A DNA stretch of 64,000 nucleotides from Eledone cirrhosa (lineage: Eukaryota), in the NCBI GenBank assembly GCA_964016885.1, contig OZ024752.1, positions 16,864,001-16,928,000 of the forward strand, read 5' to 3'. The notes under the pieces are model-generated. The model saw nothing but the letters and a program-made list of their open reading frames with translations. It was not told where the DNA came from and made no database searches. The translations under genes and the position numbers were made by a program. Below, piece after piece: positions 1-64,000 of the stretch. Position 1 is the first letter of the stretch, and the number at the start of each line of letters is the position of its first letter.

Positions 1-329
1 TTTCAACACACAATGTCATTTTCCGTACACAGAATACACAAAAAAAGAAAAAGAAAAAATAATCACACACGCAATACTAATTAACACCATATCACTATAG
101 AGACCTGCTGTAAATAAACAAACAGTGTATCGTAACTTTCATTGTAAAAAAAAAAACAAACACATTCACTTGTCAGAAAATCTACTTTCATTTTCTCGAA
201 CGTTAAACTTATCCTATGCCTTTCTATGTATAAATTTAAGAACTTTTAAGACAACCAAATATATATATTGTGCATAGGCAACTTATACAGACCATGTGTA
301 GTATTTTCTATAAATTGTAAATATTGTGA

Positions 330-720
330 AATGTTCTGGAGAATCGATGCAAACAAGAATTAAATATTTCCTTTTTTTTTGTTATCAGGATTGGTAATTA
401 TATGAAAGATTTCTTCAATACAGAGATGACACATTCTTGAGAGAACCATGTTTTGGTAAACTGCCGCATTCGATATCCTTCGCCAAGAGATTGAATAGTC
501 AGTGTTACTGTCTTTTAAAGACCAAATTAATTGTGATAGTGAGGTTGAGAATATTTTGTCCGCTTGTTTGAAAGTATGTTTATGATTATACCATTGGTCC
601 TTAAATTTTGTAGAAGTAGCTCCTATATAATATATAATCTATCTCTAGTTTTTATGGTGCATTTGTATACTAAATTTCTATCAAGGCAATTATTCTGTAA
701 AGGGCATAATATTTTATTTC
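330..720 (-). pseudogene. Penelope-like element remnant, GIY-YIG endonuclease region
   Basis: Manual minus-strand translation gives CPLQNNCLDRNLVYKC..YIGATSTKFKDQWYNHKHTF..STSLSQLIWSLKD..YSISW..CHLCIEEIFHI (frameshifted). This parallels the PLE GIY-YIG ORFs at 41287-41670 and 28919-29233. Confidence 0.8.
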
Positions 721-1276
721 TGCAATTACATTTTCTAATATTGTTATTAAGAGATACGGTATTATTATTTATGCATTCGCTATTATTATACGTAATGTTA
801 TTAGTTATATTGTTATTGCTATTTGAGTTTATTTGGGTTGAGTTTAATTTTAAATTCCTATTATTAATTCTAGTAACATTTAATACATTACTTTATAATT
901 TTCACCAAAATATTATAAATACTTCCATATTCTTAAAATATATTATAAAATTAAATAAATAAATAAATATAATTATATCATTCTTTCTATACCCATGTAA
1001 ATATGTTTGGATGTATATGTGCATATTTCTATAAATAATCCTAAATTAACTTTACAATATTTTTTCAAATTTAATAGCAAACCCTTTTTAAAAAAATAAT
1101 TTAGATAAATATTTAAAATCTATCTAGCGTCTAAACTTAACGGATCTTTTCAGTTTTAATGTTATTCTCATTAGCATATTTCCCCTGAGTTTTGAAAAGT
1201 TATATTCACTATCTTCACTGAACTTATAACATGAAGTTCACATGAAGATATGTCACTATCTTAACACCAATTATTG

Positions 1277-1337
1277 TATTTTATCTGACGAAAGCGTACT
1301 AAAATATTAGTACCCTTGAAATACGTATAATAAAATA
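1277..1337 (+). ncRNA. Minimal type I hammerhead ribozyme, family 1 (best-preserved copy)
   Basis: Stem I TATTTTAT/ATAAAATA. Core CTGACGA (1285-1291). Stem II AAG-C-GTACTAA(AATA)TTAGTAC-C-CTT. GAAA at 1318-1321. Palindromic stem III ATACGTAT. Cleavage triplet AUA. Confidence 0.85.
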
Positions 1338-1720
1338 AATATGATTTTATAAAGATATTTTCCATTTATTAATATTATTGATATATATATATGTGTGTGT
1401 GTGTATACATATTTATATACAGTGTAGGGGAAAAGAAACGCCCTATTTACACACACACCACACACACACACCACACACATATATGTGTATGCATGGCATG
1501 TGTGTGTGTGTGTAAATAGGTCGTTTCTTTTGTGAAAAAAAACTACCTGTTTACACACACACACATGCATACACATGTATATGTGTGTGTGTGGTGTGTG
1601 TACACTTTATTTCACGTTGCTCCTTCTACCTGGAGTTGCGACCGATAGATAGTATTAGCAATTGGAAAGACCAACGGAAACATTGTTCCCTCGGTCCGAT
1701 TCGACGAAAGTCGATCGTTC

Positions 1721-1772
<52 letters not shown>

Positions 1773-1960
1773 AATCTTTATATACATATTTATAAATAGG
1801 GTGGGTGAAAAGAAACTATCTCATTTTTCATTGAATAATATATATATATATATATATATTAATCAACGACAAAGCATCAGTTGATTTCAAATCAATTAAA
1901 TTTATATGTAACACTGCCAAGCACTCAACGGTATGCATTTATCCGGTGTATTATTATAAT

Positions 1961-2153
1961 AATTGTTTCTACTATTGGCATAAGGCCACCAATTATCTCA
2001 GTGTATTACTGGTACTTCATTTTATCGACCCCAAAGGATGAAAGGCAAAGTTAACCTCGGCGCGATTTGAGCTCAGACCATAAAGGGCCGTAACTCTATG
2101 CTGCAAAGCATGGCGTCCGACCCTCTACCTATACTGGCAATCGACCGCCCTTT
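1961..2153 (-). mobile_element. tRNA-derived SINE (octopus-type), near full length
   Basis: Reverse complement of the unit at 2945-3137, with a B-box-like G(T/C)TCAAAT and the body CCGAGGTTAACTTTGCCTTTCATCC..GGGGTCGATAAAAT..GTACCAG; A/T-rich tail. Confidence 0.8.
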
Positions 2154-2609
2154 GTGTATTATTATAATAATAACAGTAATAAACGAAAGATATATACTTT
2201 CTATCATCTCTATTTCATTATATATACTAACAGAAAAATCTCTCGTCGGGTGGTTTTCTGCTAGCATGTGTAGTATGCATATTAATATTATATGAAAATA
2301 TTGCATATATGCATACATGTAGATATGATACATCAAATAATATCGTAATTGACAATATACACAGACATTGAAGAGAGGCTGTGTTACACTCTCTTCTGTA
2401 ATCAGTAAAGTAATCCATGATACATTTTAAAAAGACGATATTATACATAAACTGCATTACGGTGAAATGTAATGAAAACGAAAAAGGAGAAAATTAGCGA
2501 CAGAAATATAAACGTTATGATGCAAATATATGAATGTTTATATAAGCGATATGTGATATAGCGTCCATTATATCATAACCGGAAGTATTGACATTTAAAA
2601 ATTTTAAAA

Positions 2610-2707
2610 GAGGTTAACTTTGTCTTTCATCCATACGGGGTCGATAAAATAAAGTACCAGTAATGTACTGGGTAATTGATGGCCTTGTGACAAAAGTAGA
2701 AACAATT
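2610..2707 (+). mobile_element. SINE 3' fragment
   Basis: GAGGTTAACTTTGTCTTTCATCC..GGGGTCGATAAAATAAAGTACCAG..GGCCTTGTG..AGTAGAAACAATT. Confidence 0.8.
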
Positions 2708-2787
2708 ATAAATAAGATTATATATGTTTAATCAACAACTACGAAATTTAGTAGATAAATTATGTAATATTCATTCATTATTTATTC

Positions 2788-3137
2788 AAAGGGCAGCAAA
2801 GAGTTACGGCCCTTTATGGTCTGAGTTCAAATCCCGCTGAGGTTAACTTTGCCTTTCATCCTTACAGAGTCGATAAAATAAAGAACCAGTAATACACTGG
2901 GTAATTGCTGGCCTTGTGCCAATAGTAGAAACAATTATTTATTCAAAGGGCGGTGGATTGGCAATATCGCTAGAGGGTCGAACGCCATGCTTTGACGCAT
3001 AGAGTTACCGCCCTTGCCATTCTATGTTCAAATCACGCCGATGTTAATTTTGCCTTTCATCCTTACGGGGTCGATAAAATAAAGTACCACTAATACACTG
3101 GGTAATTGCTGGCCTTGTGCCAAAAGTAGAAACAATT
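2788..3137 (+). mobile_element. Two tandem SINE copies
   Basis: Units 2788-2935 (internally deleted head) and 2945-3137. B-box-like GAGTTCAAATCC near 2823. TTATTTATTCAAAG recurs at each junction. Confidence 0.85.
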
Positions 3138-3212
3138 ATTTATTCAAAGTAATCCAACTTATTTTACTAACGGGATAAAAAAAATATATTCAGGACACAG
3201 TCCCGCACTCCT

Positions 3213-3292
3213 TACTTTATTATATTATAATTTCAAAGATGTAAAGTTTTATGTATAACATAAACCAAAACATGTCCTCTTCAGACAAAATA
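3213..3292 (-). ncRNA. Hammerhead ribozyme, family 1, longer stem II
   Basis: Minus strand reads TATTTTGT CTGAAGA GGA-C-ATG...CAT-C-TTT GAAA TTATAATATA ATAAAGTA. Stem I is held with G.U pairs. Confidence 0.65.
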
Positions 3293-3619
3293 CATACTAG
3301 ATGTATAATGTTTTCATGATATACTGGTAGACACAGAGCTGGACAGATCAGTGACCACTCAGCATATGACTAGAAAAAACTCAACACATAGGGGGTTACG
3401 TAACTGGGAGAATACATTATAGTTGGTTTAAACGTTTCATAAATTATTTAAAATATAGCGTAATTAGATTGGTGAAATCACAAAACAAAATTGACCGTTA
3501 TTCAGTCCATATTCTGCTTATATTCAATTAAAGTACGTATTAAATCAAAAGTATATATTATATGAAAGGAAAAAATAAAAAATTATTCTAGGAAATTAAA
3601 GTATTATGAAAATATAATA

Positions 3620-3692
3620 ATTGTTTCTACTTTAGGCACAAGGCCAGCAATTACCCAGTACATTACTGGTACTTTATTTTATCGACCCCGTA
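3620..3692 (-). mobile_element. SINE 3' fragment
   Basis: TTGTTTCTACT..GGCACAAGGCCAGCAATTACCCAG..GGTACTTTATTTTATCGACCCC. Confidence 0.75.
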
Positions 3693-4229
3693 AATATAAT
3701 AATAAAGGGGAAAGAATTTGGATTACAAAATTTGTAGTTAAATTATCTTTGTTTATTTATAATTATATTTTGAAATTATATGAGTGGAAAAGTATTTAAT
3801 AATTGTTAAGGTTTTTTTTAAAAATATATAGTTGAGTAGGTTATGAGATAAATTATTTATTTCAAAAGAAGGGAAGTAATTATCTATGTCAAATTTATCA
3901 ATTCAACAATCTTATTTAAGTAGTTAATATATGTAAAGCAGGGACTATTAAATCTTTGTGTAAATATTTAGAAAGAAAAATGTATGCATTGTAGCCAAAT
4001 TTATCAATTTATATTAAATTTACTTTATTTAGATACAACCTAAAGTTAAAGTAGCTGAAAAATTGGAACGAAGGAAGGTTATAACAGAGAAAAATAACGG
4101 AGGAAAAAATTAGTTAACTTATTTTGTCGTATAATCTAGATTTAAAAAACCTGTGGCGGTGATTATGCCACCTTTCTTTATCCTTACTGCTAGAAAGACT
4201 CTTATTGATTTTAATGGACTAGAGCTGAT

Positions 4230-4335
4230 AGACCTGGAATAAGACATGTTCAAAAGAGAAGACAAGAGATTTAGTACTGCTTTATCTGAATTAATTTGGT
4301 CACTTAAAAATAATAATATAGAATATTCTCTTTAT
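4230..4335 (+). pseudogene. Penelope GIY-YIG-adjacent remnant
   Basis: Translates ..STALSELIWSLKNNNIEYSL, matching the T.L...IW.LK....Y motif of the other PLE copies. Confidence 0.55.
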
Positions 4336-4599
4336 TTCGTGGTGTGTGTGTGTGTTTGTGTGTTTGTGTGTGTGTATGTGTGAGAGAAAGAGAATCTAAT
4401 GGGGGTGATTACATATTTAATTTTGGTTTAAATCTGTTAATAAATAGTTTTTCTTTATTTATTCCTTGTTGTTGAGTGAAAGAATCTGAGCACTTGTAAA
4501 GGGGGGAGATTTTAAAGTTGGGTAGAGTCATTCCTACACAATCTGCAATGTGGCTACTTAAGGGGATTGTTCTCGTGTTTACGTCTCGGATTTACATCC

Positions 4600-6050
4600 G
4601 TTTAGTTGGGTCTGATACTATGGTGCATATACGTTTGGCTAATTTTAAAAGAATGTTAAGTTTTGTATCTTTTGGGTGATTTGATGTGAAGAGGAGGTAC
4701 TGTTTGGAGTACGTGGGTTTTTATTTCCCCATCTCTTTTTAAAATGAGGATATCCAAGAAGGCTAATTCCTTGGAGTTGTGTTCCATTGTGAACTGTATG
4801 TTATTGTTAATGTTGTTTATCATATTTTTGAAAACAGTGAGTTCAATCATGTCTTCGTGCCATAGTATAAAGCAATCGTCTAGGTATCTCTTCCAATTAT
4901 TTTTGAATGTGTCTCCAAATCATAGAAGGGATTTGGTTGTAGATTTGTTGTTTGTCATGACTAAGTTGGCGTATGAGGGGCTACCTTTGTGTCCATTGCA
5001 GTACCTGATATCTGTCGGTATGTTGAATCATTGAAAGTAAAATAATTATTCTGTAAGATAAATCGGAGTCCATCAAAAATAGTTTTTGTTGATACGTGTT
5101 GGTATTTCAGATTGGTGTGTGTCTAGCCAATACTGGATTGCCGTTATTCCATAGTTTAGGGATATGTTAGTGTAAATGTTTACTACGTCAAAGGAGACAA
5201 GAATATTGTCTTCACTTACTATTTTGGGTAGGTAGTTCAGCATATCAAGGTCATCTCTGCATATGTTTTAGGAATGTTGTAGGATGTCCAGGAAGTTGCT
5301 AAGTCTGTGAGTTTCACACGCAGGGCCTGCAATAATTGGTCTGAGTTTTAAGTCTTCTGGTTGTGTTAATTGTATGTATTTGTTAGCCGAACTGTCACAT
5401 GCATCGTTTATGAGTTTATATTAGTGGATCTTCGGTAAGCCTAGACAGCACTTGTTTTACATTTGAAATGGCTTATGTATTCAAATTCTGTTGTAGTTAA
5501 TTTATTGCGATATTTTTCTAGTAATGGCAGAATCCGCATTGTTTTATTTTAAAGTTTTCTGTTTTTTTAGTAGTATTTGTTGTCGTCTAAGATTTTAAGT
5601 GCCAGGTCCCTATAGTAGTTAGTGTCCATAATGACCACAGTGCTCCCTTTATCGGCTTTTTTGATGATTATTTCAGTGTTATCTCGAAGTGTGAATAATT
5701 CTTTCCATTCGTGTTTAGAGAGGTTCGATTTAGTGTGTTTATTTGTAATTTGTTCATAGGGAAAGTTGATGGTGCGTTCGCAGTAGGTGTCCAGTGTTAT
5801 GTTCCCTCCTTTCTGTGGGCAGAAATCACTTTTGTTTCTGACTATTGATTCGTCTTCAGTGTTCGTGTCATTGCAGAAGTATTCTATTAGTCTGAGTTTT
5901 CGGCAGAATTCCATGATACCATTTTTCATTTCGGGGAAGTTCGATTTTTGTGGTGTGGGTGTAGATTTCAGTCCCTTACTTAATACGTTAATTTGTGTGT
6001 TAGTGATATCTTTGAAAGGTTAATTATCTTAGGTTTCTCATAAATGGGGG
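4600..6050 (-). pseudogene. Penelope-like (Poseidon-type) reverse transcriptase, frameshifted
   Basis: IIIKKADKGSTVVIMD (5567-5929), LRPIIAGP, ILVSFDVVNIYTN, RYLDDCFILW and IQFTMEH..LAFLDI (4656-4850) are canonical PLE RT motifs. Confidence 0.85.
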
Positions 6051-6536
6051 CCATCGGGTGTCCAGGTATTTCAGTATTTTTTCTAAAAAAGGAAAATTAT
6101 TTTGGGTGTAATTGTAGTCTGCTTGTCAGTTTGTTTTTTTCATGAGAGTTAATGAGGTGATGAGGGTGGTATCTGTTGTAGTTATAATTATGTAAGAGTT
6201 CTGTTATGGGTTCATGTACTCTGGGTGGATTCTTTCTGGGATACATAGTGTTGATGTTGTGGGGTTGTTTTTGTAGTGTTGGAGGTGATACCTGTTGTAG
6301 TTGTTAATGTGGGAAAGTTTTGTTGGGATTTCATGCGGTCTGGGTGGATTTCTTCTGAAGTGTATGGTGTTTGTATTGTGGGTTAGTTATATGTTGTTTT
6401 AGGGTTGGTTTCTGTAGGAGATATTTTTGTGGATATCTATGTTGTGGTGGTTGGATATGTTTCTTCTACTGTAGTTGGTTGTAGTTGTTCTGTGTTGAGT
6501 GTGGTTTTGTCTGGGGTTTATGCGTGTTGGGGTTGG

Positions 6537-6835
6537 TGGAGTATCTGCAGATTTCTCATTAGTTCTGCATAAATATTCTCCTTTCCGCTAATCTTTAATA
6601 TCATATTGGCATTTTCTGGACAGCTAACTTCCACTACTGTGCATGCCTTCTTCTCCCTGTCCCATATTATAATATCTGGTCTGTTATGCTTGCATTTTAT
6701 TGGGTTTTTACTGAGACATTCCACCAGTACTCTTTCATATTATGTACATGGATGTCTTCCACATTGCTGTAGCTTTTAATGTGTTTATTATCGGGGCTAT
6801 CTTTTCTACGGTTTGCATTGTACAGTGTTTTGGTC
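6537..6835 (-). mobile_element. R4/Dong-like family B, RLE-domain fragment
   Basis: KHNRPDIIIWD..VEVSCP..N..K.NIYAEL; very similar to 35290-35590. Confidence 0.8.
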
Positions 6836-7055
6836 ACTCTCAAGATCCAGACAGCGAGTCGTCTGCACATTGTTGCCCCTCTCATGATGTGTGAATAAAA
6901 AGATGATCGTCGCTCATGTCTATTCCTTGGTCTCGTATCGATTTCGATACGGGGATTTCGATCCCTCATTCTCTGGCGTGCTTTGTAGTACTGTCATTGT
7001 GTTTGCAGGTTGATATCGAAGGGCTTGAACTTTTCGAAAGCCATGCTGTATGTAT

Positions 7056-7476
7056 GTTCTTCTGGTTTTATAATTTCACACATTTTTACCAGTAGGGAGA
7101 GAGTCGGTTTCTAACATAGACACAAGACTCTCTCATTGGAATTTATACAACATCAACTAGGTAGATTATGTATGCATGCATGCATGTGTAGATATGGATG
7201 TTATTGTATGTGTGGATGTGTATATTTTGAGTATGTGTGGATGTGTAATTTTTGGAATGTTTTACATATTTTTACTGTTCTATTAATGGAGTGTACTTTC
7301 CTAACTAGTTGTGTTCTTTCTGTTCCTGTGAAGCCTAGCTTCTCAAGATTTGTATTGAGGTAGTTACTAACAAATCCCAGTGCCCCAATAATCACAGGCA
7401 TAAATCTGAAGGTGTAATCAGGGTGGAGTATCTGCAGATTTTTCAACAGTTCTGCATAAATATTCTCCTTTTCGCT
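7056..7476 (-). mobile_element. R4/Dong-like family B, 5'-truncated 3' end
   Basis: Matches 34872-35345 including the 3' UTR; (TATG)n on both sides. Confidence 0.8.
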
Positions 7477-7575
7477 ATGTATGTATGTATGTATGTATGT
7501 ATGTATGTATGTATGTATGTATGTATGTATGTATGTATGTATGTATGTATGTATGTATGTATGTATGTATGTATG
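7477..7575. repeat. (TATG)n microsatellite
   Basis: Direct reading; further tracts at 8188-8265, about 8710-8750, 30257-30276, 34480-34497 and 34812-34871. Confidence 0.98.
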
Positions 7576-7576
7576 T

Positions 7577-8187
7577 CAGGTCAGGTCCCCAGTTGGTGCT
7601 ACTGGTAACATGTATCCCAGTACAACCTGTCTCATGGTCGGGTCGTTGGCGACTAAACTGGCAACCCCACAAAGGTTTCTTGGTGAGGAGGGTGACTTTG
7701 GACATCCTGCAGGACTAAAAACAAAACCTGTCAAAGGGCAAAGGAGCGCTTAAGAGTCAATGGCCATCCAAAATCACCGGGAGAGATGACCCCTTAGCCT
7801 TTGTCAAGGCAGAATTCTAGGAGAAGGAAAACTCTGATATAACACCTGCAACCCTGATGGTATCCAATGATGTTGACTTGTTCTTCTTTTTGGTAAATAT
7901 CATCTTGGTCAAGAGAGTGGGACTGGCTTTGTGCAGTGCCTTTGCTCACTATAAAAGCTTCAAGGCACAGGCATTGCTTTATATCAGGATATCTCTCTGC
8001 ACTTGTCGTCACATGGTACCATGGGCCCAGCACTATGTGTCAATAATTGTCACAGGTGTAGTGTTTGTACCAGAGTTTTCAAGTCACTGGCTGGACTAAA
8101 AAGTCACACTTGTTCAGCGCATCGGTAGGGGTTCTCCTACATGGATGTAAAGTAGTGGCCGTCCTCAAAAACGAGTTGGCAGCCACC
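7577..8187 (+). mobile_element. Non-coding RTE-related retroposon with (TATG)n tail (longest copy)
   Basis: Three copies share the 3' end GCAGCCAC(C/T)+ATGT.. and differ in 5' extent. GGAGAAGGAAAACTCTGA resembles RTE 5' UTRs (recalled, not searched). No credible ORF. Confidence 0.65.
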
Positions 8188-8265
8188 ATGTATGTATGTA
8201 TGTATGTATGTATGTATGTATGTATGTATGTATGTATGTATGTATGTATGTATGTATGTATGTAT

Positions 8266-8651
8266 TGTCAAGGCAGTATTCTAGGAGAAGGAAAACTCTG
8301 ATATAACACCTGCAACTCTGATGGTATCCAATGATGTTGACTTGTTCTTCTTTTTGGTAAATATCATCTTGGTTAAGAGAGTGGGACTGGCTTTGTGCAG
8401 TGCCTTTGCTCACTATAAAAGCTTCACGGCACATGCATTGCTTTATATCTGGAGATCTCTCTGCACTTGTCGTTACATGGTACCATGGGCCCAGCACTAT
8501 GTGTCAATAATTGTCACAAGTGTAGTGTTTGTACCAGAGTTTTCAAGTCGCTGGCTGGACTAAAAAGTCACACTCGTTCAGCGCATCGGTATGGGTTCTC
8601 CTACATGGATATAAATTAGTGGCCGTACTCGAAAACGAGTTGGCAGCCACC
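8266..8651 (+). mobile_element. Second, 5'-truncated copy of the RTE-related retroposon
   Basis: Direct repeat of 7801-8187, followed by (TGTC)n(TATG)n. Confidence 0.75.
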
Positions 8652-8652
8652 A

Positions 8653-8711
<59 letters not shown>

Positions 8712-11373
8712 ATGTATGTATGTATGTATGTATGTATGTATGTATGTATGTTTGTCTATATGTATGTTTGTCTATATGTTTCTCTTTCTCCTAATTTCAG
8801 TACATTTTTGACCGGCCACCTTCCTGGTGGCAAGGTTGTAAAACAAAAGAAATTGTCATCCCTTGAATCGCAAGAATGTTTTGCAAATTTTGAAGGTGCC
8901 AGCTACCGCAGCCATTTGTAGTCCATGAATTAGTGAGCTGCGCTCTTTGGCCACAAATCCAAGTTCAGTTATACATTGGTCCAATAGGGTTGGTATATAA
9001 CCTGTAGCTCCAATAATGATGGGTACGAAGCTGAAGGTATCTTGAATACTGGATCTGCAAAATCCTCATCAAAGGCCCATAGATGTCCTCCTTCTCTTGT
9101 ATTTTTCTTAGAACGTTTACATCAAGTGGCCAGCTAATCTCTATAATAGAGCACGTTTTCAATATGTCGTCTCAAACAACAATATCAGGCCGGTTGTGCT
9201 TTAATTTGGGGGCAGTTTTTATTTTCAGGTTTCACCAGTATTCTTTAGTGCCATCTTTCTCAACATATTCCTCCTCATTTGTTTTTAATTTTGTTTTCCT
9301 AAGTGCGTTCCAGATGGTTCTAGCTATCACATCGTGTCTCATAGGGAGGCAGTAGCGAGACAACATTCTTTCGCAGTTGACAAGAATGTGGCTAACATCT
9401 TCGATCTTTGTTTTACAAAGCCGACATTTATTGTCGACTGATGGCCCTCCTCTTTTGTGCAGCAGATATTTGGTATGGATTTCCTGTTCCTGTATTGCAT
9501 ATAGATATCCTTCAAGGTAGGATGTCATAAACTTGTCAGAATTCCATGCCAGGCTTTTTGAATGATTTATCCCCTCTATGTTCTGCGTTTTTTGTCTCAG
9601 ATACCCATGCACAACTTTCTCTGTAAGGTGGTCCATTTTTATTATCTTGTTCGAACATTGAATAGGATCTTACAATTTCCCTGGGAGAGAGATTTATATC
9701 AGGCCTTATTCCATATCTCTCCTCCAGATCAGTGGCTATCCTAATGATATTATTTCCGTCATGCTCATAAACCTGGGCAAGATGGTTGTTGACCTTTTTC
9801 TTCTGCTGAAGATGTTGCTTCAGTGTTACTATCCGGGTCTCGTATGATGTTAATATTGATTTTAGACCCCGGCCACCTTCCTTGCGTGAGAAGTATAGCC
9901 TATCCACATCACCAAAGATGTTAAAGTTTCCAGTAACGCTGAGAAGCTTGTGAGTTGTTATATCCATCTCACTTAGTTCTTGCAATGTTCAGCAGACCAA
10001 ATGTTGGCGTTAGGATAGGCACAGCATATCTGTAGTTATCACCTGACTGTAAAGTCTGTATTGTCAAGCCGTTCATCTCTAGATTTCCAGAGGAGGGCAC
10101 AACCCTTCCATGTTTGACTGTCAAATATGCACATTTGGACTCACCAAATTTCATTCTGATGTCTGCAGAAATTGTGTAATGAGGTCAATTGTTTTTTGAT
10201 ATAGTTGGTATTTGGCCCATACAACTTCAGGTCACCAACAAAGAAAAGATGGGAGCTACTTCTGGACGCACTTCCATGACCACTTTGTTTTGTGAGCAGG
10301 TATGACAGTGGGTTTAGTGAGAGGACGAAGAGCAGCACTGATAAGCTATCACCCTGAAAGATACCTTTCTGATAGTGTATTGGATTAGTCTTAATTTGCT
10401 CCTTCTCACCCCTAAGGATCAAATTGGTGTACCAGTTCTTGGTCAGGCGTTCAACAGCAGCTACTAGTGGTTGTGGGACTTTGGCTAACTGTAAAGCCTT
10501 AATAATCCACCCATGAGGTACACTATCAAAAGCCTTCTGATAGTCCTGCCATACCAGTCATGTTCCTGCGATTCTTTGCTGTTTTTTCCTGTATCATTTT
10601 ATTTGTTAGTAGGTAATCTATGCAGTCCCACACCTTCTTACCACCAGCTTGCTCAGGTGTTATAATGTTGTTGGTAGCAGAGTGATCCTGTAAGAACAGA
10701 TTAAGGCACCCAGTGTATACTTTATACATGATGTTCTGGCAGGCTATTGGGCGGTAATGTTAAGCAAGGGTGGTCTGGCTATTTTGGAGGATGAGGAGAG
10801 TAGTGGCAGTTGATAACCATTGGGGCAGTTCTTGTGTGTCTTTGATGGTTTCTCTAAACAACGGTATGAGATCTTGCCGATAGAAGGTGAAATTATTCAG
10901 CCAGTATCCTGTTATGTAGTCTGGACCTGGTGATTTCCTATTTGACATTTTCTGCAGAGTTGTTTCCAGTATTGATCCATCTATGTCATTGTTTTATCTG
11001 GACATGTTGGCAGTATTCCTGTTCCAGTTCTTTTAGCCATTTAGTTTGTTTGTTAAATCCGTCATTTGTTTCCCATACAGATATCCAGTAGCTCTCAACC
11101 TGTTCTTTTGTAGGGGTGTCATTTACAGAGATTGAGCTTTTCCCATTGAAGCTGCGATAAACTGATTTAGGATCTCTGGCAAATAATCTATTTAGCACTT
11201 GCCGTTTATGTGCTATTGACTTATATTTTAGCCTTTCTGCTGCAGTTGTGAGTTGTTGTTTCAACTGGCGTAGTTTGGAGTTTAGAGTTTTAAATCTTAT
11301 ATCTCCAAATCGCCTCTCTAGTGTTTTTCATACGTCTTCTGGATGTCGTGTGAAGTTGCTTTCAAAAGATGAA

Positions 11374-11462
11374 AGGTAAAGTTGACCTCGGCGGGATTTG
11401 AACTCAGAGAGCTGGAACGAATACCATAAAGCATTCTATCCGACATTCTAGCCACTTTGCCT
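11374..11462 (-). mobile_element. SINE head/body fragment
   Basis: GATGAAAGGTAAAGTTGACCTCGGCGGGATTTGAACTCAG. Confidence 0.75.
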
Positions 11463-11477
11463 ATACTATATATATTA

Positions 11478-11946
11478 CTAGCCGAATTACTCGCGCCTTG
11501 CTGCGTCTCACACAATTTCTTTTGTAAGAAAATGATGATTGATTTGAAATCAGTGATATAATTTATGGAGAAAAACTCTGCATTTCAATATTACTCAATG
11601 TAAAATGAAAAATTGGAAAACATTATTTTTTGTAATATATCAAATCAAAATTACATTATTAAATCTTATTCTTATTTTGTTTCTTGTAAATAATTTCTTT
11701 CAAAATATCAATTCAAAACCTATGGTTTAAATTGCATATAAATCGAAGGAAAAAACTTTTCAGTGGTGATTTTCAGCGGGGGTTTGTGCTCCCGGGGACT
11801 TATCCAAGTACCCTGGGCAATGTAGTTTCAGAATATATATAGTTATGGGGGTCTTTCTTCAAAACCATAGGAAGAGTTCGTGAAGAAACAAACAGACAAA
11901 CAAACAAACAAACAGGCAGGAACTACAACTATATATATATATAAGA
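11478..11946 (-). mobile_element. Non-autonomous Helitron, about 470 bp
   Basis: On the minus strand it begins A|TCTTATATAT followed by (GTTT)n, and ends in the imperfect hairpin CGCAGCAAGGCGCG then ..GGCTAG|T. These are TC..CTAG termini inserted between A and T. Confidence 0.75.
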
Positions 11947-12041
11947 TTATACCTGAACATATATGGTTTTGTAGTTGTAGTGATAGACACAAGCAAGTAA
12001 TGTACACTAATGAGTATATACATAAACAGACTCATTAACTG

Positions 12042-13200
12042 CCACAAGGATATGGTCCGAACGTGGAAGAGCGGAACTCCCACTGTCATCGCCTCCATCT
12101 CTCTCGTCCTCCCCATCTCTCTGTATAGTTAGAAAATGGGGGTCCCACGTGCTGGCCGCCCAGAGCCCCGGCGGACAGAATGGAGAAGGCGTTTCCCCGG
12201 AGGATGGTAAGGGAGTTGCGCTGGAAGAGCCATTCAAACTCGCGAGGTTCACACCTGCGGCTGGCCAGCTCAGCGCCTATGGTGGTAAGTAGGGAGGTAG
12301 CCCTATGGCTAAGGACACCATAAGTCTCCACTGCCAAGGGCACGACCGCGAACCAGGTTAAGGCTGGAGAAAGTGTCGCTGCAAGTGGCATCCCAGACGA
12401 GGGGTTTGCCACCACGGAACGGGAAGATGGTCATACCGTCTGGCCTTTTGCCGTCCCCTCGGTCCAGCCTCACCGGTTCGAGCTAGGAGGGGAAGCGTGC
12501 AGCGTCCAAGCCATGCTTTATGACTTTGTTGAGGGCAGCATGGAGTGGGAGGCGACCGGCACTTAGCGACAGGAAAGCGGGTGGAGGCTGAAAGAGTTCA
12601 CGGTGGATCCACAGCGACATTTATGTGGCTCACAGATCCGAAGGCCAAGCCTCAAGGAAACGCCGATGCGCAGGCTATTGTTATACAGCTGCGTGCCAGT
12701 GGGGAAGAAGGGCAAGGCATGGAGCCAGGCACCACTGTAGGGTTTGGAGGCCGCACGAAAACAGGCAAGGCGGTGCTGGTCGAGCTGGCGCGTGAGCCTG
12801 TCAGAGGCCAGGCTGCACTGGATGGCATCCCAAATGCTTTGGGGGTGGACTTGACGTAAGGAGGGAGAGAAGGGGGAGGGACGTCTCCTGGGCTAAGTCC
12901 CAGCCGGTCCTACATCTCACAGGCGGTATCACGTTCCCCGATCACAGAGGGTTCCATTGTGTTTTGGAGAACCCTGCTACGAGGACGTGGAATGAGGTTA
13001 CCGACGAAAGAAACGCCGGAAAAGCCAGCGAGATCGGGGACCGGAGGCCAAGGCCACCATATCTGACAGGTAAAGTGGCCTGTTGCCATCCAATGTCGTC
13101 AAACCTGACGTTGATATCCCCTCGGCTGCCGCTCGGATACAAGTATCGATGTCAGCGAGGAGAGATGCGTGGCTGTAGCACAGAGCGCTGCGAAGGGTAT
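12042..13200 (-). mobile_element. CRE-like RLE LINE, 3' portion
   Basis: WQQATLPVRYGGLGLR, LDRGDGKRPDG-type RLE, VPLAVETYG and EFEWLFQRNSLTILRGNAFSIL. Confidence 0.8.
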
Positions 13201-14006
13201 AGAGGAGCTTTGGATGTTGCATTTTATAACTACAGTGATCTGTGAGATACTTCGTCTGAGGGACAACATTTTCTTTTCTAAATTACGCATCTACGCTGGT
13301 TCAGGCTTTCTGTTTGTATCTTGGTTGGGTGGTTTTAGATGTTTATGATAGGATAGCAATGTGATAGCTGAAACATATAGCAAAATATTAAGCATTTCAT
13401 ATGTCGTTTCCACACCTTTGGATCGTGGGCATTCAGATAATTGTCAGCTATTTCGTTCACTGATTCCAATTCCAATTTAGTGGGTTATTTACTGATTCTA
13501 GTGTTGTATGCTCTGTTCTTCACATTATAACTGTGTATCTCTTGAAATATATCATCCCACATCACTTGGAATGTGTCCACAAGGTTTTGGTGTCCTGTTT
13601 GTACAGCAGAATTATGGATTTCATCTACGTTGTTGATGTGTTGTTCACTGCTAGATTTAGCTGACCATTCTCTCTGTCTGTCAATGGAAATGGAATGTTT
13701 ATCTTCAATAGTGACACTCAGTTCCGTTAGATGCATCAATTTACATCGCATGATACGTTTTGCCTGTTCATTTAAATATTTTGGGGAAAAGTCTAATTCT
13801 GGGTGTTCCACAAAAGTTTTAGCCTCTGCTTTTCACCAACCTCTCTTTGTGAGGTGTACACCTGGACTGCGACACCTAGTGGTTTCGGCTTGTTACATAC
13901 AAGCTGAAAATACTAGACATCAAGGTCAGGTTTATACTTCCAATGCCTAGAGTACAACCGTGATTTGTGATCTTCCTGGACTCAGAACCTCAGATTTCAA
14001 TGTATA

Positions 14007-14009
<3 letters not shown>

Positions 14010-14100
<91 letters not shown>
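14010..14100. repeat. (TA)n microsatellite
   Basis: Direct reading; similar tracts at 1724-1766, 18104-18223, 30107-30160, 48117-48165 and 51896-51952. Confidence 0.98.
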
Positions 14101-14101
<1 letters not shown>

Positions 14102-14192
14102 CGAATGAAATGTGGTACGGAACCAGATGGACCATAAAGCACCGAAGTACTCAATACTTAGGGAAGTAGAGTGGGTAATAGGGACGAGTAGG

Positions 14193-14288
14193 ACCCTGAC
14201 GGCTGAGCTCAAGCCGTTTCGACGGCTAATTCTGGACTAAGTGAACATTTTTATCCTGGTAAATAAATAGCCGAGCTTCTCAGGGGGT
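14193..14288 (-). ncRNA. Hammerhead ribozyme, family 2 (degenerate copy)
   Basis: Minus strand reads ACCCC CTGAGAA G..CGGCTA..TAGCCG TC GAAA CGGC TTGAGCTCA GCCG TC AGGGT. It has a C3.A8 mismatch and a stem I mismatch. Confidence 0.65.
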
Positions 14289-15871
14289 AATATTCCATAT
14301 ATGGTAAAAGTGATTGTCGCAAGGATTGGTCAAAAGTTTGTTGTTGAGACACATAATTCTATCATGGCAATTTGTGGAAGGAAGAGGTAGCTGAACTTGC
14401 CAGTAGAAGAAAGAGGGAGAGGGAGTGGAGGAAACCCAGTCGTGCGTTGAAAGTGACGACTACAGCAGAATCCTAAGGATAAGAGGTCAAGATGGGGAGG
14501 GGGAGGAAGTCGAAACAATAAGTAGATCTATATGGAGTAAATCTATATAGAAAATAAGAATGTTAAAAATATAAAAAAACACAATTTCTGGTTACTATTC
14601 CCTATATAAGCTTTGTTGGAGGTGTCCGTCCTCACGTTGCACTGGTAGATCATATTACGATCTCTGCATCTGTTGTCGAGGGGGAAAATGGATCCAACAG
14701 GACAGTTACACCTCCTGGTCGGCTCTCCACTGCTATCTAGGTTATTTCTTCCATAGGGGTTGAGTTTTTTTGTTGTTAGAGGAGACGATGTTTTGTGCAA
14801 AGTTAGGTGTGGTGCTGTAGGAGATTTTGATGGTATTTTTGTTGATTATGTTGCGGTAGCGGTGTTATAATGGGAAGTGTTTTTCGAGGAGCCTAAAAAA
14901 GATTTTTCCGATAGGTGTTGCCACCTCAGCATTATGGGGAGGATTGAACCACGTTACGTTGCGTGAGTCGCGGTGTCGCCTGCTGGTTCCGCTAAGGGAA
15001 GTTGGATAAAAGGATATTTCCTCCCGGAAGCCACTCCGCTTGAGGGCCTGGTTGTAATGAGGGGCATGTTCGTCGAATATCTGCTCATTAGCGGACAAAC
15101 GAGTTATGCGGAGGGTGATGTTTTAAACCAGGTTATTGGTGATGTTTCTGGGATGGTTAGAGCGGCGGTGGATGTAGTGCAGGTTGTCGTTTGATTTCCG
15201 GTATGGATAGTACAGATCATTTTCGAGGTTAAGGGTAACGTCCAGCAAATTGACTCGGGTTAGGGACGTTTGTAGGGAGATTTTAAATCCCCAGTCCCGG
15301 AAGAAGTTGATTAGTTGTTTACAGACCCGGTCTGTACTACTGCGGTTGTACCCTTTGAGGGTGAGGAGCCCATCATCCTGGTACAATCCACCGCCGAATG
15401 CAGGAAACATTTCGGTGAGTTTAAATAGTAGGAATAATCCTATAAGATCTGTGACCTCGGCCGAATCCGTCGCGCCCATACTGACGTCGAAGGGGGAGTC
15501 GGGAGCTCTCTTTATCCACTTGGAGTTGTCGAAAAGTAGGACTGTCTTCCTGGCGTGGAGAATGATATTTCTTTCCTGGTCAGTGATTGGTGTGAGTGTT
15601 TCTTTCAATTATGTTTCTATCATCTTTTATTGTCTGCTACTCTCATTCGAATTACCTATTCTATAACCTCCCTCCTCCATTTCATACACTATCCTTAGAA
15701 TCTGTTGTATACATATCACTTTCAACGCTTGACCGACCCCACTCACTCCCCATTGTTCTACAGGCAAGTTCAGCCACCCCTACCTCCCACCAAATGCCGT
15801 GATAGACTTATTTGTTTACAACAAATTTTAACCAATCCTCTTGACAACTACATCTTCCCAAATAAGGAAGT

Positions 15872-15968
15872 ACCCCCTTGACAAGTTCGGCTATTTATTC
15901 ACCAGGCTAAACATTCTAATTTAGTCCAGAAATAGCCGTCGAAACGGCTTGAGCTCTGCCGTCGGGGT
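15872..15968 (+). ncRNA. Hammerhead ribozyme, family 2 (U3-A8 core)
   Basis: CCCC TTGACAA (15878-84) G..CGGCTATT..AATAGCCG TC GAAA (15941-44) CGGC TTGAGCTCT GCCG TC GGGG; cleavage triplet GUC at 15961-63. Confidence 0.8.
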
Positions 15969-16584
15969 CATACTTTTTCCTATTTCCCACTCTACTACCC
16001 TAAGTATTGAGTACTCTGGTGCGTTATGGTCCATCTGGTTCCTTACCACGATTCCTTTGTTTTATATATTATATATAGATATAGATATAGATAATAGATG
16101 TCAAGATGAATGGACCTGTTATTTTTATCTAAAGACATTTGTTCCAATTCCACCCCGTCCGTCCCTTCAATCTATTTAATTTCAAGCGTTACCCTAATAT
16201 ATTAGTACTTGTCAAGAAATGACAGAAAATAATCGGTAAACAAAAGCCCATAAGTCTTTAGACTAAAAGATTAACAATTAAAACCTAGAAACCATGTATG
16301 GACCAAATAAATTGCTGACTAAACAACGTGAATAAGATCTAAAGGATTGATAACAGTTTGTTTTATTGTGTTTTTGTTGATTTTAGAATAAGTACAAAAC
16401 ATAAATTGATCCATATGGATTGTGAAACTATATACATGAAATAATGTTATGATGTGGAAAGATCAATATGTAAAAATAGACGTAGGAAGGGGGAAATATA
16501 TTTAATAAGGGAAATGATGAACAAATAACATGAAAAAAGCAGCTGTTTCAATGAGATCAATGGAGTATGTAACACTAGACCACT

Positions 16585-16675
16585 CACCATACAGAGAGAT
16601 GGAGAGCGCGAGAGAGATGGGGGCGATGACAGTGGGAGTTCGGCTCTTCCACGTTCGGACCATATCCTTGTGGTT
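16585..16675 (+). mobile_element. Short copy of the sequence found at the CRE-like 3' end
   Basis: Reverse complement of 12042-12130 (GGCGATGACAGTGGGAGTTC.GCTCTTCCACGTTCGGACCATATCCTTGTGG). Confidence 0.65.
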
Positions 16676-17199
16676 GTGTTTATTATCTATATAGAAAATT
16701 ATTTATTTCCCAAGATTTACTTGCTGAATGGAACAGCAACATCACAACTTACAATTAAGGACAAAATGAAAACACACACACACACATAGAACAAACGACC
16801 AACCAGTAACATCTAAATAAACAAATAAATAAACAAATATAAACACACACAGACACCCGGATGTAACACATGCGCAAACTAAGCACACAACACACACACA
16901 AAAACAAGATGGCGTAGGACAGAACAAAGGAGAGGCACAAAGAAAAGAATCCCCAGTCACTGAAGAGGTCACAGAATGTGTGACGAAAGAACTTTGACAA
17001 TATATGAACAATCGTCTGGTTGTGGAACCAACCAACCAACCGGAAATTTATAAATTCCTAAATGTATAAATTTAATTTATAATAAATTGAAGTGAAAGCA
17101 ACTGGTGCGTGTGTTTCTTATTGGCAGAGCTATCAGACGAGAGGGACTAGATATCCAGCTAGCCCACTCAGGACCTTCTCTACGCGGATAGCTAACCAA

Positions 17200-18100
17200 G
17201 AGACACTGCAGGCTAGCCAACTGCCCCATCGACGAGACCTATGCCACCAGGCTTACGTCGTATACAGATTAGAGTGCGACAAATACAGCAATTTATACAT
17301 AGGTAGCACCACCAGACCACTTCACATTAGAATAAAAGAACACCTCAACACTAATGCTTCCTCTTTTAAGAAACACCTAGTGAAATTCAAAAACACCGAC
17401 AAAAACATAATAGTTAGGATAGAAGCTAAGGAAAGAAACCTCGGCAATCTTACAATTAAAGAAGCACTAATTATAGACAAAACGCAACCACCAATCAATA
17501 ACAGACTAGAACTCAACACCCAATTTTTAACATGATAGAGGACCTAGCCCCACACTTACATCTCCACGTATCCTCACACACACACACGCACGCTTACACA
17601 TTCACCTATTCTCTCACACACACATACACATACACAGAGACCAGTTTTAACATGATAGAGCATCTAGCTCCCACATTTACATATAAACATATCCTCTCAC
17701 ACTCACACACACATACACACGCACACGCACACACACACACACGCATGCTTACACCTTTACGTATTCTCCCACACACACTTAGACATACTTGTCCAAACCC
17801 TTTTAAAGGGAGACAACCCTTTATCCACCTAACCATCACTCTTTGACATTAGAAATAGAATGGCATTTTTATACTATTTCCTGTCAGCATGACCTGGCAA
17901 GCTAATTAGAACATTGGAGTAACCCCTTTACTACCCTCTGAAGAAGAGATATTATCTCGAAACTTAAGGATATTCAAATAAATTTAAGGTAAAAGATATC
18001 TTTTGCATTTGTATTTATATTCTATATCCATACCTGCATTGTTCTGGCCTTCTAACTCCAAACGTTTATACCTCACTACGCAATGCTTCAAGTAAACTAC
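17200..18100 (+). mobile_element. Penelope-like 3' fragment: GIY-YIG domain plus 3' region
   Basis: VVYRLECDKYSNLYIGSTTRPLHIRIKEH..KEALII..PPIN. Degenerate hammerhead CTGAAGA A GAGATA T TATCTC GAAAC at 17938-17963. Ends at (TA)n. Confidence 0.8.
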
Positions 18101-18228
<128 letters not shown>

Positions 18229-18270
18229 CAAAATGTTAATAAATGAAAAATATTCTCATAATCAAAATAT

Positions 18271-18335
18271 ATATTTTATTATACATATTTCAAAGGTACA
18301 ATGGTATTTAAGTACGTTTTTATCAGACAAAATAT
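18271..18335 (-). ncRNA. Hammerhead ribozyme, family 1, G8A-mutated
   Basis: Minus strand reads ATATTTTGT CTGATAA AAA-C-GTAC..GTAC-C-TTT GAAA TATGTATA ATAAAATAT. Confidence 0.65.
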
Positions 18336-19425
18336 AAAATTTGATATGTGACATACCGCTACGGTTTTGATTATTCAATTCCAGTATTGGCAGTGATTTA
18401 TTTCACCAAATCTCAACGTTTTTATACCACAAATAATATGATAAACTTAAAGAAGAAAAGGACGTAGAGCAAGGTAGAAATATAGAAGGGGGAGGAAAAG
18501 AAGAGGAAAAGGCAAGAAATAAACAAATAAATAAATAAAGAAAGAAATGAATAAATAAATAAAGAAATGAATAAAAGAAGAAAAAAGATGAGAAAAGAGG
18601 AATAAAAACAAAAGAAAGGGAAGATGTAGGGAGAATAAAGAGAAAACGAAGGGGAATAAAGAAAAATGAAGAAAAGGAAAAGGAAAAGGAAAATCTGAAA
18701 TAGAGGGGAGAATAAAAAACCGTTGTATTCAAATGCTAGATAAAATAAGAAATAAAAAATCTATTCACACTCTTTAGCTAATTATACTTTTATATTATAT
18801 CCAGATTATTTATGTATAGATTACTTTCTATAGCAATCAAATATTTAAGTTAATTACAAATTTATATAATTTAATTTAGCTCATTCTAGATTATTATAAT
18901 TTTTAATTTTAAGGTAAGATATTCTATTAATATTTTACTACAACTTTAAAAGAATTAATCTTTAAAGCCTGATTAAATAATTATTAAATATGTATTAAAA
19001 TATAATACCATGCACATATCCCCATCAATACATATAATATATTTTGTCATTTATTATCCAAATTAATTTAGAAATTCGCTATATGAAAACTTTGTTATTT
19101 AATTTTCATTTATTTCTTAGAATCCAACTGTGGTTATATTTACTCTCTATAATTTTATTTCATTTAATGAATGGTTATATTTACTTCTGTATTTAATTAT
19201 TCTGATATATATATAGTTTCCTTTTAATGATAGTCTATGTATTATTAAACTATTAATCATTAATTATTAATCCATATTTCATATTTATACGTTTTTTCAA
19301 GCTAGTCAAAAAGAAATTTTTACGGACAATGTAAAATACTCCAGGAAAATCACATATCGAGTGCTTCTAATCTATTGTAAAATTGTATTCGTTGATTAAT
19401 CAACGAACCATATTAATCTTTGATT

Positions 19426-19457
<32 letters not shown>

Positions 19458-19551
19458 ATATAATAATAATGATTTTTTTATTGGCCCCAAGGGCTGACAT
19501 CAAGAAAAACATTACATACGGCACAATAATAGTAATAATAATAATAATAAT

Positions 19552-19741
19552 AATTGTTTCTACTTTAGGCACAATGCCAGCAATTACCCAGTGCATTACT
19601 GGTACTTTTATTTTATCGACCCTGTTAGGATGAAAGGCAAAGTCAACCTCGGCGGGATTTGAACTCAGATCGTAAAAGGACGTAACTATGCTGGAAAGCA
19701 TGGCGTCCGATCCTCTACCGATACTGCCAATCCACCGCCCT

Positions 19742-19742
<1 letters not shown>
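19552..19742 (-). mobile_element. tRNA-derived SINE, near full length
   Basis: Same family as 1961-2153. Confidence 0.85.
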
Positions 19743-19809
<67 letters not shown>

Positions 19810-20057
19810 TTTCTTTATTAACCACAAGGGTTTACATAAAGTAGACATTAAGGACAGTGCAGGACAATGCAGGACGGTACAAATGGGCATTTCTGCGTGT
19901 AAAAAACAAAAACAGAGGATGTAACAAAAAATAACAATGAAAAATTCCCCAATAGGGGGGAGACTTCGGAGGGACATTTGTGGAGAAAGCCCAGTAAAAA
20001 GCCACAATGACCCTGACCACCAAGGCAAGTGCCCTCTCCCAGTTTTCCACCTTTAAT

Positions 20058-23000
20058 TTACAGATATATGCTCAGAGTAGGCCCATTCACTCGGGCCATT
20101 CTTGCTTCTCTCACCCATCTTTCAACAAAATGCTGGGAAGAGAGCACTTCCCTCTCTACTCTGATTTTCCTTTTCAAATGAAATTTGAAAAAGTCAATCA
20201 GAGCATCACCGAAGAGGTAAGTGCTCGTCTTCAGCCCTTTCAAACGTGTCCACCATACTATCTCTTTCGCCATGGCCACCAGGCAGATAAAAACTGCCTG
20301 CCCTTCCCGGCTAAAGGAGGAGGGCGGGGCAATCCTCACGATGGACTCAGATGATAGCCGGATCCGTCCTAAACGCGACAGCAGGTGTTCGACATAAACC
20401 CACAAGTCAGCAATTTTCGGACACTGGACTAGTGCGTGCAGGACGGTTTCGTCGCCCTGCGCGCATCTCGGACATGCCCGGCTGACGGCACCTCCATGCC
20501 TGTAGAGTTTATCCCGAACTGGCAAGGCTCCTCGGTAGCACTGCCAGGCCAGAGATTTCTGGAAGTTGTCCATAGGCCCTGGCCCGAAAGTTCTTCCGAA
20601 GAGATTGGCTAGTTGATTTTCGTCGACGCCTAGAGTTTCCCCAAGTACGTCGTCGCTCTTATCCTCCACTAATCCTCTATAGAACGCCGAGGTGGAGTTT
20701 CCACCGATCACATTGCCCGATTGGTCGAGGGCTGTGAGCGCCTGAAGACATTCCAGTCTCCAGGCGCTCCCTCTCGGTCTTCGCTTGACCCAGGACTGCA
20801 GCTCCGTCAAGGCAACGAGCTGGGGAAACACGCGTCTAGCAAACGGCGACCACACCTGATCACCGTCGAGGAAGAGGTGGAGATGTCGTAGCCTGAGCGC
20901 GTGCCTGCGCATCATCAGCCACGGCATGCCCAGCCCTCCACGTAGCGGGTGTTGACAACAGATGGACCGCCTGACCATCGGAGCGCGTCCCTTCCACAAA
21001 AAGCGAAAGAGCAAACGCTCCAGCACAGTCAGGCGAGGCTTAGGACAAGGTACGACGGTCAGGCGGTAGCAGATGACGGACGCGATGTACGCGTTAGCCA
21101 CCTCCGCTCGACCTTTCAGGGATAGCTTCCTCTCGGCCCATTTCTGGGTGAGAGAAGCCACCCTGCTCGTCACCTCGTCCCAGTTTTTGTCCGTCTGGAG
21201 GTCCGGACCGAACCAGACCCCTAGCAATTTAACCGTCCGTCCGTCCAGCGTCCGACGACGCTGTTGGACGGCATGGACCTGCCTCTCCAGGTGCCGAGCT
21301 GCAGGCCCACTGACTTTTCCTGGTTGATCATTGCTCCTGTCACCGCTTCGTATTCTCTTAGTGTAGTGCCGATCGCCTCGATGTGTTTGGCGTTCGACAC
21401 CACTACGGTGACATCGTCCGCATATGCTGATACGGATCTTCCGCATCCTAGTTCGCGCGGGACCCCCCTCAACGTTTCCAGTTTGTGCAGTAATTGCTCG
21501 AGAGTCAATACGTACAAGAGGGACGAGAGGGGACATCCTTGGCGGACCGAGCGCATGATGTTGAACGGTTCCGACAGGTGACCGTTCACTCTCACCACAG
21601 AGCAGATGTCGCTGTGCATGGCAGCGATCCAGCCTCTGAAGACGGGCCCAAAGCCAGCCGCCCTCAGGACTGCCGCTAGGTAACGATGGTCGACCCTATC
21701 GAAAGCTTTCGACTGATCTAAATTGATCAAGGACCCACCCGTGCCAGGTTCCCTAGCTACCTTCTCTACGATGTATCGCATGAGGTGGAGGTTGTCGTGG
21801 ATGGATCTGTCGGGAATGGCGCATGTCTGCGCCTCTCCCACCAAACCACCAACGACAAGCGCCAACCTCTTTGCTAGCACCTTGGCCAAAATCTTAAACT
21901 CTGTGTCTAGCAGAGTTATGGGCCGGAAATTTTCTATGTTATCCCCCTTGTTCGGATCCTTTCTCAGCAGTGCCACCGCTCCTCGGCTCACAGAACTGGG
22001 AATTCTCCCGTTCTGTTGCCAGTTGCAGTAGACGTCCGCCAAGAGGCCTCCGAACAAGTCTGGCATCTGTGCGTAAAGTTCATAGGGCAGACCATCCAAA
22101 CCAGGCGATTTACCCCTTGTGCAGCCAGTCATTGCCTCCCTTACTTCAGCGGCTGTTATCGGCTTTTCGCAACACTTCGCCTCAGTGGCCGAGAGCCGCG
22201 GCAGTCCGTCGAGGTAGACACTAAAGTCCATCCCTCTACCCGGCCCCCCGCTGCCCCCGAACAGCTGAGCGAAGTGTCGCTGAAAAGCTTCACACATTTG
22301 CCCGGGATCGAGTAGCATGCGCCTGTCGTGGTCCACCAAAGACCGGATCGTGGCTTTGTTGCCACGACGCGCCTCCGCCACTCGGGCCCATTGAACGGCT
22401 TTCGTCCCCTCGTGTCTGAGAGCACGCACCCTTGCTCTGACAACGCAGCCTTCGTGCTTTGCATTGAAGAATTGGTCAAGGGCCAATTTCGCCGCAAGCA
22501 CGTCGGTCGCAATGCCTTTGCTAAGCGCCTCGTCTAATTTTCTAACTAGTTCTCCCTCTGCTCTATTTTTCTCTATTGCTAAAGCCTTACTAAACCTAAT
22601 CGATTCTATTCTAATCGTTCTTTTCAGAGCAAACCACCACTTGTTGTTGACGATGGCCCCCGTCAACGCCCGCTTAACTAGTTCGCTAATCCGGTCTCTG
22701 TAGGCCTTGCGCGCTGGTAAGGACGCGTTTAGCTTCCAGTAGCCGGGTCCTCGTCTATGAAGCCTATCTAAGTCAAGCACACAGGTCACGAATTTGTGGT
22801 CCGTGTAGCTGACTATCTTGAATTGTGGACAGCCTATGCTAGACCTATCTATTTCCCTACAAAATACTCTATCTAGATATGATCTGGATGACCCTATGCG
22901 ATTTGTCCAAGTCCACATTGGCACATTCGGGAAATCCAATCGGTACCTGTCAGACAGTTCAAAACGCCTGAGCAGGTTGGTGAGGCTCTTGCACCCTCCA

Positions 23001-23475
23001 CCCCTATCCGCTAATCCCACACAGTCCCAGCGTGCATCTAAGATCCCGTTCCAGTCGCCCACTAACACTAAAGAGCGGGACGTTCCAAGAAAGGTCTCCA
23101 GACGCCGGAAGAAATCAGGCCGCCCTGCTCCTGTCGGGCATAGACGGCCACTAGCCTGAAAGCTTTCCCGTCTCCGCTGGTCACGTCCAGCACCACCAGC
23201 TTACCCTCTGGGTCCAGGAAGATGGCCCGTATGGCGAGATCCAAACCTCTCCGAAAAAGAACAGCAACTCCTCCACCCGATCCAGGACGGCTGGGAGATG
23301 CGTACACATCGTAGCCGCCGAAGATCGGTGCGAAGGCCCGTGCTTCGGAGATTCTGGTCTCGCTGATGGCCACTACATCTATGTTTAGTGACCTGAGGTC
23401 GTTGAGCAGGTGACCCTGCTTCCATGACGACCCCAAGCCACGCGCATTTATGCTGCCTATTCTGAGTGAGGTCAT
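20058..23475 (-). pseudogene. Tx1 ORF2 (APE endonuclease-RT-CCHC), two frameshifts
   Basis: SINARGL/ISETR/GDWN/YLDR/TDH (APE); QGCPLS and YADD (RT); CPRC..ETVLHALVQC. Split over ORFs 23068-23475, 21221-23068 and 20058-21536. Confidence 0.93.
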
Positions 23476-23510
23476 GTTTAAAATAGAGTGGAAAAGATGG
23501 GAAAGACCAC

Positions 23511-25618
23511 TTACCGTACTTTTGGTAGAGGAGGGATGGTTTTTACATCCCTTTTCACTTGATCGTCTGGTGAAGGGACCGTTGAATCGTCCCTTCGGCT
23601 GGTCGTCGGCTCTTCTAAGAGAATGTCTGAATATACTCTTCGATTGATGGTTCCTCCTAGGTCCCTGAAATCACCAACTGCGTTGGGGAATTTCGTTTTA
23701 ATGTTTGTGTATTGTTTCTGTGCTATTTTTAGCAGTCTTATGTTAGTTGGCGTTTTGATTGGTGCTGGTATTATGTAGTCCTGTTGTGAAATGTCTGTGT
23801 GTTCAATTATGTAAGTCATTAGTTTCTTGTTGTGTGTGTTTATTGCCGTGCATTTGTTTTTCTGGGGGTGGGGTGTGGTTCTGCTATTTTCTTGTCGTTG
23901 TTGCTGGGTGTGTGTGTTTTGTTGTTGTGTTTGCGATGTTGGTGCTTGTGGTGGTGGTGTTGAAGGTGTTGTTGGCGGTGGGGTTGTCGCCGGTGGTGAT
24001 GGTGGTGCTGGTGTGGGTGGTGATGGTGTTGGTGGTGTTGCTGCTGTGGGTCTCTTTGCAGTAGACTTTACCCTTTTCTCATTTCTTTCCTCCCTTTTCA
24101 AAGGCGACGATGCGCTGCTTCTGCGTTTGTGCCTTCTTGCGACCTTTTGCCATCCCTCTCCCACCTCACACTCCATGTCTGATTCTGTGAGGTCGGGGAG
24201 GGGTACCAGCTCCACTCTTTCACTTGTTGTTGTTGGTGATGTTTGCACTGGAGTCTCTGTTGCAGCTGCATTTGGTATTGCTGTTGTTGTTGTTAATATT
24301 TCCACTGCTGCTGCTGTTTTTGATTTCCGTGGAGTGGGTATGGGTGCCACGGACCTATCGTTCCTGGTTGCCGCTTGTCCTGTTGCTGGTAGCTGTGGAG
24401 CCGGATTCGGAAGGAGGGGGGTTTTCTCCTTTCTCAGGGTCTTCTCGTTGCAGAAGGCCCTGAGGTGAGTCTTCGATCCACAGCGAAAGCATTTCGGGCG
24501 TTTGCCCTCAACACTTATGGGCAGTTGAGTGCCGTTATCGAAGTCTATCACATCCGGGATAGCTTCGATGCACTCCTGGTTGGTTTGGATTAGCATCTCA
24601 ATGGAGGAGCCGACCCAATCTTCTCTTACTTTTTCTGTACTTGCAGTACAGTTGTTTTGTCCTCGATTCCGACGAGTACAGACGCGGCCAGCCAAGAAGG
24701 GGTCATTCCGGGGTGGGGGGGTGGGGGGACGTGGGTCAGTTTGACCCTCACAATTTTTTTCCCGCAGTAGGAGGGCACCAACACCATTTCCTCGCTCCTT
24801 AGGGTCACTACTGATTGGGCCTTTGCCTCCTGGGGTGTGGCAAAAAGTACGTCTACGGTGGCATATTTTTTGCCTCGGGTGATGTGCGTTTTCCGCTGCC
24901 ACACAGACCCCAAGGCTTTTTGTATTTGGGCCTCTGTGGCTCTTTCCACCCTACGGGATTTTGTACTTACTGTACGGTACGTGACCGTACAGTGCTCTTG
25001 GGTTTCGAAAAATTTTTCCGCTGCCTTGCAGATTGCTCGGTGTCCGTTCTTTGTCACCATCTTCTTCGCTTCCTCTAATTCCTCATTTATTATGAGGATT
25101 GTTTCCAAGTTTTTCGCAATACCTGCAAATGAGATTGGTTTTTCTCTGCTGTTGTTGTTGTCGTCAGAGCTGCTGGTACTTTTGTTGTTGCTGCAGGTAC
25201 TACGACTACTGCCTCCGCCGCTGTTGCTGTGGTTGTTGTTGGTGTTGCTGCTGCTAATGCTGTTGTTGTTTATGCTGCTGGTGATGCTGTTGCGGCTGCT
25301 ACTGTTGTTTTCATTGTCACTGTTGCTGTTGTTATTACGGCTGCTACTGCTATTATTCCTGACGTCAGACGAATGAACTGGGTTTTCGTATTTCCCGCAC
25401 ACCTGTTTCGTCGCTGTCGTCGTCGTCGTGGAGAAACCTTGCACGCTTTGCACGAGACTTTTCTTTTCTTTCGTCACTTGCGAAAGAGAAGGGAGGGAGA
25501 GAGACACATTTAAAGAAGGGAGGGAGAGAGACAATCTTCTCTCTGCTGTAGTGATGATTGAGGAAGAAGAAGACGGAATGAGTGGGAGTGACGTATGAAA
25601 TTTCTTTTTCGTAGCCAT
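23511..25618 (-). pseudogene. Tx1 ORF1 (gag-like zinc knuckle), frameshifted
   Basis: CFRCGSKTHLRAFC (CX2CX4HX4C); ISVEGKRP is shared with the other two ORF1s. The frame change lies in the 24626-24902 overlap, which contains G-runs. Confidence 0.88.
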
Positions 25619-25832
25619 GTTGTTTTTTGTTTAAAATGAATATTGGGTACAAAACCCCAATAACTGGTTATTTAACCCCGAAGGGCCAAATAACGGACAG
25701 AAAGACCCCTCTCACGAGGAGGAGGGTGTCTTTATCAACAATTTGGTTCAAGTTTTAAACAATTTACAATTGTTTTAACGGTTAAAAATTACTATACCTT
25801 ACAGAGCCGAACCTCCGTCAACCATGGCATTC

Positions 25833-25866
<34 letters not shown>

Positions 25867-25895
25867 GGAAAATATATCACTATAGCATCATCATT

Positions 25896-25955
25896 TATTT
25901 CGTTATGCATATTTCAGGGATACTAAGTTATAGTATGCCTTCTTCAGACAAAATA
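25896..25955 (-). ncRNA. Hammerhead ribozyme, family 1
   Basis: Minus strand reads TATTTTGT CTGAAGA AGG-C-ATACTA(TAACT)TAGTAT-C-CCT GAAA TATGCATA ACGAAATA. Confidence 0.82.
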
Positions 25956-26191
25956 CAATATTAGATGTATAAAAATGTGACATACCTATAACATAGAACG
26001 TATACGATCAATTTAAAATGGGTATGGGTATATATATATATATGCATACACACACACATATATATATTCATATATCTTTATCCTTATATATATATATATA
26101 TATAGTAATAATAATAAAATTGTAGACTAAAATCCAAAGAGGGCTCGATAAGGATAAATATATATCAAATATATAAGAACCGTAGAGCAAA

Positions 26192-26315
26192 TATTTATTA
26201 AAATAACAGATTAAAGTTTAAGTAAAGAATCGCTGCTTTCACCCTTAACGGGATCCCGTTAAGGGTGAAAGCAGCGATTCTTTGCTTAAACTTTAATCTG
26301 TTATTTTAATAAATA
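26192..26315. repeat. Spacerless palindrome with 62-bp arms
   Basis: Centre CGGGA|TCCCG at 26253/26254; one T/G mismatch. A single arm recurs at 26776-26837. Confidence 0.95.
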
Positions 26316-26320
26316 AATAA

Positions 26321-26351
<31 letters not shown>

Positions 26352-26926
26352 TATATTCCACGGAAAAGCCCTAGCTCTTCTCTTATTATGGCCACTGGGC
26401 TTATACCCATCGGCTTAGTATAACTAGATCTATTTTCTCTTCGGTTTCTTACATACATGTGCCATTCTCCCGTGTCCCCCCTTCTATCGGTATGTTTACT
26501 TCGTTTCTTCCTTTTTTCCTTTTTGTCTTCTTCCCTTTTTCTTTCTTCCTTTCTCTTCACTATCACTTCTTTCCTTAGTGTCCTTTTCATGGATAAAAGC
26601 GCATGGGCGCGCTACGGCTCGATGTTATGTTTTAAGCGCCGAAACATCCAAGATCCATAGTAAACAGCTGACGAAGGGAGTCTTTTCTTCTCTTGTTTGT
26701 GTCCCGATTACCTTCTGAAACTTCGTTTTCAGTAACTACACAGCCTCACCTCCTAACCCATATTTTTGTATATATATTTATTAAAATAACAGATTAAGTT
26801 TAAGCAAAGAATCGCTGCTTTCACCCTTAACGGGATCTTATTTGCTCTACGGTTCTCTTATATATTTGATATATATTTATCCTTATCGAGCCCTCTTTGG
26901 ATTTTAGTCTTCAAATTTATTATTAT

Positions 26927-26967
<41 letters not shown>

Positions 26968-27202
26968 AAGTTATATTTAAAATTGTTGGGTTACAACTAG
27001 TAAATATTTATAACTGATATAAAAGCACTCGACAAATATTTCTTCCTTTTCTTCGTTTTGTCTTTCTTTCTTTCGTTTTTCCCTCTTTTCTTTCTCTCTT
27101 TCTTTCTCTCTGTATTTTCACTGCTAGCGTAAACCTCTTCAAATGAAGTTGATGTTTATTACGGTATGTCGAATATATTTATCTATAAAACTGTTTATAT
27201 TG

Positions 27203-27268
27203 TATTTTGTCTGATGAAGGCATAGCATATTGTTAATATGATATCCCCGAAATATATATAATGAAATA
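27203..27268 (+). ncRNA. Hammerhead ribozyme, family 1
   Basis: TATTTTGT CTGATGA AGG-C-ATA-G-CATATT(GTT)AATATG-A-TAT-C-CCC GAAA TATATATA ATGAAATA. Confidence 0.75.
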
Positions 27269-27306
27269 AATATGGTTTTATAAATATAGTTTTCCATTTA
27301 TTTAAT

Positions 27307-27354
<48 letters not shown>

Positions 27355-27918
27355 TTGCAAGGTGTTTGATATGAAATCGTGTGTCGAAACAAATATTATT
27401 ATACTTGGGGAGGGTCATATTGTTATAATATTGCCAGAAATAATAACAGAACACACTCACTGTTTGCTTGGTTTTCGTTTCTGTATTTTTATATCTCCAT
27501 AGTTTGTCAATCAATGTTTATCATTGATTGACCAGCGGTTAGAAATACAGATATAAATATATATATATCAGGAACATCAGTAACATCATCCGTGGTACTA
27601 TTATCATATTCCCCCCTATTGTATTGTATTGTAATATTTACGCCATTTTTATTTTAATTAATTTATTTATTTCTTCTTGTCTCTGTCTCTGCGCTTGCGT
27701 TTGCGTGTGTGTATAGTGTTTGGTGTGTGTGTTCGCGATTGAGTGTATGTGTTTTTGTTTTTGTATTCTATCTTTGTTCACTAGTGTGTGTTTATATGTG
27801 TTTGTTGTTATTGTACTTGCGTATTTATTTATTTATTTATATTTCCCTTAAGTCAGTATGGTTGTTGTTGTTATTCCATTCCTGGCAATATTACCACAAT
27901 ATGACCCTCCCCAAGTAT

Positions 27919-27955
<37 letters not shown>

Positions 27956-27989
27956 TATACATACATATATATATATACATATATATGGG

Positions 27990-30103
27990 ATAACAAATTA
28001 TCGTTAAAGGCAATCCAGTTAGAGGTTGTGAGTACTCTGTATTGTCGATAGTTTTAACGTACGGCGTTGTTTGACTCAATAAGAGGTTTCCTTAGTTAGG
28101 TGGCGAGTTCACGGGAATTCCTATGCAGGTTAATCTTGGAGTAATAATAGTGAAAGAATGAAGAATAACATGTTCAACAGTACAAAAAGGGTTTTATTTA
28201 CAGTATTAACAATTGTTTCATTGATTAGGATGTCTAGAGGTTGCTAATCACTCGAAGTTGTGTCGCTCAACCTTAAATACAGTGTATGCCTAATCAAATC
28301 ATCGGAATAACTGACAAAATTACACTTGGTGTTTATATTTATACTACGGAAAATTGAAATAACAACATCAATAATAAAGAAAGAAAAAGAAAAAGAAAAA
28401 GAAAAAGAAAAAGAAAAAGAAAAAGAAAAAATAATAATAATAAAGAAGTTAGAATGAAGATGATAACAAATAAGTAAAATAATATATATGTGAAAAAAAT
28501 ATAGGAACATAATATGATTGTTGAAAATAGTGGTGGTCGTGGTGGTGGTTAAAGTTGTAGTGGTGTGTAAGTATAAAGATGTGATGAGGGTAGGAATATT
28601 ATTAATAGGAAAATAAATATTAAATATATACATATGTATTGGTTAAATCACAGATGGTTAGAGTAGGAAGAAAGACTATAATGATACATGACATATAAAA
28701 GATAAATTAATAAATTAGAAGTTAGGTTAGAGGTTAAGAGATACAAGGGAAGAGGTGAAATAGGGTTAGGGAGAGAGAGTGAAAGAAAGGTTAGGAGATT
28801 AATGATGTTGATTTAGCTATTAGTTGGTTTGTTGACAGTTAATAATAGTGAGTTGGTATGTAGTTATTATAATAGACTCTGGGTGGTTTAGCTTGAATTA
28901 TGAGATTGTTGGATCGAATCATGTTGGTTCGAAATTTGTGAATTTAGTAGCTGCTTTGTGCCTACAGACAATTGATCGTTCTATTTTGCTGTTAAGCAGC
29001 ATTTTGTCATACTTTAAAATATGGAACAGCTCCATATTGCAAAGTCCGCAGTGGGACATTCCATTTTTGTAGGCCTTTGCTCCCGATAATTTCGACCAGC
29101 TAATCCTGTATTCTTGGTTTGTATCCTTAAGCTGCCAGATTTTATTGGCCAGCGTTGTTGTGTTCACTAGTCTACGGTTCTTCATAGAATGTTTTTTTTT
29201 AACTCCCCAGCCGTAGAACCTATGTAGTGCCATGCTAAGTTGCCCGAATTAATAGTACACAAGTACACTATATTTGATTCCAGGCATCTATTTTGTAGTG
29301 GGCACTTATCCGGTAAGTGGCAGTTACATTTGGAGGCCTTCCTGTGTGCAGGTTCTCCGTTGTGGTTTTGTATGTTGTTATGTATGAGTTGAGATTTAGG
29401 TTTGTTGATGTTTTGTTGTGATGCGTTCTGACGTGTGTGTGATTGTGATGTATGTGTTTGTTTTGTATTTGGTGTTATGGTGTATTTTCATTAGAGATTC
29501 TTCTATAGTTAATTTTATGTATGTGTGATTCTATGTTGGCTGCAGTAGAGTAAGACAGTTTGATAGTTTTCTGTTAAAGATTCTATGGTATTTGTGAAGT
29601 TTAGGAAAGTGCTTGTCAATTAGTTTAAAGAATGCAGAAGGTAGTTTGGTTTTTGTAGAGGAGTTGAATATTGGATTGAACCATAAGTATTTCCTATCTC
29701 TGGATTTTCTATAGTTCCTAGGGATCACTATATTAGTGTTCGGTTCAGTTATTTCTGGTGCTCGTTGTCTATTTCTATGTTTAGTCCTATATTTGCTATT
29801 TCTATAGGTGTGGGTGGTGTAGCTGTCGTTAGGTGTGTTGTTGTTGTCTCTATCTGGTATGTATTTGAGCCTCTCCTCGTGGCCTGCCTTAATTAAAGGT
29901 ATGTTATAGTAGTTCGCGTGTTCATTAAAAATCTCTAGGTCAGAAGATAAGCGTGAAATTCTGAGGGATACACTATGTGCTATAAAAATAACGAAAATCT
30001 AGCCTAAATTAATTATAACTCAAACCACCCTCACTCCATAATTAATTCCATAGCACATAGTCCTTCAGAATTTCATGCTTATTTTCTGTTATTCTTCATT
30101 CTT

Positions 30104-30110
<7 letters not shown>
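27990..30110 (-). mobile_element. Penelope-like element, 5'-truncated, decayed
   Basis: WFNPIFN..HFPKLHKYHRIFN linker (29531-29728) and GIY-YIG tail (28919-29233). Inverted match between 28147-28170 and 30088-30110. Degenerate hammerhead at 28201-28313. Confidence 0.8.
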
Positions 30111-30193
<83 letters not shown>

Positions 30194-30276
30194 GAGTTAC
30201 CAGTTTATGAGTTAACGTTTTCACTTCTTTTTTTATCTACTTATCTGCACTGGCAAATGTATGTATGTATGTATGT

Positions 30277-33200
30277 TATCTCTTTCTCTTAATTTCGAGT
30301 ATATTTTTTTTTGACCGGCCACCTTCCTGGTGGCAAGGTTGTAAAAGAAAAGAAATTGTCATCCCTTGAATCGCAAGAATGTTTTGCAAATTTTGAAGGT
30401 GCCAGCTATCGCAACCATTTGTAGACTATGAATTAAGGAGCTGCGCTTTTTGTCCGCAAATCCAAGTTCAGTCATACTTTGGTCCAAGCGGGTTGGTATA
30501 TAACCCGTAGCTCCAATAATGATGGTGTATCTTGGATACTGGATTTATAAACTCCTCATCAATGGTCCGTAGATGTCCTCCTTCTCCTGTATTTTTCTGA
30601 CAACATTTACATCAAGTGGGCAGCTGGTCTCCACAACAGAACACGTTTTTAATGTGTGGTCCCAAACAACAATATCAGGCCGGTTGTGCTTTAATTTGGT
30701 GGCAGTTTTTATTTTCAGGTTCCACCAGTATTCCTTAGTGCCATCTGTTTCAATATATTCTTCCTCGTTTGTTGTTAATTTTGTTTTCCGAAGTGCATTC
30801 CAGATGGTTCTAGCTACCCCATTGTGTCTCATGGGTAGGTAGTAGCGAGATGACATTCTTTCGCAGCTGGCAACAATGTGGCTTACATCCTCGATCTTTG
30901 TTTTACATAGCCTACATTTATTGTTAGCTGCTGGCCCTCCTCTTTTGTGCAGCAGATATTTGGTAGGGAGTTCTTGTTCCTGTATTGCATAGAGATATCC
31001 CTCAAGGTGTGATGTCATAAACTTGTCGGAACTGCATGCCTGGCTTTTTTAGTGGTTTATCCCCTCTATGGTCTGTGTTTTACGTCTCAAGTATCCATGC
31101 ACAACTTTTTCTGTAAACTGGTCAATTTTTTTATCTTGTTTGAACATTAAATAGGATCTTCCGATTTCTCTGGGTGAGAGATTTATATCAGGCTTTATTC
31201 CATATCTCTCCTCCAGATCAGTCGCTATTCTAATGATATATTTTTTTTCATGCTCATAAACCTGGGCAAGATGGTTGCCAACCTTTTTCCTCTGTTGAAG
31301 GTGTTGCTTCAGTCTTACTATCCGGGTCTCATATGTTGTTAATATTGATTTTAGACCCCGGCCACCTTCCTTGCGTGAGAAGTATAGCCTATCCACATCA
31401 CCATTGATGTTAAAGTTCCCAGTAACACTGAGAAGTTTGCGAGTTCTAACATCCATCTCACTTAGTTCTTGCAATGACGAGTTCAGCAGGCCAAATATTG
31501 GCGTTAGAATTGACACATCATAAGTATCGTGGGCAATTTATTTGTTGTACGCTGACAGTTCTGATGACCATATTTTCTTTACTCTTCTGAGGTATTCAGT
31601 TCTGGTTCTCTCCTTATTTATGGGTCCATCATATCTGACATTCTCATCCTGTCCAAGATATCTGTAGTTGTCACCTGACTGTAGAGGTTGTATTGTCAGG
31701 CCGTTCATCTCTAGATTTCTAGAGGAGGGCACAGCTCTTCCACGTTTTACTGCCAAATATGCACACTTGGACTCACCAAATTTCATTTTGATGTCGGTTG
31801 AAAATTGTGTAATGAGATCCAATTGTTTCTTGATGTCATTGATATTTGGCCCATACAACTTCAGGTCATCAACAAAGAAAAGATGGGAGGTACTTCTGGA
31901 CCTACTTCTTTGTCCACCTTGTTTCCTGAGTAGGTAAGATAGTGGATTCAGTGAGAGAACGAAGAGTAGCACTGACAAGCTATCACCCTGAAAGATGCCC
32001 TTCTGGTAATGTATCTTATCAGTCTTAACTTGCTCCTTCTCACCTCTAAGGATCAAATTGGTGTACCAGTTCTTGGTCAGGCGTTCAACAGCAGCTACCA
32101 ATGGTTGTGGGACTTTGGCTAACTGTAAAGCCTTAATAATCCACCCATGAGGTACACTATCAAATGCTTTTTGATAGTCCAGCCACACCACAGTCATGTT
32201 TTTGCGATTCTTTGTTGTTTTTTCCTGAACCATTTTATTAGTTAGTAGGTGATCTATGCAATCCCACACCTCCATCTTTCCACCAGCTTGCTCAGGTGTT
32301 ATGATGTTGTTGGTAGCACAGTGATCCTGTAAGAACAGGTTAAGGCACCCAGTATATAATTTAAACATGATGTTTTGGCAGGCTATTGGGCGTTAATTTT
32401 TAGCAAGGGTGGTTTGGCTATTTTTGGGAACGAGGAGAGTAGTGGCAGTTGATAACCATCTGGGCAGTTCTTGTGTGCCTTTAATCGTTTCTGTAAACAG
32501 CCGTATGAGATCTTGCCGATAGAAAGTGAAATTCTTCAACCAGTATCCTGTAATGAGGTCTGGGCCTGGCGATTTCCTATTCGACATTTTCTGTAGAGCT
32601 GTTTCCAATATTGACCCATCTATGTCATATTGTTTTGTCTGGACATGTTGGCAGTAGTCCTGTTCCAGTTCTTTTAGCCAATTAGTTTGTCTGTTGAATC
32701 CGTCATCCGTTTCCCATACAGATCTCCAGTAGCTCTCAACCTATTCTTTTGAAGGGGTGTCATTTACAGCTTTTGCCACCGAAGCTGCGATAAACTGATT
32801 TAGGATCTCTGGCAAAGAATCTATTTAGCACTTGTCGTTTATGTGCTGTTGACTTATATTTTAGTCTTTCTGTTGTAGCTGTGAGTTGTTGTTTCAACTG
32901 GTGTAATTTGGAGTTCAAAGTTTTAAATTTTGTATCTCCAAATCGTCTCTAACCTTTTTTTAGGTCTTCCTGGTGTCGTGTGAAGTTGCTCTCTATGTTG
33001 CATTTCATAACGACTGCGATGTGTGAGATACTTCGTCTCAGGGACAAAATTTTGGCTTTTAAATTTCGCATCCACGCTGGTTCAGGCTTTCTGTTTGTAT
33101 CTTGATTGCGTGGTTTTAGATGTGTGTTATATGATAACAATGTGACAGCTGAAACATATAACAAAATATAAGTGTTTCAAATGTCGTTTCTACACCTTTA

Positions 33201-34479
33201 GATCGTATGGTATAGCCTTCAGATAATTGCCAGCTATTTCGTTCACCGCTTCCAATTCCAATTTAGTGGGTTCTTTACTGATTCTGGTGTTGTATGGTCT
33301 GTCACTCACATTAAGGCGGTGTATCTCTTGAAACATATCGTTCCATATCACTTGTAAGGTGTCCACAAGTTTTTGGTGTTCTGTTTGTTCAGTAGAGTCA
33401 TGAATTTCAGCCTCGTTGTTGATGTGGTGACAATTACTACTAGAGTTAGCTGACCTTTCTCGCTGTTCTTCAGTGGAAGTGGGATGGATTTCAGCAAAAT
33501 TGTTGGTGAGCTGTTCACTGTTATATTTAGCTAGCCATTCTCTTTGTCTGTCAGTAGAGGTGGGGTGGTTGTCTACAAGGGCTGTATTTGTAGTATCACT
33601 CAATTCCGTTAGATGTATCAATTTACATCTAATGATACGTTTTGCCTGTTCATTTAAATGCTTTGGAGAAAAGTCTAATTCTGGGTGTTTGGAGTGCCAT
33701 AAAGTTTTTAGCCTTTGCATAAAACCGAACTTTTGGGGTTCAGATTGTTTGTATGCTTCATATAATTCTTTGTTAAGCTCGTAGCTCCACTGTATACAAC
33801 GGTTGTAGTTGCGATTTGGTCGAAGGAGACTTGTACTTTTTGCCATGATGAGTTCGTCTATTCACTAATATTTCGTATTTATTTTTCAAAATAGTCGATG
33901 ATCTTCTTTAAAAGTTTCGACAAAGTTCTGTCAGAATCAAATTTAAAGTTATTCACAGCTTGGGTAATATTTCTTTTCAGTTAGTTTTTAATTCTACAAC
34001 TGTGTTTTAAACGTTGTTCTTGAATCGTTTGAATCGAGAACAAAAAGAACCGTTACTTAGTATATTTCTTCATGAATGTAATATAATATAACAACGCTGT
34101 ATTTATATGTTAAAGTTTATGTATCATTCATATAAATAGGTGTTCTACAACTTATTCACAACATATTCACAGTTCAAACACTTATGTTTTTGTTTCTGAA
34201 TCGAAAACGTTTCTTGTATATTTCTTTATAAATGTAATATAACAACGTTGCATTTATATGTTAAAGTGTATGTATCGTTCATATATCATAAGTGTATGTA
34301 TCGTTCATATAAATAGGTGTTTTACAACACACTTACAGTTCAAACACTTATGTAGAATTATTGTATGTAATCTTACCGCGTAATGTAGCTCAACTTTTTC
34401 CAATATATGGTATGTTGCCTTCATGTAAGCCGTAATTACACACGTCCGATTATCGGACACTGGCCACAACGGTCGCCAT
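30277..34479 (-). mobile_element. R4/Dong-like RLE LINE family A, copy 2, apparently full length, multiple lesions
   Basis: N-terminus 33190-33846. RT 31538-32368 (WLDYQKAFDSVPH, GIFQGDSLS, FFVDDLKLY). CCHC+RLE 30545-31018 (KHNRPDIVVWD..E.SCPLD.N..K..Y). (TATG)n at both ends. Confidence 0.9.
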
Positions 34480-34494
34480 TGTATGTATGTATGT

Positions 34495-37030
<2,536 letters not shown>

Positions 37031-37521
37031 CACAAATGTTTGGAATGCTTTACATATTTTTACTGTTCCATTAATGGATTGTACTTGTAATTTTCTAACT
37101 AGTTGTGTTCTTTCTGTACCTGTGAAGCCTAGCTTCTCAAGATTTGTATTGAGGCAGTTACTAACATACCCCAGTGCCACAATAATCGCAGGCATAAATC
37201 TGAAGGTGTAATCAGGGTGGAGTATCTGCAGATTTCTCATCAGTTCTGCATAAATATTCTTTTTTCACTAATCTTTGATATTATATTCGCATCCGCTGGG
37301 CAGCTGACTTGCACTACTGTGCATGTTTTCTTCTCCCTGTCCCATATCATAATATCTGGTCTGTTATGCCTGCATTTTATTGGGGTTTTTACTGGAACAT
37401 TCCACTAGTACTCTTTCATATTATGTACATATGCTGTAGCTTTTAATGTGTTTATTATCGGGGCTATCTTTTCTACGGATTGCATTGTACAGTGTTTTGG
37501 CCACTACATCATGCTTCATAG
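37031..37521 (-). mobile_element. Duplicate RLE-end fragment of family B fused to the next copy
   Basis: Direct repeat of about 35108-35613; abuts (TATG)n at 37523. Confidence 0.85.
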
Positions 37522-38577
37522 GTGTATGTATGTATGTTTGTATGTATGTATATGTTTGTGTCTGTCTGTCTGAATAAACGTGAACAACTGAGATAAAAAT
37601 ACCAAGTAAGATTGATAATATCAAGTATTTGTTTGGGGTTGATGTGTAGAAAAGATAAAAATAGATAAAAGCTACCAAGCAAATAAGCGAGAAAATTATA
37701 GATCTAACGAAAATACACGAGATATTGTGGTGCAAGTATACTTTCTGTTACAAAATACATGATAAAAAAATGTATTTCGTAGTAGTTATATAAACACACA
37801 GAAAAAGAGAGCAGTATTAGAAAGGCCTATAAATGTCATGAGAGGAAAAGTATGAGAAGAGCAAGGACTAATAGACAAAGGGAGAAATGGGGAAGGGAAG
37901 AGGCTGACAGACTTTTCACCTAGGTCAGATAGGTGTATAGCGAGGATACTGGGTTGTATGAATGTAACAAAACGAGGCATGGTTTGTGTGTATAATATTT
38001 AATTAACAATGGTAGATAGCATAGTTGACATGTCAAAGTAATAGATGATAGAATGAAGCAAAGTTAGTCGTTACCGTTTTGATTGCCAGGCAAACGCGGC
38101 TGGCAGAGGACGCCTGGCTAAGGCCAGCCAGGCGCCGGAAGGCCAAATGAGAGGCAGAGCCAAATGAGAGAGTGAGAACTTAAAGTTGTTAGTTTTATAG
38201 GGTTCTGACCGGAAGTTGCAGAAAGGGTTCTACTTCCCGTCTAGATGTTAATCCAAACAAGGGAGAAACCGCTACAGGTGTTTCGATTGTTTATATTTTA
38301 TTGCGGTTATTGGAAAGTTCAATGACTGAAAGTTTTTAAGCCTACACCATACATATGAAGCTAGTTGAAGTGATGGATGTTGTGGTAGATTTATATATTA
38401 TTGGGCTGCTATTACTAAGTTCTTGGTAGAGTCGTTTTGGGCTGGAGTGAAATTGGTGGTTTCCTCAAAAAACAGTTGTCGTTTTTCATATCTCCGAATT
38501 TGTTGTTTTAGGCATTCCTTAGTCTCCGGGATTGCCCTTTTTGTTTTATTATATTTCTTTAACATTTATATTTATGG

Positions 38578-38812
38578 ATAGCATGAAGGTTGCGTTGTCA
38601 GCAAAGCCACAAACCAGTTTTTGGAGGATCACCACGGGCGTATGTTACACAATCTCAAGTAGATATGTGCGACTTTTCAGCCACACTTCGCTCAACTGTT
38701 CGAGATCAGTGTTAGGTCGGATTGCGGGAGGACTTTATTACTTACCTTGACGGCCTGCCGCGACTCCCGTCCACGGAGGCGGACTGATGCGAAAAGCTGA
38801 TAAAAACTGCTG
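38578..38812 (+). pseudogene. Old Tx1 ORF2 fragment
   Basis: Reads HEGCVV..CATFQPHFAQLF..DGLPRL..CEK across frames, homologous to 55585-55890. Confidence 0.65.
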
Positions 38813-39293
38813 AAATGGATTCTATAAAAGTTTTAATGTTTAAATTTTAGTTGAGATTCACAAAGGTGGCTTAAAAGCCATTGAGGATTTCATAAATATG
38901 AAAAAGTTTAAAGTTTAAAGAAGGGCAGATCTGGCTGTGGGAAAGCAGAAGAAAGGACTATAAATGCTATAAATTAAAGAAAAGGGCGGGAAAAGGCAAG
39001 GACTCGTGGGCCACAGAAGAAAGGGAGGGAGAGTGGAAAGGACTCTAGGTCTAGGGTGTTTGGGCTGCACCCTACGGACAAAACTCCAAAGGCATTTTCG
39101 TGGACAATTGCTAGCGACATCCACTGCAACAACCACCCAACATCGTGGAGCTCCTTCCTCAGACGGGCTGCTGACGTTCCGATTTTGCAGAGGAGCTCGG
39201 CAATACAAGGTATTTGTTTATCTTCCCTTTTCTCTGCATAGCGGGCTGCAGTACCGGGGTTTGTGGCCGAAGCGAGAAGTTGGAGGCAGAGAA

Positions 39294-39594
39294 CTAGTCA
39301 CATGTGGTGTCCCAGATGAGGGATCTACCTCCTTCGAATGGGAAGAGGGTAATTCCACCGGGGCGCTTCCCGTCTCCGCGATCGAGGCCTGCTGGCTCCA
39401 GTTGTGATGAGAAGCCAGCTGCATCTAGGCTCCTTCTCAATATGTCGTTGAGAGAGGCATGTCGGGGGAACTGGTCTGCGCTCTGGCGGAATGACACTGG
39501 CTGCAGGCCAAACTTGTCAAAAGCAGCTCCACATGTGTGGCTCACACATGCGGAGGCCGAGTCATTGGGTCACTCCAGTGCGAATGCATTCGTC
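39294..39594 (-). pseudogene. CRE-like RLE fragment
   Basis: HASLNDILRRSLDAAGFSSQLEPAGLDRGDGKRPGGITLFPFEGGRSLIWDTTC. Confidence 0.8.
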
Positions 39595-39972
39595 ATCCTT
39601 TGGATCTTATTCAAGTTGTTTAGTCAGCAATTTCTTTGGTCGATACATGGTTTCTAGGTTTTAATTGTTAATCTTTTAGTCTAAAGACTTATGGGCTTTT
39701 GTTTACCGATTATTTTCTGTCATTTCTTGACAAGTACTAATATATTAGGGTAACGCTTGAAATTAAATAGATTGAAGGGACGGGCGGGTGGAATTGGAAC
39801 AAATGTCTTTAGATAAAAATAACAGGTCCATTCATCTTGACATCTATTATCTATATCTATATCTATATATAATATATAAAACAAAGGAATCGCGGTAAGG
39901 AACCAGATGGACCATAACGCACCAGAGTACTCAATACTTAGGGTAGTAGAGTGGGAAATAGGAAAAAGTATG

Positions 39973-40069
39973 ACCCCGACGGCAGAGCTCAAGCCGTTTC
40001 GACGGCTATTTCTGGACTAAATTAGAATGTTTAGCCTGGTGAATAAATAGCCGAACTTGTCAAGGGGGT
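39973..40069 (-). ncRNA. Hammerhead ribozyme, family 2
   Basis: Reverse complement of 15872-15968. Confidence 0.8.
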
Positions 40070-42357
40070 ACTTCCTTATTTGGGAAGATGTAGTTGTCAA
40101 GAGGATTGGTTAAAATTTGTTGTAAACAAATAAGTCTATCACAGCATTTGGTGGGAGGTAGGGGTGGCTGAACTTGCCTGTAGAACAATGGGGGAGTGAG
40201 TGGAGTCGGTCAAGCGTTGAAAGTGATATGTATACAACAGATTCTAAGGATAGTGTATGAAATGGAGGAGGGAGGTTATAGAATAGGTAATTCGAATGAG
40301 AGTAGCAGACAATAAAAGATGATAGAAACATAATTGAAAGAAACACTCACACCAATCACTGACCAGGAAAGAAATATCATTCTCCACGCCAGGAAGGCAG
40401 TCCTACTTTTCGACAACTCCAAGTGGATAAAGAGAGCTCCCGACTCCCCCTTCGACGTCAGTATGGGCGCGACGGATTCGGCCGAGGTCACAGATCTTAT
40501 AGGATTATTCCTACTATTTAAACTCACCAAAATGTTTCCTGCATTCGGCGGTGGATTGTACCAGGATGATGGGCTCCTCACCCTCAAAGGGTACAACCGC
40601 AGTAGTACAGACCGGGTCTGTAAACAACTAATCAACTTCTTCCGGGACTGGGGATTTAAAATCACCCTACAAACGTCCCTAACCCGAGTCAATTTGCTGG
40701 ACGTTACCCTTAACCTCGAAAATGATCTGTACTATCCATACCGGAAATCAAACGACAACCTGCACTACATCCACCGCCGCTCTAACCATCCTAGAAACAT
40801 CACCAATAACCTGGTTAAAAACATCTCTCTCCACATATCTCGTTTGTCCGCTAATGAGCAGATATTCGATGAACATGCGCCTCATTACAACCAGGCCCTC
40901 AAGCGGAGTGGCTTCCGGGAGGAAATATCCTTTTATCCAACTTCCCTTAGCGGAACCAGCAGGCGACACCGCCACTCACGCAACGTAACGTGATTCAATC
41001 CTCCCCATAATGCCGAGGTGGCAACACCCATCGGGAAAATCTTTTTTAGGCTCCTCGAAAAACACTTCCCATTATAACACCGCTACCACAACATAATCAA
41101 CAAAAATACCATCAAACTCTCCTACAGCACTACACCTAACTTTGCACAAAACATCGTCTCCTCTAACAACAAAAAAACTCAACCCCTATGGAAGAAACAA
41201 CCTAGACATCAGGGAGAGCCGACAGGAGGTGTAACTGCCCTGATAGATTTACGTGCCCCCTCAACAACAAATGCCGAGAACGCAACGTGATCTACCAGTG
41301 CAACGTGAGGACGGACACCCCCAACAAAGCTTATATAGGATTAACCGCGTGTGACTTCAAGACCCGGCTCTACCAACACCGACATACTTTCCGAAATCCG
41401 GTCAGGCGACATGCCACTACACTTTCGGGCCACATCTGGGACCTCCAAGTTAATAATATAACCTACAATCTCACTTGGAACTTACTGTCCAGAGCTAACT
41501 CTTACACGGGAGGACGTCGCCCGTGTAAATTATGCTCGGAGGAAACATTACAAATGCTGTTTTCGAAGGACCAACTCCTAAACAAGAAAGACGAACTGGT
41601 AACCGCATGCAAACACAGATTGTGTAGGACTTACCTCGCCCTCAAATCCCATAACGACCCGGGTGGGTAGACAAGGGCTGATACCCCCCACTTGCCGAAT
41701 AAGTTAGGGGAAACCCCAGCTTACATAGGTAGATGTATCTTTTTTCTTTTCCTCTTTGTCTTCTTCTTCCCCCTGTCTCATCCTATCACTTCCTTCGACC
41801 CCCTATTTTCTTCCTCGTCTGCTTTTCCCCTTTCGCCTACCCCGATGCAGCCCATCGGGCCTCTGTAGCATCAGTTCCCCCACCCCTGTAATTTTAAGAT
41901 AGAATTGGCCGAATACGTTTTACTAACTACTTATAGCAGACGTGTTAAACCCCTTAATTCTGTATCAGTTCTGGTACTACAAGTTTTTTCTACAAGTTTT
42001 TTCTATTCTTAACTTATTAACCTGTAATTGTCAGATAGCATTGTGATTTTTTTTATTCATTTCTCACTATCTAATTTTATATATTTTTTTATTTCTTTCT
42101 ATTATCTTTTATTGTTTCCTACTCTCATTCGATTTACCTATTCTATAACCTCCCTCTTCCATTTCATACACTATCCTTAGAATCTGCTGTATACGTATCT
42201 CTTTCAACGCTTGGCCGACTCCACTCCCTCCCCTATTGTTCTACAAGCAAGTTCAGCCACCCCTACCTCCCACCAAATTCCATGATAGACTTATTTGTGT
42301 TTACAACAAATTTTAACCAATCCTCTTGACAACTACAATCTTCCCATATAAGGAAGT

Positions 42358-42453
42358 ACCCCCTTGACAAGTTCGGCTATTTATTCACCAGGCTAAAAAT
42401 TCTAATTTAGTCCAGAATAGCCGTCGAAACGGCTTGAGCTCTGCCGTCGGGGT
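42358..42453 (+). ncRNA. Hammerhead ribozyme, family 2
   Basis: TTGACAA at 42364-70, GAAA at 42426-29, GTC at 42446-48, stem I CCCC/GGGG. Confidence 0.8.
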
Positions 42454-42463
42454 CATACTTTTT

Positions 42464-42996
42464 CCTATAATATATAAAAGAGAGATGTTTCTTGGTTGGT
42501 TGGTTTCATCACATAAGAATTACACACATACACATACATAGAGACTGCTTCCAGAATATATTTTCTTATCCCGTTTGTAAAATAAGTTGGATTACTTTGA
42601 ATAAATAATGAATGAATATTACATAATTTATCTACTAAATTTCGTTATTCTTGATTAAATATAAATAATTTTGTTGGTTATTTTAAGATTCACTTCTTTA
42701 AAATTTTCCACTGTCAACACTTCCGGTTAGCGATCGCTTAAATAAACATTCATATATTTCTGACACTAATTTTCTCCTAATGCAGTTTATATATATTGTC
42801 TTTTTTAATGTATCATGGATTACGTTACTGATTACATAAGACAGTGTAACGCAGTCTTCGTTCAATTTCTGTGTATATTGTCAATTACGATTTTATTTGA
42901 TGTATCATATCTACATGTATATATACTTGCGTATAATATCAATATACACACTACACATGCTAGCAGAAAACCATTAGAAGGGTGGTTTTTCTGCTA
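42464..42996 (+). mobile_element. Non-autonomous Helitron-like repeat
   Basis: Starts near CTATAATATATAAAAGAGAG and ends in a hairpin + CTAG (42993-96); inverted copy at 2227-3202. The 5' boundary is approximate. Confidence 0.55.
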
Positions 42997-42999
42997 GAA

Positions 43000-43080
43000 A
43001 TATATAAAGACAGAGACAGAGAGGGAGATCTGTGCGTTCTTGATTGTTTCGCGGCCAACATCTCTAATTGCCTCAGTGAA

Positions 43081-43155
<75 letters not shown>

Positions 43156-46100
43156 GCGTCCCACAATAGATCAGTCTCAGTAGGTTTCTCGTTTTACACC
43201 AGTCATTGAAAGTTAAGTCATACTAACTACAACACAAACCTATTTTACAGAACACAGAAAAAATTGTTACTATTTGAAATTAATCTGCAGTGTATATTGT
43301 TTCAGCTTTTTGAGGATAGTGTCATATTATTATTGACCTAATTCAGATGACAGTGTGTCAACCTATTCTCTAAGGCTGAGATTTGCATTTATTTCTATTT
43401 TTTTTTATATTGCTTTGTATTGTTTATTTTTTTTCACGATATTTTCCAAGAAAATTAATTTCATCATGTCACAAACACGCCGTTCATCTAACGGTGTAGT
43501 TACAGTGGCCACCAAAACGGTTGAAGTCGTCAAGCGAAAGGGAAACTCAGAGACTGGACACAGAAAGATTAAGACAACAAGAAAGACGATCGCAACTTTC
43601 TGAAAGTGAACAAAACTTGAGAAGGGAAACAGAAAAATTAAGGCAAGAAGAAAGACAATCGCAACAAATGGAGGTTGAATATGAAAATCAACGACAAGCA
43701 ATGAGAGTTGCGTAGTAAACACAACGGACCCAAAGGACTCTACAACGCCGAACAAACTGGCTAAGAGCTGCGTTTTCATATGATCCATCGAGAAATTATA
43801 GAAATGATCGTAAAGTCGCTATTGGTTGCATGGATATTATATGCAGTAATTGTGGAGCGAGAAAATGAAAAGGAGAAACACTTGGCATGTGTTGCTTAGG
43901 AGAAAAGGTCAGATTTCAACTGATAGAAGACCCTCCACCTGTTATTCGTATACTGCTTACAGACCATACTAATGAAGCAAAACACTTCAAAAGCAATGTT
44001 ATTCGGTATAATGCTGCATTTCAGATGACGTCCTTTGGAGCTGAAAAAAATCATACTAAAACTATGGTTTTTTCACAACATTTAAAATCCAAGGACAATA
44101 CTACCATTTAATTCGCAGTCTACTCCCCCAACCTAATGAGGAACCAAAATTCATTCAAGTTTACTTTTTGGGCATTAACGAACAAGAAGCTACTTAACGA
44201 TGCAGAAATATTTCCGCTGGTCTTCAGCGGTCTGCAAAATATGCTTCATAAAGACCATCATTACATAAGAATATTCAAATTTGCCTTAGAAAAACAAAAG
44301 ACAAACACCATGTATAAAAATACTATTAGACCTGATAAAAAACCAGCAAAAGAACACAAACGACGTGACAGCAAACCACTGGAAGACGAAATGGCTGTAC
44401 TGTTGGTCAATGAACAAAATAATCCAGAGACATCATTGTACAGGAAAGATTTGGCCAATTAGGAAGAATTTCAGAGACACACAGAACATACGACGCTCTT
44501 CAGTATCCTTTGATTTTTTTCGAGAGGTCTAGATGGATGCAACTTCGCCTTAGGACAAGTAAACCCCAGTACAGGCGAGGAAACTAATAAATCGGTCAGT
44601 TGCAAAATGTTTTATTCGTTTCACTTCATGGTAAGAGATTGCTTTAACCTTATCCTAAGAACGTGAAGACTTACAAGCCAATTAATGGTTGATGTTTATG
44701 CCAAGATTGAAGCTGAACAGTTGGCATTCATTAAAAACAACCAAGCTAAACTTAGAGCAGCGCAATAATCCATTAGGGAGACGCCATTATAACTGATGGA
44801 ATGAATCCTTCCAGTGTTGGTCAGCCAGTCATTCTGCCATCTAGCTTCACATGCAGTCCATGCTATATGGCTGAGTGCACATAAGATGCCATGGCATCTG
44901 TAAGAAAATTTGGTTGTCCAGATCTTTTCATTACATTTACATGCAATCCTACGTGGCCAGAAATTCAAAATGAACTGTTTGAACACCAATATGCAAAAGA
45001 TAGACATGACATCTTTGCCAGAGTTTTTAATGAGAAACAGAAGAACTTGATGTGGCTGCTAAAAGATGGACAACTCTTTGGCGAACTAAGATGTTGGCTT
45101 TACACTATTGAATGGCAGAAAAGTGGTCGTCCTCATTCCCATACGCTAATTTGGTGTTCAGACCACATTCACTCAGATCAAATTGATAAAATCATAAGCG
45201 CCGAATTGCCCGATCCTGATGAAGACCCAGAACTATTTGCCATTATCTCAAAATAAATTATACATGGTCCATGTGGCAGTATCAACCCTAAGTGTGTGTG
45301 CATGGCAAACAACAAATGTGAAAAAAGACATCTAAGGCGTTTTCAATAAGAAACCGTAACTAGTGATAACAGATATCCCCAATACAGACGGAGAAGTCCT
45401 CAATGTGGCGGATAAACTGCGATTATCAAGATACGAGGGAAAGACGTTCAGATTTGGTAACAATTGGGTCGTTCCCTACAATCTCCTGCAAAATCCTTGA
45501 TGCTCACATCAATTGTGAGTACAACGCATCAGTAAAATCAATTAAGTATGTTTGTAAATATGTCAACAAAAGTAGTGATATGGCAACTTTTACTATTGGT
45601 GGTGATAACCAATAGAATGAAGTTAAAACATACCTAATAGGGAGATATATTTTTAGCAATGAAGCCACATGGAGAATCTTTGGTTTTGACATACACAATA
45701 GACACTCAGCAGTAGTGAACCTTGCAGTCCATATGGAAAATGGTCAGAGGGTATATTACACTGAAGAAAATGCACAATTGATTGCTGCGTCTCCTCCAGA
45801 CACAACACTCACTGCTTTTTTTAAGCTTTGTAGAGAAGATGCCTTTACTAAAACCTTGCTTTATCATGAGGTTCCCACATTCTACACATGGAATAAAAAG
45901 AAATGGAGCAGACGAAAGATTGGCAATCATGTGGATGCATACTATATTGCACAGGATATATTAAAGCAAATGAATTATGACATCAACAAGCTTACACAAT
46001 ATGCCAATGAAAATGAAGAAAAGCTGATTGAAGATCAAAGAACTGCTTATGAAAAGATATTGACCAGTATCGACCAGAATGAAGGAGGCCGTTACTTTCT

Positions 46101-47465
46101 GGATGCTCCAGGAGGAACTGGTAAAACCTTCATAATAAATCTCATATTGGCGAAAGTAAGGCAGCGAAAGCAAGTTGCTTTAGCGGCTCCATCAAGTGGT
46201 ATTGCTGCTACCTTACTTGATGGAGGCAAAACAGGACCCTCAACGTTCAAGTTGGCATTGATTATCACAAGAGAAGAGTCACCTTCGTGCAATATCAAAA
46301 AGAACATACCAAAAGCAAAGCTTTTAGAGAAATGCTCCTCCGTGATCATATAGGATGAGGCCACAATGGCACATAGAAAGTTATTTGAGGCTCTGGACAT
46401 TCTTTAAGAGACATTAGAGGATGTAATGAAATCATGGGAGGAGTAACGATGGTGCTTGTTGGTGACTTCGGACAGATTCTTCCCGTCGTTCCTAAAGGCA
46501 CGAGAGCTGATATTGTAAACACTTGCCTGAAAGTCTGAACTATATGGCAATAAGTCCAGCGATTACCCTTGAGGACAAACATGACTGTGCAGTTGTACAA
46601 TGACGCAGAAATTGATACTTTTGCAAAACAACTAATTACACTGGGTGATGGAAATCTGCAGCTAGATGAAAATGGAGAAGTCAATCTTCCATTTGAAAAT
46701 GTCTGTAATACAACAAATGAAGTAATTGATCAAGTATTTCCAAATGTTGCCTCAAATTATATCAGTCAATCATGGCTGTTTGAGCGATCGATTTTAGCGC
46801 CAAAAAATAATATGGTAAATCCTAGAGGAGGTTCATACATATGTCTCCATTGACAAGATTGAAAAGGATGACAAAGCTGTTAATTATCCTGCAAATTTCC
46901 TTAATAGTCCGGAACTTCCTGGACTTCCTCCACACAAATTAACTCCCATCATCCTTTTGAGAAACCTGGACCCACCACGTCTATGCAATGGCACACGCCT
47001 AATAGTGAGGCGGTTGATGAAACATCTCCTATAGGTCACTATTCTTGGAGACAACCATCAAGGGGGAAGTGCGTTTATTCCAAAGATTCCACTCATCCCT
47101 TTCTCTACTGAGCTGCCATTCAAATTCTCAAGACTTCAGTTCCCTGTTAGAGCCAGTTTTGCTATGACGGTAAATAAAGCTCAGGGTCAGAGTCTCAAAG
47201 TTGTAGGATTGAATTTGAGAGAATCAGTTTTTACCCATGGTTGGTTGTTCACGAATGGGGACATCTAGAAATCTTCATATACTATGCATGAATAGTAAAA
47301 CAAAGAATCTGGTGTATCTGGAAGTTTTTTTACTTTTTTGTCACACGCACACCACGGTCTCGCCTCACACTGTAAACCAGCAACGTCTCTAATACAGTTA
47401 GTTTCTATTCTACCTGTTTTCTCTTATCAACTGTTCACCCGGACAAATCCAGGTACCTCATCTAG
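43000..47465 (+). mobile_element. Decayed autonomous Helitron (RepHel pseudogene)
   Basis: Rep motifs PDLFITFTCNPTWPEI, EWQKSGRPHSH and KSIKYVCKYVNK. Pif1 helicase motifs DAPGGTGKT, GDFGQILPV and QFPV..FAMTVNKAQGQSL. The 3' hairpin CCCGGACAAATCCAGG is followed by CTAG|T at 47462-47466. The 5' end is uncertain. Confidence 0.9.
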
Positions 47466-47523
47466 TATAGATATAAACGAAAGATTAAACAAGGATTAAG
47501 CAAGGATTATTATTATAATATTT

Positions 47524-47636
47524 AATTGTTTCTACTTTTGGCACAAGGCCAGCAATTACCCAGTACATTACTGGTACTTTATTTTATCGACCCCGTAAGG
47601 ATGAAAGGCAAAGTTAACCTCGGCGGGATTTGAACT
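47524..47636 (-). mobile_element. SINE fragment
   Basis: Same family as 19552-19742. Confidence 0.8.
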
Positions 47637-48113
47637 TATTATAATATTTAATAGATTTACGACTATTTCGTTAGACAAATAAGAATATTCCATTCCTGCA
47701 AACGTTTACGTTTTTCATTTATCCTCTCACTGCGATTTTAAAATATGTAAAGTATTATTTGTATTTGATTGATTCTGAGGAGTTATTCTGGAAGGAATGG
47801 AATATTCTTGTTATTCTCAGGAAACAGTCGTAAATGTACTAAATGTTATCTTTGTTCAATCTTTCGTTTTTATATATATGCTTTGTGATATTATAACACT
47901 ACTGTGATTGGAAATTTGCCCATTGGATTAAACTCTGAAATGTTTATTATCTATTTTACTGTGGACTATAAAATCATATTGGGCTTTAAAATAGTTTGCC
48001 TTTACAAAAGGTTACATTATCAATTCTCTCTACCCCTCTCTCTATATATATTACATATATACATTCATGAATACACACACACGCGCGCGCACACACACAG
48101 ACACAGACACACA

Positions 48114-48180
<67 letters not shown>

Positions 48181-48820
48181 AGTATATATGATTCCAGTTC
48201 CTCAGAGGAATAACAACACAACCAGGAGCTGGACATATCGATGTATTGACGGAGTAAAACACACTTCAACAACATGTGTACCTGTCTTTCCCACACCAAT
48301 TCGGACTGCCTGAAGAGGTCACAGCCAATGATGGCTGTCACCGAAATATATATAGCAGTATATCTATAATTTATAATAAACGAAGCCAAATTTTACATAT
48401 TTGACTTAATTATTTTATATATATATGAGTGTGTGTACGTATATGTGTGTATGAATGTATGTACGTATGTGTAATTTCTGAGTTAAGTGAAAGAAAAGCT
48501 CAATATATTCGGTGGAATTTATGGTTTATGCAAAGTTTATATCAAATAGTTAACACAATACTTCATTAATCCAAACATAAATTCTTTTGATCTTTAAGGG
48601 GTGTGTAATGAATAAAACACATCCACACGGCCTCCATCACAGCAGTTATATTGTAGCTGTTGAAGTCAACCTAAGCAACCTTCCATAGAATACATATACA
48701 CCAACTGGCAGTATTTTGACGAACTACACAAAGCTCACAATTAGCAACTTCAAGAGAAGTTACTATCAGTAGACACATTTCTAGGAACAGTTAACACTTT
48801 ACATTCCTGTCAAAATTTCT

Positions 48821-49280
48821 CTAGAATACCAGAGACCAAGGACATATCCACTCTGCTGTGACGTGAAATATTATCGACAGATCTACTTCATTTTCCAATT
48901 GATTGCATAATTGTGGACTTTTCCTATCCAGAAAGTTCCAGATACGGAAACAGTAGTCCATAATGTCCCTCAATAGAGAATCCGAAGTTTGTCCAAATGT
49001 CGTTACAGGTGGACATTCCTTTTGAAAAACTCTAAGCTGGCTACACTTTTCAAGACATGCGTTATAAATTCGAAATCCCGAAGGCAAGTGGTCGATCGCC
49101 GTAGTTTCTCTTGCAATAGAACCAACAACAATATTCCTCTATATTGACCATTTAGCCCACGTGACTTTCATTACGAGCAATAAGGATTTAGTTCAAAAGA
49201 GAGTTGTGGTTGGTTTTATCACTTTCAACAAAAGTCGCTGTTCGAATAACTACCGTGGTATCCCTTTGATGGATACTGTG
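48821..49280. pseudogene. Degraded RTE-like RT fragments
   Basis: NNYRGIPLMD on +; Q(L)PSGFR..EKC on -; weak. Confidence 0.4.
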
Positions 49281-49303
49281 GCCAACATATTCTCTGTCCC
49301 CCC

Positions 49304-49376
49304 TCTTCTTCTTCTTCTTCTTCTTCTTCTTCTTCTTCTTCTTCTTCTTCTTCTTCTTCTTCTTCTTCTTCTTCTT
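49304..49376. repeat. (TTC)n microsatellite
   Basis: Direct reading. Confidence 0.98.
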
Positions 49377-49979
49377 GAACTCACCCGACTCAATCAAAAT
49401 GTTTTCAGGCTGATATTTCTAATTAGTATTTTAATGCCATATCAAATATGATAACATTAACTTGACTATTCTTTTTTATGCAGATGGAGTCTCTGAGTCA
49501 TTTCTCACTAATTTATTTTTTAAAACTTTAACTCAATAGATAGGAGCTTAGTTTCTTCTTGTAGGACACAACACGCTCTAACCTCTACGCCACACACACA
49601 CACACACATATACATACAGGAACGTAGATACATGTATACCCTCAACACCCATATACATACCATGCACATGTCGTGTCTGTACTCACTATTTAACTTACAC
49701 TCACACACACTCGCTTCTTTTCAGCCACCATACTTACATCAACACACACACACATCTACATCTACACATACACATACACACTTTACCTTCCGCTGTCTCT
49801 TTCTAGACTCAGTAATTTTGCAGCTCCCCTCCTCTACCCTCTCTCCCCTTCTTCCCCTCAACCCACCCACACCCACGCTACCACACCCATACCCCCCCTC
49901 CATCCTGGATCTATACGCCCTACCCTTTAATTTTTATTATTATATTGTATTTTTTACAGTGTGGGTTGGGCACTTTTTA

Positions 49980-50560
49980 CCCTGTCTCTAATCCACTGTG
50001 CTATGACACATTCTGTTACTTTCATCACCTGGTCCATCAGTTTTATACCTCTATAGTTACCTCTAACTAGTGTATCTCCTTTACCCTTATAGCAATTGAC
50101 AATGATGCTGCTGTCCCACTCATTTGGTATGACGCCATCTAGTATTACTTGGTTAACAATACGTGTGGTTATGGTGTGACCTACCGACCCAGATGCTTTC
50201 AGCATCTCAGCAACTATTCATGATGAACCGTCTGCTTTTCCAGCTTTCATATCCTTAATTGCCTTACTAACTATGCTGCTGTTGACTTGTACTGCTGGGC
50301 CCTCAATGGGGTCCGCTTGGGGTAGGGTCTCTTTCTCCCATGCATTCTCTTCATTCAGTAATCTTTCATAATGGTTCTTCCACACATCATTCTTCTCAGC
50401 ACCTGTGAGAGCAAGTGCACCTTTATCATCCTGGACACACTTCCCACCAATTACATCACAATTTTCTCTAACACACTGCCTCACAATCCTGAACACCTCC
50501 TCTTTCCGGTCCTTACACTGCAACACATGCTTCAATTTTTTATCCTCCGCATCCCTTCTA
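49980..50560 (-). pseudogene. RTE-clade LINE fragment (pre-RT and RT start)
   Basis: WKNHYERLLN, KAIKDMKAGKA and IPNEWDSSIIVNCYKGKGD..NYRGIKLMD. Confidence 0.8.
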
Positions 50561-50648
50561 ACAAAGTGTACACAAATATATATATATATTTATAAGAACA
50601 GATTAAAGTATATATATATATATATATATATATATAGGAACCAGTAAG

Positions 50649-50743
50649 ACCCCGACAGCTGAGCTCAAGCCGTTTCGACGGCTAATTCTGGACTAAATGA
50701 AAATTTATCCTGGTATTTAAATAGCCGATCTTCTCAAGGGGTA
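50649..50743 (-). ncRNA. Hammerhead ribozyme, family 2
   Basis: Reverse complement of 51709-51803. Confidence 0.78.
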
Positions 50744-51105
50744 ATTCCATATATGGTCAAAGTGATTGTCAAAAATCAGTAGTAATTCTGTGGTTGCAAA
50801 TTAGTAGGGGAGATGGTGGCTAAACCTGCCAGTAGGAGAAAGAGGGGAGGGGGTGGAGTAGACCCAATCAAGCGTTGGTAGTGCCAGCTACAGCTGGGCA
50901 TGAGGTCAAAGAAGATACAGGGGAGGGGGAGGGGGAGGAAGTCGGAACGGTAGGTAGAACAATGGGGGGGGTAGAAATAGGAAAGAAAAAATACTGAGAG
51001 TGAAGAAAAGCAAATAAGTGTAAAGAAAAAAGTAAAGTAAATTAAATTCTACGACCTAGGTCTCTAGCTATTGTTAGGCGAGAATAAAATAAAGAAAGAA
51101 AGAAG

Positions 51106-51136
<31 letters not shown>

Positions 51137-51708
51137 GGAAATAAGTAAAAGAACTAGGTGGGACGGGATAGGCAAGGACCCTTTTAAGAGGTATAAGTAC
51201 GTAAATGATACGGTGACGGGTCAACAAAAGGGGCCAAAATACTAAAGAGACTACCACGAAATAAACAATAAAGGTTTCCATCCCGGGCCAGCAACGACCC
51301 AGTGCAGCAAAGTGAACTTGTACGAGATAATAATTCTGAGTCCCGAGAAAAATATATACTAATGCTAACTCTAAAAGATCTAAAACAAGCTACATGAGGT
51401 CGTAGAATTTAATTTACTTTACTTTTTTCTTTACACTTATTTGCTTTTCTTCACTCTCAGTATTTTTTCTTTCCTATTTCTAACCCCCATTGTTCTACCT
51501 ACCGTTCCGACTTCCTCCCCCTCCCCCTCCCCTGTATCTTCTTTGACCTCATGCCCAGCTGTAGCTGGCACTACCAACGCTTGATTGGGTCTACTCCACC
51601 CCCTCCCCTCTTTCTCCTACTGGCAGGTTTAGCCACCATCTCCCCTACTAATTTGCAACCACAGAATTACTACTGATTTTTGACAATCACTTTGACCATA
51701 TATGGAAT

Positions 51709-51803
51709 TACCCCTTGAGAAGATCGGCTATTTAAATACCAGGATAAATTTTCATTTAGTCCAGAATTAGCCGTCGAAACGGCTTGAGCTCAGCTGTCGG
51801 GGT
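51709..51803 (+). ncRNA. Hammerhead ribozyme, family 2
   Basis: ACCCC TTGAGAA (51715-21) GA-T-CGGCTA..TAGCCG-TC GAAA (51776-79) CGGC TTGAGCTCA GCTG TC GGGGT. Confidence 0.78.
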
Positions 51804-51894
51804 CTTACTGGTTCCTATGACCCACTCTACTACCTCAAGTATTGAGTACTTTGGTGCGTTATGGTCCACCTGGTTCCTTACCACATTTCCTTCG

Positions 51895-51955
<61 letters not shown>

Positions 51956-52320
51956 ATCTGAGTTTTTCGAATATTAGTAATAATATTTGCTCTGCTAAAG
52001 AATGGTGAGGTCTGCAAAAATGGTCAGGTGTGTACAATCACCCCCCCCCCACACACAACACACACACACATTTTTTTTTTCAAGGTTCAATTATGCTAAG
52101 CAGACAAAAGGAATTTCTTTAAGTGGCTGTGTGAAAGTCTACAGAATGGTCGGGTCTTTACAATCACACACAGACTCACATGCGCACACATACACCCACA
52201 CTCGCACACACCCACACACACACAAACACCCACATGTGTGCATATACATACATACATACATACTTATAAATAAACACATATTCTTTTACTCTTTTACCTG
52301 TTCCAGCCATCCATACACAT

Positions 52321-52321
<1 letters not shown>

Positions 52322-52395
<74 letters not shown>
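52322..52395. repeat. (TATC)n microsatellite
   Basis: Direct reading; partner tract at 58220-58302 followed by (TC)n. Confidence 0.98.
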
Positions 52396-52396
<1 letters not shown>

Positions 52397-52626
52397 AATC
52401 TAGCTGTCGTCTGTTCTACAGTGTGGATGTCATTCACTTCGCACAGAAGTTTTGTTCAAATTTATTGAGGAAATTTTGTGAGTTCAAACTTAATTTTGAT
52501 ACAATTGTGTAGCTTGACCCTCCGTCTGAACTGTCAGGCGGTGGGTCAGCTCATCTTTACCCCTCCTAGAGGTGAAAAACCTGTTTTAAAAAATTTTGTG
52601 TAAAAAATTTCAATCGTCTAACAGAA

Positions 52627-54534
52627 ATGTTAAACGCAGCGAACGAAAATAGTGGTGGGGGGGGGACAGCGGTAAGAGTTGTAAGCTCGCACGCTTTAGT
52701 CCTCCCTTCCTTCCCAACTAACGCCATAGAGAAGGAAGGAAAAATTAAAATAAAAACAGACGAATCTGCGGAGAAAAAATTAAATGACGAAACACAAATC
52801 TGGACTTGGATTCCAACAACGAAAAAAAAAAAAAAATTTGAAAAATTGCATGACAATACTAATAACACAAACAAAGACACAACAAACACAAAAATAACAG
52901 TTGAAAATAACACCATATCAGAAAACAAAGCAGACGACAAGATTTCATTTGCACAGAAAACAAAGAAATCTTTGACTTATATAGCGGAAAACATTTCAGA
53001 TGTGGTACGAAGGATCACGGACGCCAAACAATACATAAGTGAAGGAGAGAATGGTATTTTATCGGTAAAAATGCCTCAAGAATTCACGAAAGACATTGAA
53101 AGCCGAACGGTCAAGTTTCGGAACATCAACAACAGTACAAAAAAACCTGAACAGCCTTCTCAAGCAGATATCAAAACAGTACTCACAGAAGTACTTAATG
53201 AAACCACTTTCATAAGAAAAGACAGACTGTATGGAAGCCTAGCAATTATCATGAAGAACGAATCGGCGGCAAAAAAATGTGCTTTGTCACCGATTCGTTC
53301 GAAAAATTTCACCTTTTGTCCATCTTACATGGGGAAAAGAACTCAACGCATATGGCTGGATGCAATGATGCCAGATGTGGACTACTGCTGGCTCATAGCT
53401 GGCTTCATCGATCCAGTGAATGACAACGTGATTTCCATTGGGAAAACCACAGGCAATGCGTTCAGTGGAACAGGTATAGAGCTGGTAGTACAAATGAAGC
53501 CTGAACGCATCGCCCAAATACCCGACAGAATCCTATTAGAGGACCACGGGTATATAAACATTAGCGTGGAGGGGAGAAGGCCGTCCTGCCATATCTGTGC
53601 AGGCAGAGGGCACCTGAAGGCCGCTTGTCCCCAACTCAACAAAAAGAAAACCCTGCTACCAACACCAGCTCCACCACCACCACCACAACAGATAAACAAA
53701 CAACAAAACTCAGTCCCACCCAACCCGTCCCTCAGTAAAACCACAACACCACCACAACACAAACAGTCACAACACATTACCCCAAAACAAAATACAGGCC
53801 CACCCAACCTCTCACTCAATAAAACAACACAACCACCGCAGACACAACACACAACACAGTCTAACATAGTGACATCCATCTCCCCCACAAAGAAAACCAA
53901 CACAGAAACATTACCAGCAAACATACCTCTTCCCTCCAACACTGAAGATAACCCAACGAATTCGGAGGAAGAAACGGAGTCCTTCAGACAGATTAAAAGG
54001 AAAAAAAGAAAACATGTGCAAAACACACAAGGACAAACAACCCCCACCCAAATCTCAACACAATCCAACAAAACAGAAAACACCCCTCCAGCAACAAACA
54101 AAACCAAACCTGCCCCTCCCCTCTTCGAAACACTCACACCATCGAAAAAAAAGACATTACACTATACTTACATCAACAGAAACAATAATAAATTAAATGA
54201 GCTCATATACAATAATCCTTCGGTACAAACCGAAGGTGTAAACTTTGTTTCGTCAGAAAACTACCCACATTTAAAACTAATAAAGATCCCAATGAACCTC
54301 TACCAAAAACTAAAAAAGGATTTTAAGGAGGACGTAGGACCACCCTCTGTCAAACCCATAAACCGCGTCCTACTAAAAAGCTTTCCCCCTCCCCTTCCCC
54401 TCCCCAACACAACTCCAAACACCCCAACCCCACCACGCACTGACGACCCCACACCACCACAAGACACCCCTTCACCCAACACCCCCGACCCCATGGAAGT
54501 CGTGCAACCCGAACCCCGGGAAGCGGAAAGGTAG
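52627..54534 (+). CDS. Tx1 ORF1p, 635 aa, gag-like CCHC zinc knuckle
   Basis: Uninterrupted ORF; CHICAGRGHLKAAC; P/T/Q-rich linker with a basic KRKKRK patch. Confidence 0.9.
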   Translation: MLNAANENSGGGGTAVRVVSSHALVLPSFPTNAIEKEGKIKIKTDESAEKKLNDETQIWTWIPTTKKKKKFEKLHDNTNNTNKDTTNTKITVENNTISENKADDKISFAQKTKKSLTYIAENISDVVRRITDAKQYISEGENGILSVKMPQEFTKDIESRTVKFRNINNSTKKPEQPSQADIKTVLTEVLNETTFIRKDRLYGSLAIIMKNESAAKKCALSPIRSKNFTFCPSYMGKRTQRIWLDAMMPDVDYCWLIAGFIDPVNDNVISIGKTTGNAFSGTGIELVVQMKPERIAQIPDRILLEDHGYINISVEGRRPSCHICAGRGHLKAACPQLNKKKTLLPTPAPPPPPQQINKQQNSVPPNPSLSKTTTPPQHKQSQHITPKQNTGPPNLSLNKTTQPPQTQHTTQSNIVTSISPTKKTNTETLPANIPLPSNTEDNPTNSEEETESFRQIKRKKRKHVQNTQGQTTPTQISTQSNKTENTPPATNKTKPAPPLFETLTPSKKKTLHYTYINRNNNKLNELIYNNPSVQTEGVNFVSSENYPHLKLIKIPMNLYQKLKKDFKEDVGPPSVKPINRVLLKSFPPPLPLPNTTPNTPTPPRTDDPTPPQDTPSPNTPDPMEVVQPEPREAER

Positions 54535-54567
54535 GTCTCTACACTCTCCTTTGGCTCTGCCGCCCAC

Positions 54568-57500
54568 ATGGATGTGTTAAGAGTAGGATGTTTGAATGCA
54601 CGTGGCCTGGGCTCAACTTGGAAGCAAGCAAAGCTTCTAAATGACCTCAGGTCATGTAGTATAAATGTAATGGTTATCTGTGAGACTCGAATCAGCGTCG
54701 TGCGGCAGCTGGCCCCCACCTTCGATGACTTTGAGGTGCATGCATCTCTCTGTCAACCTGGAGGTGGGGGTGGGGTTGTCGTACTGCTGCAAAAACACCT
54801 GGGTCTTGCCGTACAGGTTGTGCACTCGGACCCGGAGGGTCATTTGTTGGTGCTAGACGTTGGCAGTAGTGAAAGTGCGGCCTTGAGACTGGTCGCCGTC
54901 TACTCCCCTTTCGGAGCCGAACGGCCCGACTTCTTCCAGCGTTTGGAGACTTTTCTGGGAACGTCGCGTTCCCTGCTTCTAGCGGGGGATTGGAATGACA
55001 TCCTGGATGCACGTTGGGACTATGCAGGAGCATGTCCTAATAGAGGGGGGTGTAACAGCCTCAAGGGGTTACTCGACCGTTTTAACTTGGTCGATAGATA
55101 TCGACTAGATTTTCCAACTGTGCCTACCTGGACTTGGAGAAACCAAAGTGGTCAATCTAGATCGTACTTAGATAGATTCTTAGTTAGAAGTAAGGATAGG
55201 GACATATTAAGCTGTCCAGAAATGCGCACGGTTGGCTACACGGATCACAAATTAGTGACCTGCGTGGTCAATCTCGAGAAAACACATAGACAGGGTCCCT
55301 GTTACTGGAAACTTAATTTGTCTTTACCGGCAAAAGAGACTTACAGAAACCGGATTAGCAGATTAGTTAAGGAGAGGTTGACGGGTGCAATCGTCAACAA
55401 CCGATGGTGGGCATCTCTCAAAAGAGAGATTAGAACAGAATCAATAAGTTATAGCAAGATGTTAGCTGCCGATAGGAATAGAAACGAGAAAGAATTAACA
55501 GGTAAATTAGAAGAGGCAATCAAGAGCGAAGATGTGGTCAGAGTGCTGGCATCGAGGACGGCCTTGAACCAGTTTTTCGATGCAAAGCACGAAGGCTGCG
55601 TCATTCGAAGCAAAATACGTGCTCTAGGTAATGAGGGGGCCAAAGCCGTTGGATGGGCCCGCGTGACAGAAGCTAAGAGTGGAAATCGATCCACCATCCG
55701 GTCGTTGCAAGACGAAGATGGACGGGTGATCCGGGAGCCTAAGCAGATGTGCGAGGCCTTTCAAAGGCACTTTGCCCGATTGTTCGGGGGAGGCGAGGGT
55801 CCGGGCGTGGGCGTGGATTTCGGTCCATACCTCGACGGCCTGCCGCGTCTCTCGAGCGAAGAGGCAGAGTCCTGCGAGGGACCAATCTCGGCTGATGAGA
55901 TCGGAGATGCGCTGAGCCAATGCAGCAGACGCAAATCTCCAGGTCTCGATGGTATACCTTACGAACTTTATTTAGCAATGCCGGTCTTCTTCTCCGAACT
56001 CCTCGAAGCGGTCTACTGCAATTGGCAGCAGAACGGGAGAATTCCTTGTTCTGTAGCCAAGGGCGTAGTCTCGCTGGTGAGGAAGGACGAGAACAAGGGG
56101 GATAGTATAAATAATTTTCGGCCCATAACCCTGCTAAACACAGAGTTAAAGATTTTGGCCAAGGTGTTAGCAAAGAGGTTGGCGCTTGTCGTGGATGGCC
56201 TGGTGGGAGATGCGCAGACATGTGCTATCCCATCCAGGTCCATTCACGATAACCTCCACCTCATGCGATACATCATAGAGAGGGTTGGCAACAAACCCGG
56301 CTTCGGTGGGGCCCTGATCAACTTGGATCAGTCTAAGGCCTTCGATAGGGTCGACCATGGTTACCTGGATGCGGTGCTAGCGGCGGCTGGGTTCGGTCCT
56401 GTTTTCAGAGGCTGGATCACTGCCCTACATAGCAACCACATCTGTTCTAGGATCAAGGTGAACGGCTACCTTTCGAAGCCGTTCGAAATCACACGATCCA
56501 TTCGACAGGGGTGCCCTCTCTCCTCCCTTCTGTACGTATTGACTCTCGAGCCTTTACTGAGGAAGTTGGAGTTGTTGCAGGGTATCCCCCTGGAACCAGG
56601 ATTGAGCAAAGCGGTGTCGGCCTACGCCGATGACGTAACAGTAATGGTATCAACCGACTCGGAGATCGAGGCGATCGGTACCTTACTGGAGGAGTACGAA
56701 AGGTTGTCAGGAGCGAAACTGAACCGGGAAAAATCCATCGGGCTGCAACTCGGAACGTGGAGAGGCAGACCGATGCCTCCTGACGGTGTCGTCGGACACT
56801 GGACGGAGGGCCCGGTAAAGCTGCTTGGGGTCTGGTTTGGACCGGATCACCAGGTGGAAAAGAACTGGAACGAGGTTACGAACAAGGTGTTTGCACTAAC
56901 CCAGAAATGGGCCAAGTGTAAGCTGTCCCTAAAAGGCCGGGCGGAGGTGGCGAACATTTACATAGCGTCCGTCACTTACTACCGCCTGACTGTCGTGCCT
57001 TGCCCTAAGGAAACACTCACCACCATGGAACGCATGCTCTTCCAATTTCTTTGGAAGAAGCGTCCTCCTATGGTGAGAAGATCCATCTGCTGCCAACAAC
57101 CTTCGAAAGGAGGGCTGGGGATGCCGTGGTTGATGATGCGTAGGCACGCATTAAGGCTACGGCACCTACAGGTATTTCTCACTGGTCAACCGGTGTGGGC
57201 TCCGTTCGTGAAACGAGCCTTTCCGAGACTCGTCTCGCTCACCGAGCTACAGTCCTGGGTCAAGCAAAGATCCGGAAAACTGGGAGACTGGCACACTGAG
57301 TGTGCTCAGGCGCTCAGGGCTCTCTGGCAAGCGGGCCAAGCCATCGGTGGAGAATCCACCTCATCATTCTATAGAGGGCTGGTGGCTAGCAGGGGCGATG
57401 ACACCCTTGGAGAGTCGCTGGACATGGAAGAAGACGAACTGGCCAGCCTGTTCGGTAGGACTTTCGGCCCAGGACCAATGGACAACTTCCAGAAGTCACT

Positions 57501-58005
57501 GGCCTGGCAGTGCTACCGGGGGGCTCTACCCGTTCGAGAGAGGCTCTACAGACACGGGCGCCCGGGCAGGGATCCCTCAAAAAAGATTTGCCCTAGATGC
57601 GTGCGTCACGAAGAAACCGTTGCGCACGCATTGGTGCAATGTCCGGGCGTGGCTGATCTGTGGGGCTACGCCGAACAACTGCTGTCGCGGGTGGCGCCGA
57701 TTAAATTGACCGCCGAGTCCGTGATGACAATCAAACCGCCTCCCCTCTTCACAAAGGAAGCAAAGGCGGTTTTTCTGTGCGTAATAGCCATGTTGAAAGA
57801 GGTTGTTTGGTGGACACGATTGAAAGGTCTGAGGTCAGGCAACTTCCTCTCTGGCCATAGTCTGGTCTACTTCTTCCGATATCACTTCGGAAGAAGGATA
57901 AGAATGGAGAGAGAGGTGCTTGGCCACAGGCAGTTTTATGAAAGGTGGGTGATAGTGGCGAGAATGGCTCGTGTAAATGGGCCTTCTCTGTATACCATCC
58001 TGTAG
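54568..58005 (+). CDS. Tx1 ORF2p, 1145 aa, APE endonuclease + reverse transcriptase + CCHC
   Basis: CLNARGL, ICETR, GDWN, YLDRF, TDH; KSPGLDG, FRPITLLN, LDQSKAFDRV, RQGCPLS, YADD; CPRC..ETVAHALVQC. Confidence 0.96.
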   Translation: MDVLRVGCLNARGLGSTWKQAKLLNDLRSCSINVMVICETRISVVRQLAPTFDDFEVHASLCQPGGGGGVVVLLQKHLGLAVQVVHSDPEGHLLVLDVGSSESAALRLVAVYSPFGAERPDFFQRLETFLGTSRSLLLAGDWNDILDARWDYAGACPNRGGCNSLKGLLDRFNLVDRYRLDFPTVPTWTWRNQSGQSRSYLDRFLVRSKDRDILSCPEMRTVGYTDHKLVTCVVNLEKTHRQGPCYWKLNLSLPAKETYRNRISRLVKERLTGAIVNNRWWASLKREIRTESISYSKMLAADRNRNEKELTGKLEEAIKSEDVVRVLASRTALNQFFDAKHEGCVIRSKIRALGNEGAKAVGWARVTEAKSGNRSTIRSLQDEDGRVIREPKQMCEAFQRHFARLFGGGEGPGVGVDFGPYLDGLPRLSSEEAESCEGPISADEIGDALSQCSRRKSPGLDGIPYELYLAMPVFFSELLEAVYCNWQQNGRIPCSVAKGVVSLVRKDENKGDSINNFRPITLLNTELKILAKVLAKRLALVVDGLVGDAQTCAIPSRSIHDNLHLMRYIIERVGNKPGFGGALINLDQSKAFDRVDHGYLDAVLAAAGFGPVFRGWITALHSNHICSRIKVNGYLSKPFEITRSIRQGCPLSSLLYVLTLEPLLRKLELLQGIPLEPGLSKAVSAYADDVTVMVSTDSEIEAIGTLLEEYERLSGAKLNREKSIGLQLGTWRGRPMPPDGVVGHWTEGPVKLLGVWFGPDHQVEKNWNEVTNKVFALTQKWAKCKLSLKGRAEVANIYIASVTYYRLTVVPCPKETLTTMERMLFQFLWKKRPPMVRRSICCQQPSKGGLGMPWLMMRRHALRLRHLQVFLTGQPVWAPFVKRAFPRLVSLTELQSWVKQRSGKLGDWHTECAQALRALWQAGQAIGGESTSSFYRGLVASRGDDTLGESLDMEEDELASLFGRTFGPGPMDNFQKSLAWQCYRGALPVRERLYRHGRPGRDPSKKICPRCVRHEETVAHALVQCPGVADLWGYAEQLLSRVAPIKLTAESVMTIKPPPLFTKEAKAVFLCVIAMLKEVVWWTRLKGLRSGNFLSGHSLVYFFRYHFGRRIRMEREVLGHRQFYERWVIVARMARVNGPSLYTIL

Positions 58006-58219
58006 GTAAAGAAGTAAAGGAGAGGGGAGCACCTTCTCCATGTGCTCCCCGGGCAAAGGATTGCACACTTTTTCGGGGGTGTGTGCAACCCCCATCACGT
58101 CCCCTCCCTTTTGAGGTTATTTTCGATTATTTTCATGTTACACCCTTTTTACTCGATTATATGTAAACTCCCCCTTTGTATTTGTCCCTTCTTTTTATGC
58201 CTTTATGGTAAATAAAGAA

Positions 58220-58303
<84 letters not shown>

Positions 58304-58322
58304 CTCTCTCTCTCTCTCTCTC

Positions 58323-61300
58323 TACCAGACGTGTGTAACTTCGCGGAGAAGTTTCCGTTATTTTATGTAAGAAAAAAACGTGAGTTTTCAGTTAAATTTT
58401 ATATTATTGTGTAACTTGAGCCCCCGTCTGGACCTTCAGGTAGTGCGTCAACTCATTTTCGCCCCTACAGGGGCGAAATATTCGTTTGAAAAATTTTTTC
58501 TCCATCGAATTTTGGAAAAAATATCATAAGTAGTTTGATTACGTTATGAACGCTGCGTTCAACGATAATGGTGGTGGAGAGTCGGTAAGACTACATAGTT
58601 CGCAGTCAACATCGTCTTCTTCCCTAGATACTATGGAGATGGAAAGACGAAATGAAAATGTAAAAACAAATTCATATTCAAACAACACAAATGACACCAA
58701 ACAGTTCAATGACAACAAAAATAACAACAACACCAATAATGATGATAAAAACAACAATGTCAACAACAACAAAGAAAAAAATAAAGACAACCCCAATAAC
58801 ACCAGCATCAAAGACAACAACAACACCAACACCAACACCAAGGAAGATACGAATAATATTAACATCAGTGACAACAAGAATAACAACAATAATGACAACA
58901 CCACCAACACGGATAATTCCACAAAAAAACCAAAATCTCCTTTGCACAGACAGTTCAAAAAAAGGAGGAACTGACATATCTCGACATAACAAATGCCGAA
59001 CAACTTTTAAAGGACGCTAGGAGATATGTCACTTTCGAAAAAAAATGGTGCTTTCAGCATCAATTCTCCGGTAGAAATTCGCAAGGAAACTGCTCTCAAA
59101 ACGATAGTTTTTAGGACAGTTTCCAATTCTACCCGAAAACCAGTCCAATTGTCACAGAAAGAAATTGAACTGGTTTTCAAAAATTCAATGAATGATATTG
59201 CATTCATTCAAAGAAGCAACCTTTTTGGGAGTATTTCGGTACTCATGAAGGATCAATTGACGGCCCAAAATTACTCTGTGTCGCCAATTGTATCCAACCT
59301 GTATACCTTTTTCCCTACATACATGGGAAAAAGGACACAAAAGATTAAAATCACGAGTATCACACCAAAGGTGAACATATGGTGGATACTGTGCGGCTTC
59401 ATCAATTTTGATGAAGACAGAATACTGTCAGTAGGAAAGTCCCCCAGAGATGTATTCAATGGGACTAGCATTGAAGTTCTGGTGCAAATGAGCCCAGAGC
59501 GAATAGCTATGATCCCACAACGTGTACTCCTGGACGGACTCACCTACATAAACTTTTCAGTTGAGGGTAGGCGGCCTTCATGTTACCATTGCTTTAGCAG
59601 GGGTCACCTGAGGGCTTCCTGTCCTAAATTAATGAGTAAAAAAAAGGCTCTTCTGCCGACACCCATCAAAACAACACAACCACCAACACCACCACAACAA
59701 CAACAACCCAACACACAAAAATAACCACAACAAACACAGTCCCACCCAACCCCACTCCACCTAAAACCACTGCAAAATCACATACAGACACAACAGCTCC
59801 CCAAGACATACCCCTCCCCAATCACACAGACGATACAACAGATGAGGCTATCTCGCCATCACCCAGTGAAGACGAGGGAGAACCCTATCGCTCGAAAAGA
59901 AAGAAAAGACATCACAAAAGCAAAAAACCAGCAAACACTACCACAAACATACAACCACCAACACAAACAACAAAAACATCACAAACAAAACCCCCACCTC
60001 CTGAAAACAAAATACCTACAACAAAACGAAAGCACACACAAGAACTACAGACAAAAACAAACACAACACAAGAAAATTACACTTACACTTACATAAACAC
60101 TGAAAACAAAACACTAATGGAGACCATCACGAACGACCCTTCGGTGAAAACTGAAGGGAAAACTTTCGCCCACTCTATTAAAAATAACAAAAAACTGAAC
60201 CTAAAACTGATTAGGGTCTCTATACAAACTTATAGGTCCCTAAAAGAAACATTTGAGAAGGATGTGGGGAATTCCTGCGTGAAACCACTTAACCGCGTCC
60301 TTCTCAAATGTCTCCCCACCCCAGACACCCCCATCCCACCAGATCCCACCCCACCAAACATCTCCGTCCCCACCCCGCCGGAAACCACCACCCACCCAGA
60401 CAACCCCTCCAACACCCCCATGGAAATCGTGCAGCCTGGTCCCCAGGAGACGAAGGGTGAGTGATCTCTTTTCCTCTTTTAACTTTTCAGCACCAACATG
60501 GCCAATATAAGCGTTGGATGTGTGAACGTACGCGGCCTGGGGATGCCCTGGAAACAGGGCAAACTCTTAAACGACCTCAGGTCGCACAGTATGGATGTAG
60601 TAGCCATTTGCGAGTCCAGGATCCACAGCGAGCGACAGCTGGCCCCCATCTTCGATGACTTTGAGATCTACGCATCTCTCTGTCAACCGGGGGGGGGGGG
60701 GGGGGCGGAGTTGCCGTTTTGCTGCGGAAACACCTGGGCCTCGTAACACAGACGGTACATCTGGACCCGGAGGGTCGACTGGTGGTCCTAGACGTTGACG
60801 GTAGTGAAGGTGGAGCCTTCAGGCTGGTGGCCGCATATGCCCCATCCGAGACACCGCGGCCAGACTTCTTCAAACGTCTAGAGACTTTTCTGGGAACGTC
60901 CCGCTCCTTGGTTTTAGTGGGGGGACTGGAATGGAATCCTAGATGCACGTTGGGACTATGTGGGAGCATGTCCCGATAAAGGAGGGTATAACAGCCTCAA
61001 ACAGTTAAATGACCTATTTGACCTGGCCGATAGATATCGACTAGATTTTCCGACTGTGCCACTGTGGACGTGGAGTAATCGTAGCGGAACATCTAGATCG
61101 TACCTAGATAGGGTTCTAGTTAGAAATAAGGATAGGGACATGTTAAGCTGTCCACAAATGTTCATGGTTGCCTATTCAGATCACAAACTAGTGACCTGCA
61201 TGGCCAACCTTGATAGAACCCATAGACAAGGACCCGGCTACTGGAAGCTGAACTTATCGTTACCGACAAGCAAAGCCTACAGTAGACGGATTAGCACTTT

Positions 61301-64000
61301 AGTTAAACAGCACTTGACAGGGGCCATTGACAACAACAGATGGTGGTACTCTCTCAAGAGGGCAGTTAGATTAGACTCGTTAGTTTTTAGTAAAGAATTA
61401 GCGTTAGATAGAAATAGAACCGAGAAGGAACTGGTAGATAAAGTAGAAGAGGCAATTAGAAGTGGCAACGTAGCCAGCGTGCTAGCAACGAGAACGGCCT
61501 TGGACCAGTTCTTCGACGCAAAACACGAGGGCTGCGTTGTCAGAAGCAAAATACGTGCTCTGGGAAACTAGGGAGCCAAAGCTGTTAGCTGGGCCCGAGT
61601 GACGGAGGCAAAAATTGGCAACAAGTCCACGATTCGGTCTTTGAAGGACCAAAACGGACGCGTGATACGTGAGCCGAAGCAGATGTGTGCGGCCTTTCAG
61701 CGGCACTTTGCTCAACTGTTCGGGCGGGGCGGCGCGCCGGGAGGGGCTATGGATTTTGGTCCATACTTCGACGGCCTACCGCGACTCTCGGACAGCGAGG
61801 CAAAGTTCTGCGAAAAGCCGATTTCAGCCGCTGAGATAGGGGACGCGCTGAGCCAATGCGGCAAACGCAAATCTCCAGGTCTCGACGGTCTACCCTACGA
61901 ATTTTACGTAGCAATGCCGGACTTATTCTCCGGTCTCCTGCAAGCGGTCTACTGCAACTGGCAACATAACGGGAGAATTTCCAGTTCTGTAACCGGGGGC
62001 GTGGTCACATTAGTCAGGAAGGACGAGAATAAGTGGGATGACATAGGCAACTTCCGGCCCATAACTCTGCTAAACACAGAGTTACAGATTTTGGCCAAGG
62101 TGTTAGCAAAGAGGCTGGCGCTTGTCGTCGAGAACCTGGTGGGAGAAGCGCAGACATGCGCAATCCCGACCAGGTCCATACACGACAACCTCCACCTCAT
62201 GCGATACATCATAGAGAGGGTAGGGTGTAAACCCGGCTTCGGTGGGGCCCTGATCAATTTGGATCAGTCTAAGGCTTTCGATAGGGTTGACCATCGTTAC
62301 CTGGATACGGTGATCGAGGCGGCAGGCTTCGGACCCGTGTTCAGGGGCTGGATTGCTGCAATGCACAACAGCAACATCTGCTCAAGGGTCAAGGTGAACG
62401 GCTACCTCTCGGAGCCGTTCCATATTACGCGATCCATTTGACAGGGATGCCCTCTCTCCTCCCTTCTGTACGTACTGACTCTCGAGCAACTTCTGCGGAA
62501 GTTGGAGCTATTGCAGGGCATCCCTCTGGAACCGGGACTGCGGAAAGCGGCGTCGGCCTACGCCGACGACGTGACAGTAATGGTGTCGAGCGCCTCGCAT
62601 ATCGAGGAAGTCGGCACCTAACTGAAAGAATACGAAAGTTTCACAGGAGCGAAGCTGAACCGGGACAAGTCCATCGGTTTGCAACTCGGATCGTGGAGAG
62701 GCAAACCGATGCCTTCCGATGGCGTCGTCGGACGCTGGACGGAAGGACCGGTAAAGCTGCTCGGCGTCTGGTTTGGTCCGGACCTCCAGGTGGAGAAGAA
62801 CTGGAACGAAGTGACGGACAAGGTGTTTGCACTCACCCAGAAGTGGGCCGAGTGCAAACTATCTTTGAAAGGTCGAGCGGAGGTGGGGAACACTTTTATA
62901 GCGTCCGCTATCTACTACCGCTTGACCGTCGTGCCTTGTCCAGCCAAAACGCTTGCCAAAATGGAGCGCGCGCTCTTCCAATTCCTTTGGAAGAGGCGGG
63001 CTCCTTTGGTGAGAAGATCCATCTGCTGCCAACACCCTTCTAACGGAGGGCTGGGAATGCCGTGGTTGACGATGCACAAACACGCGCTCAGGCTGCGGCA
63101 TCTCTACGTATTCCTCACCGGACAACCGGTGTGGGCCCCGTTCGTGAGGCGATCCTTCTCACGACTCGTCTCGCTGACCGAGCTGCAGTCCTGGGTCAAG
63201 CAAAGACCAAGGAAAATGGGCGACTGGCACATCGAATGTGCTCAGGCGCTCACAGCCCTCTGGCAGGCGGACCCGGCGATCAGTGGAGACTCCACTTCGT
63301 CATTCTATAGAGGGTTGATCCGCAGCAAGTGCGACGACGCGCTCGGTGAAACTCTAGGCGTAGAGGAAGATGAACTGGCCAGTCTGTTCGGTAGGACCTT
63401 CCGCCCGGGACCGATGGACAACTTCCAAAAGTCCCTGGCCTCGCAGTGCTACCGAGGAGCTCTACCAGTTCGAGCAAGCTCTACAGACATGGGCGCCCGG
63501 GCAGGGACCCTGCAAAAAAGATCTGTCCGAGGTGCGTGCGTAACGAAGAAACCGTCGCGCACGCATTCATACACTGCCCGGGCGTCACTGACCTGTGGGG
63601 CTATGTAGAACGACTATTGTCGCGGGTGGGACCAATCCGGTTGACCACCGAGTCCATTGTCATGATCAAACCGCCACCCTCCTTCAAAAACGAAGGAGAG
63701 GCGGTTTTCCTTTGTGTGATAGCTATGGCGAAAGAGGTTGTATGGTGGACAAGGTTGAAAGGGCTGAGGTCAGACACCTTTCTCTCCGGCCAACAACTGA
63801 TTCTTTTTTCAAATACCACTTTGGAAAAGAATCAGGATGGAGAGAGAGGTGCTGTACCCCAGCAAGTTTTATGAAAGGTGGGTGAAAGTGGCGAGAATGG
63901 CCCGAGTGAATGGACCTTCTCTCTATATCAGCCTGTAGGTTGAGGAAAAGGAGGAGGAGAGGAAAGGAGTACAAACTCTTCGTTCTCCTGGAGATGAGGG
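58323..64000 (+). mobile_element. Tx1/L1-clade LINE, copy 3, disrupted, 3' UTR runs off the window
   Basis: ORF1 pieces 58546-60464 (CYHCFSRGHLRASC). ORF2 pieces 60498-63937, with a frameshift at the poly-G near 60690-60705 and stops at 61569-71 and 62439-41. Confidence 0.93.

Follow-up and report, generated by a model that had tools for sequence, protein, structure and literature searches.

Hammerhead ribozymes with a U3-A8 pair have been described in the pLTRs of Penelope-like elements (PLEs) by Cervera & de la Pena (2014, PMC4209133). The Cercyon PLEs of Schistosoma mansoni carry type I motifs with a short helix I, a G10.1-C11.1 pair and a palindromic loop III, arranged in opposite-strand pairs, and U3-A8 occurs in more than 1,000 copies (approximately 1,300 matches). 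In the part of that paper considered here, activity in vitro was low, in vivo evidence was stated to be absent, and cleavage and circles were only proposed. The same swap was found as a natural covariant active in vitro by Perreault et al. (2011, PMC3088659), without a link to PLEs and, in the sections used, without a description of any C3•A8 variant. In the portion considered of a study of one type III hammerhead, activity was restored by changing C-G to G-C alone and was low with U-A and C•A (PMC9901934).

The C-terminal EN+ PLEs of the Hydra clade, as covered in part of Craig et al. (2021, PMC8557442), are generally shorter than 3 kb, encode RWK-like and DKT motifs, a CxCX5C linker and CxxC and CxH in the EN, and show (TA)n targets, a tail and inverted arms. 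The hammerheads in the examined part of their File S2 all have C3-G8 and stems II of 3-7 bp, and the role of the hammerhead in endonuclease-bearing Penelope elements was stated to be unclear. In Poseidon_Ac of Anolis, two internal RT starts downstream of the hammerhead define the tail, and the targets are AT-rich. Its hammerhead has a C3-G8 core, is inactivated by single 3/8 mutations and needs protein for cleavage; in the part of the report considered, hammerhead mutants had no effect on insertion in vitro, and neither in vivo ends nor RNA reads ending at the site were found (PMC11167929).

The window analyzed here, 64,000 nt of Eledone cirrhosa (GCA_964016885.1, OZ024752.1, 16,864,001-16,928,000), contains six type I hammerhead motifs (Table 1). 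The family shares the listed traits with the Cercyon PLEs but has a helix III of 5-6 bp, a stem II domain of 56 nt and a C3•A8 lineage; unlike Poseidon_Ac, it has left genomic ends at the site. The preliminary description rightly called the motif larger than the minimal PLE hammerhead, but overstated the novelty of U3-A8. That core is already published and ordinary by itself, and the finding as first written amounts to a new family of a known variant. The C3•A8 lineage and the scars at the scissile bond are new; neither was reported in the literature searched, in so far as it was covered, although absence from print is not thereby established. The follow-up thus offers indirect evidence of cutting in vivo together with a mismatched-core lineage that, judged from sequence comparisons, appears to have replicated. 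We consider it probable that the U3-A8 hammerhead in the pLTR of this Hydra-type PLE cuts the element RNA in vivo after C17, a Watson-Crick 3-8 pair being preferred but not required.

Table 1. Hammerhead copies and the PLE sequences that carry them (positions in the window)
Feature	Position	Strand	Remark
Subfamily A type I hammerhead (U3-A8, N7=C)	15872-15968	+	whole motif
15872 copy, stem I	15874-15877/15964-15967	+	part of subfamily A hammerhead
15872 copy, core TTGACAA	15878-15884	+	U3-A8
15872 copy, stem II domain, 56 nt	15885-15940	+	part of subfamily A hammerhead
15872 copy, GAAA	15941-15944	+	stem III follows, to 15962
15872 copy, predicted cut	after C17 at 15963	+	GUC triplet
Inverted 5'-truncated pLTR arm with the 15872 hammerhead	15614-15983	+	15983 is the short-arm end in many copies
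PLE tail, extending the long arm as far as the second inferred RT start	15984-16061	+	TA-rich target next
Local duplicate of 39595-41339 in inverted orientation, with ORF fragment, inverted pLTR, tail and unique flank	14601-16347	-	97% identical
3' pLTR and tail, C3•A8 subfamily	14095-14604	-	hammerhead 14193-14288, core 14277-14283
Inverted arm, subfamily A insertion	39958-40328	-	core TTGACAA 40057-40063
5'-truncated, interrupted RT/GIY-YIG ORF, Hydra-type PLE	40340-41667	+	covers residues ~275-717 (intact protein, 717 aa)
Sense 3' pLTR, subfamily A	42096-42468	+	core TTGACAA 42364-42370, C17 at 42448, ends into (TA)n
Minus arm, non-coding two-armed insertion, young subfamily B	50634-51397	-	core TTGAGAA 50731-50737
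Plus arm with tail, subfamily B	51397-51901	+	core TTGAGAA 51715-51721, C17 at 51798

The anatomy was read directly from the assembly. The six copies trace to three insertions and one local duplication, and the 15872 copy is part of the local inverted duplicate and not an independent insertion. The two duplicates are identical at 1,698 of 1,744 aligned bases, non-element flank included, and this flank was absent elsewhere among the retrieved genomic loci. All six copies lay where the preliminary description had placed them, its five TTGACAA and TTGAGAA cores, stem III and GUC triplet were recovered, and the predicted 3' product starts (15964, 42449 and 51799) agree with the C17 positions. Instead of two subfamilies there are three. 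The 3-8 pair is U3-A8, a Watson-Crick pair, in five copies and C3•A8 in the sixth (14193-14288, minus), where, as in its whole lineage, the Watson-Crick pair is missing. That copy had been called degenerate; its core is instead common to approximately 1,800 genomic matches, and its one private break is a G1.1-to-A change at 14197. An origin of the 14193 copy by a private T deletion was rejected. Nor is N7 the only difference between the subfamilies, as had been claimed, since position 10.2 and stem III differ too. Four contig runs showed only family-wide variation when aligned to the window. In the same alignments, contig depth 3' of 15923 (window 15923-16050) was approximately 30-fold above that over the 5' core, and opposite-strand joints were concentrated at 15923-15931.

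A protein search of the 3.0-Gb source genome returned many intact PLE copies. At locus L095 a head-to-tail array has a period of 3,531 bp, with units alike at 3,530 of 3,531 bases, and the 717-aa ORF begins 190 nt past C17. The intact protein has the motifs RWR (RWK-like) and DKT, the CxCX5C linker and CxxC/CxH in the C-terminal EN; the homologues found were 39-54% identical, and the PLE domain was not matched in a Pfam search. The (TA)n target preference, the tail and the inverted arms agree with the Hydra clade, whereas the 3.5-kb unit exceeds its general length. On these protein motifs and on the target and arm traits given in the part of PMC8557442 considered, we assign the element to the Hydra-type PLEs. 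Tailed copies with an intact site number 21,645 against approximately 7,000 core matches, hence most insertions end prematurely inside stem II or III.

The core census counted exact patterns genome-wide, with both arms of an insertion counted separately. The U3-A8 core context had 4,739 exact matches and the reversed pattern none, so the motif is far above chance. In this first context C3•A8 was found 396 times, U3•G8 16 times and C3-G8 four times; G8 was thus present in 20 of the 5,155 matches, unlike the canonical C3-G8 of the Hydra clade. The second context was dominated by C3•A8 (1,415/1,856), which altogether made up 1,811 of the 7,011 core matches. An older sister family gave 352 matches, most of them U3-A8, with G8 in 25 (six C3-G8 and 19 U3•G8). 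Twelve core positions were invariant across all subfamily majorities; U4, G5, A6, A9, G10.1-C11.1, G12, A13, A14, A15.1-U16.1 and NUH were fixed in 12/12 of them. Within this one family, all four 3/8 combinations occur naturally on a scaffold that is almost invariant. It had been argued that positions 3 and 8 changed together so as to remain pairable. The argument is weakened because C3•A8 makes up a quarter of the family and its lineage was the replicating trunk for a long period. An old G8 subfamily (L239, L265-L284) contains both C3 and U3, which suggests a possible route from C-G through U•G to U-A.

Over 18 representative copies, helix I was paired in 91% of cells, outer stem II in 93% and helix III in 90%, with the three helices set round the core and helix I open-ended. 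The inner helix of stem II reported earlier is present in subfamily A but is not general (73% paired), and the AAGTA/TACTT extension of stem I is likewise found in subfamily A and not in the others. Outer stem II carries three two-sided compensatory changes relative to the older sister family. Fold z-scores were -2.3 for subfamily A and -0.3 for B; we put the structural weight on the compensatory pairs, since related sequences may beat the shuffle control without structure. The predicted probability of the hammerhead secondary structure was 0.02 in A and 0.47 in B, and in the predicted fold of A the core forms wrong pairs with the GAAA side. The minimal hammerhead is matched in its helix I of 4-5 bp, in G10.1-C11.1 and in the palindromic loop III, but its absent or very short helix III and its helix II of 7-8 bp do not recur here. 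An Rfam search returned no hammerhead match, at the gathering threshold or at E up to 10, which bears out the earlier expectation that U3-A8 hammerheads in PLE pLTRs would be missed by pattern searches. At least three unrelated repeat families (L181, L188, L193, L195; L177, L196, L204; L184, L192, L199) have canonical CUGANGA cores with stem II domains of 50-70 nt, so that a long stem II is not special to the U3-A8/C3•A8 PLE family.

The history of the 3-8 pair was followed in an ORF-only maximum-likelihood tree of 46 of the 77 projected copies (at least 650 aligned bases), with an outgroup of three U3•G8 copies from the older family. The tree is a ladder leading from U3-A8 grades (including subfamily A) through a C3•A8 grade to U3-A8 again and then to the young subfamily B, with support of 100 both for the C3•A8 grade and for renewed U3-A8. 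A pLTR tree of 162 of 284 copies, with positions 3, 7 and 8 masked, gave the same order. By its sequence, the 14193 copy belongs to what appears to be a replicating C3•A8 lineage nested between two U3-A8 grades. The ORF majorities of early and late C3•A8 copies differ by 35 synonymous and 10 non-synonymous changes (pS 0.116, pN/pS 0.08; p = 3e-6 against within-group changes), and from this purifying selection it follows that C3•A8 elements supplied their own protein. In this interval none of 40 core/stem positions changed versus 11 of 83 others (p = 0.016), the stem limits being set by inspection; from A to B subfamilies the corresponding figures were 1/40 and 25 changes at 83 others. The return to U3 was a single transition and could be due to chance. 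The C3•A8 core is predicted to be dead by in vitro rules.

A search for copies starting at G1.1 found junctions to A-rich linkers, which led to the scars. We then looked for insertions with both flanks intact at the C17-G1.1 bond and at three control bonds, the main lists being classed by eye. At C17-G1.1, 13 of 95 matches (12 events) were A/T-rich untemplated inserts and the remainder duplications or slips. Such inserts were found in none of 88 matches at the control bond two bases upstream, and no clean insert was present among 88 at the loop III edge, where two filler-plus-duplication cases occurred. When the inserts were required to be bounded by A/T, 12 of 15 matches at C17-G1.1 were true, with one new event (a run of 28 A), and the third control bond gave no match; L447 and L450 were removed as another repeat and L459 as a duplication. 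On the sense strand the inserts are A-biased (117 A, 57 T, 12 G and 7 C). The core in cis was U3-A8 in 10 of the 13 scar events, C3•A8 in two (L438, and L426 with two further core changes) and missing in one, where both arms have an identical insert. L439 has the same insert in both arms. Scarred copies may be long: L497 extends 2.7 kb beyond its scar, and in L498 one arm stops at G1.1 while the other, scarred, reaches 1,247 nt. The scars lie mostly in the B lineage and are scarcest in subfamily A, that of the 15872 copy (0/13 versus ~23/100 of tailed copies; binomial p ~0.03). They give indirect support to hammerhead activity, mostly of the B lineage. Counts of AA-flanked 5' junctions (39, 24, 5, 10 and 18 at the five offsets compared) were dropped as a test because microhomology in the hairpin gives offset 0 an advantage in some subfamilies and the control counts are raised by point mutations.

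In approximately 390 short hairpin insertions, two arms meet near the cut site. Of the first 50, which were classed by eye, 19 contain filler and have G1.1 as the end of each arm (13 late U3-A8, four C-lineage and two A or early-C); of the other 31, eight have no spacer (a one-base ambiguity), 15 run past the site and eight are unclear. The clear hairpins consist of +103 and +20 arms within (TA)n. Ten of the 19 have a one-base spacer, which might represent C17 of one arm after deamination. Support from subfamily A is confined to a few hairpins (L356, L481). A tail site chosen to tell the late C3•A8 subfamily from the first reverted one separates them only partially (1/9 vs 0/5), so that L477 and L478 are assigned to C3•A8 only tentatively. 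L343 and L335 have an arm starting at G1.1 and ORF pieces nearest to C3•A8 copies. G1.1 occurs as an end three times in L341, once joined to an A-run. In L327, L364, L379 and L341 pieces of ORF or UTR are joined to G1.1, mostly via A-rich linkers; these are likely to be tailed decay ends captured by the RT. In L352-L354 a piece running from G1.1 into the tail is tandemly repeated inside one insertion, as if the RT had restarted repeatedly on one 5' end.

RTs of the PLE-like kind can jump between RNA ends, and decay enzymes can add A/U tails. In the scheme that we infer, cutting in head-to-tail arrays would release a 3,531-nt unit starting at G1.1, with both RT start sites near its 5' end. The element RT, whose start points appear to lie 20 and 103 nt downstream of the cut, would copy one of these two stretches and then reach the new 5' end. 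Stopping there would give a mini-hairpin insertion, passing to an A/U-tailed RNA 3' end would give a scar, and an exact crossing to C17, whether by jumping or along a ligated circle, would restore the motif and look like an uncut template. Alternatively, the RT may read through an intact junction in uncut or precisely rejoined RNA. C3•A8 RNA was likely cut too, through residual or protein-assisted activity or in trans. The sequences are compatible both with cutting that is necessary for copying and with cutting that is merely incidental; the cut-derived ends are a small minority beside the tailed copies with an intact site and may mark a side path. That PLE hammerheads cut RNA in vivo within the copying cycle, that the RT, having started just behind the cut, passes from the 5' end to the RNA 3' end and so builds the pLTRs and tandems, and that C3•A8 did the cutting in cis through several subfamilies until the pair was restored, is a proposal we make only tentatively.

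It is possible that the fold was kept as a scaffold for RT binding or initiation, with weak or dispensable catalysis, and that occasional cutting led only to dead-end or aberrant insertions. A scaffold would accommodate a C3•A8 lineage that went on replicating over at least 0.116 synonymous changes per site, the more than 21,000 copies in which the site was read through, and the normal insertion of hammerhead mutants in vitro in the part of PMC11167929 considered. A scaffold does not account for the catalytic positions that stayed fixed even in the C3•A8 phase, for position 3 going back to U ahead of the youngest burst, or for scarred templates that yielded copies of 1.2-2.7 kb. This explanation fits with cutting and departs from cleavage by an active hammerhead solely on whether cutting matters. 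Inactive C3•A8 cores, with their RNA cut in trans by co-expressed U3-A8 copies via the palindromic loop III, seem unlikely. The substrate strands are almost identical among subfamilies, homodimers through loop III are predicted to be favored in all of them (11-17 kcal/mol below two monomers), and subfamily A is about as old as the C3•A8 subfamilies (within-group pS 0.026 versus 0.037 and 0.021), which speaks for such cutting; yet cutting in trans would not hold the C lineage's own core positions fixed, and subfamily A has the fewest scars.

The mismatch of the C lineage would be only apparent if C3 paired with G7 in a shifted register, the core being one base shorter with a spare A before stem II. 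Position 7 is G in 98 of 100 among the C3•A8 matches listed and any of the four bases in U3-A8 copies, and PLE hammerheads often carry one more base between 9 and 10.1 according to the part of PMC4209133 considered. G7 may, however, have been inherited, since over such a distance a single site would be expected not to change, and a natural core lacking N7 was not found in the literature searched, in so far as it was covered; we regard the shift as highly improbable. Hardly more credible is the view that the scars reflect a stalled RT at stem III or the action of a host nuclease or of DNA repair instead of ribozyme chemistry. C17 is indeed unpaired and at the foot of a GC-rich stem, and microhomology biases junctions (11/30 AA-flanked), but a stall cannot produce an A-rich tailed 3' end at C17, the three other bonds lack clean inserts, and the inserts are strand-biased and, in L439, shared by the arms. 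If cleavage after C17 is the correct reading, scissile-bond scars would provide a DNA-only readout of in vivo cutting, countable in any assembly by subfamily and core variant.

Other repeats are present in the window. An apparently intact LINE at 52576-58005 (+) has two long ORFs of 652 and 1,156 aa (endonuclease-RT), and its broken relatives, 70-81% alike, lie at 20058-25630 (-) and 59011-63874 (+); these elements are probably of the L1/Tx1 type. The Rep/helicase-like ORF pieces at 44885-46353 (+) presumably resemble those of Helitrons. Several-copy fragments of two more non-LTR families occupy 9037-10932, 30527-33861 and 35102-37430 (-). Fragments of other Penelope-like families, comprising a DKG-type RT piece, a GIY-YIG piece and a Hydra-like piece, were found at 5567-6019 (-), 17086-17535 (+) and 29531-29998 (-).

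Follow-up and report, generated by a model that had tools for sequence, protein, structure and literature searches.

We favour, with moderate confidence, an explanation in which the 51 bases between a donor-like motif at the end of ORF1 and the first downstream AG in one LINE copy (copy 2, 54531..54581) supply one of the two arms of a predicted, co-evolving RNA duplex whose other arm lies at the end of ORF2, and in which this zipper likely leaves the RNA unspliced and keeps ORF2 shut until it is opened by a ribosome that terminates on ORF1 and reinitiates. At the level of the sequence, the established basis for this explanation is the conservation of the donor-like motif, the separate ATG of ORF2, the complementarity and covariation of the two arms and the lack of spliced copies among the genomic copies counted.

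The elements and their predicted long-range duplex

The window, a stretch of 64,000 nucleotides from Eledone cirrhosa, holds three copies of elements that are LINEs of the L1/Tx1 group, with an APE endonuclease, a reverse transcriptase and a C-terminal zinc-binding domain encoded in ORF2 (PF03372, PF00078 and PF13966 were matched, the last slightly below its cutoff). Human L1 ORF2p is the best PDB match of ORF2, and the Tx1 label, taken from the original prediction, presumably fits. The copies in the window end in microsatellites, (ATCT)n or (ATT)n. On the forward strand, ORF1 of copy 2 runs from its first ATG to a TAG (52627..54534), with a CCHC knuckle visible in its translation and no Pfam match. 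It ends in the donor-like motif AG/GTAGGT (54529..54536), which contains the ORF1 stop and lies in phase 2, and is followed by a pyrimidine-rich spacer (54537..54567) and an intact ORF2 of 1145 aa with endonuclease, RT and zf-RVT domains (54568..58005). ORF2 of every window copy starts at its own ATG (54568 in copy 2, 60498 in copy 3 and, on the minus strand, 23475 in copy 1), 12 nt upstream of an AG in codon 5.

For the donor, the pyrimidine tract, the AUG and the codon-5 AG, the predicted pairing partners are the end of ORF2 and the start of the 3'UTR 3.4 kb away, and this duplex is predicted for all three window copies. In copy 2 the 5' arm (54524..54588, plus strand) would pair at -56.1 kcal/mol with a 3' arm (57981..58040, plus strand) made up of the final ORF2 codons, the stop, a purine tract that is the predicted partner of the spacer, and a donor-masking segment. 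The corresponding arms of copy 3 are 60449..60518, with the donor in phase 1 (60457-62), the ORF1 stop (60462-64) and the ATG, and 63914..63985 (both plus strand; -60.5 kcal/mol); those of copy 1 are 23454..23516, with the first base of a phase-2 donor at 23514, and 20023..20083 (both minus strand; -57.5 kcal/mol). Copy 2 is also predicted to form a local 3'UTR hairpin of 8 bp with a 9-nt loop (58025..58049, plus strand) that alone reaches a z of only -1.9, and the model predicts this hairpin and the donor end of the zipper to be mutually exclusive.

Among 14 lineages the predicted duplex energies range from -46.5 to -70.8 kcal/mol, with z between -3.3 and -7.9 against dinucleotide shuffles in every lineage, and along the whole element the end of ORF2 is the best junction partner in 13 of the 14 lineages having one. 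When arms were exchanged between clades, the cognate arms paired better in 85/86 pairs (mean -28.9), compared with -4.7 to +5.2 for 28 control windows in ORF2 (12 lineages, in which the true arms succeeded in 62/62). Covariation was found separately in each third of the duplex (donor 76/86, tract 85/86, ATG region 79/86), the pyrimidine tract co-evolving with the purine tract behind the ORF2 stop, and a single fixed register is prominent (0.55 Watson-Crick versus 0.20-0.31). The three letters of the codon-5 AGA are predicted to be paired in 14/14, 13/14 and 12/14 lineages, and the TAG stop of ORF2 and the pyrimidines upstream of it are paired as well. An RNA duplex is suggested by the sense strand, whose pairing is stronger than that of the antisense strand in 12/14 lineages and richer in G-U pairs. 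A caveat is the low complexity of pyrimidine-purine pairing: cognate arms took first rank in 8/14 rows, and for one lineage the rank was 12th. Of 30 distant elements a single one reached z <= -3, and it is weak and A-rich. The sequences of this clade show both complementarity above shuffles and covariation across lineages, as expected of a candidate long-range duplex.

The donor-like motif and the codon-5 AG

The motif at the end of ORF1 was kept in all 15 lineages examined. These lineages are related, and most of their representatives are single copies, some decayed; in 13 of the 15, no other GT among 250-302 matches U1 better. Across these representatives, positions -1 to +6 are almost invariant and the flanks variable, the column counts being partly circular since the donor was chosen as the best GT of the junction window. 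At +3 and +4 only A/G switches occur (15/15) and the 3' partner varies; T-R-R at +2 to +4 is kept though often unpaired, and is not a stop in 5 lineages. The zipper accounts neither for this T-R-R nor, therefore, for a possible role in splicing or U1 binding. A comparable motif within 120 nt of the ORF2 start was present in 3 of 48 distant L1/Tx1-like loci. Judged by sequence, conservation of the donor exceeds chance, and the motif qualifies as a candidate U1-type 5' splice site. Outside this genome, a related junction was found on one contig of organism B only; no close relatives with DNA context were found from other species, a first metagenome scan gave no relative, and a second, degenerate pattern matched mostly a non-coding repeat.

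The AG is a different matter. In copy 2 (54580..54581, plus strand) it begins Arg codon 5, supplying its first two bases, and is predicted to be paired in the zipper. Across lineages, AG is retained throughout in 37 of the 75 columns with conserved Arg, and synonymous variation in ORF2 codons 1-15 is not lowered (obs/exp 1.16). Its conservation is not more than chance, and coding together with predicted base pairing accounts for it. The original prediction had read donor, stop and AG in three copies as selection on splice signals. Its letters proved correct, both for copy 2 (AG/GTAGGT, TAG at 54532-34, first AG past the tract at 54580-81, 51 nt, in-frame join) and for copy 3 (GTGAGT at 60457-62, AGs at 60489-90 and 60510-11 in the same phase, 1 nt short). 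The donor half of the claim is supported, as selection on a donor-like RNA signal; the AG half is not, coding and pairing explaining the phase-2 AG. The observation that the AG is kept while the amino acid changes did not hold, as the Ser codon is private to copy 3 and all copy-3 family junctions listed have AGA. The 1-nt loss in copy 3 is real; it is a subfamily trait and not an assembly slip, because most copy-3 family loci share it, as do copies with intact ORF2.

Splicing, U1 binding or by-product

A 39-61 nt intron joining ORF1 to ORF2, as first proposed, is very improbable. The join would be in frame in 9/15 lineages, copies 1 and 2 included, the family of copy 1 has a CAG acceptor, and the phase-1 lineages D, G and J have a phase-fitting TAG at codons 6-7. 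However, the donor lies in phase 2 in nine lineages, phase 1 in four and phase 0 in one (one is unphaseable), so that no product frame is conserved; the codon-5 AG is out of frame in 5 lineages, including the young families N1 and F with intact ORF2, and lineage F is without a fitting AG nearby. The base before the AG is A in 8/12, C in 3/12 and G in 1/12, that is, AAG or GAG in 9/12 where a selected 3' splice site would read YAG. Donor-to-AG spacing is 39-61 nt in the 14 phased lineages and 39-42 nt in four, under the 50-90 bp usual for the shortest introns of animals, with shorter ones in parasites, according to the available part of PMC13644364. A good-context ATG is retained inside the would-be intron, and 0/150 matches had a fused frame near 1,790 aa. 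Spacer-less copies joined at the donor and AG numbered 0/1,960 and 0/832 in two families, hence none in 2,792 genomic copies, counting only copies that exactly match the exon-end motif. Contigs of five runs (kind of sequence not stated) compared with copy 2 gave no donor joint among the rows listed, 167 joints of the first comparison lying outside those rows; the one joint listed in a later comparison comes from a diverged subfamily, whose gap holds 65 other letters. Neither comparison is taken as evidence for or against splicing. A pyrimidine tract and an AG beside a donor thus need not mean an intron.

Other sites and routes were considered and set aside. Two acceptor-like sites inside ORF2 recur, at codon 138 in 13/15 and codon 936 in 11/15 lineages, but synonymous variation is not significantly reduced in any 15-codon window there (lowest 0.24 against a null median of 0.31). 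An ORF2-only mRNA would need an acceptor upstream of the ATG, which only N, J and K have, and readthrough of the ORF1 stop would need a shared frame that only some lineages have.

For the donor itself we tentatively entertain, as possible though not probable, that splicing joins it to an acceptor located at the stop of ORF2, whereby the whole of ORF2 would be spliced from some transcripts to leave an ORF1-only mRNA, with the zipper setting the share; this is compatible with zipper-gated ORF2 expression. Twelve of 14 lineages surveyed end ORF2 in TAG, which can be read as YAG (copy 2, at 58003-05, is among them), and in nine the next stop in the donor's phase is near: codon 1 in seven (A, C, Lf and I in phase 2; N1, J and G in phase 1), codon 2 in D and codon 4 in F. 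The spliced Gag-only RNA of Copia EVD offers an analogy in the part of PMC5580714 available. Against this, a near stop is absent in two lineages (E and N2), two have no AG and one is unphased; in the most abundant family counted, that of copy 1, the stop is TAA, leaving no acceptor there. Any T in a purine tract tends to begin a stop, the phase changes amount to only 2-3 independent events, and the TAG and its upstream pyrimidines also serve zipper pairing. Copies lacking ORF2 at these sites were 0/832, 0/298, 0/1,482 and 0/576 (families A, C/E/H and F having been searched for the ORF2-stop acceptor only, and the 3' end of H not being seen), whereas spliced copies make up about 2% of full-length primate L1 in the accessible portion of PMC5860796; this comparison is weakened because an ORF1-only RNA would be unable to copy itself in cis. 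More doubtful is U1 binding at the donor without splicing, which would shield or stabilise the full-length RNA during its synthesis, up to the point where the 3' arm covers the donor. Donor variation tracks the U1 consensus while the 3' partner varies, U1 at the EVD donor blocks premature termination according to the same partial source (PMC5580714), and in 11/15 representatives the donor is preceded, at a distance of 140-360 nt, by a polyadenylation hexamer, which may reflect chance, since ORF1 is A-rich and hexamer positions are not fixed. We consider it unlikely that the donor's look is a by-product of an Arg codon, a stop and pairing with a conserved 3'UTR segment, U1 being uninvolved: +2 to +4 is a stop in 9 lineages, -2 to +1 and +5 to +8 are paired in most predicted duplexes and the donor segment covaries with its partner, but the motif is intact, third codon positions included, in four phase-1 lineages and one phase-0 lineage, and it is the partner strand that changes, the donor strand staying constant.

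Proposed mechanism and comparison with known systems

Under zipper-gated ORF2 expression, U1 would bind the donor on nascent RNA before the 3' arm exists and then be displaced as the duplex forms in cells, hiding both the donor signal and the ORF2 start codon. Ribosomes on ORF1, whose stop lies in or just inside the duplex, would unwind it, and ORF2 would be produced by termination-reinitiation, with which the positions of ORF1 stops and ORF2 starts in the lineage survey are compatible. In a young family of at least 575 copies, ATA overlapping the ORF1 stop replaces the ORF2 ATG, and one copy has an intact ORF2; its shared changes are 9 synonymous to 7 non-synonymous and its private ones 28 to 43 among the classes listed, its autonomy being putative. 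Reinitiation tolerant of a missing AUG is described in caliciviruses, and reinitiation in L1 and SART1, in the available text of PMC5972666. An extension that we regard as speculative and improbable treats the whole of ORF2 as a 3.4-kb RNA loop, one switch running the LINE life cycle: a race between U1 and the zipper would set ORF1-only against full-length RNA, ORF1 ribosomes would unzip the ORF2 start, and a ribosome at the ORF2 stop would release the 3'UTR hairpin while the new enzyme emerges, which, if true, would give a structural mechanism for cis-preference.

Two standing questions about LINEs are how the large ratio of ORF1 to ORF2 protein is set and how ORF2p selects the RNA from which it was translated. 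The 14 lineages of this clade supply a concrete predicted structure together with naturally occurring compensatory changes, and its young copies number in the thousands, making translation gating, splice masking and cis-preference each testable. Literature listings, with Repbase and most subscription journals outside their coverage, gave no such arrangement in a LINE.

The comparisons that follow refer to the parts of the cited sources that were available. Kibi and Koshi, Tx1/L1-group LINEs with microsatellite targets, share the two ORFs and the endonuclease-RT-zf-RVT order of ORF2, and the microsatellites flanking the window copies may reflect a similar target preference, but no ORF1-end donor or start-to-stop duplex is described for them in that part of PMC4494074. 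Human L1 SpIREs likewise show splice sites in LINE RNA, yet leave spliced dead-end copies in the genome (PMC5860796), of which none were found among the copies counted here. The 3'UTR hairpin resembles the 3' stem-loop of stringent LINEs bound by ORF2p (PMC4176376), but is predicted near the ORF2 stop, not in the tail, and would compete with the zipper. Ty1/Copia EVD is likewise a retroelement with a conserved donor where its structural gene ends; it is an LTR element with a short intron and demonstrated splicing (PMC5580714), whereas here the intron would span all of ORF2. Termination-reinitiation in mammalian L1 and silkworm SART1 is alike in its bicistronic RNA, short spacer or overlap and separate ORF2 start, and SART1 ORF2 translation requires RNA structure downstream of the stop-start (PMC5972666); the structure predicted here is instead a duplex of 3.4-kb range over the ORF1 end, spacer, AUG and ORF2 stop. 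By analogy of working alone, the zipper may be likened to the Min Jou interaction of MS2, in which long-range pairing conceals the polymerase start until ribosomes on an upstream gene open it (PMC11339067), although that interaction belongs to a bacterial phage RNA, is 7 nt long and has its partner upstream in the coat gene, whereas the predicted duplex here has about 45-60 pairs and its partner at the end of the polymerase gene.

The ORF1/ORF2 junction and its donor-like motif

Reading the junctions of the three L1/Tx1-type LINE copies in the window (copy 1 on the minus strand) bore out the letters and positions of the original prediction. In copy 2 the ORF1 stop TAG (54532-34) sits within AG|GTAGGT; a pyrimidine tract comes next, and AG first occurs after it at 54580-81. 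ORF2 has its own ATG at 54568, 12 nt upstream of this AG, and in copies 1 and 3 an ORF2 ATG lies at the same distance. The AG, the proposed acceptor, forms the first two letters of ORF2 codon 5, adjoining the first conserved endonuclease motif. A domain search of ORF2 identified endonuclease, RT and, just below its cutoff, zf-RVT, and human L1 ORF2p is nearest among solved structures. Two readings of copy 3 did not hold: its Ser codon, cited as evidence of a kept AG, is a private change (copy-3 family loci read AGA), and its 1-nt loss is common to most family loci and to copies with intact ORF2 rather than copy-specific.

Each of the three copies comes from a family that is young and abundant; in the 3.0-Gb genome an endonuclease-start motif matches 10,803 times, and exon-end motifs match 1,960 times for copy 1 and 832 times for copy 2. 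Full-length copies are frequent and lie head to tail in microsatellite targets, with different families adjoining (window 52380-58300 and 58300-64000; L108-L111). Most listed matches of a second degenerate pattern (5,926 matches) are an abundant non-coding repeat (L148-L177). The last 51 tail nt of copy 1 have an 80% similar second copy at window 19464-19514 (minus strand), possibly a SINE or truncated copy, and a 1.6-kb inverted duplicate of 97-100% identity (window 14730-16347 and 39595-41212) is probably a recent transposon pair.

Loci together with 40 near-full-length stretches supplied fifteen lineage representatives, with ORF2 DNA identities of ~68 to 97% among the better preserved and lower values for two decayed copies. 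All 15 carry the donor: G-1, G+1, T+2 and T+6 are each found in 15/15, G+5 in 14/15 and A-2 in 13/15, +3 and +4 are always A or G, and the flanking columns are conserved only to 5-13/15, counts for which the selection of the donor is partly circular. When the 250-302 GT sites of each representative were scored with a U1 motif, none outranked the donor in 13 of them. The proposed alignment of junctions across families upheld the donor, present in 15/15 lineages versus 3 of the 48 distant L1/Tx1-like metagenome loci (of 80) whose match reaches the ORF2 start, and by sequence comparison the motif is real. One distant element (L232, ~1945-1955) also has the end of ORF1 within a phase-1 donor-like motif; it has no zipper, the predicted junction duplex described below (z +1.9).

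A proposed short fusion intron

The original prediction read 54531-54581 as a 51-nt intron fusing ORF1 to ORF2, with splice signals under selection. The AG is always in phase 2, but the donor varies: nine lineages have it in phase 2, four in phase 1 and one in phase 0, with one lineage unphased. Donor-to-AG spacings are 39-61 nt in the phased lineages. The kept AG has a coding explanation, being retained in 37/75 conserved Arg columns of ORF2 anyway; an invariant AGA occurs in only 5/75, so codon 5 as a full codon is steadier than usual. The base preceding this AG is mostly A, and no synonymous constraint was seen across ORF2 codons 1-15. No spliced genomic copy was found: among the 1,960 copy-1 family matches, 12 without G+1 and 7 without T+2 reflect point changes or 1-nt loss, and among the 832 of copy 2, two without G+1 reflect one point change and one short deletion. 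Fused frames numbered 0/150 in a protein search blind to the junction, whose longest frame stems from a deletion that the splice sites do not bound; for primate L1, one study gives ~2% of full-length copies as spliced (PMC5860796). We therefore consider such an intron very improbable; the finding as first written is mostly refuted, the underlying feature real.

Predicted pairing of the junction with the ORF2 end

A scan along each element gives the ORF2 end and 3'UTR start, 3.4 kb away, as the strongest partner of the junction in 13 of the 14 lineages having a 3' end (H lacks one); in K it ranks third. The energies of this predicted zipper range from -46.5 to -70.8 kcal/mol, with z of -3.3 to -7.9 against dinucleotide shuffles, and it occurs in all three window copies. 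Pairing of pyrimidines with purines comes cheaply, and the cognate arm took first rank in just 8/14 rows; we therefore exchanged arms between clades, which cancels composition. Cognate arms outperformed exchanged ones in 85/86 between-clade pairs (mean -28.9; 28 control windows, -4.7 to +5.2), and each third passed separately (donor part 76/86, tract 85/86, ATG part 79/86). One register stands out, with the ATG facing the ORF2 stop and the codon-5 AGA letters paired in 14, 13 and 12 of 14 lineages. The sense duplex is stronger than the antisense in 12/14 lineages, and among 30 distant loci with complete ORF2 and both ends only one, a weak A-rich case, reaches z -3. Given this covariation, register and rarity, the modelled zipper accounts for the pyrimidine tract and the codon-5 AG. 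In the copy-2 clade the segment opposite the donor can alternatively form a local 8-bp hairpin, by itself unremarkable (z -1.9). A further hairpin deeper in the 3'UTR (window ~58060-58087) recurs in several lineages.

Possible roles of the donor and related systems

Donor pairing to the 3'UTR (-9.9 to -27.0) exceeds U1 pairing (-8.1 to -13.7) in 12/14 lineages, so that full-length RNA would mostly mask the donor. The donor strand is constant while its partner varies, and its T-R-R is kept even where it is unpaired and does not form a stop; this points to recognition of the nascent RNA by a sequence-specific reader. We lean modestly towards a joint reading in which U1 would meet the donor during transcription; the zipper would close once the ORF2 end emerges, hiding donor, AUG and acceptor-like stop and letting full-length RNA survive; and ribosomes that reach the ORF1 stop, in or just inside the duplex, would unwind it and reinitiate on ORF2. 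Of this scheme the sequence shows the anatomy and the covariation only. One young family, numbering at least 575 copies with 98-99.9% similarity among 7 compared, has ATA in place of the ORF2 ATG, overlapping the ORF1 stop (L189:2772-2790; also L114, L118, L154, L161-L165, L187, L188, L205-L208); its donor, in phase 0, is read through. One copy has an intact ORF2. The ATA fits start-codon-tolerant reinitiation (PMC5972666), although the family's autonomy is putative.

Removal of the whole ORF2, from donor to an acceptor at the ORF2 stop, is a possible though doubtful addition that can coexist with U1 contact and zipper masking. That stop is an acceptor-like TAG in 12/14 lineages, and the join would bring ORF1 to a stop at codon 1 in 7 lineages, in two different phases, and within 2-4 codons in 2; however, the stop would come late in 2 others, an AG is missing there from the copy-1 family, and genomic copies lacking ORF2 at these sites numbered 0/832, 0/298, 0/1,482 and 0/576. 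As a sign of splicing, this stop placement is suggestive only. Compared with sister lineages, the copy-3 clade carries an additional base behind the ORF2 stop, and a single base ahead of the donor is gone from its N1 branch (window 60455-60464 and ~63939-63944; L198, L213). Together these would restore an immediate stop after such splicing; N2 has only the additional base. Some 180 nt inside the 3'UTR (window ~19880, minus strand), the copy-1 family carries a strong acceptor-like site, to which 0/1,960 genomic copies are spliced. That U1 bound at the donor protects the RNA without splicing is rather unlikely, and could likewise accompany zipper masking; that the donor look is a by-product, set against its constant strand and persistent T-R-R, seems unlikely.

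A survey of Octopus vulgaris repeats reports active L1-Tx1 families, its main text being silent on splicing (PMC13282606), and search listings of the LINE literature yielded no such arrangement of donor and zipper; the feature merits a direct test. The LINE donor resembles that of Copia (PMC5580714), and the zipper would work similarly to the Min Jou coupling of MS2 (PMC11339067), superimposed on L1-type reinitiation; the element belongs to neither the Copia nor the MS2 system.
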